Shown: piece after piece, positions 1 through 64,000 of the stretch
Layout: the number at the start of each line of letters is the position of its first letter
How positions within the stretch are numbered: the stretch's first letter is position 1
NCBI GenBank assembly: GCA_902802945.1
Contig: CADCOC010000017.1
Coordinates: forward strand, 17,599-81,598
Length of the DNA stretch: 64,000 nt
Origin: an uncultured bacterium
GTDB taxonomy: Bacteria > Verrucomicrobiota > Kiritimatiellia > RFP12 > UBA1067
Direction of reading: 5' to 3'
Notes under the pieces: model-generated
Seen by the model: the letters and a program-made list of their open reading frames with translations, nothing else
The model's database searches: none
What the model was told of the DNA's origin: nothing
Made by a program: the position numbers and the translations under genes

Positions 1-2036
1 ACATCGAATCGACCGGCAGCGAATGGATCAGCACGGGCTGGATCGGATCGTTCGACGACGAGTACGACATCTCGTTCCGCAGCCTGAAGCCGCCGTCCGC
101 GTGGTTCATGCTCGGATCCTACGGCCCGACGATCAGTGGCCGTTACACGGTGGTGCAGAGCACTGGGTCAAATGTGTTTGCGGTTTATTTCAATGGGTCG
201 GGCAACAACAAGGGAATCACCGCGGAGCAGAACGTCGATTACCGCATCAAAGCGTCATTCAAGTATGGTGAGCAGGTTGCTTACATCAGTGAGAACGGCG
301 GGGACTTCGCGCTTTTGGGCGAGCTTGCCTTGGCGGAAAATCCCGCAAACACGATGGCGCCGCTCTACCTGTTCTGCCGCAACTGCGCGAACTCGAGCGT
401 CGACAACGTCGCGATGGCGCGTCTCTACGCCTGCTCCATCACGCACAACGGAACGCTCGTGCGCGACTTCGCGCCGTGCGTGAAGAACGGCGAGGCGGGC
501 CTCTACGACCGCGTGAGCGGACACTTCCACGGCAACATCTCCGGCGCCGGCGCGTTCATCGCGGGTGAAGGCAGCGCAGCGCCCGCCGCAGTCTATTCCT
601 ACACCGTGCCGACGAACGGCGTGGGGGTGGCGACGGACCACGCGAGCAGGGTCGGCGCGGTGACGGCCATCTCAGCGGTCGGGCAGCGCGTCTCCGCCAC
701 GGCATCCGTCACGGCGCTCGGCCTCGGCGACACGTATCCCTCCTTCGAGTGGTGGGTCGAGGGCGGCAACGTCACGAACGCCATTGCATTCGCCGCGATT
801 CCGGAGAACGACACGGCAGCGTCCCGCGAGTACTCGACGACGTTCGACGCGGTCGACGCGTGGGGGCAGACCGTCTATTGCCGTTTCGCGGTTTCCAACG
901 TCTATACAAGCGCGGCGGGCGGAACGTGCGTCTGGTCGGACAAGTCCGGCGCAAGGACGGTCACGCCGATCGACGACTGCACCTACACGTGGCAGGACGT
1001 CAACGGCGACTGGAACGGCGACTGGACGAACGCGGCGCACTGGGCGAGTGACCGTCCCGGCAACTGCATCGGGACTCCCACTGCCACGTCGTCCGTCTTC
1101 TTCCCGACAGGATCGACTTCGCGCGTGACGATGCCGGATGGACTTGTCGAGGTGAACAGGCTCGGCATAGACGCCCCAGGACTTTCTGTGGAGTTTTTCA
1201 ACGCGTCCAACGCCACGACGCTCAAGCCGGGCGGGTTTGCGATCGCAGGGGACACGACGGGTGTGTCGTTGAACCAGAACCTCGTGTTCGACGGCGTGAG
1301 TCTGGAGAAGAAACAGCCGTCTTCGGCGGTTTTCGTCTGTAGCGCATCCACATTCGCGCTGCGCGGCGGCGCGACGATCAACTCCACGGCTGTCGATATG
1401 ATCAACACGCAGAACACCGGATACACCGGCAGACTTGAAGTCGGTGCGGGGGCGCGCTGGCCGACGGAGGGAGAGGTTTCGCTGCTGCGCGTCGGTGGCG
1501 ATGGCGTCGTGCGTGTTGACGGCACGCTCAACGTAAAGGAATTCAAGATCGGGCAGTACGGCAATTGGGGCGGCGGTACGCTTGAGATCGGCGGTACGAA
1601 TCCCGTGGTGAACGTGAGCAAGCTGCTGCGCTGCTGGAACGGCAATACCTACGTCAACCCCTCGTATGTCACGTTCGACATCCCGGCGGAAAGCTGGGCG
1701 GCGGCTCCGCTGCGGGGCGGCGCGGCAGCGGATCCGCTCGCCGGTTCCGCGGCGGACAGTGCGAGCGTAGAGGCAAAGATGATCATTTCCGTTCCGGGGG
1801 ATGCGGCGATCATCGCGGCGCGGAAGGGGCACAGGAGGCCGTTCCGCGTGCCGCTCATCTCGTGGCCGACCGGCATCACAGTTGACCGCTGCGAACTCGC
1901 CAACGACAATCCAAAGCATATTCGCTATGCGTGGACGTACGGCGGCACGGATTCCGAGGTTGACGACGGCAATCCGCCAACCGGCCTTGCCGCCTACATC
2001 ACCGGCTCCGGCGGCATGATGCTGATTGTGAGGTGA
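1..2036 (+). CDS. Secreted repeat-module surface protein, 5'-truncated by the window edge (lectin-like module + beta-strand repeat region + conserved C-terminal tail)
   Basis: Frame 3 is open from nt 3 (IESTGSEWISTGW...), so the ATG at 108 is internal. The first ~590 nt are a copy of the module also seen at 58975-60800 and 61066-62215, ending LVRDFAPCVKNGEAGLYDRVSGHF. The protein ends GGMMLIVR. Confidence 0.85.
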   Translation, partial: IESTGSEWISTGWIGSFDDEYDISFRSLKPPSAWFMLGSYGPTISGRYTVVQSTGSNVFAVYFNGSGNNKGITAEQNVDYRIKASFKYGEQVAYISENGGDFALLGELALAENPANTMAPLYLFCRNCANSSVDNVAMARLYACSITHNGTLVRDFAPCVKNGEAGLYDRVSGHFHGNISGAGAFIAGEGSAAPAAVYSYTVPTNGVGVATDHASRVGAVTAISAVGQRVSATASVTALGLGDTYPSFEWWVEGGNVTNAIAFAAIPENDTAASREYSTTFDAVDAWGQTVYCRFAVSNVYTSAAGGTCVWSDKSGARTVTPIDDCTYTWQDVNGDWNGDWTNAAHWASDRPGNCIGTPTATSSVFFPTGSTSRVTMPDGLVEVNRLGIDAPGLSVEFFNASNATTLKPGGFAIAGDTTGVSLNQNLVFDGVSLEKKQPSSAVFVCSASTFALRGGATINSTAVDMINTQNTGYTGRLEVGAGARWPTEGEVSLLRVGGDGVVRVDGTLNVKEFKIGQYGNWGGGTLEIGGTNPVVNVSKLLRCWNGNTYVNPSYVTFDIPAESWAAAPLRGGAAADPLAGSAADSASVEAKMIISVPGDAAIIAARKGHRRPFRVPLISWPTGITVDRCELANDNPKHIRYAWTYGGTDSEVDDGNPPTGLAAYITGSGGMMLIVR

Positions 2037-2071
2037 GTTAGTGGTTAGTAGTTAGTGGTTAGTGGCTAGTG
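2037..2071. repeat. Five tandem heptanucleotide repeats (GTTAGTG GTTAGTA GTTAGTG GTTAGTG GCTAGTG) filling the intergenic gap
   Basis: Read directly. The array starts immediately after the TGA at 2034-2036 and runs into the start region of the next gene. The 7-nt period places TAG stops in all three frames. Confidence 0.9.
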
Positions 2072-2074
2072 GAA

Positions 2075-2902
2075 ATGCAGATGACGAGAAAAGAATTTGT
2101 TTTAGGAGTAGGTGCATTTGCGGCCGTGCCCACAGTGGCGGGCGTGGTTCCGCTGGTGCGGTTTGGCGTGGTGACGGACGCGCATTACGCCGACAGGGCA
2201 CAGACCGGAAACGTTGACTACCGTGGCGCGCTCGCAAAGCTTCAGGCAGCCGTCGCGAGGCTTGAGGGGCGCGGACTCGACTTCGTCATCGAGCTGGGCG
2301 ACTTCAAGGACGATTCGGGATCGGCGTCCGCCACGCTTGCGAAGCTCGACGAGATCGAGGCGGCATTCACCTCGTTCTCCGGCGGACACTACCATGTGAT
2401 GGGCAACCACGATACGGACGTGCTGACGAAGGACGAGTTCTTCGCGCACGTCTCCAACACGGGATTCGCCGCCGCGCAGGGGTATTACTCGTTCGTGCGC
2501 GGCGGTGTGAAGTTCATCGTGCTGGACGCGAACTTCAACAGCGATTCCGACTCTGACCATTACTCGCGTGGAAACTGGACATGGAGCGTGGCGTACATCC
2601 CGCCGGCGGAACGCGCCTGGCTGGAGGCGGAACTCGCCGCCGCGACGGGTCCCGTGGTCGTGTTCTGCCATCAGCGGCTCGACGGGACGGGTTCGTATTT
2701 CGTCAAGAACGCGGCGGAGGTTCGTCGGATCATCGAGAAGTCGTGCAAGGTGATCGGCGTGTTCGCCGGACACGAGCACGCGGGCGGCAGAAACTGCATG
2801 AACGGCGTCAGCTACTACACGCTACGCTCGCTGGCCGAGAGTGGACAGAGCTTCGAGGTAGCGTGTTATTCGAATGGTGTATCCGTTTTCGGGCGAGTAT
2901 AG
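2075..2902 (+). CDS. Exported calcineurin-like metallophosphoesterase
   Basis: N-terminal signal-like MQMTRKEFVLGVGAFAAVPTVAG. Metallophosphoesterase motifs are VVTDAHY, ELGDFKD, MGNHD, FCHQRL and AGHEHAG. The start is uncertain (GTG 2069, ATG 2075 or ATG 2081). Confidence 0.85.
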   Translation: MQMTRKEFVLGVGAFAAVPTVAGVVPLVRFGVVTDAHYADRAQTGNVDYRGALAKLQAAVARLEGRGLDFVIELGDFKDDSGSASATLAKLDEIEAAFTSFSGGHYHVMGNHDTDVLTKDEFFAHVSNTGFAAAQGYYSFVRGGVKFIVLDANFNSDSDSDHYSRGNWTWSVAYIPPAERAWLEAELAAATGPVVVFCHQRLDGTGSYFVKNAAEVRRIIEKSCKVIGVFAGHEHAGGRNCMNGVSYYTLRSLAESGQSFEVACYSNGVSVFGRV

Positions 2903-3015
2903 TTCACAAGTCACAAGCGTCAATTTCGCCTTGAATCCGCCTGCGATTTTTGGTATTCTTTTTTCCGTTACCTTTGGGGGTGAGTGTAACCCTTGAATGG
3001 AGCAAGGAAAGAATA

Positions 3016-3024
3016 TGGTATAAT
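3016..3024 (+). promoter_or_regulatory. Extended -10 element TGgTATAAT, 7 nt upstream of the ATG at 3032 (possible leaderless transcript)
   Basis: Sequence aTGgTATAATaagagccATG. There is no Shine-Dalgarno between the box and the ATG. The same TGnTAnAnT geometry recurs at 30833-30844 and 47983-47991. Confidence 0.4.
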
Positions 3025-3031
3025 AAGAGCC

Positions 3032-4624
3032 ATGAGACCGATAGAGACATCAACGAGCGACTTTGCCGACCTCCGCAGGAACGGCACGATCTACGTTGAC
3101 AAGACGGCGTGGTTCCACCGCCTTGCCAGCGACATGGGACGGAAGATATGTTTCCTTTCGCGCCCGCGCCGCTTTGGCAAGTCGCTGATGATCACAGCCC
3201 TCAAGGAGATCTTCAGCGGCAACCGCGAGCTGTTCGACGGACTGGCAATTTCCAAGACGGACTGGAAGTGGGAGAAGTGGCCTGTCATCCATTTCAACTT
3301 CGGGGATGCCGATCCCACAAGCGTTGAGGCATTCGACCGCGATTTTGGGCCCAATGTAAGGAGACGTCTCGAAAGCGCTGGGTTCGAAGGCTATGATGAC
3401 GCGAGGTCGCCTGGTTTCAACTTCGGCAATGCCATTGACGTTCTTTCGAAGGAAAACGGCGGGCGCGGGGTCGTGATACTCATCGACGAGTACGACGCGC
3501 CAGTCTCGCACGCCCTTTCCGACCTGCCGCGCGCGGAAGCGATACGCGACAGGCTCTCCGCTTTCTACAGCGTCATGAAGGATCGCACGGGGTCGATCCG
3601 CTTCATGATGATGACGGGCGTCTCGAAGTTCACCAAGATGTCGGTATTCTCGTGCCTGAACAACATCGTCGACATCTCCATGCGCAGGGAGTACGCCACG
3701 ATGCTCGGCTACACGGAGGAGGAGCTTGAGGCGAACTTCGATGAGCATCTGCACGAACACGCCTCGATAATGGGGTTGTCCTACGAGGACTACCGCGCCG
3801 AGATGAAGCGGTGGTTCAACGGCTTCAGGTTTTCGCCAAGCGACCCGACAACGGTTTACAACCCAATTTCAATCGCGCTGACGCTTGATGCGAAGGAGAC
3901 GTTCTTCCGCTCCACCTGGTCGTCCACGGGTCGCGCGTCGTCGCTGATGAACTGCCTGAAGCGGTGGGACATGCTCGCAATCGACCCGGAGCGGACGAAG
4001 AACGTTACGGATCAGGAGTTTGACGTTACCAACCTTGCGGACCTGAAACCGATAGGAATGCTTTTCCAGACTGGATACCTGACCATCAAAGACTACGACG
4101 CCGGGCTTTACACCCTGGGCGTGCCGGACGAGGAGGTACGCCAGGACCTCAACCTGCTCATGGCCGGCGTGGCGGCGGACGAGAGCGTGGCCTGGGCCTC
4201 AAGTCTTGGCGCGAAGCTCCGCGGATGCGACTGGAACGGTTTCTTCGCGGGCCTCAAGTCGCTCTACGCGAAGATGGCGTACGGCTCCACCGAGTCGTCC
4301 GTCCACGAGAACTCCTACGCGCGCTGCCTTTCGTTCCTCCTTGCGGGGAGCGGGTTCCGCTTCACGATGGAGGACGTGCAGGCGAGCGGGCGCGCCGACA
4401 TCGTGGCATCGCACGTCAACGGCGTGTTCATCTTCGAGCTGAAGGTGGGCGAACCCGTTGACCGCGCCTTTGCGCAGATACGCAGGAAGAACTATGCCGA
4501 GCCATACCTCGCCTCCGGCAGTCCCATCTGGCTCATCGGCCTTTCCTTCGATCCCGACTCGCGGCTTCTCGTTGAAGCTGCCGCAGAACCGTATTTCACC
4601 CCCAAAAAGGAGGACAGACAATGA
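3032..4624 (+). CDS. AAA-ATPase-like protein with C-terminal PD-(D/E)XK nuclease-like domain (PF09820/PF08011-type architecture)
   Basis: N-terminus TIYVDKTAWFHRL...FLSRPRRFGKSL is the typical opening of the 'predicted AAA-ATPase' family. The C-terminus has GRADIVAS...VFIFELKVG, a D...ExK nuclease-like motif. The stop overlaps the next start (ATGA at 4621-4624). Confidence 0.8.
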   Translation: MRPIETSTSDFADLRRNGTIYVDKTAWFHRLASDMGRKICFLSRPRRFGKSLMITALKEIFSGNRELFDGLAISKTDWKWEKWPVIHFNFGDADPTSVEAFDRDFGPNVRRRLESAGFEGYDDARSPGFNFGNAIDVLSKENGGRGVVILIDEYDAPVSHALSDLPRAEAIRDRLSAFYSVMKDRTGSIRFMMMTGVSKFTKMSVFSCLNNIVDISMRREYATMLGYTEEELEANFDEHLHEHASIMGLSYEDYRAEMKRWFNGFRFSPSDPTTVYNPISIALTLDAKETFFRSTWSSTGRASSLMNCLKRWDMLAIDPERTKNVTDQEFDVTNLADLKPIGMLFQTGYLTIKDYDAGLYTLGVPDEEVRQDLNLLMAGVAADESVAWASSLGAKLRGCDWNGFFAGLKSLYAKMAYGSTESSVHENSYARCLSFLLAGSGFRFTMEDVQASGRADIVASHVNGVFIFELKVGEPVDRAFAQIRRKNYAEPYLASGSPIWLIGLSFDPDSRLLVEAAAEPYFTPKKEDRQ

Positions 4625-7600
4625 AACTGAATGCGATGATTGTAGGCAAGGCGCGGCGAATCGCCGCATCCCTCGTCGCGCTTGCGGCGATGTTCGCGAC
4701 GTCCGCCGCGATGGCGGCGGTCAACAACCTCGAAAGCTACCACTTCCGCTTCGACTTTTCGAAGGGTGCGAATGAGTTTTCGTCCTCCCCGAATTACGCG
4801 GACTTCAACTTCGTCGGTGCGAATACGGCGCCGACAAACGGGCCTAACGGAGCGTCGAGCGCCGCGACAACGACAAGCACGTCGTGGAAGCCGTTCACTT
4901 CGGCAACGGTTCTCAGCAACAGCTGGACGATTGCCACATCGCTTTCTCCGGCAGCAGTGGACAACGCCGTCGTGTTCAGCGTAGGACGTCTGAACACGGG
5001 CGGAACCCGGGCTGTTGCGATATGCACATCCAGCGACAAAAGCAAGCTTCTCGTGCGGCTGATGTATCGGAGCGGAAGCACCATTACGTGTACCGAAAAG
5101 GAGATGACGGGGCTTGGCGATGTCACGCAGGGGTTTCATACGCTTGTCGTCGCGTATCAGTCCGATGCTGATAACCACGGTACACTTAAGTTCTACTGGG
5201 ACGGTGCCGAGAAGCAGTCCCACAAGTATTCATCAGACACCAGGTGGTTTGGGGTTCCGGCCAATCCTGGCGGCATCCAGTTCAATACGCTTGTTTCAAG
5301 GGGCAATTATACTGAAAACGGCGGCAAGACTTTCGTTTACGAAAACGGCATCCACTCCTTTTACGACTTCCGTTTCTACAGCGGAGATTTTGCTGCTGCC
5401 GACGCGACGGCATACGCTGCGCTCTATCCATGCACCTACCCGTTCCGTCCGAGCGCATACGTGGAATCGGGTGCGACGAGCACGACTGCCAACGCGACCG
5501 TTGGCAACTACATCGACACTGGCTATCTTGCGCAAGGTGCGACAACGCGCTTTGCGGCGGACTTCCAGTTCCTTGACGTGCGCGGGCAGCAGCGAATCTT
5601 CGGCGCACGCGGCACTTTCGTTCAGGGACTTTACATTAACGGTAGTGCTGCAACCGGCGGCAAACTTGCCTGGAATTTCATGGGGGCTGCCAAATGGGTC
5701 AGTATGAATGTCGATGCCGCAAGGTTTCGGCAAATCGCGACGTTCGACCGCGTGGGAAAAACCATCGCCGTCACGAACTACGACGATCGTGCGCAGTTCT
5801 ACTACAATAACAATCAGGCCGATTTCCTGAAAGACACGAGCAACGCCGATAGCACCACTTACCTCTTCGCGGAAAACAATTCAGGTGCCAAATGTTGTGG
5901 CAAGGCGCGCATCTACTCCTTCGAGGCGGACGAGAACGGCTCCCCAGCCGCATTTTTCGCACCCGACATGGATAACGGCGAGGCGGGCTTCAGGAACATC
6001 ATCGACGGCTCGTTCAAGGGCGACGGCAACAAGAACAACAACCCCGAACGGACGCTCCGGTTCTACAACGGCGTCGGCTGCGCGGACGACTACAAGTACG
6101 AGAATTCCACGCTGTATGCGAAGCTGTACGCATCTTCCGATGACGGCGGCACTGTGAGCGTCGCAGAAGGCACTGTGGCGGTATTCGCCGAAGGGTGGGT
6201 TCCGCACGGCGGCACACTCGCGCTTTCGGCGACTCCGCCCGCCGACATGGAATTCAAGGAATGGACGGGCGATACGTGGGCGATTGCGAATGGTTTCAGC
6301 AAGACGGACGCTTCCATTGAGGTGTCAACGCCCTACGCCGTGCAGCTGCGCGCGACGTTCAAGCCTGCTGCGAATGCGTTGCTCACCATCGCCGCCGACG
6401 GTGCGAACGCCGTCAACTGGAGTGCCGCCGATTGGCGTTCTGTCGATGATGCCTCCGTTGCAATCTCTGCGCCGATTGACAAGGAAGTGACGGTCATCGC
6501 CCACAAGAGCGTGACGCTCACCCTTGACGCCGACGTTTCGCTGAGCAAGTTCATCGTGCAGGCGGATGACAACTGCGTTGTCACGTTCGCCTCAGGCACC
6601 GGCGGGTCGTTCTACGCGAGCGAGGTGGTCGTCTCGAACGGCGTCCTCAAGCTGGGGGCGGATGGCATTCTTGGCGCGACTCCAAAGGTGGCCATCAAGG
6701 ACGGCGGCACGTTCGACTTCAACGGCAAGGTGGTCGGTGACGGCGAGGTGGCGTCCGGGAAGATTGTGACCGAGTTCCACATCGCGGGCGCTGGCGCGGG
6801 TAACTGGCCGTGGGCGCTCACGTCTTCTGCGAACATGACAAACAGCAAGAATGTCGGCATGCTCCACTTGGACGCCAATGCGACGGTCGGCGGCGCAAAC
6901 GCGCTGTGGCTGGGCGTGCGCAATGGCGCTGAATGGAGCGCTGCCAACAAAAACCTGAACCTCAATGGCTTTACGCTCACGAAGACGGGCACAGGAACGC
7001 TACAAGTCCGCAGGCCCTACTCGAGGAACGAAGGGACGATTGACGTGCAGTCTGGATCGGTGAAGGTGTCTGGCTGGAGCAACGCAAATGCGGCGTATGG
7101 AGAGAGCTGTGTCAGCAACATCGTGCTAATCTTGAGGGATGGGACTTCGGCGGAGAATAGCGTAGGCTATCCACTCTATTTCAAGGTGCTTGACGTACGC
7201 GGGGGCTCGCTCTCGAGTTCCACGGGTGCTTTTGGCGTAAACGAGGAAATCATCCTCGACCCGATACGCAATCCAATTTCGCTCCAGGCCGCGCCAGCGT
7301 TCGCATCCGGCGCGAAGGTCGTGCTTGCGAATTCGTATGCCGACGTCACGTGCGGCAAGCTCGTGCTGATGACGTGGAGCGGTTCGGGCACTGTCACGCC
7401 GCCCGCGTTCGACGCGTCGTGCGTGGGCGGAACGTCCGACGGCCTGACGGTCGAGACGGCGCCCGATGGCACAAGCCGCCAGCTTGTTCTGCGTGTGGGC
7501 GGCTACGAGGAGAACGCCAAGGCGATCCGCATCGCGCCGATCGGCGACTCCATCACGCAGGGCGTGACGAAGGACGACCAGGGCGACTATCCGCAGTACC

Positions 7601-9081
7601 GCACGACCATGGCGGCGCATCTTGCCGCGCATGGCTACAGGCCCACGCTGTGCGGAATCTGGAAGTACGCGGATCAAGACAAGGCGGGCGTTCACGCTCC
7701 CGATGAATGGGCGTGGCACACGGGCGTGAGCGGCGACGCCATCATCACCACGGACAAGAGCGGCGGCGTGCTGGACAACCTGCACCTCTATCTGGACGTG
7801 ATCGGCAAGCCGGACGTCATCACGCTGCTCATCGGGACGAACGACATGGGACGCAACGGCAAGTCTGCGGAGGAGACATACGTGAACTGGACGAACCTCG
7901 TGTGGGAAATCGTCCGGCAGCGGCCCGGCGTCAAGATCGTGGCCTCCACGGTTCTCGACAGGAAGGACAACTCGGACGGCGTGAAGGCCAAGGTGGCGGC
8001 GTTCAACGCGCTCCTGAAGTCCGACATGAACGCGGGCAACCTGCCCGCCAACCTGAGTCTGGTGGATCTCTTCGACGCCGTGCCGCTGGCGACGGCGGGC
8101 AACTTCTTCTCGGACGAGCTGCATCCGAACTGGCAGGGCCACGCGATCATGGCGAAGGGCTTTGCCGACGGCATCATGTCCGCCTGCCCCTATGCGTCGT
8201 TCACGCCGACGGTTGACGACACGGCGACGAACGAGGCACAGAGCCCGCTGGGCGCGTACGGCATCGACGAGCTGGCCGAGTACCGCAGCGGCTTCCGCCA
8301 TGTCTATACGATCGACGCGGCGGAGACGAATTCCTTCCCCAATTCCGGCATCGCGCCCTACACGGCGACGAATGCCGTCCTGCGGTCCAGCAAAAAGCTC
8401 GCCAAGGTGGGCTACTACATGGAGCTGGTGAGGAAGGGGACGAACCGCCGTCGGTGGGTGTGGGTGGACATGGATGCGCGCGGCAAGACGCTGGGCGACG
8501 TGTCCCTGCCGTGGGACGCCAACCCTGATCGGCCCCGGCAGTTCATCGTCGAGAAGCTGCACGTCAAGTCCAACGACAGCGCCGTCCACGCCGTCGCGCC
8601 GACGGACGACTCGGTCAGCGGCGTTTTCGAGGGAACGCCCTACAACTATGGCGCCGGCGGGACGACGGCGCAGCTTTCCGGGGCGCCGGCGAACCTGATG
8701 ACGGGCGGATTCGGCTGGAACGACAACATGACCGGCACGTCGAGCGGGTACGGGTGTTTCCAGATGCACCGCATCTTCACGGCTGAGCAGAAGGCGGCGG
8801 CCGGCGTCCCGCACGATGCGGAGGTTCTGTTCGCGTGGAACAGGTGGGGTTCCAACAGCGACAACCCAAACCACGCCGACGACATCGGCATCGGCACGTA
8901 TGCGTGCCATGCGGCCGGAGTCATCAATTCATCGAGGGAAGGCAACCTGGACTACACGCAGACCGCGAACGGGCAGGGGAACCTGGCCGACACGGTGTCC
9001 GCCAAGGCATATCAGGTGCGTCGAATCGAGATTTGGGTGGTGGAGCCGCCGCCAAAGGGCGTCATGATTATCGCATACTGA
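4621..9081 (+). CDS. Giant secreted multidomain protein: LamG-like + lectin-like module + InlB-B-repeat-like + PATR-like repeats + SGNH/GDSL esterase + unknown C-terminal domain
   Basis: Signal peptide AASLVALAAMFATSAAMA. LamG-like opening NLESYHFRFDFSKG. Module from YVESGATS...YIDTGY to ARIYSFEADENG...AGFRNIIDGSF. InlB-like W..GDTWAIANGF...LRATF. SGNH blocks are IGDSITQG, LLIGTNDMG and DELHPNWQGH. The protein ends KGVMIIAY. Confidence 0.9.
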   Translation: MKLNAMIVGKARRIAASLVALAAMFATSAAMAAVNNLESYHFRFDFSKGANEFSSSPNYADFNFVGANTAPTNGPNGASSAATTTSTSWKPFTSATVLSNSWTIATSLSPAAVDNAVVFSVGRLNTGGTRAVAICTSSDKSKLLVRLMYRSGSTITCTEKEMTGLGDVTQGFHTLVVAYQSDADNHGTLKFYWDGAEKQSHKYSSDTRWFGVPANPGGIQFNTLVSRGNYTENGGKTFVYENGIHSFYDFRFYSGDFAAADATAYAALYPCTYPFRPSAYVESGATSTTANATVGNYIDTGYLAQGATTRFAADFQFLDVRGQQRIFGARGTFVQGLYINGSAATGGKLAWNFMGAAKWVSMNVDAARFRQIATFDRVGKTIAVTNYDDRAQFYYNNNQADFLKDTSNADSTTYLFAENNSGAKCCGKARIYSFEADENGSPAAFFAPDMDNGEAGFRNIIDGSFKGDGNKNNNPERTLRFYNGVGCADDYKYENSTLYAKLYASSDDGGTVSVAEGTVAVFAEGWVPHGGTLALSATPPADMEFKEWTGDTWAIANGFSKTDASIEVSTPYAVQLRATFKPAANALLTIAADGANAVNWSAADWRSVDDASVAISAPIDKEVTVIAHKSVTLTLDADVSLSKFIVQADDNCVVTFASGTGGSFYASEVVVSNGVLKLGADGILGATPKVAIKDGGTFDFNGKVVGDGEVASGKIVTEFHIAGAGAGNWPWALTSSANMTNSKNVGMLHLDANATVGGANALWLGVRNGAEWSAANKNLNLNGFTLTKTGTGTLQVRRPYSRNEGTIDVQSGSVKVSGWSNANAAYGESCVSNIVLILRDGTSAENSVGYPLYFKVLDVRGGSLSSSTGAFGVNEEIILDPIRNPISLQAAPAFASGAKVVLANSYADVTCGKLVLMTWSGSGTVTPPAFDASCVGGTSDGLTVETAPDGTSRQLVLRVGGYEENAKAIRIAPIGDSITQGVTKDDQGDYPQYRTTMAAHLAAHGYRPTLCGIWKYADQDKAGVHAPDEWAWHTGVSGDAIITTDKSGGVLDNLHLYLDVIGKPDVITLLIGTNDMGRNGKSAEETYVNWTNLVWEIVRQRPGVKIVASTVLDRKDNSDGVKAKVAAFNALLKSDMNAGNLPANLSLVDLFDAVPLATAGNFFSDELHPNWQGHAIMAKGFADGIMSACPYASFTPTVDDTATNEAQSPLGAYGIDELAEYRSGFRHVYTIDAAETNSFPNSGIAPYTATNAVLRSSKKLAKVGYYMELVRKGTNRRRWVWVDMDARGKTLGDVSLPWDANPDRPRQFIVEKLHVKSNDSAVHAVAPTDDSVSGVFEGTPYNYGAGGTTAQLSGAPANLMTGGFGWNDNMTGTSSGYGCFQMHRIFTAEQKAAAGVPHDAEVLFAWNRWGSNSDNPNHADDIGIGTYACHAAGVINSSREGNLDYTQTANGQGNLADTVSAKAYQVRRIEIWVVEPPPKGVMIIAY

Positions 9082-9105
9082 GGATTCTCATCATAAGGAG
9101 ATTAT

Positions 9106-10875
9106 GTGGGGTTGACGAGAAGAGGATTCCTGAAGGGGGCTGCGGTCGGCGGCGCGATGTTCGCGCTGCCGCGCCTTGCCCGCGCGCAAAGCGCCGGCTC
9201 GGCGTACTCTGTGGCCGTTCTCGGCGATACGCACTTCGACCATGCGCTCCAGCCGGAGTTTGTCGCGTCGTACGGCGACTTGACGGAAGACGTGTCGGCA
9301 GCCGACATGGCGCGCTATACGGCGCAATCGACCTATCATGCCAATTGGGTTGAGAACAACCAAACGCACTTCAAGGAGTTTCTGCGCAACGGCGACATGT
9401 GGCGCGAGCGGTGTCCAAGCCTCGTCGCGGCGAGCGCGGCGCTGGCGGCATCCAACCCCACGCGCTTTCTCCTCCAGGTGGGCGACCTCGTGCAGGGGGA
9501 CTGCGGCAAGGCAACCGTGCACAAGCAGATGCTCCAAGACGCCGTGGCGGCCATTCGCGGTGGATTCCCGTCGGGGATTCCATTCCTGACGGTGCTTGGC
9601 AACCATGATATCCGGGGAACGGGTGCGCGGAACACCTACCTCAATTTCGCCCAGCCATTCATGGCCGCTGAAATCGCGAACCTGACGGGCGTGACACCTG
9701 CTGCGACGGCCTACCCGGTGTGTTCCTTCCGCCTCGGAGACGATCTCTGGGTGTTCTGCGATTTCGAGACGGTCGACATGAATCCGATCTGCGACGTGAT
9801 CGACGCCGATCCGTCGGCGCGGCACGTGTTCCTCGTCACGCACGGTCCGTTCACGACATGCGCCGCATGCACGAGCATTTATAACGCGCGCTGGCGCCTC
9901 GCCGGACGTGCGGGGAGCGAGGCTTCGCGTCCGCGCCTCTACGAGACGCTTTCGCGCCGCCATGCAATTGTTTTTTCCGGACATACGCATAAGACGGACT
10001 ACTACTGGCATCGGAACGAATACGGTGGATTCGCCGAGATGACCGTCAACTCCGTCTGGAAGAGCGAGGACCTTGCGACATCCGTTCCGCTCCACGACAA
10101 GGTGGACGACTACGTTTCTCCCTTGTCGAATGCTGATTACAAGAAGGAGATCGCCTACTTCCGTCCCGGGTTGAGGAGGTATTTCCACAACGAAGCGGCG
10201 GGACACTACCGGCTCAACGTCTCGGACGACGTGGTGACGATGGAGTTCTATCCTGGCGCAGCTACAACGCCCGCCCGTATCTTCACGATGTGGACGAAGG
10301 AGTCCGCCAATGGAAGAGGGTGGGTTGACGAGCGCGCGCTCGTGACCGGGACGACGGGCGCCTGGTCGCAGAACGTCGATTACGACTGGGATACCGACAA
10401 GGCGGCCATCGCGGGCGACCGCACCTTCACGCCCAATAAGCAGTCCAAGGGTAAGTCCGCCACGGTGACCGTCAAGATGCAGTTCACCGATATGGCGACC
10501 ACAGTTGACGCACCGGAAGGCGTCCAGGCCGCGGTGCAGCTCGGCGTGAACGGGCTTTTCCAGGTCTGGACGAGAACGGGGAACGGGGAACAGGGAACGG
10601 GGAACTGTTGGGTGGACGTTGAGGCCGATGGCGTGACGCCTCGGGCGGGCGTGGAATACACGTTCCGCTTCAAGATCGACTACGGGACGCGCCTCTACAC
10701 CGTTTCCGTGAAGAACGCGCACGGGAGCTTTGTGCCGCTCGGCGCGAACGGCGAAACGTCTTTTGCACTCGCATCGAACGCCACGCGCCTTTCTTCCGTG
10801 CGGTTCAAGGGCGGCGGCGTACTCACGTCGCTCAGGGGCGATTACGCCAGGGGGCTTGGCGTGGTCATACGGTAG
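9106..10875 (+). CDS. Tat-exported metallophosphoesterase with C-terminal beta-rich domain
   Basis: GTG start 6 nt after AAGGAG. Twin-arginine signal LTRRGFLKGAAVGGAMFALPRLARA. Metallophosphoesterase motifs are LGDTHFDH, VGDLVQGD, LGNHD, VTHGPF and SGHTHK. The protein ends RGLGVVIR. Confidence 0.9.
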   Translation: MGLTRRGFLKGAAVGGAMFALPRLARAQSAGSAYSVAVLGDTHFDHALQPEFVASYGDLTEDVSAADMARYTAQSTYHANWVENNQTHFKEFLRNGDMWRERCPSLVAASAALAASNPTRFLLQVGDLVQGDCGKATVHKQMLQDAVAAIRGGFPSGIPFLTVLGNHDIRGTGARNTYLNFAQPFMAAEIANLTGVTPAATAYPVCSFRLGDDLWVFCDFETVDMNPICDVIDADPSARHVFLVTHGPFTTCAACTSIYNARWRLAGRAGSEASRPRLYETLSRRHAIVFSGHTHKTDYYWHRNEYGGFAEMTVNSVWKSEDLATSVPLHDKVDDYVSPLSNADYKKEIAYFRPGLRRYFHNEAAGHYRLNVSDDVVTMEFYPGAATTPARIFTMWTKESANGRGWVDERALVTGTTGAWSQNVDYDWDTDKAAIAGDRTFTPNKQSKGKSATVTVKMQFTDMATTVDAPEGVQAAVQLGVNGLFQVWTRTGNGEQGTGNCWVDVEADGVTPRAGVEYTFRFKIDYGTRLYTVSVKNAHGSFVPLGANGETSFALASNATRLSSVRFKGGGVLTSLRGDYARGLGVVIR

Positions 10876-10896
10876 GGAAGAGCAAGGGAGACAACC

Positions 10897-13800
10897 ATGT
10901 TAAGCGTGCAACACAGAACAAAGGCGCACCTTTCCCTCGCGGTCCTGCTCGCGGCATCCGCCGCAACGGCGGCGGTGGGCAACCTCGAAAGCTACCATTT
11001 GCGACACGACTTCTCGACCGGGGCACGCGTGTTTATCGGCGGCCCGAACTGCCCGACGGACTTCATAGCCGACACTTCGACGGACAGCATGGCGGTCGTA
11101 GGGCCGAACGGCCCCGACAGTGCCATGCATGTTGGTAATTGTGCCGGTCAGTTGTCCATAAATGGTGTTCAGGTCAACAGCAACGATTCCTCTAGTACAA
11201 AAACTACGGATCTCGCCTTGAACACGAACGCCTGGACGCTCGCGATGTCGTTCAGACCAGGTAACGTCGAAAAGGGCATGTTGTTCTCAATTGGACGCTT
11301 GAACGGCGGTAAAAGCAGTGGCCGCATCGCCATCACGGTCTGTTCTTCATCCGACCCAAGCAAGCTGTATCTTCAGGAGTTCTACCGGGGGGCTGATGCA
11401 TACGTTCCTGAGAAGGGAAATGCTGTCGAGCTGACCGGGCTTGGCAACATGACGAACGCTTTCCATACGCTTGTGATGGTGTACTCGCCGTCGGACAAGA
11501 CGATAACGCCATACGTGGATGGAGCAAAGAAAACGGTGTTTACGCTCTCTTCCAAGACGACGACCAGTCGCGCTGTGGGCAACGCCTTCCACTACGGCTC
11601 GTTCCCGTCGATTACGGGAGACGTGACCGGATTCTCCCGGTCCTACACGAACAACGACGTGGCGTTCTACGACATGCGCTTCTACTTCGGCGCGTTCTCC
11701 GATGCCGACGCGGCGGCATACGCCGCGCTCTATCCGGCAGACCGCATGGGCTCGCCGTTCCGTCCGAACGCGTACATCGAGGCGGGCGCGACGAACACGG
11801 TCAGCGACGCAAGAAATATCACGACGCCCGTGAGTTATGTCGATACGGGATACATTGCAAAGAAGGGCACGGAGTTCGTCCTCGACTTCCAGTACTTGGA
11901 CTGCGCGACAATCCAGCAGTACGCCTTTGGCATCTGGAATGGCGACGCAAACTCGACCCCGACCGTGGACGGACTTACGCACTGCTTTTACATCAACACT
12001 AACAAGGGTTTCGCCTTCACCAAGTTTTCCGGGACCTCCGCCGACTGGCATGCGATCACGGCAAACAATGCAGCCGACCGTGTTCGCCGCATCGTGACAG
12101 TGAAAAACAAGGACACTTCCGACACGGGGTCAACTGCGACGATCCTGGCTTGGTCGGATCGTTCGACGATGGCAACCGCAAGCATAACCAAACCCCATTC
12201 AGTTGACGCAATACGCAGCACCTACCTTTTTGCAGTCAGTGCCAATGGTACGCCCAAGCGGTTTACCAAGGCGCGCATCTACTCCTTCGAGGCGGACGAG
12301 AACGGCGCCCCAGCCGCATTTTTCGCCCCCGACATGGATAACGGCGAGGCGGGTTTCCGGAACATCATCGATGGCTCTTTCCACGGCGACGGCAACAAGA
12401 ACAACAACCCCGAACGGACGCTCCGTTTCTACGACGGCGTTGGCCGCGCAAGCGACTACAAGTACGAGGGCAACACGCTCTACGCGAAGTTGTATGCCAC
12501 CTCCGGCGAAAACGGCACGGTGAGCATCGCGGGCGGCTCGGCGGCGGCCTCCGCCGAGGGCTGGGTTCCGCACAGCGGCACGCTCACGCTCACTGCGGTT
12601 CCCGATTCTGGATTCAGTTTTGATTGCTGGGAGGGTGACACGTGGGCGATTGCGGATGGCTTCAGCACGACGGACGCAACCATTGAGGTGTCCACCTCGT
12701 ATGCCGTGCAGCTGCGTGCAACGTTCAGGCGTGACGCCAGTCTCACCATTCCTGCCGGAGGCACGGTAGTCTGGAGCACTGGAGAGTGGACGGCGGCGGG
12801 TGTGGCCGTCCCGGCCCCTGTGAGCGGGACGGCGATGGTCAACGTGACAGGAGAGGCAACGCTCACGCTGGACGGAACGGCTTCGTTGGGCTCAATTGCC
12901 GTCAATGGCGGAAGCGGCGCGAAGCTGACGCTTGTCACGGCGGCCGACGCGGCCTTCAATATTGGAAACCTCGTCCTCAGCGGCGGCGTGTCGCTTGAAG
13001 TTCCGGCGGAAACCCTGACGGAGGGAGCGACGTTTGGGACGATTACGTCATCGGATCCTGGCGGCGTTCTGGTGATCGACGTGCCGGAGGGCGAATCGTT
13101 CACCAACGAGACGACGACCATTTCTGGCGGCTCCAACCTCCAGGTGTGGAAGACGGGCGCGGGAACGCTGACCATGACGAAGGTCAACTTCGGGTTCGGC
13201 GGCAACAACGTGACCTCGCTCGTCGTCAAGGCGGGCATTGTCCGGCAAGGGACGCCCAACAACGCGACGTGCGGAGCGAATGGCTCGCGCATCGTTGTCG
13301 AGGACGGCGCACAGTTCGACGTGAACGGCACCGGCAACACGGTTTACTACGATTTCACCATTTCCGGATCTGGCCCCGACGGACTCGGCGCGATCTCGAA
13401 CAAGAAGACGGTTTCAAACGTGTACGGCACGGCGTATCTCATGCGCGACATTGAGCTGGCGGACGACGCGGCGATTGGCGGCACGTCGTATGTCAGCCTG
13501 AAGTTTGGCGACTGGGTGGCCGGCAATATAGTGATGAACGGCCATGCGCTGGCGCTAACGAACGCCACGGTCTATGCGGGGAACAGGACGTACGTCGGCG
13601 AGGGTCGCATCGAAATCGGCGGCGGGGCGGCGCTGTCGTTCTACCAGCACAACTCCTCGGCCAGCAACTGCGTGGTGACGGTTTACGGCAATCTGAACCA
13701 GAACGCGGGCGGATTTACGGCGGTCAAGTCCCTCGTCTTCGAGAACGGCGCGAGTTTCTGGTCCAAGGCCACCACCGGACATCCGACCACGATTGTGTCC

Positions 13801-14151
13801 GACACGTACGCGCCGAACATGAGTTACACGGGGAGCGAATTAACCGGCCCGATCGTCCAGCTTGGCGACGCGCAGCATCTCACGCCGACGCTTGACCTCT
13901 CGCGCTTCTGCACGAACGGAGTCGAAGTGGTGTTTGCCGCCAACAATACGACATTCCAGCCGGGCGCCACGGTGTCCGTGAAACTCGGCGACCGTACCAT
14001 CGGCGATCAGGACGGCAAGAAGGTCGCCAGCTGGTCCGTCAGGCCGCAGGGCGTCAAGTTCGTCTGCGGCGACGAGGGAAGGAACTGCATGTTCGCGGCG
14101 GAAGCCGACGGGCTGTACATCTACAGAGGCTTCTCCATTTTCCTGTATTAG
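10897..14151 (+). CDS. Giant secreted protein, paralog of 4621-9081 (LamG-like + lectin-like module + InlB-B-repeat-like + PATR-like repeats)
   Basis: AGGGAG ribosome-binding site, then ATG. Signal peptide LAVLLAASAATAAVG followed by NLESYHLRHDFSTG. There is a near-identical block to 4621-9081 (KARIYSFEADENGAPAAFFAPDMDNGEAGFRNIIDGSF...). The protein ends RGFSIFLY. Confidence 0.9.
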   Translation: MLSVQHRTKAHLSLAVLLAASAATAAVGNLESYHLRHDFSTGARVFIGGPNCPTDFIADTSTDSMAVVGPNGPDSAMHVGNCAGQLSINGVQVNSNDSSSTKTTDLALNTNAWTLAMSFRPGNVEKGMLFSIGRLNGGKSSGRIAITVCSSSDPSKLYLQEFYRGADAYVPEKGNAVELTGLGNMTNAFHTLVMVYSPSDKTITPYVDGAKKTVFTLSSKTTTSRAVGNAFHYGSFPSITGDVTGFSRSYTNNDVAFYDMRFYFGAFSDADAAAYAALYPADRMGSPFRPNAYIEAGATNTVSDARNITTPVSYVDTGYIAKKGTEFVLDFQYLDCATIQQYAFGIWNGDANSTPTVDGLTHCFYINTNKGFAFTKFSGTSADWHAITANNAADRVRRIVTVKNKDTSDTGSTATILAWSDRSTMATASITKPHSVDAIRSTYLFAVSANGTPKRFTKARIYSFEADENGAPAAFFAPDMDNGEAGFRNIIDGSFHGDGNKNNNPERTLRFYDGVGRASDYKYEGNTLYAKLYATSGENGTVSIAGGSAAASAEGWVPHSGTLTLTAVPDSGFSFDCWEGDTWAIADGFSTTDATIEVSTSYAVQLRATFRRDASLTIPAGGTVVWSTGEWTAAGVAVPAPVSGTAMVNVTGEATLTLDGTASLGSIAVNGGSGAKLTLVTAADAAFNIGNLVLSGGVSLEVPAETLTEGATFGTITSSDPGGVLVIDVPEGESFTNETTTISGGSNLQVWKTGAGTLTMTKVNFGFGGNNVTSLVVKAGIVRQGTPNNATCGANGSRIVVEDGAQFDVNGTGNTVYYDFTISGSGPDGLGAISNKKTVSNVYGTAYLMRDIELADDAAIGGTSYVSLKFGDWVAGNIVMNGHALALTNATVYAGNRTYVGEGRIEIGGGAALSFYQHNSSASNCVVTVYGNLNQNAGGFTAVKSLVFENGASFWSKATTGHPTTIVSDTYAPNMSYTGSELTGPIVQLGDAQHLTPTLDLSRFCTNGVEVVFAANNTTFQPGATVSVKLGDRTIGDQDGKKVASWSVRPQGVKFVCGDEGRNCMFAAEADGLYIYRGFSIFLY

Positions 14152-14177
14152 CCTCTGGTAGGTAGTCGATCACCGAT

Positions 14178-14239
14178 CTTGTTGTTGTACGCTTGCTGTC
14201 TTTTCGCGTACGACAGCAAGCGTACAACAGCAAGTTTTT
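14178..14239 (+). terminator. Rho-independent terminator: 23-bp stem (one G-U pair), 11-nt loop, TTTTT tail
   Basis: cttgttgttgtacgcttgctgtc / ttttcgcgtac / gacagcaagcgtacaacagcaag / ttttt, lying between the convergent genes 10897-14151 (+) and 14243-15190 (-). Confidence 0.8.
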
Positions 14240-14242
14240 CGG

Positions 14243-15190
14243 TCACGTTTTCTGATACAGGTTGCGGAAGTCCCGCATCGTCATTGAGTAACGCTTCTTG
14301 AACAGGTTCTTGAGGTATGTGGGATTGGCGTAACCGCAGGCCGCAGCGATCAAGTCCATCTTCTCCCGCGTAGTGGCGAGGCGGCGCTTCACCTCGTCCA
14401 GTCGCCGTTCCGTGATGGCGTCGAGGATGGTGCATCCCTGCAGTTCGCGGAACCTGAGGTCGGCAAGACGTCGCGAACATTTGAGGTGCCGTACCACGTC
14501 CCTGACCCCGATACCCTCCAGCGCGTGCGCATCGATGTATGCCACGGCCTTCTGCACGAGTCGCCCGGCGTGCGACTGCTTTGCAGTGGACGCCCGCTGC
14601 ACGATCCCTTTCACCCCCACGAGGAGGATGCGCTTCTCGGTCGCTTTCCCGCGCATCATGCTGTCCAGGGTCTCGGCCGCCAGGCGGCCCTCCTCCTCGA
14701 AGTCGGGCTGCACCGAGGAAAGGCGCGGATTCGCGTTCTCGCAGATGAGCGTATCGTTGTCCACGCCAAGCACGGTCACTTCGCGCGGAACGGCGATGTG
14801 CCTTGCCGCGAGGACCTTCACGAGATCGAACGCGCGGTCGTCGTTCGCGGCAAGGACTGCGGCGGGGTGCTTCAGTTTCGTGGCGGCGTCCGGGGCGAAG
14901 AGCTCCTCGCACCAGAGCCCGCTGTCGTTCAGCTCTCGCCTGAACGCCGCGAAGCGTGCACGGCTCCAGTCCGTGACCGGATCGGAATGCAGAAAGGCGT
15001 ATGAGCGGGCATGGCCCTGCCCAAGCAGGAATTGCGCAGCCTCGCGTCCGATGGTGTCCGCTGAGTTGCGGATGAACGCGATGTTCGCGGAGCGCATCTC
15101 CAGCGCCGCCGAGTGGGTGTCCATCACGATGGTCGGGATTTCGGCCGCAGCTGGCGTTGGAATCTGGTAAGACCGCGACACTTCCGGCAA
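14243..15190 (-). CDS. XylR-like AraC-family transcriptional regulator (sugar-binding-like domain + AraC HTH), probably 5'-truncated
   Basis: C-terminal AraC HTH: VRDVVRHLKCSRRLADLRFRE...IAAACGYANPTYLKNLFKKRYSMTMRDFR. The N-terminal ligand-binding-like part is about 60-70 aa shorter than I expect for XylR-type proteins. The ORF opens only with TTG (15190) or an internal ATG (15124), and it abuts another gene remnant. Confidence 0.7.
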   Translation of the reverse strand: MPEVSRSYQIPTPAAAEIPTIVMDTHSAALEMRSANIAFIRNSADTIGREAAQFLLGQGHARSYAFLHSDPVTDWSRARFAAFRRELNDSGLWCEELFAPDAATKLKHPAAVLAANDDRAFDLVKVLAARHIAVPREVTVLGVDNDTLICENANPRLSSVQPDFEEEGRLAAETLDSMMRGKATEKRILLVGVKGIVQRASTAKQSHAGRLVQKAVAYIDAHALEGIGVRDVVRHLKCSRRLADLRFRELQGCTILDAITERRLDEVKRRLATTREKMDLIAAACGYANPTYLKNLFKKRYSMTMRDFRNLYQKT

Positions 15191-15399
15191 CGGTGAACGT
15201 GAAGATTTCGGCTGCGGACGGGAAGCGTCCGAAGGGCGGGACGTATGTCCTCACGACGTGCGGCGGCTTCGACGCGGAAGGCGTGACTGTCCAGCTCGCG
15301 GCGGGTGCGCCGGATTGGGTGAAGAGCCTTTCCGTCAATGATGACGGCAATCTGGAACTGGCCGTGAAGCGCAAAGGCTTTACGCTCATCGTCAAGTAG
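15157..15399 (+). pseudogene. Orphan C-terminal fragment (~75 aa) of a giant surface-protein paralog
   Basis: ...GGTYVLTTCGGFDAEGVTVQLAAGAPDWVKSLSVNDDGNLELAVKRKGFTLIVK matches the C-terminal domain and tail of the intact paralogs. There is no ATG, no signal peptide and no upstream body. Confidence 0.75.
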
Positions 15400-15404
15400 C
15401 CAAC

Positions 15405-15534
15405 GGCAACGGGCAAGATGCCCGTTGCCCCAGTTGCGGGCGAGACGCCCGCCACCCCGATAACGGGCAACACCCCGACAACGGGCGAGACGCCCGCCAC
15501 CCCGATAACGGGCAAGATGCCCGTGGGGCGGGCG
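15405..15534. repeat. Array of five short GC-rich hairpins (REP-like), including a 33-nt direct repeat
   Basis: Perfect hairpins GGCAACGGGCA-aga-TGCCCGTTGCC (15405-15429) and GCGGGCG-aga-CGCCCGC (15436-15452). gggcgagacgcccgccaccccgataacgggcaa occurs at 15438-15470 and again at 15483-15515. ACGGGCAAGATGCCCGT occurs again near 15507-15524. Confidence 0.8.
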
Positions 15535-15610
15535 GCTCGCCTCACCATTCCGTAGGCTGAACCAGGGCTTGTGCTTACAATAAAATCGGACTGCACATCA
15601 ATGGTGTAAC

Positions 15611-15709
15611 TTCCCCAAAATCATGTGTCTTGGCGCAACTTTGGGGAAAAATACGCACAAAATACTTTCATACTTGCCCAAAGTGCTGTGGTTATGATAT
15701 ACTTTGGGC
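15611..15709 (+). promoter_or_regulatory. Two 9-bp inverted repeats sharing a CCCAAA/TTTGGG core; the second brackets an extended -10 (TGaTATACT)
   Basis: TTCCCCAAA(15611-19)...TTTGGGGAA(15640-48). GCCCAAAGT(15676-84)...ACTTTGGGC(15701-09), with TATACT at 15698-15703. AGGAG then ATG 15734 follow. Confidence 0.5.
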
Positions 15710-15733
15710 AGCTATAAACTAGGAGCTGATACG

Positions 15734-17149
15734 ATGATTGGTAGAAAACACGAAATTGAACAATTAATTGCTACTTACGAATCAGGTCAATCTGAGTTCG
15801 TTGCCGTATATGGGCGGCGGCGCATTGGAAAGACGTTTTTGATTACCGAGGCATTCGGCAATCGATTTGCGTTTCACCACACTGGATTACGCGAGGGGGG
15901 GACAAAAAAGCAACTTGAGCAATTCCGTCTGTCGCTTCGCCAACAGGGGTATTATGATTGTCCGCGCATAAAGGACTGGCTGGAGGCGTTCTTTGAGTTG
16001 GAGCGTTTTCTGGAGAAAAGTCCGGCTCAACGGAAGGTCGTTTTCCTTGATGAAATCCCTTGGCTTGATACGCCTCGTTCAGGATTCTTGTCCGCTCTTG
16101 AGTCGTTCTGGAACGGGTGGGCCGTGTTCAGGAAAGACATCGTTCTTGTCGTTTGCGGTTCCGCCACGTCCTGGATTATCAAGAACATCATCCGAAACAA
16201 GGGTGGGCTCTACAACAGGGTGCGCACGCGGATCAAGCTCTTCCCGTTCACGCTTGCCGAATGTGAGAGCTATGCGAATTCCGAACTCCACCTCGGGTAT
16301 GGGAGGAGGGAGATCATGGAATGCTACATGGCGCTTGGCGGAGTGGCGTACTATTGGAGCCTTCTCAGGCGCGGATTGAGTCCGGCACAGAATTTCGACG
16401 CACTGTTCTTTAGTCCGCAGGACGGGCTCCGTACCGAATATGACGAACTCTACCGTTCGCTTTTTAGAAATCCTTTGCGGTACATGGAGGTCGTTGAACT
16501 TCTTGGGACGAGGAGAACAGGCTATACGCGAGACGAGATGATACGCGGGCTCGGAACTGTCAGCGGCGGCGATCTCACGAAGATTCTGGCAGACCTGGAG
16601 GAATGTGGTTTCGTGCGGAAGTACATGCCGTCAGGCCACGGCAAAAACGGCGGAGTCTATCAGCTCGTTGACGGCTACACGCTGTTCTATTTCTCCTTCG
16701 TCAAGGGGAACTCTGCGCGCGACGGCGATTTTTGGCAGCATTCTGTTGGAGATGGGCGTTTGAACGCATGGCGTGGCTTCGCGTTCGAGCGCGTATGCCT
16801 TGCGCATGTCGCGCAGGTAAAGGCCGCTTTGGGAATCTCCGGAGTCAAGACGGAAGCATATTCGCTTCGCGTCAGTCCAGACGAAAACGGACGGGGAGCC
16901 CAGATCGATTTGCTTATTGACAGGCGCGACGGCATCGTCAACTTGTGCGAGATGAAGTATGCAAACGGGAAGTATTCCATCACGGTCGATGAGTCTGAGC
17001 GGATAAGAAATCGAATAGAAGCCGCAAGAAAGCTGTTCGGCAAGAATCGTACCATTCATCTTACCATGATTACGCAAGATGGCATCATCCGTAGCCCGAA
17101 CAGCTGGGATGTCCAGTCCGTCATCACGCTTGACGACCTTTTCCGGTGA
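15734..17149 (+). CDS. ATPase (archaeal-ATPase/ORC-like P-loop) with C-terminal DUF234-like PD-(D/E)XK domain
   Basis: MIGRKHEIEQL...VAVYGRRRIGKTFL is the Walker A. VVFLDEIPW is the Walker B. The C-terminus has AQIDLLIDRRDGIVNLCEMKY, a D...ExK motif. AGGAG lies 8 nt upstream of ATG 15734. Confidence 0.85.
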   Translation: MIGRKHEIEQLIATYESGQSEFVAVYGRRRIGKTFLITEAFGNRFAFHHTGLREGGTKKQLEQFRLSLRQQGYYDCPRIKDWLEAFFELERFLEKSPAQRKVVFLDEIPWLDTPRSGFLSALESFWNGWAVFRKDIVLVVCGSATSWIIKNIIRNKGGLYNRVRTRIKLFPFTLAECESYANSELHLGYGRREIMECYMALGGVAYYWSLLRRGLSPAQNFDALFFSPQDGLRTEYDELYRSLFRNPLRYMEVVELLGTRRTGYTRDEMIRGLGTVSGGDLTKILADLEECGFVRKYMPSGHGKNGGVYQLVDGYTLFYFSFVKGNSARDGDFWQHSVGDGRLNAWRGFAFERVCLAHVAQVKAALGISGVKTEAYSLRVSPDENGRGAQIDLLIDRRDGIVNLCEMKYANGKYSITVDESERIRNRIEAARKLFGKNRTIHLTMITQDGIIRSPNSWDVQSVITLDDLFR

Positions 17150-17276
17150 GTCGGTCGGTGTTGCCTTTTTCATATGCTTTTGGTCGGATGCGGCCCAAAA
17201 ATTGCAGCGTGCCGTACTGTATGTGAAATCCTACACGATCTACACGACTGACAAAACAAGAAAGGACAAACAGACG

Positions 17277-18581
17277 ATGTGGAAACTGATGGCAATAGCC
17301 GTGCTTGTGGCGGTTGCTTCACCGGCCGGCGAATTGTACGACGTCGTGGTTGTCGGCGGCGGGCCGGCTGGAATCGGCGCGGCGCTCTCCGCCGCCAAGG
17401 TCGGTGCGAAGACCGCGCTTGTCGAGCGCGATTCCGTGATTGGCGGGACGACGGTCCAGGCCAAGGTGTGCGACATGGGGCTCTTCAGTGCGTGGAAGCG
17501 GCAGATCATCGCTGGCCCGGCGTGGGATCTCGTGACGAACGCCGTGGCCGCCGCACACGGGACGCTCCCCGACTTCGCCGCGCAGCGTCCCGACAAGTGG
17601 ATGGCAAGCTGCGTGCGCGTGGATCCCGAGGTCTATTCGCGCCTCGCGGAAGAGACGCTGCGAAAGGCCGGTGTGACGGTTCTCACGAACGCGGAGGTCT
17701 CTTCGGTCACGCGGACGGCGGATGGCTGGGATACGGGATTCGCCGTCGGGCGGCAGATCGTCGATGCGACGGGAAACGCCACGGTCGCCGCGCTCGCGGG
17801 AGCGAGGCGCGAGAAGTCGCCTGACGACCTGCGGCAGCCGGGATCGTTCTTCTTCTGGATTTCCTCGAAGGGCGCGACGTTCGACGCCGCGGCGGTCGAT
17901 CGCGCGTTCAGGAAGGCCATCGCGGACGGCGAACTTCTCCCGACGGACGTTCATGTGGGGATGTCGTACTTCATCCGCAAGGGCGGAGGCTCGGGTTGCT
18001 ACATCCCGCTTGCGGACAACTCGACGCCCGAGGCGCGCGCGGACACCAACAGGCGCGGCATCGAGGCGAGGGATCGCGTCCTCGCGTTCATCCGCCGCCA
18101 GCCCGGACTCGAGACCGTGTCGCTCGTGTCGTCCGCGCGGGAAGTCGGCGTGCGCGAGACGTATCGCGTCGTCGGCGAGAAGACAGTCTCCGAGCGCGCC
18201 TATCTTGACGGCGTCGTGGAGGAAGACGCGCTGAGCTGGTCCTACTGGATGGTCGATGCGCACAGCGCGAAGAGGTCCCATGCGCGCCTCGTGTTCCACA
18301 AGGACGGCAAGATCGGCTCCGTGCCGCTTGGCGCGATGCTTCCGAAGGGCGTGGGCGACATGCTGGTGGCGGGCCGTGCGGTTTCGAGCGACCACGGGGC
18401 GAACTCCGCCCTGCGCGTCCAGGCGTCGTGCATGGCGATGGGGCAGGCGGCCGGCGTCGTCGCCGCGCTCGCCGCTTCAAGGCACTGCGATCCTCGCGAA
18501 GTCCCGCTTGAGGACATAAAGGCCAAGCTTTCCGAAATCGGTCATATCGTTCCGGCGGACGCAGAGATTACAAATCCCTGA
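17277..18581 (+). CDS. FAD-dependent oxidoreductase (PF12831-like) with N-terminal signal/anchor
   Basis: MWKLMAIAVLVAVASPAG, then the dinucleotide-binding motif YDVVVVGGGPAGIGAALSAAKVGAKTALVERDSVIGG. Confidence 0.8.
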   Translation: MWKLMAIAVLVAVASPAGELYDVVVVGGGPAGIGAALSAAKVGAKTALVERDSVIGGTTVQAKVCDMGLFSAWKRQIIAGPAWDLVTNAVAAAHGTLPDFAAQRPDKWMASCVRVDPEVYSRLAEETLRKAGVTVLTNAEVSSVTRTADGWDTGFAVGRQIVDATGNATVAALAGARREKSPDDLRQPGSFFFWISSKGATFDAAAVDRAFRKAIADGELLPTDVHVGMSYFIRKGGGSGCYIPLADNSTPEARADTNRRGIEARDRVLAFIRRQPGLETVSLVSSAREVGVRETYRVVGEKTVSERAYLDGVVEEDALSWSYWMVDAHSAKRSHARLVFHKDGKIGSVPLGAMLPKGVGDMLVAGRAVSSDHGANSALRVQASCMAMGQAAGVVAALAASRHCDPREVPLEDIKAKLSEIGHIVPADAEITNP

Positions 18582-18634
18582 TTTGTCGAGATAACTAGCG
18601 GGCGGATCTAGCCCGTCGGCATCGGGGCGGCCTC

Positions 18635-18945
18635 ATCCAGTCAATCCCGTCGCCCAAGGCAGAACCGTTCAAAATGTGGATGGCGAAGGTTGCTACAGAA
18701 CGCCTTGACCAGATTCAAGACCCAGAACTTTCCATCCAGCAGGCATTGGCTGATTATAGACGGCTCGGATATTCAGAGAGATGGATCGCTCGACGTCTCA
18801 AGTCCATTGGCATACGCAAAGATTTGACGGACGAATGGAAAGCGCGTGGTGTTGAGGATGAACGGGAATACGCCAGCCTGACGAACACGATCTACAAGAC
18901 ATGGGCGGGCATGACAGCGGGCGAATACAAGCGCTTCAAGGGATT
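18635..18945 (+). pseudogene. Remnant of a DinD/BRO-associated-type gene (both ends missing)
   Basis: LIQSIPSPKAEPFKMWMAKVATERLDQIQDPELSIQQA...RKDLTDEWKARGV...YKRFKG matches the central region of DNA-damage-inducible protein D-like proteins as I recall them. An in-frame TAG lies upstream, and the sequence after KRFKG is unrelated. Confidence 0.55.
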
Positions 18946-19015
18946 TAGAAGTCCCAGTCGTTTTCGATGTGGCAGTCGCGAAGTCCGTCATGTACGTCGG
19001 AAAGTGAATGTTTTT

Positions 19016-19114
19016 AGGGGTCTAGGAATCGTGTAAATTCGGCTTCGGAGGGGTCTAGGAATCGTGTAAATTCGACTTGCGAGGGGTCTAGGAATCGTGA
19101 TATAATATGCGCCG
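19016..19114 (+). repeat. Three direct repeats at exact 33-bp spacing (starts 19016, 19049, 19082); the third merges into TGaTATAAT (-10 at 19101-19106)
   Basis: aggggtctaggaatcgtgtaaattcggcttcgg / aggggtctaggaatcgtgtaaattcgacttgcg / aggggtctaggaatcgtgatataat, immediately upstream of the ATPase gene at 19138. Confidence 0.9.
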
Positions 19115-19137
19115 TTCCACAGTAAAAAGGCCTTTTC

Positions 19138-20505
19138 ATGAAAAGAAAGATATACGAGCAACTTCTGAGGTGGAAAAACGAATCCGCCCCCGAGACGGCG
19201 CTGCTGATCGAGGGGGCGCGTCGTGTCGGCAAAAGCTGGATCGTCGAGGAGTTCGCCAAGTGCGAGTATCGTTCCTTTGTTCTTATCGATTTCAACAAGG
19301 TGTCCAAGGCCGTGATCGATGTTTTCAAGAACGACCTTGAGGACCTTGATGTCTTTTTCAGAAAACTCTCAGAATACTACGGCGTGCGGCTTTACGAGGG
19401 GGAGACGTTGTTCGTTTTCGACGAGGTGCAGGAATTTCCGCGGGCGAGGGCGGCGATCAAGTATCTGGTGGAGGACGGAAGGTATCATTTCATTGAGACC
19501 GGAAGTCTCATGTCGATTGCAGAGAACGTCACCGGCATCGTGATTCCGTCGGAAGAGGATTCAATCAAGATGTTTCCCCTCGACTTCGAGGAATTCCTTT
19601 GGGCCACTGGCAGGGCGGACATGGTCGAGACGATCAAGTCGCACCGGCGCGACCTTGTACCGTTCGGGGCGGTTCACCGCAAGATGATAGAGGCTTTCCG
19701 GGAATACGTGGTGGTGGGGGGCATGCCTCAGGCGGTTTCATGTTGGGCCGAGACCCATGACCTCAAGAAGGTCGAGGCGGCGAAGAAGCGAATCCTCAAG
19801 CTCTACCGAAACGACATCCGCAAGCATGCCGGCCGCTATGCCATGAAGGCCGAGGCGGTGTTTGACGAAATCCCGGCGCAGCTGCAGGAGCATGATAAGA
19901 AGTTTCGTCTTGCGGTGATCGGTGCCGATGCGAGGATGCGGGAATACGGCGACGCGTTCCTCTGGCTCAAGGATGCGATGATTGTCAATGTCGCCTACAA
20001 TTCGACAGAGCCGACGGTCGGCCTCAAGCTCAGCGCGGAATACTCGACGCTGAAGTGTTACATGGCCGACACGGGACTGCTGATTTCCCACGCCTTCGGT
20101 TCAAACCCCAAGGCGTTGGAGGAGATCGTCAGGCGTGTCATGTTCGATTCAATCTCGATTAACGAAGGCATGTTGATTGAGAATGCCGTCGCGCAGATGC
20201 TCGTGTCGCAAGGTGTTGAACTGTTTTTCTACGCGAGATACGACAAGAAGGACGCGAAGAATCGAATGGAGATCGATTTTCTCCTCCCAGACGCGCAGAT
20301 CACCCGCAAGAAGCATGTCTCTGCCGTCGAGGTAAAGAGCGAGAACGACTACACGACGTCATCCCTCGATAAATTCAGGCGGAAGTTCGGCCAGTCCATA
20401 AGCGCAGCGTACATCGTCCATCCGGGCGATATCCGCCAAAAGGACGGAATCCTCTACATGCCAATCTACATGACTCCTTGGCTTACTGGTGTGAGCCCTG
20501 CATAG
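19138..20505 (+). CDS. AAA ATPase (AAA_14-like) with C-terminal DUF4143-like PD-(D/E)XK domain
   Basis: LLIEGARRVGKSW is the Walker A. LFVFDEVQEFP is the Walker B. The C-terminus has MEIDFLLPD...VSAVEVKSEN. Paralog of 30851-32200. Confidence 0.85.
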   Translation: MKRKIYEQLLRWKNESAPETALLIEGARRVGKSWIVEEFAKCEYRSFVLIDFNKVSKAVIDVFKNDLEDLDVFFRKLSEYYGVRLYEGETLFVFDEVQEFPRARAAIKYLVEDGRYHFIETGSLMSIAENVTGIVIPSEEDSIKMFPLDFEEFLWATGRADMVETIKSHRRDLVPFGAVHRKMIEAFREYVVVGGMPQAVSCWAETHDLKKVEAAKKRILKLYRNDIRKHAGRYAMKAEAVFDEIPAQLQEHDKKFRLAVIGADARMREYGDAFLWLKDAMIVNVAYNSTEPTVGLKLSAEYSTLKCYMADTGLLISHAFGSNPKALEEIVRRVMFDSISINEGMLIENAVAQMLVSQGVELFFYARYDKKDAKNRMEIDFLLPDAQITRKKHVSAVEVKSENDYTTSSLDKFRRKFGQSISAAYIVHPGDIRQKDGILYMPIYMTPWLTGVSPA

Positions 20506-20569
20506 CGGGTGGCTATAGCGTTTCCAACGACTGCAACGAATCAGCAAAACGAAGCGGAGGATAATGATC

Positions 20570-21259
20570 ATGCGTATCATGGCGACATCGGATTTGCATG
20601 GGAACCTTGACGGACTTGACCCGACGGGGGCGGACGTCGTCGTTCTTGCGGGCGACGTCGCGCCGCTGCGGGGACGCGGACCCTGGCACATCAACGACCA
20701 GAAGAAGTGGATCAACAAGCGCTTCCGCGAATGGACGGCGTCGTATCCCGACGTCCAGTTCGTCGTCATTCCCGGCAACCACGACTTCTATCCGATTGCG
20801 CACATCCTCTTCAAAGGACACGACATCGACTGGACGTTTGGATTCTCGCCCAACGTCCATTTTCTCGGCGACTGTGCGGCCGAAATCAACGGCATCCGCT
20901 TCTACGGTACGCCGTGGGTGCCGATCATCTCCTACTCGTGGGCGTTCGAAGGCGAGCCTGACACGCTGAGGCAATGGTTCTCGAAGATACCATCATGCCT
21001 CGATGTCCTCGTCACGCACGCACCGCCGCGCATTCCCGGCAGTGACGTGGACCGTTCGCTTCAGACGGACTCCGAGCATTTCGGCTCGTCCGAGTTGGCG
21101 GAGGTGATTGCGGAGAAATGTCCCCGCTTCGTCTTCTGCGGACACATCCACACGGGTCAGCACGGAGGCGTCGATTTTGAATCCAGCCGAATCTACAACG
21201 TCTCGCGTCTCGACGAGCGATACGAAATCGCCTACGAGCCGACATGGCTGGAAGTGTGA
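20570..21259 (+). CDS. Cytoplasmic calcineurin-like metallophosphoesterase
   Basis: MATSDLHGN, LAGDVAP, IPGNHDF, VTHAPP and CGHIHTG. No signal peptide. Start alternatives are 20564 and 20570 after GGAGG. Confidence 0.85.
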   Translation: MRIMATSDLHGNLDGLDPTGADVVVLAGDVAPLRGRGPWHINDQKKWINKRFREWTASYPDVQFVVIPGNHDFYPIAHILFKGHDIDWTFGFSPNVHFLGDCAAEINGIRFYGTPWVPIISYSWAFEGEPDTLRQWFSKIPSCLDVLVTHAPPRIPGSDVDRSLQTDSEHFGSSELAEVIAEKCPRFVFCGHIHTGQHGGVDFESSRIYNVSRLDERYEIAYEPTWLEV

Positions 21260-21285
21260 CGACAGGTGCAGGAAAGGAAAATGAA

Positions 21286-24141
21286 ATGAAGAGCTACAAG
21301 TCAGTATTCACCGTTGCCGCGTGTGCGGCACTCGCCTCATGCACGGCGTGGGGGATCATGAATGAAGTCCGGTGCTTCCGCGCGCCGGTGGGCGGCGCGA
21401 AGGAGGCCGTGGAGGGATTCCTCTGGCTTGAGGCGGAAAGCTTCGCCGACTACGGCGAGTGGCGTCTTGACACGCAGTTCACCCACAAGATGGGCAGCGC
21501 CTACCTGCTGGCCGCCGGCGTGCTGAAGCCGATCAAGCCCGCGACGACATCCGTTAATTTCCCAAAGGCCGGCAAGTGGCGCGCGTGGGCGCGCACGAAG
21601 GACTGGCTGCCCGAATACCATCCGGGGAGGTTCCGGCTGTCCGTCGCAGGCAAGCCAGGGCGCGAACTCGGCGCGAGTGGCAAGGACGGATGGCGCTGGG
21701 AGCTTGCGGGCGAATGGGAGTTGCCCGCAGGCGAGGCGAAGGTCGCGCTTGAGGATCTCACAGGCGCGTTCGCCCGGTGCGACGCGCTCTTGTTCACGCA
21801 GGACGCCGCCTATGTCCCGCCGGACGACGCGGCGGCGTGTGCGGCGGCACGAGGGCGCTTCACGGGCGCGGACGCCGAACCGGTCGCCGACGCGGGGAAC
21901 TATGACCTTGTCGTCGTCGGCGCGGGGCCGGGCGGACTCGGCGCCGCCATCGCCGCCGCGCGGCACGGCGCGCGCGTCGCACTCGTCCATGACCGTCCCG
22001 TCCTCGGAGGGAACGCCAGCAGCGAGATCGGCGTGCCGACCGACGGCGCGGCGGTGTCGCATCCCGACGCGCGCGAGGGCGGCATCTGCGAAGAGGCGAA
22101 CCTCCGGCGGATGGTCTTGCCGGACTATTCGATATCCCAGGCGTTCAGGGAGATGGCCGATGCGCTGCCGAACCTCACGGTGTTCGACAACCACCGCGTC
22201 GTCGCCGTCCGCATGGACGGCGCGCGTATCGCGTCCGTGGAGGCCCGCTGTACGCTCGACGGCACGCGCCGCCGTTGGGGCGGACGCATCTTTGTCGATT
22301 GCACGGGCGACGGCTGGGTGGGCGTCTTCGCCGGCGCGAAGAGGATGTACGGACGCGAGGCCGCCGCCGAGTACAACGAGCGCCAGGCACCCGAGGTGCG
22401 CGACGATCTCACGATGAGTGGCTGCCTTGCGAGCGCCACGTCGGAGTTCTACCGCTACGGGCACATGTACATCGGGTACAAGCAGAAGCGCGTCGGCGAC
22501 AAGCCGGTCCCCTACGAGACGCCCGCGTGGGCGCGGATACTCCCGAAGGGGTTCACGCGCCGAACCGGGTCTCCCGAAGGCGAGTGGTGGCTGGAGCATG
22601 GCGGTAGGTTCGACGACCTCGAGGACCCGGAGCGCGCGCGCGACGAGCTCGTGCGCATCAACTTCGCCTACTGGGGATGGCTCAAGAACGAATGGGTCAA
22701 CAAGGACAGCATCCGCTGCAACGCGCTCGTCGAGATGTCGCACATGAACGGACGCCGCGAGGGATACCGTCTCGTGGGTGACTACATCCTGACGGCGAAT
22801 GACTGCCTCCAGGGCAAGGTGTTCGAGGACCGCGTCTCGTACGGCGGATGGCCGCTCGACACACACGATCCGCTCGGCATCGACAACCCCACGGGCAACG
22901 GCTACTGGAAGCACCATCCCCGTGTGCCGATCTACACGATTCCGTTCCGCTGCCTCTATTCGGTGAACGTCCCCAACCTCATGATGGCGGGGCGTAACAT
23001 CAGCGTGACGCACATCGCCCTCGGCTCCACGCGGGTGGAGTCCACGATCCTGACCCTCGGCCAGGCCGTCGGCACCGCGGCGGCTGAGATGCTGAAGGCG
23101 GGGCTGATGCCGCGCGAATACGGTGCGGACCAGACGCGCATCCGCCGTCTCCAGCAGCTTCTCCTGAAGGACGATTTGTACATCCCGGAGGTCGTGAACG
23201 AGGATCCCGCCGACCTCGCCCGCACGGCGAAGGTGTCCGCGACAAGTACGTACACGAAGGGCGTCACGACCAAGTCGAACATTAGGCCGCCGCGCAAGGG
23301 CCGCAAGGTGCATCCGCTCGACATGGCGCGCGCGACGGGCTATCTGCACGACGCCGCGCGCGGGGCCAAATACTTTGAGTGCCTCCTCGAGTCGACGCTC
23401 TCCGCGTCGACGCAGATCACCGCGCGCGTTTACGCGGCGGCGGTCCCGACGGAGAGGGGCATGGTGCCGGGGGACACGTCGAGCTTCAAGTTCCTCGAAG
23501 AGACGAAGGGCACGGTTGTCCCCGGCGACGCGAAGTGGACGCGCTTCGACTTCCCCGCGATGCCGCCGGACGACGCGAAGTTCATCTGGATCCAGCTGCC
23601 GCGCATGGCTGGCGTCTCGTGGCGCCTCGCGGACAAGTCGCGCGGCGCGGTTCCCTACCGGGCGTGGTGCGGCAAAGGGTGGACCTTCGCCTCGGACGAG
23701 GCGTACGCGCTCGTGCCGAAGGGTGGGCTCCGTTTCGCCGTGGCGGACGTGCCGGAGCCGGGGCGCGTGATCGACGGCGTGTCGCGTAATGTCGGCGGCG
23801 TCCGTCACGGCTGGATCTCGGACCCCGCGAAGAAACTCCCGCAGACGCTTACGCTCGACTTTGGCAGGCCCGTCGTGGCGCGCGAAGTGCGGCTCACGTT
23901 CGACCCCAACCTTAATCCGCTCCATCCGCACGGCAATCCTCTTCCGCCCACGCTCGTCAAGGCGTATGCCGTGGAGGCGTTCGACGGCAGAGAGTGGATA
24001 ACGCTGGCGACCGAGACCAGGAATACGGTCCGCCACCGCGTCCACAAGTTCCAGCCCTGGACGGTGACTGCGGTGCGCATCCGCATCGACGAGACCTGGG
24101 GCGATCCCTCCGCCCGCGTCTTCGAGGTCCGGGTGTATTGA
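21286..24141 (+). CDS. Lipoprotein FAD-dependent oxidoreductase (PF12831-like) with extra N- and C-terminal beta domains
   Basis: MKSYKSVFTVAACAALASC contains a lipobox (LASC). YDLVVVGAGPGGLGAAIAAARHGARVALVHDRPVLGGN is the FAD motif. The C-terminal ~150 aa look discoidin-like (WISDP...LTLDFG...V.L.F). Confidence 0.8.
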   Translation: MKSYKSVFTVAACAALASCTAWGIMNEVRCFRAPVGGAKEAVEGFLWLEAESFADYGEWRLDTQFTHKMGSAYLLAAGVLKPIKPATTSVNFPKAGKWRAWARTKDWLPEYHPGRFRLSVAGKPGRELGASGKDGWRWELAGEWELPAGEAKVALEDLTGAFARCDALLFTQDAAYVPPDDAAACAAARGRFTGADAEPVADAGNYDLVVVGAGPGGLGAAIAAARHGARVALVHDRPVLGGNASSEIGVPTDGAAVSHPDAREGGICEEANLRRMVLPDYSISQAFREMADALPNLTVFDNHRVVAVRMDGARIASVEARCTLDGTRRRWGGRIFVDCTGDGWVGVFAGAKRMYGREAAAEYNERQAPEVRDDLTMSGCLASATSEFYRYGHMYIGYKQKRVGDKPVPYETPAWARILPKGFTRRTGSPEGEWWLEHGGRFDDLEDPERARDELVRINFAYWGWLKNEWVNKDSIRCNALVEMSHMNGRREGYRLVGDYILTANDCLQGKVFEDRVSYGGWPLDTHDPLGIDNPTGNGYWKHHPRVPIYTIPFRCLYSVNVPNLMMAGRNISVTHIALGSTRVESTILTLGQAVGTAAAEMLKAGLMPREYGADQTRIRRLQQLLLKDDLYIPEVVNEDPADLARTAKVSATSTYTKGVTTKSNIRPPRKGRKVHPLDMARATGYLHDAARGAKYFECLLESTLSASTQITARVYAAAVPTERGMVPGDTSSFKFLEETKGTVVPGDAKWTRFDFPAMPPDDAKFIWIQLPRMAGVSWRLADKSRGAVPYRAWCGKGWTFASDEAYALVPKGGLRFAVADVPEPGRVIDGVSRNVGGVRHGWISDPAKKLPQTLTLDFGRPVVAREVRLTFDPNLNPLHPHGNPLPPTLVKAYAVEAFDGREWITLATETRNTVRHRVHKFQPWTVTAVRIRIDETWGDPSARVFEVRVY

Positions 24142-24184
24142 CTTTGAATTGAAAAGAATACTACAACAGAAAGGATACTGCGAA

Positions 24185-24609
24185 ATGAAGAAGAACCTTG
24201 GAAAGAAGAACTGGATGTTCCCGATGCCAGTATTGATGATCGGCACCTACGGCGCGGACGGCACGCCCGACGTGATGAACGCCGCATGGGGCGGGATCAC
24301 GCTCGAGGACGAGATCACGATCTGCATCGACACCGGACACAAGACGTGGGCGAACATTGCCGCGCGCAAGGCGTTCACCGTCGCCTTCGGCACGGCGGAC
24401 GCCAATGCGAGCTTGTCTCGATGAACGAGGAGAACTGCAATGTCGTCGGCAAGATCCTCAACTGCGCGGTGGAGGAGTCCGCGATGACGGACGGCAAGCC
24501 CGACGCGGACAAGATGAAGCCCATCTGCTTCGACACCTGCCAGCACGTCTACCGTATTATGGGCGCGACCGTCGCCCCCGCGTTCTCCTGCGGCAAGGAA
24601 CTGATGTGA
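24185..24609 (+). pseudogene. Flavin reductase-like (FMN-binding split-barrel) gene broken by an internal deletion and frameshift near 24405-24412
   Basis: The N-terminal part MKKNLGKKNWMFPMPVLMIGTYGADGTPDVMNAAWGG...KAFTVAFGTADA is in one frame. The C-terminal part ELVSMNEENCNVVGKILNCAVEESAMTDGKPDADKMKPICFD...GKELM is in another. The middle (~60 aa expected) is absent. Confidence 0.7.
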
Positions 24610-24655
24610 ACGGCCTAGCGAATGTGATATGGCGGTGTTCGGGGCAGGGGAAAAC

Positions 24656-25348
24656 ATGAGAAAGAAGATGTTCGGCATCGTGGGGGCGTTGGCTCTTGCG
24701 TTGACAGGATGCGTGCAGGTACAAGTGGGCGTCGGCACGGACCACGGCTTCGTGTCGCTCGCCGAGGCGGTGCCGGACGTCATCCTGGAGATTCGCTACT
24801 ACTCGACGTACAACTTCGTGGGCGAGCGTGTGGACGGCTACGAGCGGCCGTGCGCGCTGATCACGAAAGAGGCCGCTGCCGCCCTCAAGGCGGCGAGCGA
24901 CGACTGCGTCAAGCGCGGGTACCGCCTGAAGATCTATGACGCCTACCGTCCGCAACGCGCCGTCGCGCATTTCATGCGGTGGGCGAAGGACACAAAAGAC
25001 ACGCGGATGAAGTACGCGTTCTACCCGAACCTGGACAAATCCGTTCTTTTCTCGCAGGGCTACATCGCCGAGCGTTCCGGACACAGCCGCGGCAGCACCG
25101 TTGACCTCACGCTCTTTGACATGAAGACCGGCAAGGAGGTGGACATGGGCGGCACGTTTGATTGGTTCGGACGCGAGTCGCATCCCGACTACAAGGACAT
25201 CACGAAGGAGCAATTCGCCAACCGCATGCTCCTCCGCGAAATCATGCTCGCCCACGGCTTCAAGCCGATCGCAGAGGAATGGTGGCACTTCACGCTCGTA
25301 AACGAGCCATACCCCGATACTTATTTCGATTTCCCCGTTCGGAACTAA
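24656..25348 (+). CDS. D-alanyl-D-alanine dipeptidase (VanX/DdpX family, peptidase M15D), lipoprotein
   Basis: Lipobox ALALTGC. EIRYYSTYNFVG, YRLKIYDAYRPQRAV, SGHSRGSTVDLTL and EWWHFTL. Confidence 0.85.
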   Translation: MRKKMFGIVGALALALTGCVQVQVGVGTDHGFVSLAEAVPDVILEIRYYSTYNFVGERVDGYERPCALITKEAAAALKAASDDCVKRGYRLKIYDAYRPQRAVAHFMRWAKDTKDTRMKYAFYPNLDKSVLFSQGYIAERSGHSRGSTVDLTLFDMKTGKEVDMGGTFDWFGRESHPDYKDITKEQFANRMLLREIMLAHGFKPIAEEWWHFTLVNEPYPDTYFDFPVRN

Positions 25349-25375
25349 AATATGGTACAATATTGCCGTTTCCAA

Positions 25376-25495
25376 ATGTGCATATTGGATGAGATTCGTG
25401 CGAAGCGGGATGATGTATTCGCTATCGCGATACAACGCAAAGCCTGGTGGCTTTGGGGTGGCGGTTTGCATGCCCGTAGGGAGGTGGTGGCATGA
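25376..25495 (+). CDS. 39-aa leading ORF of the DUF3791/DUF3990 cassette (possibly a decayed nucleotidyltransferase N-terminus)
   Basis: MCILDEIRAKRDDVFAIAIQRKAWWLWGGGLHARREVVA. It follows TGgTACAAT (25352-25360), and its stop overlaps the next ATG (ATGA at 25492). Weak resemblance to MNT-type ...IRVFGSVARGE. Confidence 0.25.
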   Translation: MCILDEIRAKRDDVFAIAIQRKAWWLWGGGLHARREVVA

Positions 25496-25719
25496 GTAGT
25501 CATGAGCTGGACAACAGAATAGAATACATGGTGACTTGCATAGGCGACTTTGCGGCACAACATGCGATGACGCCTGCAGCCGCATACGCATTTCTTGAAA
25601 AGTACCATGGGCTTGCCTTCTTGACCGACTGCTATGACATCGAGCACACTCAGTCCATTCAAACGGCGGTTGATGACATGTCAGATGTCTGCATTAAGAA
25701 TGGGGGCGTGTTCGCATGA
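25492..25719 (+). CDS. DUF3791-like small protein
   Basis: 75 aa, IEYMVTCIGDFAAQHAMTPAAAYAFLEKYHGLAFL. ATGA-coupled to the next gene. Lower GC than the flanks. Confidence 0.7.
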   Translation: MSSHELDNRIEYMVTCIGDFAAQHAMTPAAAYAFLEKYHGLAFLTDCYDIEHTQSIQTAVDDMSDVCIKNGGVFA

Positions 25720-26216
25720 TTCTGTATCATGGCAGCAACATGGTGTTCAGGACTCCACTTCTGGCAAAATGCAGTCCACACAAGGATTTCGGACAGGGTT
25801 TCTATCTTTCCGATTCATTCGATGTTGCCCGTCGTACCGCGCTTCGTGCTGTGCGGCAACGTGGCGGCGAGCCGTTTGTTCTTGTGTTCGAGGTTGATGA
25901 GAAGAAAATGCGGCAATTGCCTTTCAAGAGGTTTGCGCAACCGGGTAATCGAGCATGGGCAAAGTTCGTACTTGCCAACCGGAATCCGGGCATGGCGGCA
26001 TCGGATCACAACCGGGACCGACGATATGGGTGGGTCGTAGGGCCTATTGCCGATGACGGGCTGGCTTTTCTCTTCAAGATGTTTGAGCGCGGGTACTACA
26101 AACTCGGAGAAGTCTTGCGAAGAATGCAGTTTAGACGGAAATTGACCACTCAGTATTCTTTTCACACGCGTTCTGCATTGGCGTTGCTTGTGTTCAAGGA
26201 GGCCCGACATGTCTGA
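25716..26216 (+). CDS. DUF3990-like protein with ART/PARP-like H-Y motifs
   Basis: MILYHGSNMVF (PARP-like hYHGS) followed by FGQGFYLSDSFDVA (GxGhY). 166 aa. Sandwiched between two DUF3791-like genes, which is the classic arrangement. Confidence 0.7.
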   Translation: MILYHGSNMVFRTPLLAKCSPHKDFGQGFYLSDSFDVARRTALRAVRQRGGEPFVLVFEVDEKKMRQLPFKRFAQPGNRAWAKFVLANRNPGMAASDHNRDRRYGWVVGPIADDGLAFLFKMFERGYYKLGEVLRRMQFRRKLTTQYSFHTRSALALLVFKEARHV

Positions 26217-26415
26217 TGTCCAAAAGCAGATGATCGAGTTTTCGACCATGGATCTGGTCAAGGCAGTGTCAACGTCTCGTAAGTTGCCGCTGGCTGAGGC
26301 CATGAAGGTTGTGTATAAATCGCCTTTCTTCCTCAAACTGCAGGACCCTGAGACCGGTCTTTACCGAGAATCGAAAGCATATCTCATACGGCGATTCAAT
26401 CAAGAATGTCAATGA
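26209..26415 (+). CDS. Second DUF3791-like small protein
   Basis: AAGGAGG 6 nt upstream. MSDVQKQMIEFSTMDLVKAVS...AEAMKVVYKSPFFLKLQDPETGLYRES. Overlaps the preceding gene by 8 nt. Confidence 0.7.
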   Translation: MSDVQKQMIEFSTMDLVKAVSTSRKLPLAEAMKVVYKSPFFLKLQDPETGLYRESKAYLIRRFNQECQ

Positions 26416-26563
26416 AAACCGATGTAGGGAGTAAAGACAAGTTTCCAATCCAATAAATTTCGCGCACATGAAAGTCGTGAGTGGCGATCCGACTCGAGCG
26501 GAGTTGCCATGTTTAAGTCGGGGAACAAAGGCCAATGTCCCTGTGAAAAGGAGCTGATGGAGC

Positions 26564-27211
26564 ATGAAAATCGAGGAACTCATTGACAGGGGCGACGAGA
26601 CGGGGCAGCGCATTCGCGAAACGCTGAACGTCCTGCTTGAATCTCCATACTTCTACAAAACGGACGACGAACGCCTGTTTCTCGTCTTGACGCGCTACAA
26701 GCGGGCGTTTGAGTCGTTCTTCGACAAGTTCTTCGGCTGGACGCTCGTGATGGACGCGAAATGCGCGCGTCTCTACAAGCCGAAATGGTTCAACGAGAAG
26801 ATCACGCTGCCCAACCGCGACATGTTCGGCTTCACGAAACGTGACGAGTGCATGGCGTTTCTGCTGCTCATCGAGTTCTTCGAACGTGAATGTCGCGAGC
26901 AGGGCGTGACGGCGGATGACCGCGAAAATCTGCGCTTCCGTTTCGGCGACTGGCTTGAATACGCGGCGGCTCGCTTCCGCGCGTTGATGCCAGATAAAGA
27001 GGAGAACTACACCGATGAGCGCGTGAGGCAGATTTTGCGCGACATCATGCCCGATCTCGTGCGGTATCGTTTTCTGCAAAAAGTGAGACCTTCCGCCGAC
27101 GACAGCGTGAGCGAGGCCGAGACGATCTTCGAGTGTCTGCCTGCCCTCTGGCACTATCAGGCCGCGCAACTCAATCAGCCGGTTGCCGTGGAGGAGGAAA
27201 GCGCATCATGA
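26564..27211 (+). CDS. Small subunit of a condensin-like system (JetB/MksE-like; DUF4194/DUF2398-type)
   Basis: 215 aa, acidic helical protein (LFLVLTRYKRAFESFFDKFFGWTLVMD...MAFLLLIEFFERE). Its stop overlaps the start of the SMC-like ATPase (ATGA at 27208). Confidence 0.6.
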   Translation: MKIEELIDRGDETGQRIRETLNVLLESPYFYKTDDERLFLVLTRYKRAFESFFDKFFGWTLVMDAKCARLYKPKWFNEKITLPNRDMFGFTKRDECMAFLLLIEFFERECREQGVTADDRENLRFRFGDWLEYAAARFRALMPDKEENYTDERVRQILRDIMPDLVRYRFLQKVRPSADDSVSEAETIFECLPALWHYQAAQLNQPVAVEEESAS

Positions 27212-30200
27212 AGCCGCGTGAGAACTATCGAATCACCGCCGTGCGGGTTGTCGAGTTCCACAACCTCGGCACCACGACCATCGAGATTCCCGAAGGCGGG
27301 CATCTGTTTCTTCTGGGCGACAACGGATCTGGCAAGACAACGATCCTTGACGCAATCCACCTGGTTCTGACCGCCGGGCGCGAGATGGAGTTCAACTCTG
27401 CCGCACGCGTTGCGGGCGCGAAGGATTCCGGCGGACGCACCATCCAAGGCATCGTGCTTCGCTACAACGCCGTCACCGGGCGTCCCATGCGCGAGACGGG
27501 CATCACCTACGCTGCGGTGGAGTTGAAGTCGGATGGTGGGCACGTCGTTTCGCTTGCCGTCGGACTTGCGGCGGACGGCATGGACGTCGCCTTCGAACGC
27601 TGGGGCGGTATTGCGTCCGTTCCTGTCGCAGATATTCCGCTTGCCGTCGAGGAAAACGGACGCCTCCGCGCCGCGACGCAGACGGAATTCAAGCGCGGCA
27701 TCACGGCCCTGACGGGCGGCAAGTACTACGGACACATCAACGACTATGCCGACGCCGTCGGGGCGCGTCTCTTCGGCGGCGAGGCGAAATACGCCGACGT
27801 CTGCAAACTCCTTCGGACGGCCAAGGCGTATCGCGAAATCGCGGCACGCGCGGCGAACTATGACGACCTTTTCCGCAAATTGCTTGAGGAACCGAGCCGC
27901 GACACGTTTGAGCCTCTCTTGAAGGGACTTCGCGAACTGGAGGAAAGTAAGGGACGCCTTGAGCAGATTGACGAACGGGCGGCCTACCTGAATGAACTCC
28001 GCCGCGAATCCGAGCGGCTGGAGAAATTGCGTTTTCATGCCGACCTTGTGGCCTGGGCTGAAGCCGATGCGAAGCGTACCGTTGCCGAGCGCGATGGAGC
28101 GACGATCGCCGAATCAGAGCAGGCGGCGCAGAAGGAACTCGCCTCGCTCGAAGGCGAGTGGGCGGCGCTGAAGGACGATGTCGCCCGCGCGCGGGAGCGG
28201 CTTTCGGATTTGCGGGCGAAAGACAAAACCGGCCTTGTTGGGCAGGAAAAGGCCTCCGTGCAGCGTCTCGCCGAGGCTGAGCGCAAACTGTCCGACGCCG
28301 AACGTGTCCTTGCTGAAGACAGGCGCTCAGCGCAAGAGGCGGAAAAGACGGCGAAGTCCGCACGCGAACATCGGGTATCGGCGTTTCGCAAACAGGCGGA
28401 CGATTTGATGTCCGCCGGCAAGACGGCGAATTTCTCGTCTGGTGGAATCGCAGATGCTCTGTATGGCGCGGATACACGGGATTTGACTGAATTGTTTGCA
28501 GAAACGCGTATCAGGGCTACGACGGAAATCAATGCGCGTTCGGACGCAGCGTTTCAAGCGCGTGCAGAAGCCGAAATTGCGCAACGCGAAACCGAGGAAC
28601 GACGCAAGGAACTTGATGCGATACGTGCACGCGGTGAGAACCTGCCGGATGTTCCCGGTTTCGCCGAGGTACGCGAGGAGGTGCGCGCGAAGATGCTGGG
28701 GGCGCGTCCGCTCTACGAACTGCTGGAGCCGGCGTCGGGATGCGACGCGCGCCATCTTGCGTTTTTGGAGCGGCTTGTCGGCGACGACTTTCTTGCGACG
28801 TGGGTCGTGCGGTCTGACGAGGCGGATCAGGTGCGCCGGATCGCGTGGTCGGTAACAACAAGCGGACAACAACAAGGTGTGTGCCCGACCGTGTCTGTGC
28901 GAGGAGAGTCGGACGATGTGTCCGTCAATGACCTTGCGCCGTGGCTGGGAACGTTCGTGTCGTTTGAGGAATCCGATGTCGAGGCGGTGCGCCTGCTCGC
29001 GCGGCATCTTGCGGCAAAGGTGGGGCCGAAGGACGGCGACTTTCTTTCGCAGAAAACATGGCTCTTCAGGGGACGCGAGGGACTCTTGGCAACCGCGAAG
29101 CCGCGTCTCATCGGCGCGAAGGCGCGTGCGGCGGAACAGGCGCGTCTAGAAAAGGCGGCCGAAGCGCGGCTCGCGGAAGCGGAACGTCAGGAGAAGGCGG
29201 CGATGAAGAAAAGCGCCACATGTGAGCAGGCGCTTGCCGCGTTGCAGACGTTCATGACGAGGCTGGAAGATGCAAGGGACGTCTCCGTACGCGAAACCTC
29301 TGCCGTGAACGCAGCCGAGGCGGAGTTGCGCCGTATTGCTGACCGGGTGTCGATTTCGGAGGCGCGCGCAGAGGAGCACCGCCATGCGGTGACTGTATGC
29401 CGTGACGAACTCGAAGACGTGCGCGTGAAGATGCGCGCGGAAGGAATTGACGGTTCGCTTGAAAAGAGAATTGCGTCTGCCGAAAAGACCGTTCGTGACA
29501 AGGAACGCGCGGCGGATGTAGCGCGGGAGAGGATCGGCGGTGTCCGCGGACGGCTCGAAGGTCTCGCGAAGGCGCGCTCGGCGCGGGAAGCTGAGGCGGT
29601 CGAGGCGGCCGCGCGTGCGTCCGACATGTTGTCCCGTTTCGCCGCGCGGATTCCAGAGGGGCAGGACGTTGCGCGGTTCGCAGCAGAGGAGTTTCCGCAA
29701 CTTGCTGTGGAGGGGGCTGACTATTCGGCGCTACGCGAAGGATTGGCGAAAGAGTCGGGTGCGGCGGAGGCGAAGATCGAACAGCGCATCCGCGACCAGA
29801 AAGGCGAGGCGTATGCGTTTTCCTTCGACCGGGCGGCGAACAGCATCACCGACCGTCGCGGCGTTTCGCTTGCTGAGGTGCTTGCGGACGAAACGCGGCG
29901 CGTGGAGGAGCTCAGGGGCGTTCTCGACAAGAAGAGCCGCGAAGTGTTCGAGCAGATATTCATGGGCGAGGTCATGCGGAGGCTCTACCTCGACCTCATG
30001 CGCATCACGGATTTGACCGGACGCATCCAGCGCCAGCTCGCTGGGCGGAAATTCGGATCGAACCGCTATGCGTTTTCCATATCGCCTATTCCAGAATACG
30101 AGGGATTCGTCCGACTCGTCCGCAAGGGTTACGCGCTCGACTCGGGCGGAGAAAAGGACGAGCTTCGGGACTACCTTGAACTGCACAGGGACGAAATCCT

Positions 30201-30705
30201 GAACGCGGACATCGACACGGTCCCCGACATCTTCGACTACCGCAAGTGGTTCCGCTTCGAGCTGAAGGTCGTGACGGAGAACGAGGAGGGACGTGTCATC
30301 GACCGCAAGGTGAAGAGCATGGGATCAGGCGGCGAACAGGCGGTGCCGAACTATCTCCTGATCCTCACCGTCGCGGAATTCCTCTTCCATGGCGGCGATG
30401 GCGTGGAACCTCCCAAGACGGCGCTCCTGCTGTTCGACGAAGCCTTCTATGGGATCGACGCGGCGCGGCGCGACCAGCTGTTGGCTTTTGCCGATGCGCT
30501 CGGACTCCAGCTTTTCGTGTCGTCTCCGGACCAGGACGGTGTGAAGCGCGAGATCAGACATTCCGTTTCGCTGATCGTGGTGAAAGATGAAAACCTTGAC
30601 GTGCACCTGACGCCTGTCGTCTGGCGCAACGTCGCCACGCAGGGTGATTTGCTTGGCGGCGCCGCGCCGGAAGTCGGCATGACGATCAAGGAGGAGACGA
30701 AATGA
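27208..30705 (+). CDS. SMC/Rad50-like ABC ATPase with long coiled coil (JetC/MksB-like; TIGR02680-type)
   Basis: Walker A LLGDNGSGKTTILDAI near the N-terminus. About 550 aa of E/A/R-rich coiled coil. C-terminal signature-like SMGSGGEQ and Walker B ALLLFDEAFYGID. Confidence 0.85.
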   Translation: MKPRENYRITAVRVVEFHNLGTTTIEIPEGGHLFLLGDNGSGKTTILDAIHLVLTAGREMEFNSAARVAGAKDSGGRTIQGIVLRYNAVTGRPMRETGITYAAVELKSDGGHVVSLAVGLAADGMDVAFERWGGIASVPVADIPLAVEENGRLRAATQTEFKRGITALTGGKYYGHINDYADAVGARLFGGEAKYADVCKLLRTAKAYREIAARAANYDDLFRKLLEEPSRDTFEPLLKGLRELEESKGRLEQIDERAAYLNELRRESERLEKLRFHADLVAWAEADAKRTVAERDGATIAESEQAAQKELASLEGEWAALKDDVARARERLSDLRAKDKTGLVGQEKASVQRLAEAERKLSDAERVLAEDRRSAQEAEKTAKSAREHRVSAFRKQADDLMSAGKTANFSSGGIADALYGADTRDLTELFAETRIRATTEINARSDAAFQARAEAEIAQRETEERRKELDAIRARGENLPDVPGFAEVREEVRAKMLGARPLYELLEPASGCDARHLAFLERLVGDDFLATWVVRSDEADQVRRIAWSVTTSGQQQGVCPTVSVRGESDDVSVNDLAPWLGTFVSFEESDVEAVRLLARHLAAKVGPKDGDFLSQKTWLFRGREGLLATAKPRLIGAKARAAEQARLEKAAEARLAEAERQEKAAMKKSATCEQALAALQTFMTRLEDARDVSVRETSAVNAAEAELRRIADRVSISEARAEEHRHAVTVCRDELEDVRVKMRAEGIDGSLEKRIASAEKTVRDKERAADVARERIGGVRGRLEGLAKARSAREAEAVEAAARASDMLSRFAARIPEGQDVARFAAEEFPQLAVEGADYSALREGLAKESGAAEAKIEQRIRDQKGEAYAFSFDRAANSITDRRGVSLAEVLADETRRVEELRGVLDKKSREVFEQIFMGEVMRRLYLDLMRITDLTGRIQRQLAGRKFGSNRYAFSISPIPEYEGFVRLVRKGYALDSGGEKDELRDYLELHRDEILNADIDTVPDIFDYRKWFRFELKVVTENEEGRVIDRKVKSMGSGGEQAVPNYLLILTVAEFLFHGGDGVEPPKTALLLFDEAFYGIDAARRDQLLAFADALGLQLFVSSPDQDGVKREIRHSVSLIVVKDENLDVHLTPVVWRNVATQGDLLGGAAPEVGMTIKEETK

Positions 30706-30751
30706 GCAGATTATTGTTGAAATCGGCAAATTTGATACAGCGTGAGACTGT

Positions 30752-30834
30752 TTCGTTCATAAAATGTGGGCCATACTGGAAAAGTTCGTTCATAAAATGT
30801 GGTGGCTGGTCATTGATTACGTTCATAAAATGTG
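30752..30834 (+). repeat. Three direct repeats (cgttcataaaatgtg core) at exact 33-bp spacing (30754, 30787, 30820); the third runs into TATTATACT (-10)
   Basis: ttcgttcataaaatgtgg x2 and acgttcataaaatgtgatattatact, followed 6 nt later by ATG 30851. Same geometry as 19016-19114, with an unrelated repeat sequence. Confidence 0.9.
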
Positions 30835-30850
30835 ATATTATACTGTCTAG

Positions 30851-32200
30851 ATGAAAAGGCAGATTATAGACAAGATGGAAGCCTGGGATGAGTCGGCGGA
30901 CAGAAAGCCGCTGATTTTGATGGGCGCGAGACAGGTTGGCAAGACTTGGCTGATGGAGGAATTTGCTCGGCGTAGGTATGTCGGCAACACGGTTGTTGTC
31001 AATTTCATGAAGAGCGAGCGACTGCGTCTGCGGTTTGAAACGACAGACCTTGATCCGAAGTCCATTATAGAGGCCATATCAATCGAGACGGGACAGAAGA
31101 TAGTTCCCGGCAAGACGCTTCTTGTGCTGGACGAGATACAAGAGTCGCCGCGCGCGTTGACTGCGCTCAAGTTCTTTAACGAGGACATGCCGGATTTGGC
31201 TGTCATGGCAGCGGGGTCGCTTTTGGGGCTTGCCGTGAACAGGAAAAAGAGGAAACGCGACGCCAATTCATTGCAGCTGGCGAAGGCGTCGTTTCCGGTA
31301 GGCAAGGTTGCGTTCCTTGACGTTCCGCCTATGACTTTTGAAGAGTTTCTCTTGGCAGTCGGCGAGGATTTGAAGTGCAACGCGCTAAAGAAATGTGACT
31401 GGAAGATGGTTGGCTTGTTCCATGACAGTTATTGCGAACTGCTCCGAAAATACTATTTCGTAGGGGGAATGCCAGGGGCTGTCCAGTCCTTTTCGGAGAA
31501 CGGGGACTTTGCGCTGGTGCGCGATGTCCACAGGACGATTCTCCGGGCGTATGACGAAGATTTTGCAAAGCATGCCGATGGCCCTCTTCTGGCAAAGATA
31601 CGGTTGCTTTGGAATTCGATACCGGCGCAGCTTGCGAAGGAGAACAAGAAGTTCGTCTATACTGCGCTGCGTCCGGGAGCCAGGGCAAGAGAGTACGAAG
31701 TCGCGCTTCAATGGCTGGAGGACGCGGGGATGATTCGAATCGTCCGCAATGTATCAACGCCTCAGCTGCCTCTTGCGGCATACGAGGAGTTCGGAGCTTT
31801 CAAGCTCTACGCGCACGACATAGGGCTAGTTGGTGCGATGGCCGGTGTCCCGCCGCAGATACTGCTTGATGGTGATAGTTTGTTTACCCATTTCAAAGGG
31901 GCGCTGACGGAGCAGTATGTACTTGAAGAATTGACAGCGTTGGGATTGTCGCCAAACTACTGGTCGCCGGACAACATAAAGGCGGAGGTGGAATTCCTTC
32001 TCCAGATCGGGACAATGATATGCCCGCTTGAGGCAAAGGCCGAAACGAACCTGCGTGCGAAGTCGCTCAAGTCATACATTGATCGGTTCAACCCGCGCAA
32101 GGCCCTGCGTGTATCGATGTCCAAGTGGTCGTCCGGCGAACGAATCGACGACTATCCGCTCTATGCGATACCAGAGGCGATAAAGGTTTTGGACCAATAG
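30851..32200 (+). CDS. AAA ATPase (AAA_14-like) with C-terminal DUF4143-like PD-(D/E)XK domain
   Basis: LILMGARQVGKTWL is the Walker A. LLVLDEIQESP is the Walker B. The C-terminus has AEVEFLLQIGTMICPLEAKAE. Lower GC than the flanking condensin-like genes. Confidence 0.85.
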   Translation: MKRQIIDKMEAWDESADRKPLILMGARQVGKTWLMEEFARRRYVGNTVVVNFMKSERLRLRFETTDLDPKSIIEAISIETGQKIVPGKTLLVLDEIQESPRALTALKFFNEDMPDLAVMAAGSLLGLAVNRKKRKRDANSLQLAKASFPVGKVAFLDVPPMTFEEFLLAVGEDLKCNALKKCDWKMVGLFHDSYCELLRKYYFVGGMPGAVQSFSENGDFALVRDVHRTILRAYDEDFAKHADGPLLAKIRLLWNSIPAQLAKENKKFVYTALRPGARAREYEVALQWLEDAGMIRIVRNVSTPQLPLAAYEEFGAFKLYAHDIGLVGAMAGVPPQILLDGDSLFTHFKGALTEQYVLEELTALGLSPNYWSPDNIKAEVEFLLQIGTMICPLEAKAETNLRAKSLKSYIDRFNPRKALRVSMSKWSSGERIDDYPLYAIPEAIKVLDQ

Positions 32201-32225
32201 AATCTAAACAGACAAAGGAGAGAAC

Positions 32226-32894
32226 ATGAACAATCAAAATCGGACGACTCAAGGTTGGGTTTACATTCTAACAAATCCGAGCTTTCGTGAAGATTGGGTG
32301 AAGATTGGGAAAAGTTCGCGCCCAGTCGATATTCGATCCAAGGAACTCGATAACACTGCAGTTCCATTGCCTTTTGAGATTTATGCGACGCTCAAAACCG
32401 CGAAGTACGAAATTGTTGAGCGGAAGATACACAAGGCCATTGACCGCCTGACCGATTTGCGGATTCGGCAGAACAGAGAGTTTTTCAACATCAAGCCCGA
32501 ACTAGCCCTTGAGATTCTAACCGATGAGGCAACATTGCTAGACGACGCAGAGATCGTGCGTTACAAAGACAATAGGCCGATTGTACACAACAGTCAAGAG
32601 GATGTGTGCGAACGGGAGCGTCCGAGGAGAGCGCGATTTAAGTTTAGCATGGTCAATATCCCAATCGGCTCAAAGCTTGTCTTTGTTCCAACAGGTGTTG
32701 AGGTCAAGGTCGCGGGTGATGATCAGATAGAGTATGAAGGAAGGATATACAAATTATCGCCTTTTGTAGGAACATTTATGCCGGAAGATCATCGAAACAC
32801 TTCTGGCGCATATCAAGGTGCAAAATACTTTTCCTACAATGGCAAGATACTGGATGACTTGCGCCGTGACATGGAGGAATCCTTCGCTGATTAG
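32226..32894 (+). CDS. GIY-YIG superfamily (T5orf172/MUG113-like) domain protein with unknown C-terminal domain
   Basis: GWVYILTNPSFREDWVKIGKSSRPVDIRSKEL...ERKIHKAI...NREFFNI is the typical T5orf172 pattern. The C-terminal ~90 aa (FKFSMVNIPIGSKLVF...IEYEGRIYKLSPFV...YFSYNGKILDDLR) are unassigned. GC looks about 45% by eye. Confidence 0.7.
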   Translation: MNNQNRTTQGWVYILTNPSFREDWVKIGKSSRPVDIRSKELDNTAVPLPFEIYATLKTAKYEIVERKIHKAIDRLTDLRIRQNREFFNIKPELALEILTDEATLLDDAEIVRYKDNRPIVHNSQEDVCERERPRRARFKFSMVNIPIGSKLVFVPTGVEVKVAGDDQIEYEGRIYKLSPFVGTFMPEDHRNTSGAYQGAKYFSYNGKILDDLRRDMEESFAD

Positions 32895-32909
32895 GCATAG
32901 GGAGAAATC

Positions 32910-33284
32910 ATGGCTGACATGTTGGTAAGATCGGAAATTGAGTTGTCCGTGCCCGTGGCGGAACGCCACATCAATGCGGCACGAGAAGCGGCATCATATC
33001 TGACGACCGACAAGTCGTCGATACAAATCGAGATAGTTGGTGAAGGCAAAAACTGGATTTACACCACGTTCCCTGTGAAACGAGCGCGTCAGGTAGATGT
33101 GTGCGACAGGATTGCGAAGGAAATGAGCATGGAAATGGAAGATTACCAGGACCAGATACTATGTTTCTTAAAATCAGAGGCTGAACAGCGTCGTGACCAG
33201 CGAAAGCTCGAGCGGGCAAAGGAGCGTCGCCGCCAAGCCAGGATGCTGCGCGAAGCGGCGAAACAAAATAAGGAAACAGAATGA
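32910..33284 (+). CDS. Hypothetical 124-aa protein with K/R/E-rich C-terminal tail
   Basis: ORF 15 nt after the preceding stop. The C-terminus is [35 protein letters not shown]. No motif recognised. Its stop overlaps the next ATG (ATGA). Confidence 0.55.
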
Positions 33285-33412
33285 TAACGAGGGAAACTCC
33301 AGACGTAACAGACGCCGTTCAAGCTTTCAAACATACAAGTACCAAAGTAAGGCGTAACGATCCGTGCCCATGTGGAAGCGGAAAGAAGTACAAGAAGTGT
33401 TGTGGCAGATAA
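33281..33412 (+). CDS. 43-aa SEC-C-motif (zinc-binding) microprotein
   Basis: [43 protein letters not shown] carries the canonical SecA C-terminal-type [14 protein letters not shown] motif. Below the ORF-track length cutoff. Confidence 0.55.
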
Positions 33413-33431
33413 GGGAGATGGAGGTGTCGAA

Positions 33432-34673
33432 ATGGGTGAGGGTCCGCTGACCAAAGACAAAATCGCCGCCGCGATTCAAAACGCGCCGGCGGTGGAGGGG
33501 GTGCTGAAGAAACTTGCGGGCAAGGTCGCGCGCGGCGTGCGGCTGCCGGCGTCATTTACCGCGAGGGGGCTTGATTACGCGGCGCAGCGCGAGCTGGAGC
33601 ACTTTCTTGGTGCCATCGGGCAACGTCAACCGGACGGTTCCTTTTACATCCAACTGCACGAGTTCCTGCGTGGCCCTGAAATGTGGCGCGAGGCGATGGA
33701 GTATTTCGGACTATTGAGAGAAAGGGATGGTGACGATGACGAGGATGTGTTTCCACGGTTGAAACTGATTGAGCCCGATCTTTCACCACTCATCGACAAG
33801 CTTGCAGCGAACGAAGAGGTTGTGCGGTTTCTCGCCCATCCAGAGAACAAAAAGGACTGGATTCGGCTCTTCCGCTCCTTTGTCGGGAGATTCGACGGCC
33901 CGGAGTGCGGACTTGTCACGACGCTTTCCCAGCTTGGCTCGGACTGGTTCGGCGACAGCAAAAAGCTGAGGAGCGGCGGGTTGCGCCGCCAGCTGGCCAT
34001 AATTGCCGCAACACTGGCCGATTCGCCCTTGGATGACGAAAGACGTGCGCTTGAGGGGGCTCTGATCGTTGACAATCCCTACACGAGTAGCGTCACGTTC
34101 TCTGCGCCAGTGCATCTGATTCTGAAGGATGGAGAGGTGCTTGATTATCCCTGTCGCTACTATGTCAGAAGAATGGCGACGCAGCTTCCGCTTGAGACGG
34201 TCCTTGAGCTTGCGGAGGTTAAATGGGCCGGTAAGGTTCGCGGCGTGACGACGAGCGAAAATGCCGCCCCCTTTGCCAACATGGTGCGGAAAGGAGACGC
34301 CTGCGTCTACACCGGCGGTTATCCGTGTCTGGCGGTCAAGATATTCCTCCATAAGCTCGGTGCGACAGGATCAGAATGCATCCATGAAGGAGACGCCGAC
34401 CTGGACGGATTCAGAATCGCGTCCGAAGTCGGCAAATGCATTGTGCTCAAGCGGGTTGTCGCGTCCGACATCCTTGAACACGCCACGCCAGATGCGGGGC
34501 GCGAATTGACATCAGACCAGTCGAAACGCGCTTGGGAGTTTCTTTCAAATCCACAGTGGAAGAACTTCCGGTTCGCGGATGATGTGAGACGGATGTTGTG
34601 TCGCGGACGTTGGATTGAGCAGGAATCGTTCGGCGCGATTATTCGCAAGTCCAAGAAGGATGCGGGACAGTGA
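33432..34673 (+). CDS. Toprim-like nuclease subunit of the condensin-like system (JetD/MksG-like; DUF2399/TIGR02679-type)
   Basis: The C-terminal domain has VTTSENAAPFANMV (Toprim Glu) and IHEGDADLDGFRIASEV (DxD), then RWIEQESF. GGAGG-like ribosome-binding site before ATG 33432. Confidence 0.7.
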   Translation: MGEGPLTKDKIAAAIQNAPAVEGVLKKLAGKVARGVRLPASFTARGLDYAAQRELEHFLGAIGQRQPDGSFYIQLHEFLRGPEMWREAMEYFGLLRERDGDDDEDVFPRLKLIEPDLSPLIDKLAANEEVVRFLAHPENKKDWIRLFRSFVGRFDGPECGLVTTLSQLGSDWFGDSKKLRSGGLRRQLAIIAATLADSPLDDERRALEGALIVDNPYTSSVTFSAPVHLILKDGEVLDYPCRYYVRRMATQLPLETVLELAEVKWAGKVRGVTTSENAAPFANMVRKGDACVYTGGYPCLAVKIFLHKLGATGSECIHEGDADLDGFRIASEVGKCIVLKRVVASDILEHATPDAGRELTSDQSKRAWEFLSNPQWKNFRFADDVRRMLCRGRWIEQESFGAIIRKSKKDAGQ

Positions 34674-36274
34674 GGCGGCGGATTGAGAGGCAGGCGGCAG
34701 ATTTGTTCGCCGAGGTTGACGGTCACGCGGGAAGTGCGGCCGGTTCGGCGTGCGCGGCGCGCCCGCCCTACCATGATGACGAGTCTGTCGGGGCCGTATC
34801 GCTGATAAGTTCCCCGCTTGTGGATGAGACGAAGGAATGGCTTTCGGCACGTGCGCTTACGCTCGGCAACATGCTTGCGAGCGAACGCGCCGTCGAGTAT
34901 GTCGCGATCCTGCGTGCGCTTGCCGCGTTTCGCGCGGAACACGAGCCGGAGCCTCTGCATGAGGACGTGGAGCGGAAAGTTTGCGGCGAAGACGCCGAGG
35001 TGTCCGCATCGGTGACATTCAAGGCAGATATCCACCAGCTGAAGGAATGGAACCTCATCACGGAGCGCATCGAGAAGGAGCGCTTGCGCGGCTATCGCGA
35101 CAACCGGCGTGCGAAATTCCGCTATCGGATGTGCGATGACGCGGCGGCGTTCGTGGAATGGCTGGCGGACCGCCATGCACACGACCTCTTGCCCGGCGGC
35201 GGGGACGAGACGGGGAATCTTCTCGACATGCAGCGGTCGATCCTCGCCGAGCTTCGGCGGATGTTGCACCGTGTCGATGCTGCGCACGTCGGCTACGAGA
35301 CGGCGGGCGACGTCCTCTTTCGTGTCGACCAGGTGTCGCGTTACGTCGATGCGACGGCGAAGACGCTTCAGGAACTCAATCTGCGGCTCCTGAGTTTCGG
35401 CATCGCCGAATTCTCCGCGGAAGAAGCAAAACCGATTGTCGATGAACTTGCGGTATTCCTTGAACGGTTCGGGAGACGCTTCGGGACGCTTCGCGAGGAC
35501 ATCCTGCGCGATGTCGAGGAGATGCGGCGCGACTGCCATGCGAAACGGTGGAAGGCGTGTGCGGAGACGTTGGCGGCGGAGACCTCGCGGTTCCGGCATA
35601 TCGCGTCCGTGAAGATCCCCGACGCGCAGCGTATTCTCGCCGACGCATCGCTCTTCTACGGAGCAGGCGGCACGCTCGTTTCGCTCATGTCGCGCATCGG
35701 CGACTCGGCGCGGAAGGTCTGGGGGAAGCTCAACGCGAAGCTGCGCGAACTGGAGCGTCGCAACCACCGCATCGAGGATGTCGGCGCGCGTCTTGCGGAA
35801 CTTGCACGGCTTGACGAAGGGAACGTGCCTCATCGTTGGCTGCAGCGGCTTCTTGAGCCTGCGGCGATGTGCGGCGACGCACAGGTGAGGCCGAATGGAG
35901 AGAAGTCAGTCGCACCGCTTCCCAAGAGATCGTCGAACGTCAAAACTCAGAAGATCATCTCTTGGATCACGCCGCGCAAGGTCGGGGAGCGTCCAGACGT
36001 CGCATCCATCGCGCAGGAACGCGCGAAGCGCCTGAGAGATTGGATGACCGCGCGCGAAATCTATCCGTCGAGCGGGACGTCCGCGCTTTCAGGAGGCACC
36101 TATTCCGAGTTTGAGGATTTCCCCAACCTGATGAACGTCATCGAGCATGTCTGGCTGGGAGGTGGCGAGAAGGCTCGGAAACTCCTTGATGTTCGCGGCA
36201 CGCCGACAGGAGAAGGCGCAAAAGTCTCAATCGACCAGGCCACGTTGGAGTTTGAAGACATCATGCTTGAATGA
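34670..36274 (+). CDS. Large non-ATPase subunit (JetA/kleisin-like; DUF2397/TIGR02677-type)
   Basis: GTG start overlapping the previous stop (GTGA). ERAVEYVAILRALAAFRAEHE and HQLKEWNLITERIEKERLRGYRDNRRAKFRYRMCDDAAAFVEWL resemble the winged-helix N-terminal region of the DUF2397 family as I recall it. Confidence 0.6.
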   Translation: MRRRIERQAADLFAEVDGHAGSAAGSACAARPPYHDDESVGAVSLISSPLVDETKEWLSARALTLGNMLASERAVEYVAILRALAAFRAEHEPEPLHEDVERKVCGEDAEVSASVTFKADIHQLKEWNLITERIEKERLRGYRDNRRAKFRYRMCDDAAAFVEWLADRHAHDLLPGGGDETGNLLDMQRSILAELRRMLHRVDAAHVGYETAGDVLFRVDQVSRYVDATAKTLQELNLRLLSFGIAEFSAEEAKPIVDELAVFLERFGRRFGTLREDILRDVEEMRRDCHAKRWKACAETLAAETSRFRHIASVKIPDAQRILADASLFYGAGGTLVSLMSRIGDSARKVWGKLNAKLRELERRNHRIEDVGARLAELARLDEGNVPHRWLQRLLEPAAMCGDAQVRPNGEKSVAPLPKRSSNVKTQKIISWITPRKVGERPDVASIAQERAKRLRDWMTAREIYPSSGTSALSGGTYSEFEDFPNLMNVIEHVWLGGGEKARKLLDVRGTPTGEGAKVSIDQATLEFEDIMLE

Positions 36275-36347
36275 TGCTTAATCGCATTGAGCAATGCCAA
36301 ATAACGTGAAAGTGAGAGTCGGTTGCAATTGAAAGAGGTGTTTGCGT

Positions 36348-39243
36348 ATGAAAGCGGCAATGATGATTCTTACGGCGGCCATTGGGCTGTCTGCTGTCGG
36401 CGAGGAATACGAATTACAGGGAAATTCGCGTTCGCTTCCCGATGACTTGCGCTGTGACATGCGTCCTGGGCTGCGGATGTCGTGTCGTGTGAAGTTCGCC
36501 GCGCACCCCTCCGAGGTCGGGCAGATGACCTTCCTGCAGAAGGGCCGTGCGAATTCGCCAGGCTCGTTCTGGCTTCGCGTGGACGGCGGACGCGAGAAGG
36601 TTGCGTTCAACTTCTTCGTCAACCTTGGCACGGGGCCCGAACCGCGAGTGTCGGTGTTGGGCGCGAAGGACATTGAGATTGGCAAATGGTATGACGTCTC
36701 AGCTGGATGGGACGGTACCAACACGTGGATCACCGTGAACGGAACGACCAACAGTCGCCGCCGTGTGTGCGCAAGACCCTTTTCCGGTTGCGCGGGACCA
36801 ATCAAGGTCGGACCTCTTCGCGGCATTGTCGCGGATCCCATGGTGGATTCGCCTGCACTGGGGCGTCCGAGTGTCTCCTTCGGCATGTTTCGCACGCAGG
36901 AACTGATGCCGCGCTTGGGCTCGTCCGCCACACTGAAGGTCGATCTCCTCAACTTCGGTACGGAGCTGGGTCCCTGTACGGTCGTGGCGAAAGGGAAGGA
37001 CGGCGTGTCGATCACGCCTGCGCGCATCGAAATTGCGTCGTTGGACGAGGGCGAGTCGCGTTCGCTCCAGTGGCGCGTCGACGCTGGCACGAATGGCCTC
37101 GCGTTTCTGGAGTTCGCGGTCAAGCATGACGGGCGGACAGTCGCGAAGGCCGGAAAGCGCATCGTGTTCATGCCGGCGACGGATCCAGACTATTCGGCGA
37201 AGGCGTGGAATCCGCCCGTGAAGCCCACGCGTACGTGGTATGTCGATTCCGACGCGGGCGACGACGCGCAGGATGGACTTACGCCGCAGACCGCATGGCG
37301 CACGTTCAAGAACACGGCTGGCATGGAGCTTGGCCCGGGCGAGAGGCTGCTGTTGAAGCGCGGGGGCGTGTTCAACGGCGACCTCGTCGTTTCGGCGCGC
37401 GGTTCGGAGGAGAGCTGGGCGGGAATCGGCGCGTACGGCGAGGGGATGCGTCCGATCATCAGCCGCAACCGTCACCTCAACGACCGCTGCGGCTGGGTGC
37501 GTGGCGCGGCGTATCTCGTGGTGCGCGACCTCGTGTTCTGCAACGCAGGCTCGGGCTTTACGGTGGAGTGTTCGCGTCCGGGGGACGGACACGTCCTCAT
37601 CGAGCGCTGTCTTGCGCACCACATCGAGGGCATGTACCGCTTCAACTCGCACGGCATCCCCGAGTGGTGGAACGCGCCGGGCGCGGAAGGCGGCAGCCGT
37701 TCGACGGGCATGGCGGTGTCGGGACGCCACGCGCGGTGGATCGTGATGCGCGACTGCGAGTCGTACCAGTGTTCGAGCGGCTTCAAGGTGAGCGGCGTGG
37801 ACACCTTCGTGAACCGCATGTACTGCCACGACAACTACGCGCACAACACCTCGCCGCACCCCTACAACCTCGCAAGCCGGTCGTGGATGATGGATTGCGT
37901 GTTCGACGCCTCCGGCTGGCACGCGGCGGCGGGCACGATGGGGATCATGCTCGCAGGGAACGACGGCTGGATCGTGCGCGGTTGCCACTTCCTCAATCAG
38001 CCCGACTCCGGTTCGCCCGACCAGGGGTGCATCGACTTCGAGGCGGGTGGCGAGAACTGCCTCGTGGACCGTTGCACGTTCCGCAACAACGCGGGCGCGG
38101 CAATCGAGGTGCTGGGACTCATAAGGCCGCAGACGCGCAACGTACACATCCGTGCCTGCAAGTTCGACCGCAACAACTGGTCGTTCAAGAACGGTCCGGC
38201 GGAGATACAGGTGTGGGGCTCGCCTTCGACGGGCGAGGACATTGCCTGCTCGAACGGACGGATCGAGGGCAACGGCTACGTACTCGTGCCTGGGGTGCCG
38301 TTCTATGTGAACCACACGCGCACCACAAATGACTGGGCGCTCGTAGGCAACCGCGAATTCGACTTTGCCGAGGAACTCGACAAGGCCTTTCCATACGTCG
38401 ATCCGCCCGAGGTGCGCGCGTGCGGCGAAATCTGGACCGACAACCCCGTTGTGGCGCTCTCTGCGCGCGTGCAAGATAGCAGACGCTCGGAGGACGGTAG
38501 GGCGGTCGCCCCGCGACCGCCGCTCGCACTCGCCTGGGAGCAGATCGAGGGACCGGCGGGAGTCGCGTTCGCGAAGTCGTCCGCCGCCTGCACGAAGGCG
38601 ACATTCCCCGGCGAAGGCGACATTCCCCGGCGAAGGCGACTACCGCGTGCAGGTGAAGGCCGACAACGGCACGCTCTGGCGCACGTCGCGCACTGCGGTA
38701 CATGTGCTTCCCGCCGGTGCGCGTACGTTCGGCGCATGGGACTTTGCAAAGCCGCTTGACGCGCAGGGCTGGCGCGCGGAGAACACGGGCACCTCCTATC
38801 GTTTCATTCCGGGAAAGGTTCCGTTCTGGAACACCGAGTCGTTCCCCGTGCGGCTCGTTTGTGGCGACTACTACGTGATCGCGATGCAGAACGCGGCGGG
38901 TGCGTGTCTCGTCTCGTCCGACGACCGCGACACGGGCATCGCCTTCACCGTGGACCGCGCGAACGCGGTGCGCGTGAAGATGATGAACCACACCGACTCG
39001 ACGCGAATGCGCTTCTGGTGGCAGACGGACGCCGAACCGGAGTGGAAGGAAACGAACTCCGTGGCGTTCGACGTGAAGCCGCAGGACACGGACGACACGG
39101 TTTACACCGTGCCGATGCCGCGCATCGGCATCGTGAAGCAATTCCGCCTTTCCTTCTCCGCCGACGGCTCGCCCGTCACCGGCACGTGCCGCATCGACTA
39201 CATCTGGGCCGGCCGTCTGCCGATTGCGGGGAATGGTTTTTGA
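36348..39243 (+). pseudogene. Secreted LamG-like + right-handed beta-helix (pectate-lyase-fold) protein, frameshifted by a 19-bp tandem duplication
   Basis: Signal MKAAMMILTAAIGLSAVG. Beta-helix opening TWYVDSDAGDDAQDGLTPQTAWRTFKN. Reading continues in the +1 frame after 38613-38631 (...KATFPGEGDYRVQVKADNG...) down to the stop at 39243. Removing one 19-bp copy restores a single ORF. Confidence 0.8.
38594..38640 (+). repeat. 19-bp tandem duplication (gaaggcgacattccccggc x2 plus a 9-nt partial third copy)
   Basis: Read directly: acGAAGGCGACATTCCCCGGC GAAGGCGACATTCCCCGGC GAAGGCGACtaccgc. Confidence 0.95.
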
Positions 39244-39274
39244 TTGCAATCTGAATGAAAGGAACAGACAAAAA

Positions 39275-39545
39275 ATGACAGACCTGACAGAAAAGACGCT
39301 CGCGAGTGAGCGCAAGTACACGGGGAAGATCATCAGCGTCGATCTTCTCGACATCGAACTGCCTGACGGACGCAAGGCGAAGCGCGAGGTCATTCGCCAC
39401 AACAACGCCGTCGCCATCCTCGCTCGCCGTCCCGACGGCAAGTTCGTGTTCGTGAAGCAGTACCGCAAGGCGGCGGAAGAGGCGTGCCCGGCATCCGCTC
39501 CACGTTCGGCACCTCGACGGAACTGCTCAACTCGCTCCGATGAAC
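39275..39545 (+). pseudogene. NUDIX (ADP-ribose pyrophosphatase-like) gene remnant lacking the Nudix box
   Basis: MTDLTEKTLASERKYTGKIISVDLLDIELPDGRKAKREVIRHNNAVAILARRPDGKFVFVKQYRKAAEE is a typical NudF-type N-terminus. The GX5EX7REUXEEXGU box that should follow is absent, and the reading frame degenerates. Confidence 0.6.
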
Positions 39546-39612
39546 GTTCTGGCACCAGCCTGAAAATATGGTACAATAATAGCCGTCCACAGATAAAGAA
39601 GGAGACGAACTG

Positions 39613-42105
39613 ATGAAGAAACTTATGTTGGGCCTTGCCGCGGCGGCGACCGGCCTGTGTATGGCAGGCGACTACCCGTTCCAGCCGGCGGAGATGACGA
39701 ACGTCGCAATCCGCGCCGGGTTCTGGTACCCGCGCTTCGAGACGAACCGCGTGGTGACTGTGCAGGTCGATTTCAAGAAGAGCGAAGAGACCGGACGCAT
39801 CAGCAACTTCGAGCTGGCCGGCGAACGCGCGGGGCACGGGTTCCGGGGCATCCCGTTCAACGACTCCGACGTCTACAAGATCATCGAGGGCGCCGCCTAC
39901 ACGCTTTCGACGCATCCCGACCCGAAGCTCGAGAAGTACCTCGATGACCTCATCGCCAAGATCGCCAAGGCGCAGGAGCCCGACGGCTACCTCTACACCG
40001 CGCGCACGCTCCATTTCAACTACGGCTTCGACAAGAAGACCGGCAAGGCCCAGTACCGCATGATGGGCCCGACGCGCTGGAGCAACACGGCGCACGGACA
40101 CGAACTCTACAACGTCGGCCACATGTACGAGGCCGCCGCCGCATACTACTGGGTGACCGGCAAGCGGACGCTCCTCGACGTGGCGATCAAGAACGCGGAC
40201 CTCGTCTGCCGCACGTTCGGCCCCGATCCGGACCAGCTCAAGAACGTTCCCGGACACGAGGAGATCGAACTCGCCCTCTGCAAACTTTACCGCGCCACCG
40301 GCGACGAGAAGTACCTCCGCCAGGCGAAGCACTTCCTCGACCAGCGCGGGAAGCCGGAGGCCGCCGACCGCCGTCCCGACGGCAAGGTGTTCGCGCAGAG
40401 CGGCGCGCTCGTGAAGGGTAGAGAGATGGGCGCGCACGGCTCGTACAACCAGAACCATCGTCTCGTGACCGAACAGCAGGAGGCCGTCGGGCACGCCGTG
40501 CGCGCAACCTACCTCTACTGCGGCATGGCGGACGTCGCGGCGCTCACGGGCGACCGCTCCTACGTGAAGGCCATCGACACGATCTGGGAGAACGTCGTCT
40601 CGAAGAAGCTCCACCTCAACGGCTCCGTCGGCGCACGCCACGCGGGCGAGGCGTTCGGCGAGAACTACGAGCTGCCCAACGCCTCCGCCTACCTCGAGAC
40701 GTGCGCGGGCATCGGCAACGCCCTCTGGAACCAGCGCATGTTCCTCATGTACGGCGACGCGAAGTACATCGACGTCCTCGAGCGCGTCGTCTACAACGGC
40801 TTCCTGAGCGGTATCTCGCTCGGCGGCGACGAGTTCTTCTACCCGAATCCGCAGGCGTCGCGCGGCGGCTACAAGCGCTCCAAGTGGTTCGGCTGCAGCT
40901 GCTGCCCCGTGAACGTGGTTCGCTTCATCCCGCAGATTGCGCAGTTCGCGTACGCGACGCGCGGCGACGCGGCATACGTGAATCTCTTCGTCGCGAGCGA
41001 CGCGAAGCTCAACTTGGCGGGCGGCGACGTGACGCTCAAGCAGGAGACGGAGTATCCGTGGAAGGGCCTCTCGCGGATCGAGATCGCCGATATTGGGGGG
41101 AAGACAGCAAGCGTACAACAGCAAGGTCGTTTCACGCTCAACATCCGCGTGCCGGGATGGTGCGTGGGACGTCCCGTGCCGAGCGATCTCTACGTGCAGA
41201 CCGTTCCCGGCTCCCTCTCTGACTTCACTGTGAAGGTGAACGGCCAGCCGTTCGCGTTCACGCCCCAGAAGGGCTACTGCTCCATCAAGCGCGCGTGGAA
41301 GAAGGGCGACGTGGTTGAGGTGTGCATGAACATGCCCGTGCGGCGCATCAAGGCACACGATGCGGTGAAGAACGACCGCGGCCGCCTTGCCGTGGAGCGC
41401 GGGCCGATCCTCTACTGCGCGGAGGGCGTAGACAACGGCGGCAAGGTGCTCGACAAGGTTCTCGCGGCGGATGCGGTGTTTACGCCCACGACGTGCAATG
41501 CCCTCGGCAACGTCTATCCCGCGCTCACGGCCCCGGCGGTCTCGCTCCGGCGCGGTCTCAAGTCGGGAATCCGCAAGGAGGCGACGACGCTCACGCTCGT
41601 CCCCTACTTCGCGTGGTGCCACCGCGGCGCGGGCGAGATGCAAGTGTTCTTCCCGACGGAGGCCAAGAACGAGAACGCGGTGTTCGACTTCAAGACGTCT
41701 GCGTCGTTCTGCTACCCGAAGGACAGCGTCGCCGCCGCGTTCGACGGCGTCCTTCCCAAGGCGTCCAACGATGAGTCGATTCCGCGCTTGACGTTCTGGG
41801 ACCACCTCGGCACGGACGAGTGGGTCGCGTGCGAGTTCACCGTGCCGGAAGAGGTCAAGGGCGTGGAGGTCTACTGGTTCGATGACGGCAGCAAGGGACA
41901 TTGCCGCATTCCCGCGTCGTGGAAGGTGCAGTGGCGTCCCGCGAAGAACGCCCCGTGGCAGGACATCGCCGCAGAAGGCCCCGTCGCAAAGGACAAGTTC
42001 AGCACAGTTGCCTTCCCTGCTCCTGTGAAGGCACAGGCGATGCGCCTCAACGTCAAGCTCCAGCAAGGCTGGTCCGGCGGCATCCTCGAGTGGCGCTTCC
42101 GCTAA
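39613..42105 (+). CDS. Glycoside hydrolase family 127-like (DUF1680, beta-L-arabinofuranosidase-type) with C-terminal discoidin-like domain
   Basis: Signal MKKLMLGLAAAATGLCMAG. FNDSDVYKIIEGAAY, HELYNVGHMYEAAAAYY, PGHEEIELALCKLY, GHAVRATYLY, ETCAGIGNALWNQRM and WFGCSCCPVNVVRF. Confidence 0.85.
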   Translation: MKKLMLGLAAAATGLCMAGDYPFQPAEMTNVAIRAGFWYPRFETNRVVTVQVDFKKSEETGRISNFELAGERAGHGFRGIPFNDSDVYKIIEGAAYTLSTHPDPKLEKYLDDLIAKIAKAQEPDGYLYTARTLHFNYGFDKKTGKAQYRMMGPTRWSNTAHGHELYNVGHMYEAAAAYYWVTGKRTLLDVAIKNADLVCRTFGPDPDQLKNVPGHEEIELALCKLYRATGDEKYLRQAKHFLDQRGKPEAADRRPDGKVFAQSGALVKGREMGAHGSYNQNHRLVTEQQEAVGHAVRATYLYCGMADVAALTGDRSYVKAIDTIWENVVSKKLHLNGSVGARHAGEAFGENYELPNASAYLETCAGIGNALWNQRMFLMYGDAKYIDVLERVVYNGFLSGISLGGDEFFYPNPQASRGGYKRSKWFGCSCCPVNVVRFIPQIAQFAYATRGDAAYVNLFVASDAKLNLAGGDVTLKQETEYPWKGLSRIEIADIGGKTASVQQQGRFTLNIRVPGWCVGRPVPSDLYVQTVPGSLSDFTVKVNGQPFAFTPQKGYCSIKRAWKKGDVVEVCMNMPVRRIKAHDAVKNDRGRLAVERGPILYCAEGVDNGGKVLDKVLAADAVFTPTTCNALGNVYPALTAPAVSLRRGLKSGIRKEATTLTLVPYFAWCHRGAGEMQVFFPTEAKNENAVFDFKTSASFCYPKDSVAAAFDGVLPKASNDESIPRLTFWDHLGTDEWVACEFTVPEEVKGVEVYWFDDGSKGHCRIPASWKVQWRPAKNAPWQDIAAEGPVAKDKFSTVAFPAPVKAQAMRLNVKLQQGWSGGILEWRFR

Positions 42106-42184
42106 ATGCAGGATGGCGCTTTTTCGTGAAAATCTGATTGCACGAGCGGGAGCGATTCGGTATACTATTCGCCACTTCAACAGC

Positions 42185-42260
42185 GGGACTGTAGCTCAGT
42201 TGGTAGAGCACGACACTTTTAATGTTGGGGTCGCGGGTCCGATCCCCGCCAGTCCCACCA
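42185..42260 (+). tRNA. tRNA-Lys (anticodon UUU), CCA encoded
   Basis: Cloverleaf by eye: acceptor GGGACTG/CAGTCCC, D arm GCTC-AGTTGGTA-GAGC, anticodon arm CGACA-CTTTTAA-TGTTG, T arm GCGGG-TCCGATC-CCCGC, then A-CCA. Confidence 0.9.
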
Positions 42261-42353
42261 ACTCTCCCTTTTGGATGTCGCGCGTCACGCATTGACGCGG
42301 CGGCGCGGAAAGGGTATACTTTCACGGTCTGCGTTTTTAAAGGACAAACAAGA

Positions 42354-43109
42354 ATGCCATCTCTGAAAGACATGCGGGGCAAGGCGAAGGAAGCCGGCCT
42401 CATGAAACTCGACAAGCTGATCGCCACGCGTCAGCGCATACCGAACTGCGAGATCCCGATCCCGATTCCGGAGCTCTGCGCGCGCTACGAGAAGCTGTAC
42501 ACGGGCGCAATCAACGACGTGATGCGCGAACTCACGCTCCTCGACCAGAACCTCCCCTCGGACATCATGCCGCTCCGCGACGAGATGACCGTGTGCGGCG
42601 AGGCGTTCACCGTGAAGAGCGCCCCGAACGTGATGATCGAGGGCGAGATGACGTTCCGCGCGCAGATGCTCGACGAGTTCAAGCCCAACGGCGTTGTGGT
42701 GTGGGATACGTCCAGCGACGTGGAGGCGAGCCTCTGGGGCGGCGTGATGACCGCTACGGCCATCACTAAGGGCATCCGCGGCGCGGTGATCGCGGGCGGC
42801 ATACGCGATACGAAGCAGATACTCGAGCAGAACTTCCCCGTGTTCTACCGCTACCGCACGTCCAACGGCTCGCTCGGACGCTGCATGATCACGCACTACC
42901 AGGTGCCGATCAAGGTGGGCAAGGTGACGGTGCGCCCCGGCGACATCATCTTCGGCGACATCGACGGAGTCCTCTGCATCCCGCGTGAGATCGCCTACGA
43001 TGTTCTCCTGCGCGCCGAGGGTATTGAGCGCAATGAGGTGGATATCTTCAGTTGGGTGCGCCAAGGCGACACGATCAGCGAAATCATCGACAAGGGAGGC
43101 TACTTCTGA
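42354..43109 (+). CDS. RraA-family protein (RraA/HMG-aldolase-like fold)
   Basis: WGGVMTATAITKGIRGAVIAGGIRDTKQI...PVFYRY...VPIKVGKVTVRPGDIIFGDIDGVLCIPREIA. Confidence 0.8.
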   Translation: MPSLKDMRGKAKEAGLMKLDKLIATRQRIPNCEIPIPIPELCARYEKLYTGAINDVMRELTLLDQNLPSDIMPLRDEMTVCGEAFTVKSAPNVMIEGEMTFRAQMLDEFKPNGVVVWDTSSDVEASLWGGVMTATAITKGIRGAVIAGGIRDTKQILEQNFPVFYRYRTSNGSLGRCMITHYQVPIKVGKVTVRPGDIIFGDIDGVLCIPREIAYDVLLRAEGIERNEVDIFSWVRQGDTISEIIDKGGYF

Positions 43110-43516
43110 TGAAAAACGACTGCATTTTCTGCGCGATAGCCGAAGGCGAGATACCGAGCTTCAAGGTGTACGAGGACGACCTCGTGCTCGCCTACCTCGA
43201 CATCAACCCGTTCTCCGAGGGCCACACCCTAGTGATTCCCAAAAACCACTACACAGGTCTTCTGGACACGCCCGCCGACGTGCTGAAGGAGATCATCGTG
43301 CGAGTGCAGAAGGTGGCCGCGCACCTGAAGGCGGCTCTGCCGTGCGATGGTTTTAATGTGCTGCAGAACAACGGCGCCGCAGCGGGGCAGACCGTGCCGC
43401 ACGTCCATTTCCACATCGTCCCGCGTTACGGCACTGGCGGCGGTGAGATATCCTTCGCGAACCACGAGGGTAAAATGGACGCGCTGGCGGCGCTCGCCGA
43501 GCGCATCCGTATGTGA
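43109..43516 (+). CDS. HIT-family (histidine triad) nucleotide hydrolase
   Basis: CIFCAIAEGEIPSFKVYEDD...INPFSEGHTLVIPK...VPHVHFHIVPR. The start overlaps the previous stop by 1 nt (TGATG). Confidence 0.9.
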   Translation: MKNDCIFCAIAEGEIPSFKVYEDDLVLAYLDINPFSEGHTLVIPKNHYTGLLDTPADVLKEIIVRVQKVAAHLKAALPCDGFNVLQNNGAAAGQTVPHVHFHIVPRYGTGGGEISFANHEGKMDALAALAERIRM

Positions 43517-43890
43517 CGGCCATGGACGCGCCCACGATCAACTACGAGACCGACGACTTCAGCGACATCCTGAAGAAGGACGCGCGCTTCGACCCGCGCG
43601 CCTACGACTTCGTGCTGCAGGTGATCTCCGAGGCGTCGGAGTCCGCCAAGGGACACATCACCGGCGCCGAGCTCCTCGACTGGTTCCGCGACCTCGCGCT
43701 CGACGCCTACGGCCCGCTCGCCTACGCCGTGTTGAGCGACTGGGGCGTGCACACGTGCGAGGACGTGGGCGACATCGTGTTCAGCCTCTACAACTCGAAG
43801 CGCATCGGGAAAACCGACTCCGACTCCCCCGCCGACTTCATCGGCGGATTCGACTTCCGCGAGGAGTTCCTTGGCCCCTATCGGGCCTGA
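43513..43890 (+). CDS. Conserved hypothetical cytoplasmic protein (~120 aa)
   Basis: Tightly coupled ORF (GTG 43513 or ATG 43522) with host-like composition. No motif recognised. Confidence 0.6.
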   Translation: MTAMDAPTINYETDDFSDILKKDARFDPRAYDFVLQVISEASESAKGHITGAELLDWFRDLALDAYGPLAYAVLSDWGVHTCEDVGDIVFSLYNSKRIGKTDSDSPADFIGGFDFREEFLGPYRA

Positions 43891-43909
43891 ACGGGAAGGA
43901 AATAGCGCA

Positions 43910-44854
43910 ATGGAGCTGATTGACGGAAAGCCGGTGAATGTAGATGTTGCGAAGCGTGACTTCAAATACTACATCTTCGACTGGGACGACAACATCCTCC
44001 ACATGCCCACGCGCATCTACCTGGAAAAGCTCAGCCGCGACGGCGTGTGGCGTCCGGTATCCGTCTCCACCAGCACATTCGCGCTCGTGCGTACCGACAC
44101 GGAGCACTACCGCATGCCGCGCAACGGCGGACGCGATGCCGCGTTCCGTGACTTCCAGGACGCGCCCGATGCACGCGCGGGCGACCTAGCGTTCATCCGC
44201 GACACGAAAAGCGCCCTTGCGCGCATCGCGTCCGGCGAGCCGCCGGGGCCGTCCTTCGAGACCTTGCGCAAGACATTGCGGGAAGGGCGCATCTTCGCCA
44301 TCGTGACTGCACGCGGGCACGCCCCCTCGACGATCCGCGAGGCCGTGAACATCTTCATCGACAGTGCGCTCTCCCCCGACGAGCGAGCGGAGATGATGTC
44401 TAACCTCCGCGGCTACCGTTACTGCTTCGACAAAGTGGAGAAGTTCGGCACGGACGAGGAGGAACTCGACTACTTTCTCTCCATGTGCCGCTATCACGCC
44501 GTCACGAACCCCGATTTCAAGGAACGCCTTGCCGGAGACGACGACTTCGGCGCCCGCGTGGCTGAGGCGACTTCCGAGCAGCGACCGGAACTCGCCAAGG
44601 AATTTGCCATCCGCGACTTCGTGGAACACCTTTTCCGCACGCTTCAGCGCACGAACGCGCTTGGACATCAGGTGGCCGTGGGCTTTTCCGATGACGACGC
44701 CGGCAATGTTGCCGCAGTCTCGGACTACATCCGAAGTGAGCTGGCGCGTCGTTTTGGCGGTTTCAAGTTCGTAGTATACGATACGAGCGATCCCTCGCTC
44801 TCGAACGGGCGCAAAGTCACAGTTGCTGGCCAGCTCTCGCTTCCGGGCTTCTGA
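43910..44854 (+). CDS. Hypothetical protein with HAD-like N-terminal DxD motif
   Basis: YYIFDWDDNILHMPT resembles HAD motif I (hhhDxDx[TV]). The rest is unassigned. Confidence 0.6.
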   Translation: MELIDGKPVNVDVAKRDFKYYIFDWDDNILHMPTRIYLEKLSRDGVWRPVSVSTSTFALVRTDTEHYRMPRNGGRDAAFRDFQDAPDARAGDLAFIRDTKSALARIASGEPPGPSFETLRKTLREGRIFAIVTARGHAPSTIREAVNIFIDSALSPDERAEMMSNLRGYRYCFDKVEKFGTDEEELDYFLSMCRYHAVTNPDFKERLAGDDDFGARVAEATSEQRPELAKEFAIRDFVEHLFRTLQRTNALGHQVAVGFSDDDAGNVAAVSDYIRSELARRFGGFKFVVYDTSDPSLSNGRKVTVAGQLSLPGF

Positions 44855-44956
44855 TTTGAGACCTTTGACATTCTTCTGACATGCGGCGGACATTCTCCTG
44901 ACGCATCCGCGCCGAGGAACGGGTATACTGTTGGGCGTTGACCCAAGGAGTCCTTC

Positions 44957-45424
44957 ATGAAGAAATACCTGACACCATTCATTATTGGTGCGACGCTAGC
45001 CGTCGTTGCCGTTGACGATGGCTTCAAGCCGTACCAGACGATCCTTGAACGCATGCCGTTCGGGCGGCCGCTGGCAGAGTTCGATCCAGACGACCCAGGA
45101 ACACGCATGCCGTCGAAGTCCGCTGAAGAATCCGAAGTGCCAGCCACCAATCTGGAACAGGAGAAAATTGCAGAGTACATCCGTTCGATCGTGCACGTGT
45201 GTGCGTTGAATGTGCCGCCCAACGGCGAGCCGGTGGTAGGCTTCACAGATGCGGCGCACACGCCGCCGCGGAACCACCTCCTAGCGCGGGGACAGTCCGC
45301 AGACGGCTGGACCGTCCTTGACATAGACACGGAGTCCTGCCGTGCGGTATTGTCGCGAGAAGGCGTTTCGGTGAGCTTCGCCCTCGGCGGAGGCCGTGGC
45401 GGCGTAGCGACATCCTCGCGCTGA
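44957..45424 (+). CDS. Hypothetical membrane-anchored/secreted protein
   Basis: N-terminal hydrophobic segment KKYLTPFIIGATLAVVAV. AAGGAG ribosome-binding site. TATACT -10 at 44924-44929. Confidence 0.6.
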   Translation: MKKYLTPFIIGATLAVVAVDDGFKPYQTILERMPFGRPLAEFDPDDPGTRMPSKSAEESEVPATNLEQEKIAEYIRSIVHVCALNVPPNGEPVVGFTDAAHTPPRNHLLARGQSADGWTVLDIDTESCRAVLSREGVSVSFALGGGRGGVATSSR

Positions 45425-45501
45425 CAATGTCGCCAGCACATTTTTGTATGTCCTATGGCGGGCTGTTTTGCTAGAATATTAGCGAACAGCCAAAGAAAGG
45501 A

Positions 45502-46917
45502 ATGTTGAACAATATGAAAATGAGCAGGCGTAGTTTCATTCACGGTGCGGCGGCAGGGTCGGCGCTGGCCTTTCCATCCATAATCCCAGCGCGGGTGTTG
45601 GGCGCGAACGCGCCGAGTAACACGCTCAACGTGGCGCAGATCGGCTGCGGACGCATCGGGCGCACGATGGACGCCCCCGGATTCATGAAGGCCAACGGCG
45701 CGCGGATCGTCGCGGCGTGCGACCTTGACTCCCGCCGTCTTGCGGGAATGCAGCAGGTCGTGGCCCGCCACTACAAGACTTCCGCCGACTCCATCGTGGG
45801 CGCGCGCGACTTCCACGACCTCATCTCGCGCTCGGACATCGACATCGTCTCGATCTCCACGCCCGACCACTGGCACGCGCAGATCGCGATCGAGGCCGCG
45901 TTCGCTGGCAAGCACGTCTATATGCAGAAGCCCGCCTCCCTCACGATCCGCGAGGGGCGTCTCTTCTCCGACGCGGTCAAGGAGGCGAACCGCAAGTTCC
46001 TGCTCGGCTCGCAGCAGCGTTCGTCCGTCCAGTTCCAGAAGGCGTGCGCGTTCGTGCGCGAGGGACGTCTCGGCAAGATCATGGCCATCGAAGTGGGCCT
46101 CCCCGGCGACCCCGGCGGCGGCAACACGAAGGAGATGCCGGTGCCGCAGTGTCTCGACTACGACTTCTGGCTCGGCTCCACGCCGAAGGTCTACTACACC
46201 GAAGACCGCGTACACAGCCAGAACGCCGACCTCAAGAAGGCGGTCAACTCGCGTCCGGGCTGGCTCCGCTGCGAGCAGTTCGGCGCGGGCATGATCACGG
46301 GCTGGGGTTCGCACCACCTCGACATCGTCCACTGGGCGATGGGCTGGGAAGGCATGGGCGCGAAGTACATCGAGGGCAAGGGCAAGTTCCACACGGGCGG
46401 ACTCTGGGACGTCCATGGCGAGTACGACATCACGCTCACGTATCCCGACGGAACGCCGGTCCGCGTGTGGGACAAGTTCCCGAACGGCGTGCGGTTCATC
46501 GGCGAGAAGGGCTGGATCTTCGTGAGTCGCGGCGCGGCGAAGATGACGGCGAGCGATCCCGTCTCGCCCGGCCGGAAGCTCAAGGCGCTCGACGCGAGCG
46601 ACCCCGCGCTCATCGCCGGAAATCCGTCGGCGAGTCTTTACCCGCACATGGGCTTCGGCACGCGGCATCACCACCAGAACCTCATCGACGCCATTAAGGG
46701 CAACTACGAGAGCCTCGTGCCGGCCGAGACCGCGCACCGTTCCTGCACCGCATGCCTCCTCTCCTGGATCGGCATGAAGCTCGGGCGCAAGCTCGAATGG
46801 GACTGGAAGAAGGAGCATTTCGTGAACGACGCCGAGGCGAACGCAATGCTGGAGCGCGAGGAACGCGCCCCCTACGGCGCGAAGCGCGCGTACATGCGTC
46901 TGAGCAAGAAAGCGTAA
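45502..46917 (+). CDS. Tat-exported Gfo/Idh/MocA-family oxidoreductase
   Basis: MSRRSFIHGAAAGSALAFPS (twin-arginine), then the Rossmann motif LNVAQIGCGRIGRT and DIVSISTPDHWHA. Confidence 0.85.
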   Translation: MLNNMKMSRRSFIHGAAAGSALAFPSIIPARVLGANAPSNTLNVAQIGCGRIGRTMDAPGFMKANGARIVAACDLDSRRLAGMQQVVARHYKTSADSIVGARDFHDLISRSDIDIVSISTPDHWHAQIAIEAAFAGKHVYMQKPASLTIREGRLFSDAVKEANRKFLLGSQQRSSVQFQKACAFVREGRLGKIMAIEVGLPGDPGGGNTKEMPVPQCLDYDFWLGSTPKVYYTEDRVHSQNADLKKAVNSRPGWLRCEQFGAGMITGWGSHHLDIVHWAMGWEGMGAKYIEGKGKFHTGGLWDVHGEYDITLTYPDGTPVRVWDKFPNGVRFIGEKGWIFVSRGAAKMTASDPVSPGRKLKALDASDPALIAGNPSASLYPHMGFGTRHHHQNLIDAIKGNYESLVPAETAHRSCTACLLSWIGMKLGRKLEWDWKKEHFVNDAEANAMLEREERAPYGAKRAYMRLSKKA

Positions 46918-46962
46918 TCGCGGTAAGCGCCATGATGCACACGCGGCGCACCGTCTGCGAGA

Positions 46963-47229
46963 TTATTCGAACACGGTTTCAAGTCCAGGTGTTTCGGCCA
47001 TCGCGTCGGCACAGACGGTGCGCAGTCCTCTCGCCACTGTACCGGCGTTTCTGAATACTATCTTCCAGTTGCAGCCGTATTCGGTGAGGACGTCGTATAA
47101 GGCGTCGAGGTTGCGTCCGTAGTGCTCCGGCAGCGGCAGCGCGGCGGCGATTGCGTCATGCATCTTCGCGGCGCTTCTCACGCCTGCGAGATCTACTGTG
47201 AAAACCTTCTTTGCTGGCTTGCGCTTCAT
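46963..47229 (-). CDS. Barstar-family ribonuclease inhibitor
   Basis: MKRKPAKKVFTVDLAGVRSAAKMHDAIAAALPLPEHYGRNLDALYDVLTEY. The start overlaps the barnase stop (ATGA). Confidence 0.85.
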   Translation of the reverse strand: MKRKPAKKVFTVDLAGVRSAAKMHDAIAAALPLPEHYGRNLDALYDVLTEYGCNWKIVFRNAGTVARGLRTVCADAMAETPGLETVFE

Positions 47230-47711
47230 TTGACCTCCTTGAATGTCTTGTAATGGTCTTCGGTGTAGTAGATTCGTTTGCCCTTTGACGTGAATACGAG
47301 ACGTTTCGCGCCTCTGGGCTTGCCTTTGGTGTCGATGTCGCATTCCTTGTAGAATCCTGCGCTCAGCGCCGGCAGACATCGCTCGTAGTTCCCGAACCTG
47401 TCGCCGCCTATGGATTTACCGGGCGCGTATGGCTCCAGCGGACCGCCCTGCCAGCCAAGCGCGCGGGCCTGGCGCTTCGTTATGAAGTTCTTCGGGAGAG
47501 CGCCTGAGAACTTGCGCACATAGGCGGCCACGGCCTCCTTGCTGGTGTATTCTCCGTCCTTTACTACATCCACGACGGTAGCCGCCGCATTTGGCGCCGT
47601 GAAATGCCCGCCTGCGCCAGTTGCCGCTGGATTCGGACGCGCGCCGACGGTTGAAAGCGCGAACCCGACGGCCAACGCCGCAACGCCAAGCATTACCTTG
47701 ATTCTCTTCAT
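47226..47711 (-). CDS. Secreted barnase-family (N1/T1-type) ribonuclease
   Basis: Signal MKRIKVMLGVAALAVGFALS. ITKRQARALGWQGG...YAPGKSIGGDRFGNYERCLP...YKECDID...RLVFTSKGKRIYYTEDHYKTFKEV parallels barnase. Confidence 0.85.
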   Translation of the reverse strand: MKRIKVMLGVAALAVGFALSTVGARPNPAATGAGGHFTAPNAAATVVDVVKDGEYTSKEAVAAYVRKFSGALPKNFITKRQARALGWQGGPLEPYAPGKSIGGDRFGNYERCLPALSAGFYKECDIDTKGKPRGAKRLVFTSKGKRIYYTEDHYKTFKEVK

Positions 47712-47982
47712 CGACTCTATACTCCTTGATTTGTGCCAAAGCAAGAGTTTGTGCGACATTCTGACTCGGCAGCACGCACTTTTGCATGGGACGACTGATA
47801 TGATACCATTTCTTCTGGGGCACGTCATCACTCAAAAATAACTTGAACACTCCATCGAGTATTGTTCATAAATCTTCATTGCCAACATTGTTCACAAATC
47901 ACAAATGTCAATTGCGGAGGGTGGAGGCGACGTCAGTTTTTGTGATAGGCACTTGAATCTTTTGCCAGACGTTCGTCGGATG

Positions 47983-47991
47983 TGATATACT
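47983..47991 (+). promoter_or_regulatory. Extended -10 TGaTATACT, 6 nt upstream of ATG 47998 (possible leaderless transcript)
   Basis: tgTGaTATACTtttttcATG. No Shine-Dalgarno. Confidence 0.4.
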
Positions 47992-47997
47992 TTTTTC

Positions 47998-50565
47998 ATG
48001 CTTTACAAATATAAGACATCCTTCTGCCACATTGTATCTGCGGCGTTTGTAGTGGCGTGTCTGACGGCGTACGGTGCGGCATCGTCCCTCGATGACGCAC
48101 TCGCCCTCTGCCGCCGCACGTACGAGTACGTGTCGAAGTCCATACCCGCGAACATGGCGAAGCGTTTCGCGCATGAGATGGCGGTGGACGCGAAATGGGC
48201 CGCCACCGCGAAGACTCCTGCCGAGCGCGCGATCGTCGAGAAGGTCGTGCGCCGCCTCCGCCGGCGAATCCTCTTCGCCCATCCCGATCTCCAGTTCGAC
48301 CGTCTCCTCTGCGTGCAGCGCGACGTTCCCTACTCGCGCTTCAACCACATGATCGACCAGTACCTCGGGCGCTTCTCCCACGCGGGGCCGGGTCTCGTCG
48401 TCATCGAGAACTGGCGCACGTTCCCCGAGAAGAAGCTGCTCCTCGTCGGGAAACTGCCCACGGGCTGCGTGCTCAACCCCGATCTCCACTGGGACGCCGA
48501 CCGCGTGATTTTCGCGTTCTGCGACCACACCCGCAAGCCCGAGGCCGACGCCGAGGCGCTGAAGGTGCCGAAGGTCGATCCGTCGGAAACGCTCGACCGC
48601 GCGACCGTCCATCGCCGCTACTTCATCTACGAGTGCGCCATCGACGGCAGCTGGGTGCGTCAGCTCACCGGCGGTCCCGGCGACCCGATGGAGACGGTGG
48701 GCGGACGCCAGACCGTCCTCATCGAAGACATGGATCCCTGCTATCTTCCGGACGGCGGATTCGTCTTCACCTCCACCCGCTGCCAGACCTTCGGGCGCTG
48801 CCACTGGGGACGCTACACGCCGAGCTTCCTCCTCTACCGCGGCGAAGTGCCGCCCGTCGGCGCGTCCGCGCCGTATGACTGCCGCATCCGGCGTCTCTCG
48901 TTCGGCGAGGCGAACGAATGGGAGCCTTCGGTGCTGGACGACGGGCGCATCGCGTTCACGCGCTGGGACTACGTCAACCGCCACTCGTCTCGATTCCATT
49001 CACTCTGGACGGTGCGCCCCGACGGCACGTCCGTCGCGCACCTCTACGGCAACTGGTCGCGCAACATCACGGGTTCCGCCGAGGTGAAGGACATCCCCGG
49101 TTCGCACCGGCTCGTCGCCACCGCCACGCCGCACCACGGCATCACCGGCGGTTCGCTCTACATCCTCGACCCGCGCAAGGGGGAGGACGGGCTTGCCCCC
49201 ATCACGCGCCTCACGCCCGAAGTTCCCTTCCCCGAAAGCGAGGGGTGGAAGCAACCCGGCACGTACGCCGCTCCCATGCCCGTCAACGACACGCTGTTCT
49301 TCGCAAGCTACTGCGACGATCCGGGATGGTATCCGCATGGACATCCCCAATGGGCCGGCGGCATGGCGGCCTGGCCGGAGCCGCGTTCCAGCGCGATCTG
49401 GCTTGTCGATACGCTCGGCGGACGCGAGTTGATCTACAAGGACCCCGCCTACGGCACGTACAACCCGATTCCGATCGTGAAGCGGAAGAGGCCGCCCGTG
49501 CTCGCGTCGTCCCTGCCGCCGAACGCCGGCGACACGGGCGTCTGCTATGTGGAGGACTGCTACGACAGCCGCCACAACATTCCCAAAGGTTCGATCGCCG
49601 CCCTGCGCGTGAACCTCTTGCACGGACAGCCAGCAGCCCGCCGCCGGACGACGAACAAGAACAGCGACATCGAGCTCTATAAGGAGCCGCTCGGCACGGT
49701 GCCGGTGAACCCCGACGGATCTGCGGCGTTCCGCATCCCCGCCGGCGTGCCGCTCCAGCTCCAGGCCATCGACACGAACGGCATGGCCGTCTTGACCATG
49801 CGCAGCTTCATCTACTCGCAGAAGGGCGAAGTGCAGGGCTGCACCGGATGCCACGAGGACAAACGCTCAAGCCGTTCCGTGACGCGACACCTGGACGAGA
49901 TGAAGGTTCATGCCATCACGCCCGAGGTGAATCTGGGCTACAAGGGGTGCATCCGCTACGTGCCGTCGATCCAGCCCATCTTCGACCGCAAGTGCATCTC
50001 CTGCCATGGACTCGGCAAGGCGCCTAGCTTCATCGGCGCGGAGGGACACGACCGCCTCGTGCGCGACAAGCAGGTGGCGTTCATCCCCCGCAACGGCGGG
50101 ACGACGGTTTCGAGTCCGCGCGAATACTTCGCCGCCGCAAGCCCGCTCACGAAGCGGTTGATGTCAGGACACGGCCCCAAACTCACGCCGGACGAATGGC
50201 GCACGCTCGTCCTGTGGATGGACCTCGCCGTGCCGGAGTTCGCGCTTGGCGACTATGGCTGGAATCTTCCCGAAGCGCGTGAAATCAATCCGGACGGCGA
50301 GAAGGCGTTGCGCGCGGCAATTGCGGAGAAGGTCGGCGCGGACATCGCGGCGCAGCCGTTCGACGCGCTCGTGAATCGAGCTGACGAAACGAAGAGCCGC
50401 GTGCTGTGGCTGTGTAATGCGAAAGATCGCGACGAACTGCTCGCGCTTTGCCGAAAGTCGCTCAAGCCGCATCCTGCCCAGGATGTGCAGGGAACGTGCG
50501 GACGCGACGGCGCATGTGAATGCAACAGCTGCTGGGTGCGGCGCGGCGGATACAACATTCCTTAA
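47998..50565 (+). CDS. Secreted protein with TolB-like beta-propeller region and C-terminal CXXCH (cytochrome c-like, PSCyt-type) motifs
   Basis: Signal SAAFVVACLTAYGAASS. Propeller-like WDADRVIFAF.../DGRIAFTRWDY. GCTGCHEDK and IQPIFDRKCISCHG. Confidence 0.7.
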   Translation: MLYKYKTSFCHIVSAAFVVACLTAYGAASSLDDALALCRRTYEYVSKSIPANMAKRFAHEMAVDAKWAATAKTPAERAIVEKVVRRLRRRILFAHPDLQFDRLLCVQRDVPYSRFNHMIDQYLGRFSHAGPGLVVIENWRTFPEKKLLLVGKLPTGCVLNPDLHWDADRVIFAFCDHTRKPEADAEALKVPKVDPSETLDRATVHRRYFIYECAIDGSWVRQLTGGPGDPMETVGGRQTVLIEDMDPCYLPDGGFVFTSTRCQTFGRCHWGRYTPSFLLYRGEVPPVGASAPYDCRIRRLSFGEANEWEPSVLDDGRIAFTRWDYVNRHSSRFHSLWTVRPDGTSVAHLYGNWSRNITGSAEVKDIPGSHRLVATATPHHGITGGSLYILDPRKGEDGLAPITRLTPEVPFPESEGWKQPGTYAAPMPVNDTLFFASYCDDPGWYPHGHPQWAGGMAAWPEPRSSAIWLVDTLGGRELIYKDPAYGTYNPIPIVKRKRPPVLASSLPPNAGDTGVCYVEDCYDSRHNIPKGSIAALRVNLLHGQPAARRRTTNKNSDIELYKEPLGTVPVNPDGSAAFRIPAGVPLQLQAIDTNGMAVLTMRSFIYSQKGEVQGCTGCHEDKRSSRSVTRHLDEMKVHAITPEVNLGYKGCIRYVPSIQPIFDRKCISCHGLGKAPSFIGAEGHDRLVRDKQVAFIPRNGGTTVSSPREYFAAASPLTKRLMSGHGPKLTPDEWRTLVLWMDLAVPEFALGDYGWNLPEAREINPDGEKALRAAIAEKVGADIAAQPFDALVNRADETKSRVLWLCNAKDRDELLALCRKSLKPHPAQDVQGTCGRDGACECNSCWVRRGGYNIP

Positions 50566-50580
50566 AGGAGGTAAAGACAG

Positions 50581-53500
50581 ATGAAGCGTGGAACAAAACT
50601 GTTTTCGATGTTTGCGGCGACGATGGGTGCCGCGCTGTCCGCGTTCGGCGCGGGCGTGACCGGTGACGACGCGAAGGGCGCCGTCACGGGATGGGTGCGA
50701 CTGCGCGAGGCGCTGGGCGAAGAGATCGACGCCGAGCCGGAGTCGGTCGCGACCTACCAGGGGCAGGACGGCAGGGGCGAGTTCCACGTGGTGAACCTGA
50801 AGGGCGGCGGCTACGTCATCACCTCGGGCGACACGGAGATCACGCCGATTCTCGGCTACTCGAAGACCGGCACGTTCGATGCGGATGAGAACAGCCCAAT
50901 GTGGGCGCTCTTGACGGCGGACGTCGCGGCACGGGCCGCGGCGGTGGAGGCAAGTGCTTCGTCTGGGGCGGGGTTGCGGCTCGGCGCGACGCCTCGCCCT
51001 ACCGATGAAGACGCCTCATCCGCATGGTCGAGGCTCATGGCGGCGGGAAAGAGCGGCGGGAAGCGGCTTCAGGCGAAGCAGTCATCGCCGCCGACCGACC
51101 TGCGCGTGGAGTCGTTCGTACGGTCGAAGTGGAGCCAGTCGACGGCGACGTCCGGAAACGGCTACGGCCACAACTACTACAACTACTACGTTCCGAACAA
51201 GTACCCGTGCGGATGCGTGGCGACGGCATTTGCGCAGACGATGCGCTATTTCGAGTTCCCGAAGACATCCGTGACCCCGAAGACCTTCACCTGCAAGGTA
51301 AGCAACGTTGACACGAACTTGACGATGCAGGGCGGCACGTATGACTGGGCGCACATGCCCTACGTCCCGCGCGAGGTGACGTATGACTGGAACAACGTGA
51401 TTGGCATTGCGAAACTGACCTCGGACGCCGGCATTTCCGTCTGCATGAGCTACAAGTCAGGCGGCAGCTCGTCGAGCTCCGTTCGCGTAGGCGACAGCCT
51501 CGTGAGTACGTTCGGCTATGCCAATGCCGTTGCCGACTACGAGAGCGGCGGCGTCAGGGGCAATACGTTCAAGAAGAACGTCATCCCCAGCCTCGACGCC
51601 AAGCTTCCGGTCATTCTGGGCATTCAGGGCAGGCCGACCGGCAGCGTGACGGCGGACGCCGGACATTCCATCCTGACGGACGGCTACGGCTACTACAATA
51701 ACCAGCTCTACATCCATCTGAACATGGGCTGGAGCGGATCGGACGACGCCTGGTATACGCCTGCGGACGCCGACACGGACGCCATAATCAATGCGAGCAA
51801 CTACAACTTCACGAACATCCATACGACGGTGTTCAACATCTTCACGAACGCGACGCAGTATTCCGTCATCGCGAGCGGACGCGTACTCGACCAGAGCGGC
51901 GAGGCGATCTCCGGCGCGACCGTCACCGCGAAGTACAACAACACCACGTACGCTACCGCGACGAGCGACGCGCGCGGCGTGTATGCGCTGATCCTGCCCC
52001 CGACTTCGGCGAATAGTTCCTACCGTACCTACACGGTGAATGCGACGTGTTCGGGCTACACGAGCACCGGAGCGAGGTCGGTCTCTGCTTCTCGGACGGT
52101 AGGAGAGGAACTGATCAAGGACGGAAACAATTATACAGGTTCTTTTTACCTCACGGCGTTCAACAGCAACTCCTACGACAACGACATCACGATGGAGTCG
52201 GACAACCTGCCGCAGGCCGCGACGCCGACGAGCGCCACGGCGGCGGAGTTTGGGATGTCCGCGAGCGTGACGCTCACGTGTTCGACGGCAGGGGCGTCCA
52301 TCTACTACACGCTCGACGGATCGACGCCTACCGTCACCTCCACCCTCTACACCGGGCCGATCACACTCACGAAGACGACGACTGTGAAGGCGCTGGCGGC
52401 CAAGAGCGGATATTCGCGCAGCGACGTGTTCACGCGCACGTTCGTGAGTGCCGCCGCGATCGACGAGTACTACTTCCGCCACGACTTCTCAAACGGCACG
52501 AGGGTGTTTACGGCGGGCGAGGGATCCGGCTTGACGCGAGACCAGACCTCGAGTACCGATTCCAGCGCCAAGGCGGTTGAAGGGCCGGACGGCCCCGGAA
52601 CGGCGCACCACCCCGGAAACGTGTGGGGACAGTTCGAGGATCCGACCGTCCTGCACGGCGCATGGTCTGCCGCCATGTCGCTCTGCATGGACGCCACGGA
52701 GACCGGCATACTCGTCAGCTTCGGACGCCTCAACAAGGCTGACCAGAAGGAAGTCGCGCTCCTCTCGTCCTCCACGAAGTCGAACTTCTACTTCAAGGTG
52801 ATGACGACCGATTCCAACAAGGCGAAGAGCGTGGAGAACACGTTCACGGTCGTGACCACAAACGACTTGACAGTGGGCTTCCACTCGTTCGTCGTCGCCT
52901 ACAAGCCCGCGTCGGAAGTACTCAACGGCGCCGGCTCGTTCGACATCTACTGCGACGGCGTCCTCGTCCTCTCCGTCTCGACCGACACGCCGAAGCTGCT
53001 AGGCGCTGACGTGGGCGGCATGCAGTACTGCTCGTTCATGAGCGGCGGGAGCGATCTCACCGCGCTCGGGGCCGTCTCCTCGCAGGCGAACGACGCGGTG
53101 GCGTTCTACGACTTCCGCTTCTACGACCGCGCGTTCACGGCGTCCGAGGCGGCGAAGTACGCGGCCGCCTATCCGCGTACAGTGCCCGGACTTGAAGACA
53201 TCTACCTCCGTTACGACTTCTCGGATGGAACCAGGCAGTTCATCGGTAGCGCAAATCAGGCGTCCGATCCGATAACCGCCGATGCGGGCGCGGCCAATTT
53301 CGTGGCGGCATACGGCCAGGACGGCTCAAACGCGGCGGTCCACGTCAAAAGCAATGCGTATGGCACGGATAAAATTGGAGGTTCGTCAGCCGCCGGCAAG
53401 GCTGTGCTGGCGGGTGACTGGACGCTTGCGATGTCGGTCAGGCCGGGATCGGTGGAGAAAGGGCTGCTCTTCAGTCTCGGCCGGGCAAATGACAACAACA

Positions 53501-56500
53501 GCAAGTGCGTCTTCCTCGCCTCGTCTTCGACGGCAGGGAGAATCTACGTGGGTACGGCAAGAAAGAAGGGGTCGGCGAACAGCTATACGGGTAGCGTCGA
53601 CCGCGAACTTGCGCAGGAATGGGGGTTGACCGGCGCCTCCGCCGACACCACCAGCGGCTACCATTCCATCGTCGCCGTCCATTCATCGGGCGGGACGGTC
53701 GCCGTGTATGTTGACGGCGAACTCGCTGGGAGCGTCGATACGACGGAGAACGCCAGCGGATGCGTGTTCGGCAACGGCATCCAGTTCAACCAGGCGCACG
53801 GCTCCGGTACATTCCTGAGCGCCAATGGCTACAGCCAGTCCCTCAACAATCCCGACGTGGCGTTCCAGGACGTGCGCTTCTACAATTTCGCGTTCACGGC
53901 GGAGACTGCCGCCGCCTACGCGGCGCTCTACCCCGCCACGCTTCCTGGGTTCTCGAACCTCGATCAATACGCCTACGTGCAGTCCTACGGCGTGAACGGC
54001 GTCGATACCGGCGTCTATATGACGGATACGGACAAGTTCACCGCCGACTTCGCCTTTACCGACGTCTCCTACAAGTCGTGGCTCTGCGGCGCGGGCTTGA
54101 ACGCCAACAAGCAGACGCACGCCATCTACCTGAACGGCAACAAGCAATTGGCGTGGACGACCCGTGGCGAATGGTGGTGGTCAACATGGCCGTCCGCCAA
54201 CATCGCAGGTTCCACCATCGAGGATACGCGTCTGGTGATGACGGTAGAAAGCTCGCTGACGGCGAACCTCACCTACTACGACACCCGGGAGACGAAGTCT
54301 TCCACGATAACGGGAAAGACCGCGACATCCACCGGTCCGAGCATCATTCCGACGCATCTTTTCCGTGGTAATGGCGTCATCATGGATGGCGATACTCAGG
54401 CGTGTAAGGCTAAAATCTACTCTTTCGAGGTGGTTACCAACTCCTCCGCCATCATCCCGAGGGCGTTCTTCGCGCCGACGACGGACGCAAACGGGGCCGC
54501 CGGCTTCATGAACGTCGTGGCTGGGACATTCCATGGGGAATGCCTGTCCAACCCCTCGTCGGCGCTCACGTTCACCTCCGGGGTTGGTCGCGCCGAGGAC
54601 TACCGCTACCGCAGCGGCAAGTTCTATTCGCGCATCTACGCGAGTTCCGCCGATTCTGAAACGGGCCTCGTGAAATTCGACGGCGGCGAGGCCGCCGGCA
54701 CGAACGCGCAGTACACGGCGCGCGGCAGGACGGCGAAGATCGTCGCGGTTCCTGCGGAATACTACGTGATCGACAGATGGGAGGGCGACACGTGGGCGAT
54801 CGCGGACGGCTACAGCGCGAACGATGCAATCATCGAGGTGAAGAGCGACACAGCGATCAAGCTGACGGCGGTGTTCAAATACATGAGAGTGTCCACGCCC
54901 GCGCTGGGCGAGGGATTCACCGCGTTGTTCAACGGCTCCGCTACTTTTGCGCTTTCATGCGCCACAGAGGGCGCGAGCATCTACTACACGACGAATGGCA
55001 CCACGCCGACCGCGTTCAGCACGCTCTACGAAGGAACGTTCTCCTTCAACCCGGAGAGCATGTTTACGACGCTGAAGGCCATCGCTGTCAAAGACGGCTG
55101 GTATGACAGCGACGTCTTTGAAGTCAGACTCGTCAATCTGGCCGTCGCGCCGAAGTCCGCATACGCGCAGGCTGGAAGCGCAAACTTGCTCCTCCACCTC
55201 GACGCCATCGAGAACGCGGGCGCGGGAACGCATGCCGATTCCACTGCGGCATGGGCGGACCTGGCCGGTAGCCACACGGTGACGGAGACTGGCTCTGCGG
55301 GATTTCAGGCCGACGCCTGGACTGCGGACGGAAGCAGCCGCTTCAACACCTCGTCCGACACCGTGCTGAACGCGCTTTCAAACAAGACGTTCACGCTGGA
55401 GCTTGTCATCTCCCATCCGTCAACGCAGAACCAGTACGAGAACTGGGTTTTCATCGGGCAAAACAACGATCACCGTCAGCTCTCGGTGGACATGCGCTCG
55501 AACAACAGCCAGAATCCTCTTGTTCAAGGCGTCCAGTACCGCGAAAACAGTTGGAACAGCCGAAGCACAGTGCCAAACAAAAACGGTACGGCGACAAAGT
55601 GGAATACGCGCCAGTACATCGCCGTTGTGTGCGACGCAAATGGAGCCACGACGTACTATGACGGAATGAACGTCCTGCACACGAATGTGGGTGGAGGCGT
55701 GGACCCCACTACCACGGAGGTTTCCATCGGCGCGACCTTCAACGGCGGCAATATGCTCTACAACGGCTCGGAAATTTGCGCGGTGCGCATGACGAGCCGA
55801 GCCCTCACCGAGGACGAGCGGCTGCGCAACTTCTTCGTTGACAGCCAGCGTTTCGGACTGGAAGGCGCGCCGGCTGGCTATTGCATCGCCAACGGCAACG
55901 TCAAGGTGCGCATTACGGAAGGCGCCGAGGGTTTTGAGTTCTCGACCGACGGCGGCGCGACGTGGGCTGCGAGCGAAGTGTGGGTGGACATCAACACGGA
56001 GGTCACGCTTTCCGCACGGGTCGCGGCGAGCACGGACATGCACGTCAACTTCAAGAACCTGCCTGAGGACGCGACCACGTCCGGCAACAGCGCGACATTC
56101 ACGCCGACGAAACCTTGCACAATCACCGTCTCGGCTCCGCGCTGGACAAACAACGACGGCACGGGATCGTTTGAGAATTCGGACAACTGGATCGGCAGAG
56201 TCTTGCCGACCGCAGACGACGACTTCACCGTCAACATTTCCGGCGACACGGTGATAACCGTAAATGAGGACTACTCCTTGGGCAGCATGACCGTGAAGGG
56301 CACGGGCAATGTGACGTTCACGGGAACAGGCAGCATCAGCGCGACGATGCTCAACGTCGCTTCCGGCCTGACGGTCGATACGTGCGGGAAACTGACCGTG
56401 AACGGATTCACCGGCGCGGGGAACGTCGTTCTCACGCCCGCCTCCGACACTCTCGCGATTTCGTCCGCATCGACGCTGACCGGCGACCTGACGATCAAGA

Positions 56501-57522
56501 CCGATAGTTCGGTGGCGTTCAACGTGAACGCCGCGACGAGCGTGAGCAACTTCTTTGTGCGCGCCGCGACGAACGCGGTCGTCACCATGACGGTCTCCGG
56601 CGGATCGTTCATCTCTGCGGAGGCGATCGTCAAGAGCGGCGTCCTTAAGCAGGGCAGTGCAAACGCGCTCGGCACGACGCCAAAGGTGACGGTCGAGGAC
56701 GGTGGCACGTTCGACATCAACGGAAAGACCATCCGGCAGGAGACGCCGATCTACATCGCGGGCGCGGGCGCGGGCGACTGGCCGTGGGCGCTCGCCACGA
56801 CCTCTGCCGCGATGGCAAGTGGCAACTACCTCTACAATCTGTATCTCAACGCCGATGCAACCATCGGAGCCGGGCAGTTCAAATTCGGGCAAGACAACAC
56901 TGCGTCGAAGATCAAGCTCAACGGCCATACGCTTACGGCGAAATCGTGGATGACCTTCCGGAATATCAACACTGACTCGGGAACAATCGACCTTCAGCCG
57001 GGAAACGGTACCGGAATCTCCTTGAATCAATACAACAACCTGAACACCGGAAGCGGCTATCGTGACACGACGCTCATTCTCCGTAGCGATACGGAACTCA
57101 GGGTTCAGAACAGGGGCACGTACAATTTTGCCGTCGTCGATACGCTCAAGTGGTATGGCGGCACGCTCATCACAGATCCAAACAACACCGATCGCGGTTT
57201 CGGCGTGAGGGTGGTTCTTGAAGGATACGGCACGACGAAATACCTCAAGTTCCTCGACGGCGCACGGTTCAAGCCCGAAGGTACGCATTATCTCACCGTA
57301 ACAGAAAAGCTTTCGGGCACGATGATCATCGACCTGGGCGACATTGACTTGACCACGGTAAAGCGCATCCCGCTCTTCAAAGTCGGAACAGCCGACATGT
57401 TGCCAGCGCCGGAGGCGTTGCAGTTCGTCGGCGGAATCCCCAAGGGATGGGAGCTTAGGACGTTGAAGGAAGGCTACGGCTACGCCCTCGTGCGCCAGCA
57501 ATTCATGGTCATCGTCAAGTAA
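50581..57522 (+). CDS. Giant (2313 aa) secreted protein: Spi-inhibitor-like propeptide + peptidase C10 (streptopain-like) + CarboxypepD_reg-like + Fn3_assoc-like x2 + LamG-like x3 + lectin-like module + InlB-B-repeat-like + PATR-like repeats
   Basis: AAAGGAGG ribosome-binding site. Signal FSMFAATMGAALSAFGAG. C10 catalytic Cys context YPCGCVATAFAQTMRYF and His context AGHSILTDGYGYY. Fn3_assoc-like SIYYTLDGSTPT and SIYYTTNGTTPT. LamG-like openers YYFRHDFSNG and IYLRYDFSDG. The protein ends QQFMVIVK. Confidence 0.9.
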   Translation: MKRGTKLFSMFAATMGAALSAFGAGVTGDDAKGAVTGWVRLREALGEEIDAEPESVATYQGQDGRGEFHVVNLKGGGYVITSGDTEITPILGYSKTGTFDADENSPMWALLTADVAARAAAVEASASSGAGLRLGATPRPTDEDASSAWSRLMAAGKSGGKRLQAKQSSPPTDLRVESFVRSKWSQSTATSGNGYGHNYYNYYVPNKYPCGCVATAFAQTMRYFEFPKTSVTPKTFTCKVSNVDTNLTMQGGTYDWAHMPYVPREVTYDWNNVIGIAKLTSDAGISVCMSYKSGGSSSSSVRVGDSLVSTFGYANAVADYESGGVRGNTFKKNVIPSLDAKLPVILGIQGRPTGSVTADAGHSILTDGYGYYNNQLYIHLNMGWSGSDDAWYTPADADTDAIINASNYNFTNIHTTVFNIFTNATQYSVIASGRVLDQSGEAISGATVTAKYNNTTYATATSDARGVYALILPPTSANSSYRTYTVNATCSGYTSTGARSVSASRTVGEELIKDGNNYTGSFYLTAFNSNSYDNDITMESDNLPQAATPTSATAAEFGMSASVTLTCSTAGASIYYTLDGSTPTVTSTLYTGPITLTKTTTVKALAAKSGYSRSDVFTRTFVSAAAIDEYYFRHDFSNGTRVFTAGEGSGLTRDQTSSTDSSAKAVEGPDGPGTAHHPGNVWGQFEDPTVLHGAWSAAMSLCMDATETGILVSFGRLNKADQKEVALLSSSTKSNFYFKVMTTDSNKAKSVENTFTVVTTNDLTVGFHSFVVAYKPASEVLNGAGSFDIYCDGVLVLSVSTDTPKLLGADVGGMQYCSFMSGGSDLTALGAVSSQANDAVAFYDFRFYDRAFTASEAAKYAAAYPRTVPGLEDIYLRYDFSDGTRQFIGSANQASDPITADAGAANFVAAYGQDGSNAAVHVKSNAYGTDKIGGSSAAGKAVLAGDWTLAMSVRPGSVEKGLLFSLGRANDNNSKCVFLASSSTAGRIYVGTARKKGSANSYTGSVDRELAQEWGLTGASADTTSGYHSIVAVHSSGGTVAVYVDGELAGSVDTTENASGCVFGNGIQFNQAHGSGTFLSANGYSQSLNNPDVAFQDVRFYNFAFTAETAAAYAALYPATLPGFSNLDQYAYVQSYGVNGVDTGVYMTDTDKFTADFAFTDVSYKSWLCGAGLNANKQTHAIYLNGNKQLAWTTRGEWWWSTWPSANIAGSTIEDTRLVMTVESSLTANLTYYDTRETKSSTITGKTATSTGPSIIPTHLFRGNGVIMDGDTQACKAKIYSFEVVTNSSAIIPRAFFAPTTDANGAAGFMNVVAGTFHGECLSNPSSALTFTSGVGRAEDYRYRSGKFYSRIYASSADSETGLVKFDGGEAAGTNAQYTARGRTAKIVAVPAEYYVIDRWEGDTWAIADGYSANDAIIEVKSDTAIKLTAVFKYMRVSTPALGEGFTALFNGSATFALSCATEGASIYYTTNGTTPTAFSTLYEGTFSFNPESMFTTLKAIAVKDGWYDSDVFEVRLVNLAVAPKSAYAQAGSANLLLHLDAIENAGAGTHADSTAAWADLAGSHTVTETGSAGFQADAWTADGSSRFNTSSDTVLNALSNKTFTLELVISHPSTQNQYENWVFIGQNNDHRQLSVDMRSNNSQNPLVQGVQYRENSWNSRSTVPNKNGTATKWNTRQYIAVVCDANGATTYYDGMNVLHTNVGGGVDPTTTEVSIGATFNGGNMLYNGSEICAVRMTSRALTEDERLRNFFVDSQRFGLEGAPAGYCIANGNVKVRITEGAEGFEFSTDGGATWAASEVWVDINTEVTLSARVAASTDMHVNFKNLPEDATTSGNSATFTPTKPCTITVSAPRWTNNDGTGSFENSDNWIGRVLPTADDDFTVNISGDTVITVNEDYSLGSMTVKGTGNVTFTGTGSISATMLNVASGLTVDTCGKLTVNGFTGAGNVVLTPASDTLAISSASTLTGDLTIKTDSSVAFNVNAATSVSNFFVRAATNAVVTMTVSGGSFISAEAIVKSGVLKQGSANALGTTPKVTVEDGGTFDINGKTIRQETPIYIAGAGAGDWPWALATTSAAMASGNYLYNLYLNADATIGAGQFKFGQDNTASKIKLNGHTLTAKSWMTFRNINTDSGTIDLQPGNGTGISLNQYNNLNTGSGYRDTTLILRSDTELRVQNRGTYNFAVVDTLKWYGGTLITDPNNTDRGFGVRVVLEGYGTTKYLKFLDGARFKPEGTHYLTVTEKLSGTMIIDLGDIDLTTVKRIPLFKVGTADMLPAPEALQFVGGIPKGWELRTLKEGYGYALVRQQFMVIVK

Positions 57523-57542
57523 CGTGTCATTGTGGTTGTGAA

Positions 57543-60500
57543 ATGATGGAAATAAACAGACGCAGATTCATTCAAGGTGCCGGGGCGTTACTTGGATGTG
57601 GCGCGCTCCGCGGCGGCGGACGCGCGTTCGCCGCACCGTCGGGTCTGTTTTCGCAGGGGACGCCCAACCTAACGTTCGGCATCCTCACCGACATCCACCT
57701 GAAACAGAGCGGCGAGTCGTTCAACGGACAGGCGATGTTCCGCAAGGCGCTCGAATGGTTCCGCGACCAGGGAGTAGACGCGGTGGCGGTGTGCGGCGAC
57801 ATGGCGGACGGCGGACTTCTGGCGGAACTTCAGGCCGTGGCGCAGACGTGGTCTGCCGTGTTCCCGAACGATACGGCGCCCGACGGCCGCCACGTGGAGC
57901 GGCTTTTCATCTACGGCAACCACGACTACGGCGGCACCAGCGCCGGTTCCATCCGGGGGCTTGGCCTTGCTGAGGCGTGGCAGCAGACGTTCGGCGAGAC
58001 GTACTCGCCCGTCTGGCGCAAGGAGGTGTGCGGCTACACGTTCGTCGGGGCGCACTGGACGACAGGTGGGGCCAAGGGCTACGACGAGGTCGGCATCCCG
58101 GAGGGCGCGACGTGGATCACGCAGAACGGCGCGACGCTCGATCCCTCCAAGCCGTTCTTCTACCTCCAGCACGCGCCGCCGAAGGACACGTGTCTCGGGC
58201 CGTGGCACTGGGGACGCGATGACGGACGCATCACGACGGCGCTTTCGTCCTTCCCCAACGCCATCGCGATCACGGGGCACTCCCATGCGTCGATCAGCGA
58301 CGACCGCTCCATCTGGCAGGGCGCGTTCACCGCGATCAACGCGGGGTCGCTCAAGTACACCGGCCTCGAATACGGCGACCTCCTTCCGGCCGTGCGCGAG
58401 AACGACGGGACCATCGCGAACAACTCCGGCCGCATCATGTCGAAGATCGCGCGGGATGACGGACACCAAGGTCTGATCGCCCGCGTCTATGACGACCGCA
58501 TCGTGTTCGAGCGGCGCGACTTCGAGGATCTCGGCCTGCTCGGGCCCGACTGGGTGATGCCGCTTCCGATGACGGAACCCGTCCCGCTGGCCTTCGCCCC
58601 GCGCGCGGAGGCGAGCGTCCCGCCGGAGTTCCCGTCGGGCGCGGCGCTTTCGGCGCGCGTGGGGGACGTCCTTGAAGTCGAGATCCCCGCCGCGAACCGA
58701 GAGGGCTGTCCGCGCGTGTTCGACTACAAACTGGAGATCGAGGGGTCGGAAGGCGGCAGCGACGAGCGGTTTGTCTTCGCCGAGGGATTCCACCGCTCGT
58801 CCGGAAGCGTGCGCGCGAACGCGTCCATGACATGCCAGGTTTCGGCGGCAACGCTCACGGCGACGGGCGAGTTGAACGTCAAGGTGTTTCCGCGCAACAG
58901 CTTCGGCAAGGCGGGCGCGTCGCTTTCGGCGACGGCGGTTCCGTCCGCCACGGTGCAGTCGGGACTGCCCGACGCGTTCGTCGAGTGGGTGGAATCGAAC
59001 GGCACGCAGTACATCGACACCGGCATCAAGGGCCGCTGCAACACGCGCGCGGACATGAAGATACAATGGAGGCTCCTCAATGTCGACGCCTCTTTTCTCA
59101 GCTCGCGCATCGATGGCGGCGACACGCGCTTCATCCTCTGCTCCAACAGCCGGAAGAACAAGTACTACGTGTGCCACAAGACGTGGAACGAAAGCGTCAA
59201 CGCAGGCACGTCGTCGTACAATACGGCTGGCCCCGACCGCGTGGAGAGCAGCATCACGCACGACGGCACGGACGTGACCTTCACCTTGCGCGTGAACGGC
59301 AACCTGGAGGTGAACCGGACGGAGACGACATCCGCAATCGACACGAACCTCAATATGTTCCTCTTCGCCCAAAACAAAGGTGGCGCGGCAGATCTCAAAT
59401 CCTCCGTCCGCTGCTACGGCGTGAAGATCTGGCAGGACGGAGAGCTCGTTCGCGACTTCAGACCGTGCGTGAAGAACGGCTGCGCGGGGCTGTACGATGC
59501 CGTCTCGGACGCGGTGTTCTATCCGTCTGCCGGAACGCTCGCGGCGGGGCCGGTTACCCGGCTCCACGGCAAGCCCGACCATTTCATCCAGTACGTCGAG
59601 GCGACGGGGTCTCAGTACATCGACACGGGCGTCATCGGCCGGTGCAACTCGGCGATGGAGGCGCACGTCCTGTGGAATTACGTGGGCGATGGCATATTCC
59701 TCGCTTCCCGCATCGACAGCGGGAATACCCGCTTCATACTCTACGGCGCCGCCGGACGGCACTACATGGCGCACCGAACGTACACGCAGTCCACCGACAG
59801 CACCAGGAAGGGCAGCGTCTCCGGGTCTCCTTTGGTGGAATGGAACCTTGAAGTGCCCGACTACATCTCAAGCAACATCTCGTCGAACGGCACGAGCGTC
59901 TCGTATTGGATGAAGGTCAACGGCACGACGCGCATCAACCAGACGCGTACGGAGGAGGGCATCGACACGGGGCTCAACATGTACCTCTTCGCGCAGAACA
60001 TGGGTGGTTCGTCGACGTATTACTCTCCAGTCCGCTGCTTCGACTTGAAGATCACTCAGGACGGCGCGCTCGTGCGCGATTTCCGTCCGTGCCTCAAGAA
60101 CGGACGGGCGGGACTGTACGACGAAGTGAGCGGGTGGATATTCTTCCCGCAGGGCGGCGAGCTTGTCTATCCGAACGAGACGCCGGATCGGTTCGTGAAA
60201 TGGGCGAACGCTCCCGGTGCGAACTACGTGCCCGTGGCCGTGCGCGCCAAGAGCGGCGTCAGGGCGGAGATGAAGTTCCGTCCGGAAGGGACTGCCCTGG
60301 ACCAGTATTTCCTTGCCGCACGAAATTCCTCGACTACTGACACGCGCTTTCTCCTCAACTACCTCTACAGGAAGAGCGCATCGAACAACTGCATTGCGAT
60401 CGGCTACAAGAACAAGTGGTGTGGCCGCAACTGGCAGCTTTGGTCGCCGGGCAAGGACTATACGCTTTCTTCCGAAATCGCGTCCGACGGCACGCTCGAC

Positions 60501-60836
60501 GGGCGCTTGGTCGGAGACACAGAGGCAATGCAGACGCAGGCTGGCGCCGGCGGGGCGCTTGGCGCGTTCGACACGGGCCTCGGTCTCTACATGTTCGCGG
60601 CCAACATGGGCGGGAACGCGCAGGACTACTACACGGGCCGGTTCTACTACACGACGATAGACGTGTACGACGAGACGGCAGGTGAATACCGTCCTGCGCG
60701 CGACTTCAAGCCGTGCGTGAAGGACGGCAACGTGATGTTCTACGACGCTGTGTCGAAGACGATGTTCAAGCCGTTTCCTGCGATTCCCGCCGAAGGAAAT
60801 GTCAACAAGGACGGCTTGACCATTGTGGTGAAGTGA
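57543..60836 (+). CDS. Tat-exported metallophosphoesterase fused to three copies of the ~190-aa lectin-like module
   Basis: INRRRFIQGAGALLGCGA (twin-arginine). Metallophosphoesterase motifs are LTDIHL, VCGDMADGG, YGNHDY and TGHSHAS. The three modules open FVEWVESNGTQYIDTG, FIQYVEATGSQYIDTG and FVKWANAPGANYVPV. Each closes with RDF[RK]PC[VL]K[ND]G.(AG)[LM][YF]YD.VS. The protein ends DGLTIVVK. Confidence 0.9.
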   Translation: MMEINRRRFIQGAGALLGCGALRGGGRAFAAPSGLFSQGTPNLTFGILTDIHLKQSGESFNGQAMFRKALEWFRDQGVDAVAVCGDMADGGLLAELQAVAQTWSAVFPNDTAPDGRHVERLFIYGNHDYGGTSAGSIRGLGLAEAWQQTFGETYSPVWRKEVCGYTFVGAHWTTGGAKGYDEVGIPEGATWITQNGATLDPSKPFFYLQHAPPKDTCLGPWHWGRDDGRITTALSSFPNAIAITGHSHASISDDRSIWQGAFTAINAGSLKYTGLEYGDLLPAVRENDGTIANNSGRIMSKIARDDGHQGLIARVYDDRIVFERRDFEDLGLLGPDWVMPLPMTEPVPLAFAPRAEASVPPEFPSGAALSARVGDVLEVEIPAANREGCPRVFDYKLEIEGSEGGSDERFVFAEGFHRSSGSVRANASMTCQVSAATLTATGELNVKVFPRNSFGKAGASLSATAVPSATVQSGLPDAFVEWVESNGTQYIDTGIKGRCNTRADMKIQWRLLNVDASFLSSRIDGGDTRFILCSNSRKNKYYVCHKTWNESVNAGTSSYNTAGPDRVESSITHDGTDVTFTLRVNGNLEVNRTETTSAIDTNLNMFLFAQNKGGAADLKSSVRCYGVKIWQDGELVRDFRPCVKNGCAGLYDAVSDAVFYPSAGTLAAGPVTRLHGKPDHFIQYVEATGSQYIDTGVIGRCNSAMEAHVLWNYVGDGIFLASRIDSGNTRFILYGAAGRHYMAHRTYTQSTDSTRKGSVSGSPLVEWNLEVPDYISSNISSNGTSVSYWMKVNGTTRINQTRTEEGIDTGLNMYLFAQNMGGSSTYYSPVRCFDLKITQDGALVRDFRPCLKNGRAGLYDEVSGWIFFPQGGELVYPNETPDRFVKWANAPGANYVPVAVRAKSGVRAEMKFRPEGTALDQYFLAARNSSTTDTRFLLNYLYRKSASNNCIAIGYKNKWCGRNWQLWSPGKDYTLSSEIASDGTLDGRLVGDTEAMQTQAGAGGALGAFDTGLGLYMFAANMGGNAQDYYTGRFYYTTIDVYDETAGEYRPARDFKPCVKDGNVMFYDAVSKTMFKPFPAIPAEGNVNKDGLTIVVK

Positions 60837-60849
60837 ATTCGCTGGACCG

Positions 60850-60917
60850 CAATTACCCACAATTACCCACGAAGATTTTCAATTACCCTTGGCGAAAGTG
60901 AGAACCTTTGGTATAAT
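60850..60917 (+). promoter_or_regulatory. Sigma70-type promoter (TTGGCG-17 nt-TGgTATAAT) preceded and overlapped by three CAATTACCC(a/t) direct repeats
   Basis: caattaccca at 60850 and 60860, caattaccct at 60880. -35 TTGGCG at 60889-60894. TATAAT at 60912-60917 with an upstream TG. Confidence 0.55.
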
Positions 60918-60946
60918 TTCGTCAAACAATGCAAGGGAGAAATAAA

Positions 60947-63900
60947 ATGAATGAAGTTGTAAAGATGAGGGAGAAGGGTGCAACGACCTGCTGTCGTGCG
61001 CTTGCTGTCACGGCCGTGCTGTTCTGTTCGGCGGTGTCGGCGTTCGCCGACACGTACGCCTACAAGGTACAGTACCTGCAGTCGTCCGGCGTGCAGCACA
61101 TCGACACGGGCGTCGTGCCAGACCGGAACACGATGTTCAGGGGTTCCTACGAATACCTCGGCACCGCCGGCGCCAAGGCGAACTACGACATGATCGCGGC
61201 CTGCGCTCAACCAAGGTACTATCCCGTTTCGTTGAATAACGCCTCCGATACGCATGCCCGCCACGAACGGTACGTCTCGAACAGCGACACGCCCAACCAG
61301 ACGCATCCCTACCTCACGCGCCACACGATCGTGTTCAACGACGCGCTGCACCGCGTGTTCGTGGACAACAAGTACATCAACACGTTGACGTCCGCCTTTA
61401 CTGGTGCCTCGCACACATGCTACCTCTTTGCCTCCAACAACAACAATAACAATGCGGCGTTCCATTCCAAGGCCCGTATCTACTGGTGCGAATTCACCGA
61501 CACCGCCACCGGTACCGTCCTGCGCCGGTTCATTCCCGTGGTCGATGAGAACGGCAAGCCCGCCATGTTCGACGAGGTCAACGAAAGGCTCTACTACAAC
61601 CTCGGCACGGGCGCAGACTTCACAGCCGGCCCGCGCAAGGACGATCCGTGGTATTTCGTGGACTACATCGAATCCACCGGCACGCAGTGGATCGACACCG
61701 AAGTTCGCGCGCTTGCCGAAACACGCACGGACGTCGGGTACAAATACGCCAACGTCACGCAGAACAGTCTTGCGATGATTGGCGGCATCCAGAGCCCGAA
61801 GCGCTACTATCCAATTTCACTGCAGGGCACGAGCGCAAAGGCCGAGCGTTATGACCGAGGAAACGATCCCGGTAGCGAATTTAAGTTCACCCATCCGGCG
61901 GTGACGGATCACGAGGTCATCTTCAACGACAGCAAGCGCACTGTGAACGTGGATGGCGTGGAGATCGCCACGTTCACTTCATTCTTTGAGGACAGCGTTA
62001 AATCGATGTACATGTTCGCGGCGCACAACGTGGGCGCAAACAAGGCCGACTGGCTTGCGAAGGCGCGGATCTACCACTACGACACCTACCACACAAACGG
62101 CACGCTGTGCGCGGCGTTCCGTCCTGCCGTCAACGCGTCCGGCAAGGGCTGCATGTACAACGGCTATACGGGCAAGATCCACGAGAACGGCGGCACGGGC
62201 GACTTCGCGCTCGGACGCATCGTCTCGCCGAAGGTCGTACTTGACCTCTCGGCGCGCAGCGACCTCGCCGAAGGCCTGAAGGTGATGAGCTTCACCGTGC
62301 GTCCCTCGTGGGGGACGGTGTTCGAGCTGGACGCGGCGACCGCAGCCACGTATGACACGGAAGTGTGCTCCGACGGCGTGTACCTCGCGGCGAAGGGTGC
62401 GGCGGCTGCGGGCGTCATCACCGTCACGGGCGACACGGCGGCGAACTTCGCCGTCGGAGCGATGCCGACGTGCTCCTCGATCGTCCTCTCCGGCACCGTG
62501 CGCCTCACGGCGAACTGCGACTGGCGCGGACTCGGCAGGATCGTGATCCCAGACGGCGTGACGATCGACCTCAACGGACACAACCTCTACACGGTTGGAT
62601 TCATGACGCTTCCCGAAACGTTCGCGACGATCACCGACACCTCGGCGGCGGGCTCCGGCGGCGAACTGCACGTGGAGGTCGCGGCGAACGAACTCTTCAC
62701 GAACGCGAGCGTCCCGCTCATGGGCTCGCTCCGGCTCGTCAAGGACGGCGCTGGGCTCTACCTCGCGGAGCTCGGCGGACACCAGTACGCCGGCGGAACG
62801 GAGATCGTCGGTGGCACATTGCGCATGAAGGACACGATGAAGACGTTGGGTGCCTTCAACAACCAGGTCCCGGCGAAGTCGGAAGTCCTCATTGGCGCGA
62901 ACGGAACGTTCGACGCGAACGGCAACAACTGGGGCTATCACATCTATACGCTCGACGGCGGCATTCTCACGAGCTCGCGCCGCACGGCGTCGAACTCAGG
63001 TACAGTGAAGAGTCCCTTCACGCTTACGGCCGACTCGGTGGTGAGCAACAAGAACTTCGGCCTCGTCTGCGAAGGATGGAATGAAGTCAAGGTACGCCTG
63101 GACGGACACAAGCTGCGTTACGAGGGTCTCGCCGGAACCGACAATGCGTTCTTCATTGCCCATACGACGTTTGAAGACGAGGGGACTCTCGTAATGGGAA
63201 GTGGATGGATTTGCACCACGAACAAAACGTACTCAAACATCGGGAGTAACCTGACGTTTGAGCAGCCGAGTTCCCACTCGGGAGGTGTCTGGCTTGAGGC
63301 GCCGTTCATTGTGTCGAACTTCGTACTGCGCGGAGCTGCTTCCTGCAAGGGTGACGCACAGCTTACCGTGCTGAATAGATTCGCGCCGTTGGAAAACAGC
63401 ACGAATAACTTCCCCAACACACTGCTTGCCAACGGATCGACCATAGACCTTTCTGGGTGTACAGGAAAGGCGTTCAACATTGTCTCAAAAAACAACAGGC
63501 GCGTGACGTTCCCCGACGGCGGCACGGTGACGCTCGACCTCTCGCAGCGGAACGACCTTGCGGACGGGCTTCTCGTCGTCGCCTGGGACGCGATTCCTTC
63601 GACAACCACCTTCGCGCTCGACGACGTCACGTCGGTGGATTGGCGCGCAGTCGCAGGCGCGGAGGGCGTGACGCTTGTCGCGAAGGGACCGCGCGATATC
63701 GAGTTCGCCGAATGGACGGGTGCGGCGGGGAACGGCCTCGCGACTGATCCCGGCAACTGGATGTGCTACGACTTCGACGGCCTTGAAGTGGAAGGAGCGG
63801 TGCCTAACGCGACCACCACGATCCGCGTGACGGGAACGACGACGCTGCCGTATCCGACGGGCGTTTCTTGGGGTCGCCTCCTGCTGGTGGGTAACGTCAC

Positions 63901-64000
63901 GCTTGGTGCAAACTGCGACTGGCGCGAGTTCGGCATTGTCGAAATTCCCGCCGGCGTGACGGTGAACCTTAACGGCCACACGCTTAAACTCTCGTCGTTC
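60947..64000 (+). CDS. Giant secreted repeat-module protein, 3'-truncated by the window edge (two lectin-like modules, then beta-strand repeats)
   Basis: Not in the ORF track because there is no stop before nt 64000. ATG 60947, signal CCRALAVTAVLFCSAVSAFA. Modules open YKVQYLQSSGVQHIDTG and FVDYIESTGTQWIDT. Repeated ANCDWRGLGRIVIPDGVTIDLNGHNL (about 62510) and ANCDWREFGIVEIPAGVTVNLNGHTL (about 63910). Confidence 0.85.
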   Translation, partial: MNEVVKMREKGATTCCRALAVTAVLFCSAVSAFADTYAYKVQYLQSSGVQHIDTGVVPDRNTMFRGSYEYLGTAGAKANYDMIAACAQPRYYPVSLNNASDTHARHERYVSNSDTPNQTHPYLTRHTIVFNDALHRVFVDNKYINTLTSAFTGASHTCYLFASNNNNNNAAFHSKARIYWCEFTDTATGTVLRRFIPVVDENGKPAMFDEVNERLYYNLGTGADFTAGPRKDDPWYFVDYIESTGTQWIDTEVRALAETRTDVGYKYANVTQNSLAMIGGIQSPKRYYPISLQGTSAKAERYDRGNDPGSEFKFTHPAVTDHEVIFNDSKRTVNVDGVEIATFTSFFEDSVKSMYMFAAHNVGANKADWLAKARIYHYDTYHTNGTLCAAFRPAVNASGKGCMYNGYTGKIHENGGTGDFALGRIVSPKVVLDLSARSDLAEGLKVMSFTVRPSWGTVFELDAATAATYDTEVCSDGVYLAAKGAAAAGVITVTGDTAANFAVGAMPTCSSIVLSGTVRLTANCDWRGLGRIVIPDGVTIDLNGHNLYTVGFMTLPETFATITDTSAAGSGGELHVEVAANELFTNASVPLMGSLRLVKDGAGLYLAELGGHQYAGGTEIVGGTLRMKDTMKTLGAFNNQVPAKSEVLIGANGTFDANGNNWGYHIYTLDGGILTSSRRTASNSGTVKSPFTLTADSVVSNKNFGLVCEGWNEVKVRLDGHKLRYEGLAGTDNAFFIAHTTFEDEGTLVMGSGWICTTNKTYSNIGSNLTFEQPSSHSGGVWLEAPFIVSNFVLRGAASCKGDAQLTVLNRFAPLENSTNNFPNTLLANGSTIDLSGCTGKAFNIVSKNNRRVTFPDGGTVTLDLSQRNDLADGLLVVAWDAIPSTTTFALDDVTSVDWRAVAGAEGVTLVAKGPRDIEFAEWTGAAGNGLATDPGNWMCYDFDGLEVEGAVPNATTTIRVTGTTTLPYPTGVSWGRLLLVGNVTLGANCDWREFGIVEIPAGVTVNLNGHTLKLSSF

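Follow-up and report, generated by a model that had tools for sequence, protein, structure and literature searches.

Introduction

The region of Kiritimatiellia DNA analysed here raises the question of why several large and otherwise unrelated proteins should finish with nearly the same few hydrophobic residues. The window, i.e., the whole stretch of 64,000 nucleotides that was analysed, derives from an uncultured bacterium (assembly GCA_902802945.1, contig CADCOC010000017.1). The original prediction, made from the sequence alone, listed seven proteins described as exported that share a C-terminal tail formed by Gly, hydrophobic residues and a final Lys, Arg or Tyr, and inferred a family-specific recognition element for sorting or anchoring. 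In the following sections, we examine whether such a tail is real, whether it behaves independently of the domains that precede it, and which known systems it resembles. In brief, gut and rumen Kiritimatiellia end many of their large exported proteins with a free seven-residue tail that behaves like a previously undescribed address label for the cell envelope or surface, although its function is inferred and has not been shown.

The C-terminal tail and its frequency

The observation is real and far beyond chance. All seven tails are found at the positions originally given and each is followed directly by a stop codon (Table 1). All three stop codons are used, the next genes start 20–25 nt downstream, and the next gene or unrelated DNA follows, so that read-through into a longer TM-type signal is rejected. 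Moreover, both the codons and the downstream DNA differ between copies, which rules out a DNA-level repeat or a terminator encoding the tail. The conserved unit comprises 7 residues and not the 8 originally listed, and can be written as G(-7)-[FLM]-x-[IVL]-[IVLF]-[VIL]-[RK>YQH](-1)-COOH, while position -8 is only biased towards R/K/P/S and the tail is often preceded by Pro-x-Gly. Among 106 diverse tails, G is at -7 in 88%, the residues at -6, -4 and -2 are always hydrophobic, and the last residue is R/K in 81 (76%) and Y in 11 (10%).

The regular expression of the original prediction matches 5 ORF ends but only 1 of 79,310 internal six-frame positions in the window, which gives about 0.007 expected at ORF ends. 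In a larger Kiritimatiellia sample (782 ORFs, 356,481 residues), the G-anchored motif is present at 33 ORF ends, against 0.10 expected from 47 internal hits, an excess of about 300-fold. However, it is found at none of the ends of 290 ORFs of co-resident Bacteroidales, although the internal motif frequency there is about the same.

Table 1. Tail-bearing proteins of the 64,000-nt window. L numbers denote sampled loci.
Positions	Strand	Protein	Tail	Tail positions	Relatives
Ends at 2036	+	N-terminus cut by the window edge	GMMLIVR	2013–2033	Same gene in L002 at least 1,645 aa long
4621–9081	+	Sec-signal protein of 1,486 aa; SGNH/GDSL esterase domain and InlB-B-like repeat	GVMIIAY	9058–9078	Ortholog in L003 keeps GVMVIAY
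9106–10875	+	Tat-signal protein; purple-acid-phosphatase/PhoD-like metallophosphoesterase, disordered linker and predicted LamG/LNS beta-sandwich	GLGVVIR	10852–10872	About 20 long orthologs keep the tail; about 100 short homologs lack both the extension and the tail
10897–14151	+	Sec-signal protein of 1,084 aa; N-terminal module, InlB-B-like repeat, predicted right-handed beta-helix and small C-terminal beta domain	GFSIFLY	14128–14148	106 of 145 diverse relatives end in the tail
15157–15399	+	80-aa ORF made only of a C-terminal hairpin module plus tail; no signal peptide; probably a remnant	GFTLIVK	15376–15396	
50581–57522	+	Sec-signal protein of 2,313 aa; Spi inhibitor domain, C10 peptidase domain and CHB_HEX_C domains	QFMVIVK (variant)	57499–57519	Relatives end in GFTILIR, GFAIFLR or GFLILFR
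57543–60836	+	Metallophosphoesterase fusion of 1,097 aa with a Tat-like N-terminus (NRRRFIQ)	GLTIVVK	60813–60833	

Some details of the original prediction have to be corrected. The label of seven exported proteins was wrong, since the N-terminus of the first protein was not seen and the 80-aa ORF at 15157–15399, which overlaps the end of a convergent AraC/XylR-type gene, is a remnant or mini-ORF and not a demonstrated exported protein. A homolog search with this fragment returned only 7 near-identical fragments, from which little was learned. The protein at 50581–57522 has Q instead of G at -7, although some of its relatives have G there. Moreover, the label of PATR-type adhesin is not supported for the proteins at 4621–9081 and 10897–14151, which give no hit to PF12951/TIGR02601 but only an InlB-B-like repeat and a beta-helix fold. 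The only hit to these repeat models is a sub-threshold single repeat in one L075 protein, and a Foldseek search with the beta-helix end of the protein at 10897–14151 gave no significant hit, the best resemblance to autotransporter passengers having E = 0.22. On the other hand, the remaining exported proteins of the window (GH127, the FAD oxidoreductase, the cytochrome-c-like protein and the beta-helix protein) do lack the tail, as originally stated.

Distribution on exported proteins and independence from the last domain

Two outcomes had been named in advance as fatal to the idea of a recognition element, and neither occurred. The first, an equal frequency on exported and other proteins, was examined in the sampled ORFs, where the tail is found on 19/218 signal-peptide ORFs (about 9%) and on 4/398 others (about 1%), with an odds ratio of 9.4 (p = 3e-6). 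The gene calls and signal-peptide calls used here were crude heuristics, and the loci were chosen through homologs and not at random. The carriers are large, with a median of 1,079 aa against 423 aa for other signal-peptide ORFs, and include both Sec and Tat substrates, whereas lipoboxes are rare. These carriers are multidomain enzymes and lectins, including beta-helix proteins, an esterase, a C10 protease and phosphoesterases, in loci with SASA, GH109 and GDSL genes, i.e., typical surface or secreted glycan-degrading functions. No names are attached to these proteins in public annotation.

The other outcome, that the tail would merely be the last strand of one domain shared by all carriers, was rejected by BLAST of the last 200 aa, homology grouping, HMM scans and two structure models. 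Thirty-one tail proteins fall into 17 separate C-terminal homology groups, and 44 diverse C-terminal segments share only the Gly at -7. The preceding domains are LamG, Ig/I-set, InlB-B, PKD, choice-of-anchor Q and others, and the tail sits after whichever domain is last, as illustrated by P0203, P0212 and P0233 (P numbers denote proteins of a representative search) in comparison with the protein at 10897–14151, and by the terminal but not the internal 'DIGCYE' copy in L087. Two AlphaFold models, of the proteins at 9106–10875 and 10897–14151, end the last domain before the tail and give the tail pLDDT below 50, although low confidence at chain ends is common in such models and is only weak evidence that the tail is free. 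Moreover, the tail persists at 35–44% identity while the flanking sequence diverges. Therefore, the original interpretation of a family-specific C-terminal element, not the end of a shared domain, is supported, while secretion, attachment or processing as its function has not been tested.

By NCBIfam naming, choice-of-anchor domains precede different sorting signals in different lineages. The tail lies immediately C-terminal to such a domain, beginning 3 residues after a choice-of-anchor Q match, and in all 22 Kiritimatiellia matches the protein ends in the tail and stop codon 3–10 residues after the 'DIGCYE' that closes that module. The model NF041518 scores 36.6 bits (cutoff 25) on an internal copy in the L045 protein, whereas the terminal copies score 16–22 bits (E from 1e-4 to 8e-3) and end 10 residues before the stop codon. 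A search for signal swapping across phyla through this module returned only Kiritimatiellia and one Planctomycetales protein that continues into further domains, its patterns being too clade-specific, although one Bacteroidota-like relative with a T9SS CTD (P0272) appeared in the representative search. Regarding taxonomic distribution, a partial scan of 185,579 species genomes for one hairpin+tail+stop sub-type gave at least 75 true hits, all in gut/rumen Kiritimatiellia-type MAGs and with 10–13 per genome for this single sub-type, while the 5 hits elsewhere were all false; absence from other clades is shown only for the part that was scanned.

Comparison with known C-terminal signals

No Pfam or NCBIfam model recognises the tail, known sorting-signal HMMs gave nothing even at lenient thresholds, and no description of such a tail was found in the literature, which agrees with the original exclusion of PEP-CTERM, LPXTG and T9SS CTD signals. 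The T9SS C-terminal domain of Bacteroidota (Por_Secre_tail) is likewise a C-terminal signal on Sec-exported, large, multidomain enzymes and adhesins, present on tens of cargos per genome and acting after inner-membrane export on folded cargo. It also ends in a short hydrophobic strand that closes with Lys/Arg, e.g., '...KIAIKKIIKN' in P0272. However, the CTD is a conserved Ig-like domain of 70–100 residues with its own HMMs, while this tail has 7 residues, gives no hit to TIGR04183/PF18962, follows folds unrelated to one another (LamG-like in the protein at 9106–10875), and also occurs on Tat substrates and in a PVC rather than an FCB clade. Foldseek on the C-terminal region of the protein at 10897–14151 finds no CTD. 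Whether the T9SS machinery (SprA/Sov, PorV, PorU, PorK-N) is encoded was not examined, as no complete genome was at hand, and nothing of this kind appeared among the annotated neighbours.

Similarly to PEP-CTERM/exosortase and related TM-type signals (LPXTG, GlyGly-CTERM, MYXO-CTERM and others), the tail is a lineage-specific C-terminal tag on many otherwise unrelated exported proteins and occupies the slot after choice-of-anchor domains. Nevertheless, it has no signature motif, no 20-residue transmembrane helix and no basic cluster. PEP-CTERM signals combine a PEP motif, a helix of about 20 residues and an Arg-rich C-terminus, and no hit to TIGR02595/PF07589 was obtained on the full proteins, on the short tails or on the 44 C-terminal segments. 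A search at ORF ends for a hydrophobic run of 15 or more residues followed by basic residues found only the last helices of ordinary membrane proteins. The LPXTG-like pentapeptide, helix and basic tail of sortase substrates are absent from every tail, without any HMM hit.

The outer-membrane-protein beta-signal, which is read by BamA/BamD, is also a short C-terminal beta-strand with hydrophobic residues on one face, would share recognition by strand pairing in the hypothesis presented below, and resembles the tail in that the last residue is sometimes aromatic. However, no hit to the beta-barrel translocator domain (PF03797) was found, neither AlphaFold model contains a barrel, Arg/Lys predominates at the last position, consecutive rather than strictly alternating hydrophobic residues are preferred, and the cargos are soluble multidomain proteins. 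Dockerin–cohesin and donor-strand systems (cellulosomes, chaperone-usher and type V pili) offer a C-terminal module that could attach many different enzymes to a common partner, and a one-face-hydrophobic strand is suited to completing a partner's sheet. Nonetheless, dockerins are Ca-binding domains of about 70 residues, donor strands belong to pilins, and no scaffold or acceptor protein was found in the sampled loci. Type I secretion signals do not apply, since their substrates lack an N-terminal signal peptide and are exported directly from the cytoplasm, whereas tail proteins carry Sec or Tat signal peptides.

Proposed role of the tail and alternative explanations

The heptapeptide G-[FLM]-x-[IVL]-[IVLF]-[VIL]-[RK]-COOH is most likely a lineage-specific, minimal C-terminal sorting or attachment tag of gut and rumen Kiritimatiellia, a reading that we hold with moderate confidence. 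In this view, the cargo would cross the inner membrane by Sec (unfolded) or Tat (folded) and lose its signal peptide; as it is rarely lipidated, it would otherwise be a soluble periplasmic protein. The tail would stay exposed as a free hydrophobic strand hanging off the last folded domain, where a dedicated envelope component encoded elsewhere in the genome would bind it by beta-strand augmentation. The side chains at -6, -4 and -2 would fill a groove, the Gly at -7 would allow the turn away from the last domain, and the terminal carboxylate with its Arg/Lys would fix the register. Binding would then commit the folded cargo to outer-membrane translocation and/or hold it on the cell surface. 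While the motif, its strict C-terminal position, its concentration on exported proteins, its restriction to this clade in the part of the genomes that was scanned, its independence from the preceding domain and its unstructured state in models rest directly on the analysis, the reading by a partner, the binding by strand addition and the resulting surface display or secretion are inferences. No experiment or proteomic data bear on localisation or on cleavage of the tail, and five hydrophobic residues are too few to span a membrane, so no known anchoring chemistry applies directly. Moreover, no candidate receptor or processing enzyme was found among the neighbouring genes, which encode XylR/AraC regulators, MFS transporters, oxidoreductases, esterases, GH109 and AAA ATPases, with no secretins, Omp85 proteins or peptidases and almost no pseudopilins. 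It is possible, although tentative, that the tail is the address label of an undescribed outer-membrane translocation or surface-attachment pathway of these PVC bacteria for folded Sec- and Tat-exported cargo, functionally analogous to the T9SS CTD but reduced to a 7-residue linear tag, or alternatively the first linear targeting signal for a type II secretion system.

Among the alternatives, an assembly role is unlikely but stands ahead of the others. The tail could be a docking or assembly tag and not a translocation signal, acting like a minimal dockerin and adding a strand to a scaffold or to other tail proteins (donor-strand or steric-zipper style) to build multi-enzyme surface assemblies for glycan degradation. 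This would fit a highly beta-prone I/V/L/F segment between gatekeeper residues (Gly before, Arg/Lys after), a hydrophobic face as in donor strands, cargos that are enzymes and lectins of carbohydrate-utilisation loci in rumen and gut bacteria, and dozens of carriers per genome. However, no scaffold-like protein with repeated acceptor domains was seen in about 1.8 Mb of loci, seven residues is very short for specific high-affinity docking, and passage across the outer membrane would be left unexplained. Less likely still is an intramolecular cap, i.e., a final edge strand folding back on the last domain to protect it from aggregation or proteolysis without any partner. The tail usually follows a beta-strand and a turn and could form a hairpin, and low AlphaFold confidence does not exclude packing, but the same heptapeptide follows unrelated folds, the same domains lack it when internal, homologous domains in other phyla do without it (e.g., L105 and P0272), and neither the strict preference for a free C-terminus nor the clade restriction is expected of a fold element.

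Two further readings are considered very unlikely. Periplasmic tail-specific, PDZ-containing proteases such as Tsp/Prc and DegS read free, apolar C-termini by strand addition, and an exposed apolar strand could serve as a degradation or processing signal controlling the turnover or maturation of large exported proteins. Nevertheless, the charged last residue is unlike known Tsp or DegS ligands, a constitutive degron on about 9% of exported proteins, all of them large surface-type enzymes, has no obvious rationale, and no protease gene is linked to the tail genes. Mimicry of the prepilin N-terminus, with handling of the tail by type II secretion or type IV pilus components, is suggested by eye, since the consensus [KR]-G-[FLM]-[TSM]-[LIV]-I, as in KGFTLIVK and RGFSIFLY, resembles the K-G-F-T-L-I-E cleavage/methylation motif, and type II secretion is the only outer-membrane secretion route reported for cultured Kiritimatiella (PMC5148204). 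However, the motif is at the wrong end of the protein, has V/I/L in place of the Glu at +5, and is followed by a stop codon instead of a transmembrane helix, while prepilin peptidase acts at the cytoplasmic face of the inner membrane on N-terminal anchors. Only 1 prepilin-like ORF was found among 835 sampled ORFs, not linked to tail genes, and Gly followed by beta-branched hydrophobic residues is a simple pattern that can arise by convergence.

Concluding remarks

C-terminal sorting signals such as LPXTG, PEP-CTERM and the T9SS CTD were each recognised first by this kind of sequence pattern, and each then led to a dedicated machinery. The tail described here is unusually short for a bacterial sorting signal and, if functional, would interest the protein-secretion field and could be used to display proteins on these bacteria. 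It can be found with a simple regular expression, or added to annotation as a new HMM or rule, and the peptide can be used as bait for the machinery that reads it. Gut and rumen Kiritimatiellia are abundant, almost uncultured glycan degraders whose secretion biology is essentially unknown and, in this context, a 7-residue tag that marks about one in ten of their exported proteins defines their probable surface or secreted proteome.

Verification of the Shared C-Terminal Tail

Translation of the seven ORFs reproduces every C-terminal tail of the original prediction, and each tail is followed directly by a stop codon. The stop codons are TGA, TAG and TAA, while the downstream DNA corresponds either to the ribosome-binding site and start of the next gene or to unrelated sequence, and the tails use different codons. 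Therefore, this is similarity at the protein level and neither a DNA repeat nor a read-through artefact. The regular expression put forward in the original prediction matches 5 ORF ends in the window but only 1 of 79,310 internal six-frame positions, which gives about 0.007 expected at ORF ends. Thus, the observation as such is real, although some of its details need correction. The presumed fragment at 15157-15399 is an 80-aa ORF with a TTG start codon and without a signal peptide, which overlaps the 3' end of a convergent XylR/AraC-type gene by about 34 nt. Its few relatives are C-terminal pieces of larger proteins, and it is conserved as a short ORF in other contigs (the sequences P0121 and P0122, as well as the gene at 8440-8646 of locus L001). 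It represents either a remnant of a larger adhesin-type gene or a genuine mini-protein made only of the hairpin and tail. Moreover, the label "PATR" that had been given to the two big proteins of the window is not supported by Pfam or NCBIfam. Short tandem repeats sit directly after the stop codons of tail genes, and a separate array lies further along the window.

Coordinates of the features discussed in this part (positions in the window)
Position	Strand	Feature
2037-2072		Tandem repeat GTTAGTG x5, directly after the stop codon of the first tail gene
2993-4624		Gene with AAA-ATPase_like and PDDEXK_9 domains
10897-14151		Tail-bearing protein with an InlB-B repeat region, a beta-helix and a small beta domain
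14243-15190	minus	XylR/AraC-type regulator, convergent with the 80-aa ORF
15157-15399		80-aa tail-bearing ORF
15437-15523		Tandem repeat, 27-nt unit x3.6, directly after the stop codon of the 80-aa ORF
15704-17149, 19138-20505, 30851-32200		ATPase_2/AAA_14/DUF4143 genes
19016-19099		Separate tandem array, 33-nt unit x2.5
27133-30705 and 33372-34673		Wadjet-like defence genes between the two clusters of tail genes: one an SMC/SbcC-type ATPase (JetC-like), the other with DUF2399/JetD_C domains
47998-50565		Exported protein combining a hydrazine-synthase-alpha middle domain with a cytochrome-c-like domain; no tail
60850-60870		Tandem repeat CAATTACCCA x2, directly after the stop codon of the last tail gene

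Distribution among Lineages and Exported Proteins

The window belongs to a Kiritimatiellia bacterium (PVC superphylum) known only from rumen and gut metagenomes, and the closest species genomes are RUG10619 and RUG14841, with 74% and 72% identity on the phosphoesterase, respectively. In order to examine the spread of the tail, 82 loci around homologs of that phosphoesterase were retrieved, about 60 of them of Kiritimatiellia type and 21 from Bacteroidales of the same habitats. These loci were chosen through homologs, no complete genome was covered, and both the gene calls and the signal-peptide calls were heuristic. Enrichment on exported proteins had been named in advance as a condition that the proposed recognition element should fulfil, and the tail is indeed found far more often on signal-peptide-like ORFs than on the others.

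Occurrence of the strict tail in the retrieved loci and length of the carriers (crude gene call)
Measure	Result
Strict tail, Kiritimatiellia-type ORFs	21 of 606
Strict tail, Bacteroidales ORFs	0 of 290 (p = 5.6e-4)
Tail on signal-peptide-like ORFs	19 of 218
Tail on other ORFs	4 of 398 (odds ratio 9.4, p = 3e-6)
Median length, tail proteins	1,079 aa
Median length, other signal-peptide ORFs	423 aa

In an extended sample of 782 ORFs and 356,481 residues, the motif anchored on its Gly residue is located at 33 ORF ends, against 0.10 expected from its 47 internal occurrences. In Bacteroidales the internal rate is about the same, yet no ORF ends with it. Furthermore, a degenerate DNA pattern for one common sub-type (D-G-[LI]-Y-x3-G-hydrophobic-x-hydrophobic(3)-[RK..]-stop) was run over a collection containing one genome for each of 185,579 species, giving more than 107 hits before the whole collection had been covered. 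Among 80 of these hits, 75 end with true stop codons, nearly all closing long ORFs, in gut/rumen Kiritimatiellia-type MAGs, several of which contain 10-13 per genome. The 5 hits in other taxa are all false, owing to TGG instead of a stop, an internal stop, or ORFs of fewer than 30 codons. One of the MAGs, SRR12081301_bin.91 (loci L055, L073, L107-L108, L127, L129, L133-L135, L144, L172 and L177), is labelled "uncultured Lentisphaerae" in its record, yet it carries at least 11 hairpin+tail proteins like the Kiritimatiellia MAGs; either the label is loose or the tail extends into a neighbouring lineage.

Residue Composition of the Tail

The composition of the tail was derived from 106 tails of mutually diverse relatives (below 50% identity) of the 10897-14151 protein. 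Positions -6, -4 and -2 are hydrophobic in every tail of this set, as was required by the selection rule, which 106 of 145 relatives pass, and together they form one face of a beta-strand. An independent set of 37 tails from the loci gives the same picture. In addition, a sub-variant found in relatives of the same protein (P0155, P0185, P0204, P0211, P0213, P0229, P0236, P0264, P0266 and others) has a polar or aromatic residue at -3, as in GFTIYFR, GLTVYVR, GLRVRIK and GLCIRIK, which gives a strictly alternating pattern and suggests that only one face of the strand is read.

Residues at each position of the tail, counted from the C-terminus (counts of 106 unless given as a percentage)
Position	Residues
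-7	G 88%
-6	F 40, L 29, T 12, M 9
-5	variable
-4	I 59, V 24, L 19
-3	I 36, F 20, L 16; tolerates Y, S, R, H
-2	V 40, I 29, L 17, F 16
-1	R 63, K 18, Y 11, Q 10, H 4
-8, -9	rich in R, K, P, S

Independence from the Preceding Domain

The possibility that the tail is simply the last strand of one conserved domain, which had been stated beforehand as an outcome that would overturn the proposal, was examined by several approaches, and the tail is not just the end of a domain. BLAST of the last 200 residues finds no shared C-terminal domain among the seven window proteins, while 31 tail proteins fall into 17 C-terminal homology groups. Likewise, 44 diverse segments comprising the last 90 residues share only the Gly at -7, and their preceding domains are InlB-B repeat, Ig/I-set, Big_9, LamG, PKD-like, choice-of-anchor Q and others. 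The Tat phosphoesterase is modelled as a PAP/PhoD-like catalytic domain, a disordered linker and a LamG/LNS sandwich (pLDDT 84-91), whereas its tail, residues 581-589, falls below pLDDT 50. The last 350 residues of the 10897-14151 protein are predicted to fold confidently (pTM 0.86) into a beta-helix and a small beta domain, where the last modelled strand is GLYIY (338-342) and FSIFLY (345-350) is the only segment below pLDDT 50.

The tail tracks the chain end rather than a domain. About 100 short phosphoesterase homologs lack both the lectin extension and the tail, while about 20 long ones keep both. The module that is internal in the 10897-14151 protein is terminal in its relatives P0203, P0212, P0233, P0237, P0280 and P0286, where it is followed directly by the tail. 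Moreover, in locus L087 one very long ORF (over 1,900 aa, ending at about 8452) contains two copies of the beta-helix/"DIGCYE" (choice-of-anchor Q-like) module, and only the terminal copy carries the tail.

Cargo and Genomic Context

The context of the tail points to sorting. In three proteins the tail starts 3 residues after a choice-of-anchor Q match, and all 22 Kiritimatiellia proteins found through that module end in the tail 3-10 residues after "DIGCYE". In the NCBIfam naming convention, choice-of-anchor domains are those that precede different sorting signals in different lineages. A Planctomycetales homolog (locus L105) continues into other domains, and a Bacteroidota-like relative of the InlB-B repeat region (P0272) ends in a canonical T9SS CTD. 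The cargo domains are SGNH esterase, C10 protease with Spi inhibitor, CHB_HEX_C, metallophosphoesterases, F5/8-type C, DUF1565 beta-helix, LamG, DUF2341 and trans-sialidase-C-like. Signal peptides are mostly Sec/SPase I, whereas true Tat signals occur on the phosphoesterases and lipoboxes are rare.

The neighbouring genes encode XylR/AraC regulators, MFS transporters, FAD and GFO/IDH/MocA oxidoreductases, SASA and GDSL esterases, GH109 and AAA ATPases, that is, glycan-utilisation loci with no secretion machinery. The gene with AAA-ATPase_like and PDDEXK_9 domains recurs next to tail-bearing genes in several genomes (loci L002 and L162, plus two more loci), and ATPase_2/AAA_14/DUF4143 genes (the L154 family) do so too. 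The role of these genes is unknown, although they may be mobile or defence elements that flank these variable loci.

Comparison with Known Systems and Proposed Function

No PEP-CTERM, LPXTG, GlyGly-CTERM, T9SS CTD or autotransporter model matches the tail proteins, even at E up to 1, and there is no transmembrane stretch and no barrel in the models. The closest functional analogue is the T9SS CTD, which is also a C-terminal signal on many large Sec-exported enzymes and whose last strand also ends in hydrophobic residues followed by Lys. However, in this case the signal is 7 residues long and is attached to unrelated folds, in a PVC lineage. No paper describing the tail was found in the literature, and public records give these proteins no names.

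Apart from sorting or attachment, the tail could be a docking or assembly tag, an intramolecular cap, a degron or a prepilin mimic. The last of these rests on the resemblance to the prepilin K-G-F-T-L-I-E motif, which is not supported, since the motif is located at the wrong terminus, has no Glu or helix, and pseudopilin genes are not linked to tail genes.

The tail is real, statistically overwhelming, independent of domain and, in the part of the species collection that was scanned, specific to this lineage, while its function is deduced from this distribution and context, with no experimental evidence behind it. The interpretation of the tail as a C-terminal recognition element is supported, since neither of the two outcomes named in advance as refuting it was observed. 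Because Tat cargo is exported folded, whatever reads the tail must deal with folded proteins, which is inferred to fit a secretin- or T9SS-like route or a surface receptor better than an Omp85-type threading route. With moderate confidence, the most likely function of the tail in these Kiritimatiellia is that of a minimal C-terminal sorting or attachment tag, read by strand addition by an unidentified envelope partner.

Follow-up and report, generated by a model that had tools for sequence, protein, structure and literature searches.

RESULTS

Gene content of the locus

Within the window, by which we mean the whole 64-kb stretch of DNA analysed here, an open reading frame check places four Jet-like genes and a 2.7-kb insert on the + strand between positions 26564 and 36274, in the order jetB-jetC-insert-jetD-jetA (Table 1). 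The jet reading frames contain no internal stops, and all four are full length. In the host, a Kiritimatiellia bacterium of the gut/rumen, the operon has chromosomal surroundings with housekeeping and glycan-degradation genes. A sequence-only reading had proposed a divergent Wadjet member at this position; the reading frames and motifs that it quoted are in place on the + strand, and the proposal itself is borne out by HMM matches for all four proteins and by JetA and JetD models that match Wadjet- and Topo VI-A-like structures.

Table 1. Features of the locus and its immediate upstream neighbour (positions in the window)
Feature	Position	Strand	Matches and remarks
DUF3990 protein (PADLOC candidates PDC-M13, PDC-M10)	25716..26216	+	GC 0.52; variable neighbour outside the Jet system
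JetB-like KITE subunit, 215 aa, single KITE	26564..27211	+	DUF2398; PADLOC JetB1/JetB2
JetC-like SMC/ABC ATPase, 1165 aa	27208..30705	+	AAA_29, SbcC_Walker_B, PADLOC JetC1
AT-rich spacer, GC 0.37	30706..30850	+	three exact CGTTCATAAAATGTG repeats, 33-bp spacing: 30754, 30787, 30820
Cargo gene 1: AAA_14 + DUF4143 ATPase, 449 aa	30851..32200	+	PADLOC candidate PDC-S01, 1e-160
Cargo gene 2: T5orf172/MUG113-domain protein, 222 aa	32226..32894	+	PADLOC candidate PDC-S57, 2e-69
Cargo gene 3: 124-aa protein	32910..33284	+	no Pfam or PADLOC match
SEC-C motif tail remnant, 43 codons	33281..33412	+	from a 263-aa PRiA4_ORF3 + SEC-C gene; tblastn, blastn
JetD-like protein, 413 aa	33432-34673	+	PADLOC JetD1, DUF2399, JetD_C
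JetD N-terminal winged-helix-like domain, residues 1-95	33432..33716	+	AF2; GC 0.618
JetD CAP/Toprim nuclease body, residues 104-413	33741..34673	+	DUF2399, JetD_C; GC 0.563
JetA-like kleisin, 534 aa	34670..36274	+	DUF2397 just below cut-off; AF2/Foldseek

All four proteins match Jet families, with matches that are significant but weak. JetB matches Pfam DUF2398 (3.7e-9, 36.6 bits against a cut-off of 26.9) over profile positions 2-84 of 363 only, gives full-length but sub-threshold matches to DUF4194 (21.6 bits against 32.7) and MksE, and is matched by the PADLOC JetB2 and JetB1 models, in one case within lobe 2 (profile positions 215-325 of 420). Its relatives are annotated PF09661, PF13835 or PF21980. 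The sequence-only reading had put the small subunit at about half the length expected for DUF2398. That estimate is correct, and it applies throughout the family: all full-length relatives among 1.84 billion representative proteins have 209-298 aa. Judged by these relatives, the 215-aa JetB is a complete single KITE and not a truncated protein.

The jetC ATG at 27208 overlaps the jetB stop as ATGA, and its product carries Walker A (GDNGSGKTT) at residue 37, SGGE at 1040 and Walker B (LLLFDEAF) at 1073. It matches PADLOC JetC1 (3e-40) and JetC2 (1.7e-27) and, in its C-terminal half only, TIGR02680 (3e-12, 45 bits against a cut-off of 463); its sole sequence match in the PDB is another JetC, 9qe0_A (3e-10).

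JetD, for which homologues do not support a longer form starting at an alternative GTG at 33372, matches PADLOC JetD1 (8e-17) and, at about 1e-6 and above their cut-offs, both DUF2399 and JetD_C; homologues carry precomputed PF09664/PF09983. The protein holds TSENAAPF and GDADLDGFRI, and residues E276, D321, D323 and D325 are invariant in 36 homologues, as are E396 and E398. Foldseek comparison of its AF2 model returns Topo VI-A (8e-6), MksG 8b7f (1.1e-5) and Spo11. The window JetD has no match to DUF3322, the N-terminal domain of type I JetD, and none to DUF3323, which occurs in the distant relatives L056 (weakly) and L061 (L numbers designate related loci).

The jetA start in turn overlaps the jetD stop as GTGA. 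JetA scores just below the cut-off for DUF2397 (1e-6, 28.4 bits against 28.5) and far below that for TIGR02677 (24 against 166), and has no match to DUF3375, the type I JetA family; most homologues have precomputed PF09660, and the N-terminus is conserved among them. Its AF2 model, of moderate confidence (pLDDT 74, pTM 0.40), is laid out as nWHD, helical bundle, disordered linker and cWHD. The best Foldseek match of this model is 9qe0_E, the JetA of N. vireti Wadjet-II (3.5e-8), followed by MukF (3.4e-4), with low TM-scores (0.3). Single-sequence phmmer and family-alignment profiles gave no meaningful matches of JetA, JetB or JetD to any of the PDB chains, which leaves family HMMs and predicted folds as the basis of the classification; the likeness of these three proteins to characterised Wadjets is remote.

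Cyclic gene orders

In the literature the conserved order is mksFEBG, that is, A-B-C-D (PMC10123090). The window departs from it, reading B-C, 2.7 kb of insert, then D-A. We mapped the four genes by tblastn in a comparison set of about 40 related loci, all on independent MAG or metagenome contigs, and found about 18 loci with B-C-D-A, 6-7 with D-A-B(-C) and 9-11 with A-B-C-D; no non-cyclic order occurs. The arrangement in the window is thus one of three cyclic orders in the family. Gene order tracks the JetA tree, and the new junctions are tight, as in the D/A overlap of the window. All outgroup loci (6/6, including Victivallis), which were gathered via protein search and contig look-ups, read A-B-C-D, as do the deeper relatives within the family, in agreement with the earlier suggestion that the kleisin gene had moved to the 3' end. 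The sequence comparison therefore points to at least two cyclic rearrangements of the operon in gut/rumen Kiritimatiellia, from A-B-C-D to B-C-D-A and on to D-A-B-C; the number and direction of events are approximate, given that the tree was built by simple NJ and rooted at its midpoint.

The same survey corrects the earlier view that a PVC-type host would be an unusual setting: the family is common in MAGs of gut and rumen Kiritimatiellia, and Victivallis has it as well.

A mosaic nuclease gene

In the AF2 model of JetD, a low-confidence linker (residues 96-103) follows the N-terminal domain, and the two sides of this linker have different relatives. The N-terminal domain is 87-93% identical to those of L012, L014, L015 and L016, whose JetA proteins are 92-95% identical, whereas the body is 42-49% identical to those of the closest operons and 88-90% identical to those of L018-L020 and L022. 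Body allele classes share only 42-56% identity between operons that are otherwise near-identical. Against L008, for example, nucleotide identity is 91-99% across jetB and jetC and the initial ~250 nt of jetD, only 47-69% over the remaining jetD, and 89-99% again in jetA. The breakpoint of the mosaic coincides with the inter-domain linker; L017 (JetA 90% identical) has an earlier break, near residues 40-50, and a JetD N-terminal domain of only 64% identity.

By these identities, the JetD body has been replaced by recombination, and the N-terminal domain has been inherited together with the JetABC backbone. The N-terminal stretch of type I JetD connects it to JetABC (preprint), and by this analogy the domain kept here probably serves for docking. 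The swapping itself probably reflects pressure from plasmid-encoded anti-Wadjet factors; which Wadjet subunits face such pressure is an open question posed by the type II paper (bioRxiv 10.1101/2025.03.10.642339).

The insert between jetC and jetD

The insert (30706-33431) comprises three full reading frames and one gene remnant, all in operon orientation. GC is 0.46-0.53 in its genes and 0.37 in its spacer, against 0.57-0.62 in jetB, jetC and jetA. The insert has no counterpart in L003, L004 and L006-L009, and there jetC and jetD overlap as ATGA, as expected from the sequence-only view that the operon is split between ATPase and nuclease. Both insert edges are copies of GGAGG-N5-AAATG(A/G)G, the sequence in which the jetC stop and jetD start overlap, and the right end provides jetD with GGAGG-N7-ATG, a ribosome-binding site and start codon.

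At the left end, the spacer contains a promoter-like site, TTGATT-17-TATTAT (30813-30841), in addition to its three repeats. The same repeat triplet lies at the C/D junction of L014-L016 and L021. A Jet-specific regulatory role for this iteron triplet was considered and rejected, since it also precedes S01-type ATPase genes in unrelated, Bacteroidaceae-binned contigs without Jet genes.

The modules of the insert occur separately in other loci. Cargo gene 1 (Pfam AAA_14 3.5e-20, DUF4143 1.4e-30) shares 97.5% nucleotide identity with the L015 insert; cargo gene 2 (Pfam T5orf172 6e-12) shares 82% with a gene immediately 5' of jetD in L044; and cargo gene 3 shares 96% with L016, where it lies 5' of an intact PRiA4_ORF3 + SEC-C gene. 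Of this last gene, whose Pfam domains were read in the intact copy of L001, the window keeps only the tail, with about 700 bp deleted relative to L016 on the blastn map. PDC-S01 and PDC-S57 are single-gene candidate systems in PADLOC, and their defence role is putative. Two further AAA_14-type ATPase genes lie elsewhere in the 64-kb window.

Across the family, the B/C and C/D junctions repeatedly hold differing defence-type cargo, elsewhere including GmrSD, ORF6N, PIN7, Schlafen/AlbA_2, YhcG, NERD and another DUF4143 ATPase. The inserts at B/C show no junction duplications and just replace the variable C-terminal tail of JetB. On the sequence evidence, stand-alone defence-type genes have come to lie between the once-overlapping jetC and jetD of the window, as a low-GC mosaic with a promoter-like left end of its own, and these genes are probably independent hitch-hikers and not Wadjet subunits. 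Stand-alone defence genes are also found inside larger defence operons of other kinds, such as PrrC/RloC in the hsd loci of type I R-M systems and BrxU/GmrSD in BREX loci. There, too, defence genes in the same orientation sit inside a bigger operon and their content varies between strains; here, in contrast, the host operon is a Wadjet, the insertion points B/C and C/D are fixed, and the C/D inserts are edged by copies of the overlap sequence.

An Rfam scan of 20-40 kb of the window returned no RNA families, and no integrase or transposase genes were noticed within or beside the locus. A tRNA was considered as integration site and set aside: the sole one nearby, a tRNA-Lys at 42185, is 6 kb off and unrelated to the locus.

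DISCUSSION

As a widespread obstacle to plasmids, Wadjet also hinders the genetic manipulation of bacteria. Current models of its action were built on one type II system and a small number from type I, each of which has the order A-B-C-D. Overall, we believe that the locus described here is an intact chromosomal Wadjet (JetABCD) system of a rumen Kiritimatiellia bacterium, permuted, with a cargo insert and a recombined JetD, and we give this reading, which draws on gene sequences and predicted structures, a probability of about 0.8. Its most likely mode of action is that of the characterised type I and type II systems. By analogy with these, the SMC motor formed by JetA, JetB and JetC would load onto DNA and extrude it, and would stall once a small circular molecule had been wholly extruded; the bent DNA would then be handed to a JetD dimer and cut at the Toprim site.

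The lineage looks type II-like, with a DUF2397-like kleisin, a DUF2398-like KITE and a DUF2399 nuclease, but with a single-KITE JetB and a short JetC. The branch to which these families belong, considered little characterised in the sequence-only reading, has since been reconstituted and its structures solved for the type II Wadjet of Neobacillus vireti (bioRxiv 10.1101/2025.03.10.642339; PDB 9QE0/9QE1). Both systems combine kleisin, KITE, SMC ATPase and Toprim nuclease; nvJetA is the best structural match of the window JetA, and nvJetC provides the only sequence-level PDB match, to the JetC head. At the same time, the type II JetB is a tandem KITE of 388 aa (type II preprint; ~390 aa, four WHDs), whereas that of the window is a 215-aa single KITE; JetC has 1165 aa against 1371 aa (~1350-1370 in type II); the window genes run B-C-D-A and are interrupted by an insert; and JetA, JetB and JetD cannot be detected by sequence against the solved chains. 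In the first two respects the locus resembles type I Wadjet/MksBEFG/EptABCD (E. coli GF4-3, P. aeruginosa, C. glutamicum), where JetB is a single KITE of ~200-240 aa and JetC has ~1100-1150 aa. JetC1 and JetD1 are also the best PADLOC models for the window proteins, the JetD fold matches MksG 8b7f, and the extrusion-cleavage mechanism is presumably shared. Type I nonetheless differs in its F-E-B-G (A-B-C-D) order and in its families: the window lacks DUF3375 and DUF3322, DUF4194 is sub-threshold, and only JetD_C (DUF2220) is matched. A type III assignment was dropped, as no type III model appeared for JetA, JetB or JetD (E <= 0.01) or among the best 25 of 60 JetC matches.

Four other explanations were weighed. 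The insert genes might be working accessory parts of this form of Wadjet, in which the ATPase, for instance, would work with JetD as a sensor or regulator. Indeed, AAA_14/DUF4143 ATPases of two clusters adjoin jetD in the window, L013, L015 and L018 and in L049, and lie 5' of jetD in L024, L028 and L029; every cargo gene is in operon orientation; and the iteron region is kept at the C/D junction of L021 without large cargo. We nevertheless regard accessory parts as unlikely, given that many close relatives are insert-free, that the cargo varies by locus, that the iteron and ATPase module is found without Jet genes in the Bacteroidaceae-binned contigs, that the window has AAA_14-type ATPase genes outside the operon as well, and that PADLOC defines both candidates as single-gene systems.

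The insert could be polar on jetD and jetA. Taken further, insertion may have uncoupled these genes from jetB and jetC and left a disabled system that is heading to decay: translational coupling between jetC and jetD is gone, one cargo gene is already a remnant, and the related loci L005 and L053 carry internal deletions or frameshifts. Such decay is distinctly unlikely for a locus with four full-length jet reading frames and intact catalytic motifs, in which the insert itself supplies the translation start signals of jetD. Moreover, several independent lineages retain intact genes around different inserts, and throughout the D-A-B-C clade jetD and jetA have a separate upstream context.

A complex that mainly organises the chromosome, with defence secondary, would resemble MukBEF/MksBEF, which share the SMC, kleisin and KITE components, count MukF as second-best structural match of JetA and have a suggested origin in Wadjet-like systems (preprint discussion); the chromosomal site amid housekeeping and glycan-degradation genes would also suit it. 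We consider it highly improbable, because those condensins have no nuclease, whereas this family always has JetD with its invariant Toprim residues; the genes flanking the operon vary from locus to locus, defence-type cargo gathers in and around it, and nuclease allele swapping is typical of conflict genes. Finally, it is scarcely credible that errors in metagenome assembly or binning created the permuted orders, even though the comparison loci are all MAG or metagenome contigs, two of them in implausible bins (Alistipes, Limosilactobacillus), since each order is seen in many assemblies made independently in separate studies and tracks the protein tree, the reading frames at the new junctions lie close together or overlap, and the window holds B-C and D-A on one continuous sequence.

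The gut and rumen Kiritimatiellia Wadjet lineage may, moreover, be modular by nature, in a scheme that we put forward as speculative and on balance doubtful. The JetD body would be a cassette passed between strains, the C/D junction (and perhaps B/C) a capture site for defence cargo, and the wider single-KITE, DUF2397-type class the unfused ancestor of tandem-KITE type II. Cargo would be captured by single-crossover (Campbell-type) integration of circular DNA bearing a copy of the junction, and the same kind of integration of whole-operon copies would generate the cyclic gene orders. Were this true, the exchange of the JetD body with its docking domain kept would be the first population-level sign of the nuclease as an anti-Wadjet target.

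Regardless of how these features arose, a literature search of incomplete coverage found no paper describing permuted Wadjet operons, cargo within them or JetD allele swapping. The operon evidently tolerates both cyclic rearrangement and internal interruption, and systems of this kind may escape annotation tools that expect a given gene order or adjacent genes. With a type II-like kleisin and nuclease next to an unfused KITE and a short SMC, the locus is a possible intermediate that bears on the origin of the tandem KITE. In JetD, the mosaic structure suggests that it is the nuclease body that diversifies and that the conserved N-terminal domain serves for docking; it also suggests natural chimeras. 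The junction cargo, for its part, is a source of candidate defence genes in an under-studied phylum. Directly outside the operon, the DUF3990 gene upstream of jetB is missing in L002, L008 and L010, where a VanX-like gene abuts jetB directly.

A divergent, single-KITE Wadjet homologue

Overall, we believe that the locus under study (window 26564-36274) is an intact Wadjet system, a reading to which we give a probability of about 0.8, and its homology to Wadjet is firm. Seven plus-strand open reading frames and a 43-codon ORF make up the locus, and the sequence-only reading of it as a permuted, condensin-like four-gene system proved essentially right: the ORFs and quoted motifs (Walker A, signature and Walker B in JetC, Toprim in JetD) are all present. 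What we add to that reading are three clade-specific cyclic gene orders, junction-specific cargo, swapping of JetD modules and a single-KITE class. These findings are comparative only and stay within a known system, but they are testable and would inform specialists in SMC complexes and defence systems.

Features of the Wadjet-like locus and its surroundings (window positions), and of related loci on other contigs (L-numbers, positions on those contigs)
Feature	Positions	Strand	Remarks
AAA_14-type ATPase gene	15704-17149		
AAA_14-type ATPase gene	19138-20505		
DUF3990 gene	25716-26216		PADLOC candidates PDC-M13 and PDC-M10; GC 0.52
jetB-like, 215 aa	26564-27211	+	
jetC-like ATPase, 1165 aa	27208-30705	+	ATG overlaps upstream stop as ATGA
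CGTTCATAAAATGTG triplet	30754-30834		three exact copies, 33-bp spacing
Insert ORFs of 449, 222 and 124 aa, then 43-codon ORF	30851-33412	+	
Insert gene 1			AAA_14/DUF4143 ATPase; PADLOC PDC-S01, 1e-160
Insert gene 2			T5orf172 protein; PADLOC PDC-S57, 2e-69
Insert gene 3			124-aa protein; no family assignment
Insert remnant	33281-33412	+	last 43 codons of PRiA4_ORF3 + SEC-C gene
jetD-like, 413 aa	33432-34673	+	
jetA-like, 534 aa	34670-36274	+	GTG overlaps upstream stop as GTGA
L005, decaying relative	12995-13651		
L053, decaying relative	10001-11267		
L044, PDC-S57-like gene, jetD, jetA	5653-9121		in that order
L018, copy of jetC 3' end	1426-1494		69 bp, 87% identical

We take JetD to be 413 aa because its homologues all begin at the position of ATG 33432 (MSESPLTK...), which rules out a 433-aa reading from GTG 33372.

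Searches with Jet-family HMMs bear out the proposed identities for all four proteins, but the matches are weak. JetB matches DUF2398 (3.7e-9) only over profile positions 2-84 of 363, and matches DUF4194 and MksE over its full length but below threshold; PADLOC JetB2 models match through either their lobe 1 or their lobe 2, and JetB1 models match too. JetC carries AAA_29 and SbcC_Walker_B domains and matches PADLOC JetC1 (3e-40) and JetC2 (1.7e-27), with TIGR02680 at 45 bits against a cut-off of 463; its sole sequence match in the PDB is JetC of the Neobacillus vireti Wadjet-II structure (9qe0_A). JetD exceeds the cut-offs of both DUF2399 and JetD_C and matches PADLOC JetD1 (8e-17), while JetA reaches 28.4 bits for DUF2397 (cut-off 28.5), and most of the 120 JetA homologues listed have a precomputed PF09660 assignment. 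Predicted structures agree with these assignments for JetA and JetD. From N- to C-terminus, the JetA model (pLDDT 74) runs through a winged-helix domain, a helical bundle, a disordered linker (398-444) and a second winged-helix domain, and it is closest in the PDB to Wadjet-II JetA (9qe0_E, 3.5e-8) and MukF (3.4e-4); the JetD model (pLDDT 88.7) resembles Topo VI-A, MksG (8b7f) and Spo11, and 36 homologues share its Toprim residues E276, D321, D323 and D325 without exception. Sequence profiles of JetA, JetB and JetD found no match in the PDB, which places the lineage far from all Wadjets of known structure.

Within Wadjet, the kleisin, KITE and nuclease families resemble those of type II, but the lineage lacks the tandem KITE (388 aa) and the long JetC (1371 aa) of that type. 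The type I hallmarks, DUF3375 and DUF3322, were not detected, and type III models were listed neither for JetA, JetB or JetD nor among the best 25 of 60 JetC matches. The JetB search also retrieved more distant single-KITE relatives, including a 212-aa Victivallis vadensis protein annotated "DUF2398 family protein"; in the six distinct loci of this kind examined, JetA (DUF2397) has ~500-564 aa, JetB 212-266, JetC 1152-1180 and JetD 386-432. We assign the lineage to an undescribed single-KITE, type II-like class of Wadjet homologues, in which the window locus is a permuted variant that bears cargo. By analogy with type I and II biochemistry, the system would restrict plasmids by extruding and cleaving DNA; its function is most at risk from a polar effect of the insert on jetD and jetA.

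Clade-specific cyclic gene orders

Gene order was surveyed with tblastn maps of ~40 independent contigs with JetA 54-94% identical, and none has a non-cyclic order. B-C-D-A is found in the window and ~17 other loci, D-A-B-C in L024, L025, L027, L028, L029 and L032, and the canonical A-B-C-D in L034-L039, L041, L046 and L049. Each order is clade-specific on a neighbour-joining JetA tree, with D-A-B-C nested within the B-C-D-A clade, which implies at least two block swaps. A cyclic order is not by itself proof of a circular intermediate, because swapping two adjacent blocks that span the operon always yields one. The proposal that the kleisin gene has moved to the 3' end is supported by the distant single-KITE loci, all six of which are tight A-B-C-D operons, and by the conserved order in the literature, F-E-B-G, i.e. 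A-B-C-D (PMC10123090).

Two relatives are decaying. In L005, everything between JetD residue ~86 and JetA residue ~392 is deleted, and jetB is disrupted; in L053, JetA fragments are fused directly to JetD residues 115-400, and jetB and jetC are lost. In L044, jetB and jetC are absent within 5.6 kb upstream and 10 kb downstream, and the jetD-jetA pair is either an orphan or separated from them by a very large insert.

A mosaic insert and cargo at the junctions

In L003, L004 and L006-L009, jetC and jetD overlap as ATGA. The operon is indeed split between ATPase and nuclease in the window, where 2.7 kb of lower-GC DNA opens this overlap (insert genes 0.46-0.53 and spacer 0.37, versus 0.57-0.62 for jetB, jetC and jetA). 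The insert is a mosaic: its pieces occur separately in L015, L044 and L016 at 82-97.5% identity. The gene of which the window keeps a 43-codon ORF ending in the SEC-C zinc motif is intact (263 aa) in L001/L015 and L011/L016. It lies directly 3' of the 124-aa gene in L011/L016, and the two may form a module.

Copies of a junction motif lie at the insert ends (GGAGGAGACGAAATGAG on the left, GGAGGTGTCGAAATGGG on the right), the right-hand copy providing the ribosome-binding site and start codon of jetD. The copy of the jetC 3' end in the C|D insert of L018, between a fragment of the 124-aa gene and a PIN7 gene, may have been left behind by serial recombination at this junction. Together, these copies would fit integration by recombination there; no recombinase gene was noticed within or adjoining the window locus.

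Elsewhere, the C|D or B|C junctions carry GmrSD, ORF6N with or without a PLD-like domain, PIN7, Schlafen/AlbA_2 with an HTH domain, a YhcG PDDEXK nuclease, NERD, a second kind of DUF4143 ATPase and SWIM/TPR proteins, and all called cargo in these loci is on the operon strand. Genes upstream of jetD in the D-A-B-C clade include the DUF4143 ATPase cluster that L049 has between C and D, which suggests that the cargo-bearing C|D break preceded the D-A-B-C rearrangement.

The CGTTCATAAAATGTG triplet lies upstream of the PDC-S01 gene, with its third copy between -35-like and -10-like hexamers in a promoter-like site, and L014-L016 and L021 also have it at their C|D junction. We considered it as a Wadjet element and rejected this, since the triplet, with its 15-16-nt repeat conserved, also precedes S01-type ATPase genes on Bacteroidaceae-binned contigs (L063, L065-L067) whose products share just 46% identity; the triplet therefore belongs to the ATPase module. 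Its conservation suggests an operator or iteron of a widespread AAA_14/DUF4143 ATPase family.

Exchange of the JetD nuclease body

Nucleotide identity to L008 is 91-99% over jetB, jetC and the 5'-most ~250 nt of jetD, only 47-69% over what follows in that gene, and again 89-99% in jetA. Within the window clade (JetA 89-95% identical), JetD residues 104-400 fall into four classes 42-56% identical to one another, and L018-L020 and L022, where JetA is only 77-84% identical, carry a class 88-90% identical to the window's. The switch point is usually the low-confidence linker (96-103) that joins the N-terminal domain to the CAP/Toprim body, and lies earlier in L006; the swapped body is also lower in GC, at 0.563 versus 0.618 for the N-terminal domain. 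In type I systems, N-terminal sequences link JetD to JetABC (preprint), and by analogy we infer an exchange of the nuclease body in which the docking domain remains with its motor. Anti-Wadjet pressure has been proposed as a driver of Wadjet diversification in the type II paper (bioRxiv 10.1101/2025.03.10.642339), which asks which subunits are targeted; the swapping pattern would point to JetD.

Host and chromosomal setting

All close relatives derive from Kiritimatiellia MAGs of the gut and rumen, and two related contigs binned to Alistipes and Limosilactobacillus are probably mis-binned. Genes flanking the window operon serve housekeeping and the degradation of glycans (FAD oxidoreductases, GH127, a beta-helix protein), and the locus is thus chromosomal.

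A SNF2-family helicase of 860-930 aa (Pfam SNF2-related, Helicase_C, ResIII and DEAD; a SWIM-like motif judged by eye only) recurs by the operon, downstream of jetA in L014-L016 and of jetB in L027. The low-GC DUF3990 gene, with a VanX-like dipeptidase gene on one side and jetB on the other, is missing from close relatives, where the VanX-like gene adjoins jetB, and its position is another variable spot, at the 5' edge of the operon. Finally, two further ATPase genes, one ATPase_2/AAA_14 and one AAA_14 + DUF4143, both without the iteron triplet, lie amid housekeeping genes up to 12 kb upstream, which brings the AAA_14-type ATPase genes to three in 20 kb when the one in the insert is counted.

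What the first reader, a model, noticed from the sequence alone, without database searches (positions are those of the whole stretch)
30706..33431. Low-GC four-gene cassette inserted between the SMC-like ATPase and its Toprim partner: ATPase-nuclease + GIY-YIG/T5orf172 + 124-aa protein + 43-aa SEC-C microprotein
The stretch is visibly AT-richer than both flanks, and 32226-33412 looks about 45% GC by eye.

It encodes, in order:
- an AAA_14/DUF4143-type ATPase with a PD-(D/E)XK tail and its own promoter with triple repeats;
- a T5orf172-type GIY-YIG protein with an unassigned C-terminal domain;
- a 124-aa protein with a poly-charged tail;
- an ATGA-coupled 43-aa ORF that is essentially just a SEC-C zinc motif ([14 protein letters not shown]).

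The gaps between these genes are 25, 15, -4 and 19 nt, and the last gene sits 19 nt from the Toprim gene. The cassette is therefore probably co-transcribed with the downstream half of the condensin-like system.

Inference: it is one of two things. It may be an independent, undescribed defence or selfish module that landed inside a defence operon. Or it may be an accessory sensor/effector set recruited by this Wadjet-like variant. I know of no described system with this four-gene composition.
Basis: partly seen in the sequence, partly recalled or inferred. Interest (0 to 1): 0.75.

Follow-up and report, generated by a model that had tools for sequence, protein, structure and literature searches.

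The report
Defence-gene mosaic inside a Wadjet operon
The AT-rich stretch is a real insertion between two genes of a plasmid-restriction (Wadjet-like) operon, but it is a patchwork of independently mobile candidate defence genes plus one gene remnant, not a new four-gene system.

Summary
All four ORFs, their spacings and the GC drop are real (49.8% against 60.7% for the window). Near-identical Wadjet-like operons in other Kiritimatiellae MAGs have jetC and jetD overlapping (ATGA) with nothing between them.

- The 449-aa ATPase is PADLOC candidate PDC-S01 (E 1e-160).
- The 222-aa T5orf172 protein is PDC-S57 (E 2e-69).
- The 43-aa SEC-C ORF is the remnant of a 262-aa PRiA4_ORF3+SEC-C gene that is intact in sister loci.
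- The 124-aa protein belongs to a rare family, once found fused to PRiA4_ORF3.

Outside this lineage the four genes were never found together. The same jetC|jetD slot holds at least seven other combinations (PDC-S05, GmrSD/HEC-06, PIN7, RAYT-like, S01 alone, leader only). [quoted passage not shown]

The most interesting by-product concerns the triple repeat. It is a hallmark of PDC-S01 genes. Arrays phased at 32-33 bp with an AAAA-N-GTG core precede S01 homologues in at least seven phyla (11 of 15 loci, 0 of 75 controls). I read it as the ATPase's own operator.

The parts
25492..26415 (+). Context only: a complete three-gene PDC-M13 candidate (DUF3791 75 aa, DUF3990 166 aa, 68 aa). It is a separate low-GC insertion upstream of jetB.
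   Evidence: PADLOC hits: PDC-M13A 1e-23, M13B 3e-37, M13C 3e-19. GC is 50.2%. It is absent in L021, where Peptidase_M15 is followed directly by jetB.
26564..27211 (+). jetB-like (KITE) subunit of the host Wadjet-like operon.
   Evidence: DUF2398 3.7e-9, with weak DUF4194/MksE matches. PADLOC JetB2 1.5e-9 and JetB1 7e-7.
27208..30705 (+). jetC-like SMC/ABC ATPase. Its TGA stop overlaps an ATG (ATGA) that is the original jetD start.
   Evidence: AAA_29 and SbcC_Walker_B. PADLOC JetC1 3e-40. Walker A GDNGSGKTT, Walker B LLLFDEAF and signature SGGEQ are visible in the translation.
30684..30706 (+). Left copy of the duplicated jetC-end/jetD-start junction (core GGAGGAGACGAAATGAG).
   Evidence: The empty locus L038 6004-6026 aligns to both window 30684-30706 and 33414-33436. 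Empty loci carry a single copy.
30702..30854 (+). 50-codon ORF spanning the repeat array, ATGA-coupled at both ends. Probably not a conserved protein.
   Evidence: The ORF is listed. In most other array-bearing contigs the same frame is broken by stop codons.
30752..30835 (+). Array of three direct repeats (core GTTCATAAAATGTG at 30755, 30788 and 30821) with exact 33-bp phasing. Proposed operator of PDC-S01.
   Evidence: The same array was found in 30 metagenome contigs of 36-63% GC, mostly directly upstream of PDC-S01 genes. Phased 32-33-bp arrays lie upstream of S01 homologues in 11 of 15 plasmid loci and in 0 of 75 control windows.
30813..30841 (+). Sigma-70-like promoter, TTGATT-17-TATTAT. 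The promoter-proximal repeat fills the spacer. The ATG follows 9 nt after the -10 hexamer.
   Evidence: The same geometry is seen in L053 (TTGCTG/TATAAT), L059, L068 and L069.
30851..32200 (+). PDC-S01: AAA_14 ATPase plus DUF4143 (a PD-(D/E)XK-type C-terminal domain according to the literature).
   Evidence: PADLOC PDLC04786 1e-160 over 1-442. Pfam AAA_14 plus DUF4143. Walker A GARQVGKT and Walker B LLVLDEIQ are visible in the translation. No PDB sequence relative.
32226..32894 (+). PDC-S57: T5orf172 (GIY-YIG-like) N-terminal domain plus a compact beta-rich C-terminal domain. About 80% identical to Bacteroidales proteins.
   Evidence: PADLOC PDLC05041 2e-69 covering 7-218. Pfam T5orf172. 6140 homologues. 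AF2 model and weak Foldseek hits to Slx1 and the CcrM C-terminal domain. GC is 46.0%.
32910..33284 (+). 124-aa protein of a rare family: ferredoxin-like beta-alpha-beta-beta-alpha-beta domain plus a long basic C-terminal helix. Likely former partner of the PRiA4_ORF3+SEC-C gene.
   Evidence: No Pfam or PADLOC family. 160 representatives among 1.84 billion proteins. AF2 pLDDT 87, with only generic fold matches. Adjacent to the intact 262-aa gene in L021-L026, L037 and L058. One fusion with PRiA4_ORF3, P0344.
33281..33412 (+). 43-codon remnant of a 262-aa PRiA4_ORF3+SEC-C gene. An internal deletion left the start region and the last ~37 codons.
   Evidence: Residues 7-43 match residues 226-262 of the L021 protein, 35 of 37 identical. 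DNA alignment shows about 700 nt missing. The intact gene has PRiA4_ORF3 1.6e-24 plus SEC-C.
33414..33436 (+). Right copy of the duplicated junction (core GGAGGTGTCGAAATGGG). It provides the Shine-Dalgarno sequence and ATG of jetD.
33432..34673 (+). jetD-like Toprim nuclease subunit.
   Evidence: DUF2399 1.2e-6 and JetD_C 6.9e-6. PADLOC JetD1 7e-17. E276 and the D321/D323/D325 motif are invariant in alignment A2.
34670..36274 (+). jetA-like (kleisin) subunit.
   Evidence: DUF2397 9.6e-7, 28.4 bits against a cutoff of 28.5. PADLOC JetA2 4e-5.

Best explanation
Window 30706-33431 is the filled state of a recombination-prone slot at the jetC|jetD junction of a divergent Wadjet-like operon (order jetB-jetC-jetD-jetA) in a gut/rumen Kiritimatiellae bacterium. 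The content is a mosaic of independent modules.

1. A self-contained PDC-S01 unit. This is an AAA_14 ATPase with a DUF4143 nuclease-type tail, preceded by its portable promoter, which carries 33-bp-phased repeats.
2. A solitary PDC-S57 T5orf172 gene, closely related to Bacteroidales genes.
3. A 124-aa orphan.
4. The 43-codon stump of its former neighbour, a 262-aa PRiA4_ORF3+SEC-C gene.

Shown:
- the insertion and its boundaries;
- the family identities;
- the remnant status of the 43-aa ORF;
- the lack of co-occurrence of the four genes elsewhere;
- the variable cargo in the same slot;
- the association of the repeat array with the PDC-S01 family.

Inferred:
- The modules act separately, as candidate nuclease-based defence or selfish genes, not as one machine.
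- They are carried along and exchanged by homologous recombination between the conserved jet flanks.
- The S01 promoter, probably autorepressed by S01 binding to the phased repeats, transcribes S01, S57 and the 124-aa gene, and reads through into jetD-jetA. That would restore expression of the downstream half of the split operon.
- The SEC-C stump has no function of its own.
For: Insertion. Empty loci have jetC/jetD ATGA overlap, including L038, whose JetC is 96% identical. A 23-nt junction duplication flanks the insert.

Known families. PDC-S01 1e-160 and PDC-S57 2e-69.

Remnant..

Modularity in the same slot:
- L045: leader + S01 + intact PRiA4-SEC-C, with the breakpoint exactly at the S57 ATG.
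- L021-L026: leader + (ORF6N) + 127 aa + PRiA4-SEC-C.
- L037: leader + PDC-S05 + GmrSD/HEC-06 + 124 aa + PRiA4-SEC-C.
- L040 and L029: S01 fragment + PIN7 + RAYT-like gene.
- L036 and L058: further deletion derivatives.
- L046: leader only.

Independence of the genes. S57 homologues sit alone among housekeeping genes in Bacteroidales. Homologues of the 124-aa protein sit in other defence islands without S01, S57 or SEC-C. Array + S01 units lie next to GroEL or glycosidase genes.

Foreign origin. GC is 46-53% against 57-62% in the jet genes.

Co-transcription is plausible. All genes are on one strand, the gaps are tight and there is no + strand terminator.

Precedent. [quoted passage not shown]
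Against: - No expression or phenotype data exist. PDC-S01 and PDC-S57 are unvalidated candidates (PMC12988326).
- The 43-aa ORF keeps an ATG and is identical in all ten contigs of this lineage that were scanned (L001-L010), so a residual zinc-binding peptide cannot be excluded.
- The sampled loci come from related MAGs, so the count of independent events is uncertain.
- In some strains of this lineage both jetC (frameshift) and S01 (241-nt deletion) are broken. The whole locus may therefore be decaying rather than functioning.
- Binding of S01 to the repeats is inferred from association only.
Confidence: 0.75

Rival explanations
1. The inserted genes are mainly selfish nuclease genes (homing-like T5orf172/GIY-YIG, ATPase-nuclease). 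They accumulate in a permissive 'genomic sink' and give the host no defence benefit. Wadjet merely tolerates them.
For: - S57 homologues lie singly between housekeeping genes.
- Array + S01 units are scattered at unrelated chromosomal sites.
- Deletion derivatives are frequent and jetC is broken in some strains.
- RAYT-like transposase genes share the slot.
- The sink idea is discussed in bioRxiv 10.1101/2024.01.29.577857.
Against: - The slot also holds GmrSD/HEC-06, a family with experimentally shown antiviral activity.
- Cargo in array-marked sites elsewhere is RM, Dcm-Z1 and PDC-S02.
- No target-specific homing pattern, integrase or terminal inverted repeats were seen.
Confidence: 0.17
2. 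The cassette is an accessory sensor/effector set functionally recruited by this Wadjet variant. For example, it could be a backup effector triggered when Wadjet is inhibited, as PrrC is within EcoprrI.
For: - The position is strictly between jetC and jetD, on the same strand and tightly spaced.
- The slot is filled in many related loci.
- There is a PrrC/BrxU precedent.
Against: - Operons with 96-99% identical JetB and JetC lack any insert (L038).
- The cargo differs from locus to locus, and each gene also occurs without Wadjet.
- One member is a deletion stump.
Confidence: 0.06
3. The four ORFs form one new, co-evolved four-gene defence system.
For: Operon-like spacing and ATGA coupling. No described system has this composition.
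Against: - The four genes co-occur nowhere outside one species-level lineage.
- Two members are stand-alone PADLOC single-gene families.
- The fourth ORF is a gene fragment.
Confidence: 0.02

Closest known systems
Defence genes 'embedded' within multi-gene defence operons (Hma, BREX, DISARM, type I RM; Payne et al. 2024, bioRxiv 10.1101/2024.01.29.577857). Examples are PrrC in EcoprrI and BrxU in BREX.
   Same: - Extra genes are nested between the core genes of a defence operon, on the same strand.
- The cargo differs between homologous loci.
- The cargo is rich in nuclease and ATPase candidates.
- Empty and filled versions of the host operon coexist.
   Different: - The host here is a Wadjet-like SMC system. 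The paper quantified embedding only for Hma, BREX, DISARM and RM-I, and in the passages I read Wadjet appears only in the ABC-ATPase/Toprim comparison.
- The slot is marked by a duplicated junction and by a conserved repeat-bearing leader.
- At least two further insertion points exist in the same operon: upstream of jetB, and between jetB and jetC.
PADLOC PDC-S01 (AAA_14 ATPase + DUF4143/PD-(D/E)XK), a single-gene phage-defence candidate
   Same: Full-length HMM match (1e-160) and the same domain architecture. It is a stand-alone unit.
   Different: Function is unvalidated. The phased 32-33-bp repeat array in its promoter, seen here across phyla, is not mentioned in the PDC-S01 papers I read. 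A full-text search for DUF4143 surfaced no functional study among the papers listed.
PADLOC PDC-S57 and T5orf172 (GIY-YIG-like) proteins. PD-Lambda-1 carries the same domain.
   Same: T5orf172 N-terminal domain. Full-length match to the PDC-S57 model, including the C-terminal domain.
   Different: Much shorter than PD-Lambda-1 (222 aa against about 490 aa). The match to PD-Lambda-1 is limited to the T5orf172 domain (3e-10). Activity is unknown.
Wadjet / JetABCD (types I-III)
   Same: All four subunit types are present: KITE, SMC-like ABC ATPase, Toprim nuclease and kleisin-like. ATPase and Toprim motifs are intact.
   Different: - Gene order is B-C-D-A, not A-B-C-D.
- All matches fall below the NCBIfam equivalog cut-offs.
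- JetB is a single 215-aa KITE, unlike the tandem KITE of type II (10.1101/2025.03.10.642339).
- Best PADLOC hits mix type I and type II models.
Operator or iteron arrays of autoregulated genes (direct repeats phased by whole helical turns, with one site overlapping the promoter)
   Same: 2-4 direct repeats at 32-33 bp, about three helical turns. In sigma-70-type contexts the proximal copy sits between -35 and -10.
   Different: The binding protein has not been identified. The array is conserved across phyla together with one ATPase-nuclease family. It persists as a 'leader' in front of other defence cargo after S01 is lost.

Membership tests
PADLOC PDC-S01 | Full-length match to a PDC-S01 profile | tested here: met
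   PDLC04786, E 1e-160, residues 1-442 against profile 3-431 of 439.
PADLOC PDC-S01 | AAA_14 P-loop ATPase followed by DUF4143 | tested here: met
   AAA_14 3.5e-20 (18-167) and DUF4143 1.4e-30 (236-397). Walker A GARQVGKT and Walker B LLVLDEIQ are visible in the translation.
PADLOC PDC-S01 | PD-(D/E)XK catalytic motif in the C-terminal domain | tested here: inconclusive
   An E-x-K-like 'PLEAKAE' preceded by 'AEVEFLL' is visible in the translation. No structure or profile alignment to a nuclease was made. The assignment rests on PMC12988326.
PADLOC PDC-S01 | Anti-phage or anti-plasmid activity | not testable with these tools
   The family is an unvalidated candidate.
PADLOC PDC-S57 | Full-length match to a PDC-S57 profile, including the region C-terminal to T5orf172 | tested here: met
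   PDLC05041, E 2e-69, residues 7-218 against profile 3-208 of 212. Pfam T5orf172 6e-12.
PRiA4_ORF3 + SEC-C proteins (for the 43-aa ORF) | PRiA4_ORF3 domain | tested here: not met
   The 43-aa ORF has only SEC-C. The domain is present in the intact 262-aa orthologue, 1.6e-24, and is deleted in the window.
PRiA4_ORF3 + SEC-C proteins (for the 43-aa ORF) | C-terminal SEC-C zinc motif | tested here: met
   SEC-C 6.3e-12. 35 of 37 residues are identical to the C-terminus of the L021 protein.
Wadjet (JetABCD) | All four subunit types are present in one operon | tested here: met
   Matches to JetB, JetC, JetD and JetA in Pfam and PADLOC. The matches to JetA and JetB are weak.
Wadjet (JetABCD) | Canonical order jetA-jetB-jetC-jetD and match to the TIGR02677-02680 equivalogs (type II) | tested here: not met
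   The order is B-C-[slot]-D-A. NCBIfam scores of 24-45 bits fall far below the cut-offs of 125-463.
Wadjet (JetABCD) | Intact ATPase and Toprim catalytic motifs | tested here: met
   JetC Walker A, Walker B and signature motif. JetD E276 and D321/D323/D325 are invariant in A2.
Embedded defence cargo (guilt-by-embedding sense) | Genes lie between core genes of a defence operon on the same strand, and homologous operons exist without them | tested here: met
   Same strand. Empty loci are L027, L028, L030, L038, L039 and L043. Payne et al. allowed at most 3 embedded genes per gap. Here there are 3 genes plus a remnant.
Integron-type gene cassettes or a transposon (considered) | Integrase or transposase, attC-like or terminal inverted repeats | tested here: not met
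   No recombinase gene lies in 30706-33431. No inverted copy of the repeat exists, and the inverted-repeat scan showed only short, chance-level pairs. The 23-nt flanking direct duplication remains unexplained.

The most novel reading that the evidence does not exclude
The 32-33-bp-phased direct-repeat array (core AAAA-N-GTG) is the cognate DNA site of the PDC-S01 ATPase-nuclease family across bacteria. S01 would oligomerise on it, autoregulate, and perhaps use it as a sensing or assembly platform. The array outlives S01 as a portable 'leader' that drives, and marks the left border of, swappable defence cargo in unrelated phyla: the Wadjet slot in Kiritimatiellae and an RM/PDC-S02/Dcm-Z1 hotspot in Bacteroidales-like contigs. 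If so, this would be the first mechanistic handle on one of the most abundant yet uncharacterised candidate defence families.
Probability: 0.35. Interest if true: 0.62.

Novelty: new member of a known kind. Interest (0 to 1): 0.45.

Why it matters
- It shows that 'defence-in-defence' embedding extends to a Wadjet-like SMC system. Clean empty and filled allele series define the insertion point to the base.
- It corrects a tempting over-reading. An operon-like row of four ORFs is a patchwork, and one 'microprotein' is a deletion stump.
- It gives a testable lead for PDC-S01. That family is reported as the fourth most common candidate defence in prokaryotes and the most frequent single locus in rumen genomes, yet it has no known mechanism. 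Its genes carry a conserved, phased repeat array in their promoter.
- It flags JetD as a strikingly fast-diverging subunit in these operons.

Tried and rejected
- Rfam scan of 30400-33600 at E<=1: no RNA family.
- The 50-aa ORF over the repeats as a real peptide with three SFIKCG repeats: rejected, because the frame is broken by stops in most other array-bearing contigs.
- SEC-C ORF as a regular partner of the 124-aa family: no SEC-C motif was found in any frame of L011-L020.
- Transposon-like ends: no inverted copies of the repeat anywhere.
- Array in viral contigs: none.
- PDB sequence relatives of S01 and S57: none.
- Foldseek for the 124-aa model: only generic ferredoxin-like (ACT/PII/RRM) folds, TM<=0.45.
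- Foldseek for S57: only weak GIY-YIG (Slx1) and CcrM C-terminal-domain similarities, E>=0.04. I treat these as hints only.
- PDC-S12 as the identity of the 262-aa gene: the match is confined to the SEC-C tail.
- A literature search for DUF4143/AAA_14 surfaced no functional study among the 25 papers listed.
- A search for embedding in Wadjet found no such report. I opened only two of the returned papers.


Full report
**1. What is there**

- 30851-32200, 449 aa: AAA_14 plus DUF4143.
- 32226-32894, 222 aa: T5orf172 at residues 10-98, with the C-terminal half unassigned by Pfam.
- 32910-33284, 124 aa: no family.
- 33281-33412, 43 aa: SEC-C motif.

The gaps are 25, 15 and -4 nt, with 19 nt to jetD.

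GC of 30706-33431 is 49.8%. The window as a whole is 60.7% and the flanking jet genes are 57-62%. This is the lowest value of any equally long window in the 64 kb.

The three 18-nt repeats sit at 30752, 30785 and 30818 with exact 33-nt spacing. A promoter-like TTGATT-17-TATTAT lies at 30813-30841.

No terminator-like site lies on the + strand inside the stretch.

The exact 124-aa protein with the same neighbours occurs on 19 contigs from independent gut and rumen metagenomes. The arrangement is therefore not an assembly artefact. Named homologues place the organism in the Kiritimatiellae.

**2. The host operon**

The flanks match the four Wadjet subunit types.
- JetB-like KITE, 26564-27211.
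- JetC-like SMC/ABC ATPase, 27208-30705.
- JetD-like Toprim, 33432-34673.
- JetA-like kleisin, 34670-36274.

The ATPase and Toprim motifs are intact.

The gene order is B-C-D-A. All matches lie far below the NCBIfam type II cut-offs. JetB is a single 215-aa KITE, unlike the tandem KITE of type II (10.1101/2025.03.10.642339). I call it a divergent, unclassified Wadjet-like operon.

**3. It is an insertion, with base-level boundaries**

A scan of species-representative genomes with a JetD profile gave 24 loci.

In L027, L028, L030, L038, L039 and L043 the jetC stop overlaps the jetD start ('GAAATGA') with nothing in between. L038 has JetB 99%, JetC 96% and JetA 94% identical to the window's.

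L038 positions 6004-6026 align to both window 30684-30706 and 33414-33436. A 23-nt copy of the junction, carrying the Shine-Dalgarno sequence and ATG, therefore flanks the insert. The ATG at 30702 is the orphaned original jetD start.

**4. The four genes are not one system**

*PADLOC identities.* The ATPase is PDC-S01 (1e-160, full length). The T5orf172 protein is PDC-S57 (2e-69, full length, including the 'unassigned' C-terminal domain). Both are single-gene phage-defence candidates. [quoted passage not shown] PDC-S01 is described as an ATPase fused to a PD-(D/E)XK domain, the fourth most common candidate defence in prokaryotes, and unvalidated (PMC12988326). It is the most frequent single locus in rumen genomes (PMC13356809).

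*The 43-aa ORF is a remnant.* Sister loci L021-L026 carry a 127-aa homologue that is 95% identical to the 124-aa protein. There it is followed by a 262-aa PRiA4_ORF3+SEC-C gene that ends 19 nt before jetD.
- The window lacks about 700 nt of that gene.
- Residues 7-43 of the ORF equal residues 226-262 of the 262-aa protein, 35 of 37 identical.
- The first codons (ATGATAACGAGG) resemble the intact gene's start (ATGATGAGAGAAG). The event looks like an internal deletion, plus a small deletion that created the ATGA overlap.

*The same slot holds other combinations.*
- L045: leader + S01 + intact PRiA4-SEC-C. Homology to the window ends exactly at the S57 ATG.
- L021-L026: leader + (ORF6N) + 127 aa + PRiA4-SEC-C.
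- L037: leader + PDC-S05 (4e-96) + GmrSD/HEC-06 + 124 aa + PRiA4-SEC-C.
- L040, L029 and L077: S01 or an S01 fragment + PIN7 protein + RAYT-like gene.
- L036 and L058: further deletion derivatives.
- L041: S57 directly upstream of jetD, without S01.
- L046: leader only.

*Window against L021.* The blocks 26546-30837, 32907-33280 and 33297-33769 are shared. Only 30838-32906 (S01 + S57) is window-specific.

*Each gene also lives alone.*
- S57 has 6140 homologues, about 80% identical in Bacteroidales. There it lies singly between housekeeping genes.
- Divergent homologues of the 124-aa protein lie in other defence islands: type I RM with a PtuA-like ATPase, Dcm with HNH, and a SLFN/HATPase_c_4 context. 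None has S01, S57 or a SEC-C ORF nearby.

**5. The 124-aa protein**

The family is rare. A profile search found 160 representatives among 1.84 billion proteins.

The AF2 model (pLDDT 87) is a ferredoxin-like beta-alpha-beta-beta-alpha-beta domain plus a long basic helix. It gives only generic fold matches.

It is adjacent to PRiA4-SEC-C in several slot types. One representative (P0344) fuses the two domains, and another (P0313) fuses it to a LexA-type wHTH. I infer that it once formed a two-gene module with the 262-aa gene. In the window that module is broken.

**6. PDC-S57 structure**

The AF2 model (pLDDT 78) shows a GIY-YIG-like N-terminal domain, a disordered linker (residues 121-133) and a confident beta-rich C-terminal domain.

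Foldseek gives weak similarity to Slx1 and HIGLE for the N-terminal domain. For the C-terminal domain it gives weak similarity to the CcrM C-terminal DNA-binding domain and the MPND-DNA complex. These are hints, not assignments.

**7. The triple repeat**

*Distribution of the exact motif.* An exact two-copy pattern (GTTCATAAAATGTG, 19 nt, same motif again) found 30 metagenome contigs with GC of 36-63%.
- Copies number 2-4, always direct, always 33 nt apart, with no inverted copy.
- In 14 contigs a PDC-S01 gene begins 11-42 nt after the start of the last copy.
- In three contigs (L058, L064, L076) only an S01 remnant follows the array.
- In one more (L067) the contig ends 40 codons into an S01 gene.
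- None of these counts needs jet genes nearby.
- The S01 proteins fall into two clades only about 30% identical to each other. Members tested from both clades match PADLOC model PDLC04786.
- The frame over the repeats is broken by stops in most contigs. The 50-aa ORF at 30702-30854 is therefore probably not a conserved protein.

*Promoter geometry.* In sigma-70-type contexts the proximal copy fills the 17-nt spacer between -35 and -10. This holds for the window, L053, L059, L068 and L069. That is the classical operator position.

*Family-wide test.* I examined the 200 nt upstream of 15 plasmid-borne S01 homologues (26-44% identical) from Bacteroidota, Pseudomonadota, Actinomycetota, Fusobacteriota, Bacillota and Chlamydiota.
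- In 11 of the 15 the strongest direct repeat lies at offset 32 or 33.
- In 12 of the 15 at least 12 of 14 bases match at offset 32 or 33.
- None of 75 intragenic control windows shows this.
- The binomial p is about 1e-12.
- The motifs differ but share a core near AAAA-N-GTG(T).

*Arrays without S01.* The array also persists where S01 is absent.
- It sits before ORF6N and other cargo in the Wadjet slot (L021).
- In Bacteroidales-like contigs it sits before a type I RM (L072), a Dcm + HATPase_c_3 + Z1 cluster (L061) and PDC-S02 (L074).

My reading, which is inference: S01 binds its own phased array and autoregulates. After S01 loss the array remains as a leader for whatever cargo follows.

**8. 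How it most likely works**

- Shown: the slot, its boundaries, the module identities and their independence.
- Inferred: each module acts on its own as a candidate nuclease-type defence or selfish gene.
- Inferred: cargo is exchanged by recombination between the conserved jet flanks, with breakpoints often at start codons.
- Inferred: the S01 promoter reads through into jetD-jetA.
- The SEC-C stump is most likely non-functional.

**9. Caveats**

- There are no expression or phenotype data.
- The PDC families are unvalidated.
- In some strains of this lineage jetC is frameshifted and S01 carries a 241-nt deletion. Parts of the locus may therefore be decaying.

**10. Novelty**

[quoted passage not shown] In the literature I searched and read, I found no report of embedding in Wadjet. 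This is a new instance of a known kind.

The array associated with PDC-S01 is the part a specialist might not expect. I found no mention of it in the papers I read.

Noticed in passing
window 30752-30835; L051-L080; L090-L104: Phased direct-repeat arrays (32-33 bp, core about AAAA-N-GTG) lie directly upstream of PDC-S01 (AAA_14/DUF4143) genes in at least seven phyla. 11 of 15 plasmid-borne homologues have them, against 0 of 75 control windows. The exact window motif occurs in 30 metagenome contigs of 36-63% GC.
   Followed up: partly
L055, L061, L071, L072, L074 (metagenome contigs, Bacteroidales-like): The same array is followed by a conserved stretch of about 60 nt. Together they mark the left border of a site with different defence cargo in each contig: type I RM, Dcm + HATPase_c_3 + Z1, or PDC-S02/DUF1016. 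The site lies downstream of a VapC-like PIN gene. It looks like a second array-marked defence hotspot in another phylum.
   Followed up: partly
window 25492-26415: A complete three-gene PDC-M13 candidate (DUF3791, DUF3990, 68 aa) with 50% GC lies between Peptidase_M15 and jetB. It is absent in L021-L024, so it is a second, separate insertion next to the same operon.
   Followed up: partly
window 33432-34673 (especially 33770-34604); L038, L045, L040, L043: JetD is far more divergent than its partners. In L038 and L045, JetB is 99%, JetC 96% and JetA 93-94% identical to the window's, but JetD only 58%. Against L021 the flanks are about 90% identical at DNA level while the central part of jetD gives no blastn match. 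This suggests allele replacement or diversifying selection on the nuclease subunit.
   Followed up: no
L043 2337-4248; L065 723-2556: A second insertion point exists between jetB and jetC. L043 carries an HTH gene plus a PDC-S05 (ORF6N) gene there. L065 has a gap of about 1.8 kb at the same place.
   Followed up: partly
L031-L035; L034 13493-21224: In another Kiritimatiellae group the order is jetD-jetA-jetB. No JetC homologue was detected by tblastn within 7.7 kb downstream in L034. The operon may be permuted or incomplete.
   Followed up: no
L002, L004 (same lineage as the window): Strain-level decay: jetC is split into 471-aa and 670-aa ORFs, and PDC-S01 is truncated to 325 aa by a 241-nt deletion corresponding to window 31823-32063.
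   Followed up: partly
P0344, P0313, P0372 (representatives of the 124-aa family): Domain fusions of the 124-aa domain with PRiA4_ORF3 (P0344), a LexA-type wHTH (P0313) and an integrase SAM-like domain (P0372). The first supports a functional link to the 262-aa PRiA4-SEC-C neighbour.
   Followed up: partly
L040 9224-9892; L047 9371-9937; L029 2253-2486: An IS200/RAYT-like gene occupies the slot just upstream of jetD in some loci. It has no Pfam hit at E<=0.001. The call rests on its sequence motif (HLHLIV).
   Followed up: no
window 15501-16500 and 18501-20000: Two further low-GC patches (51-54%) in the window. I did not examine them.
   Followed up: no
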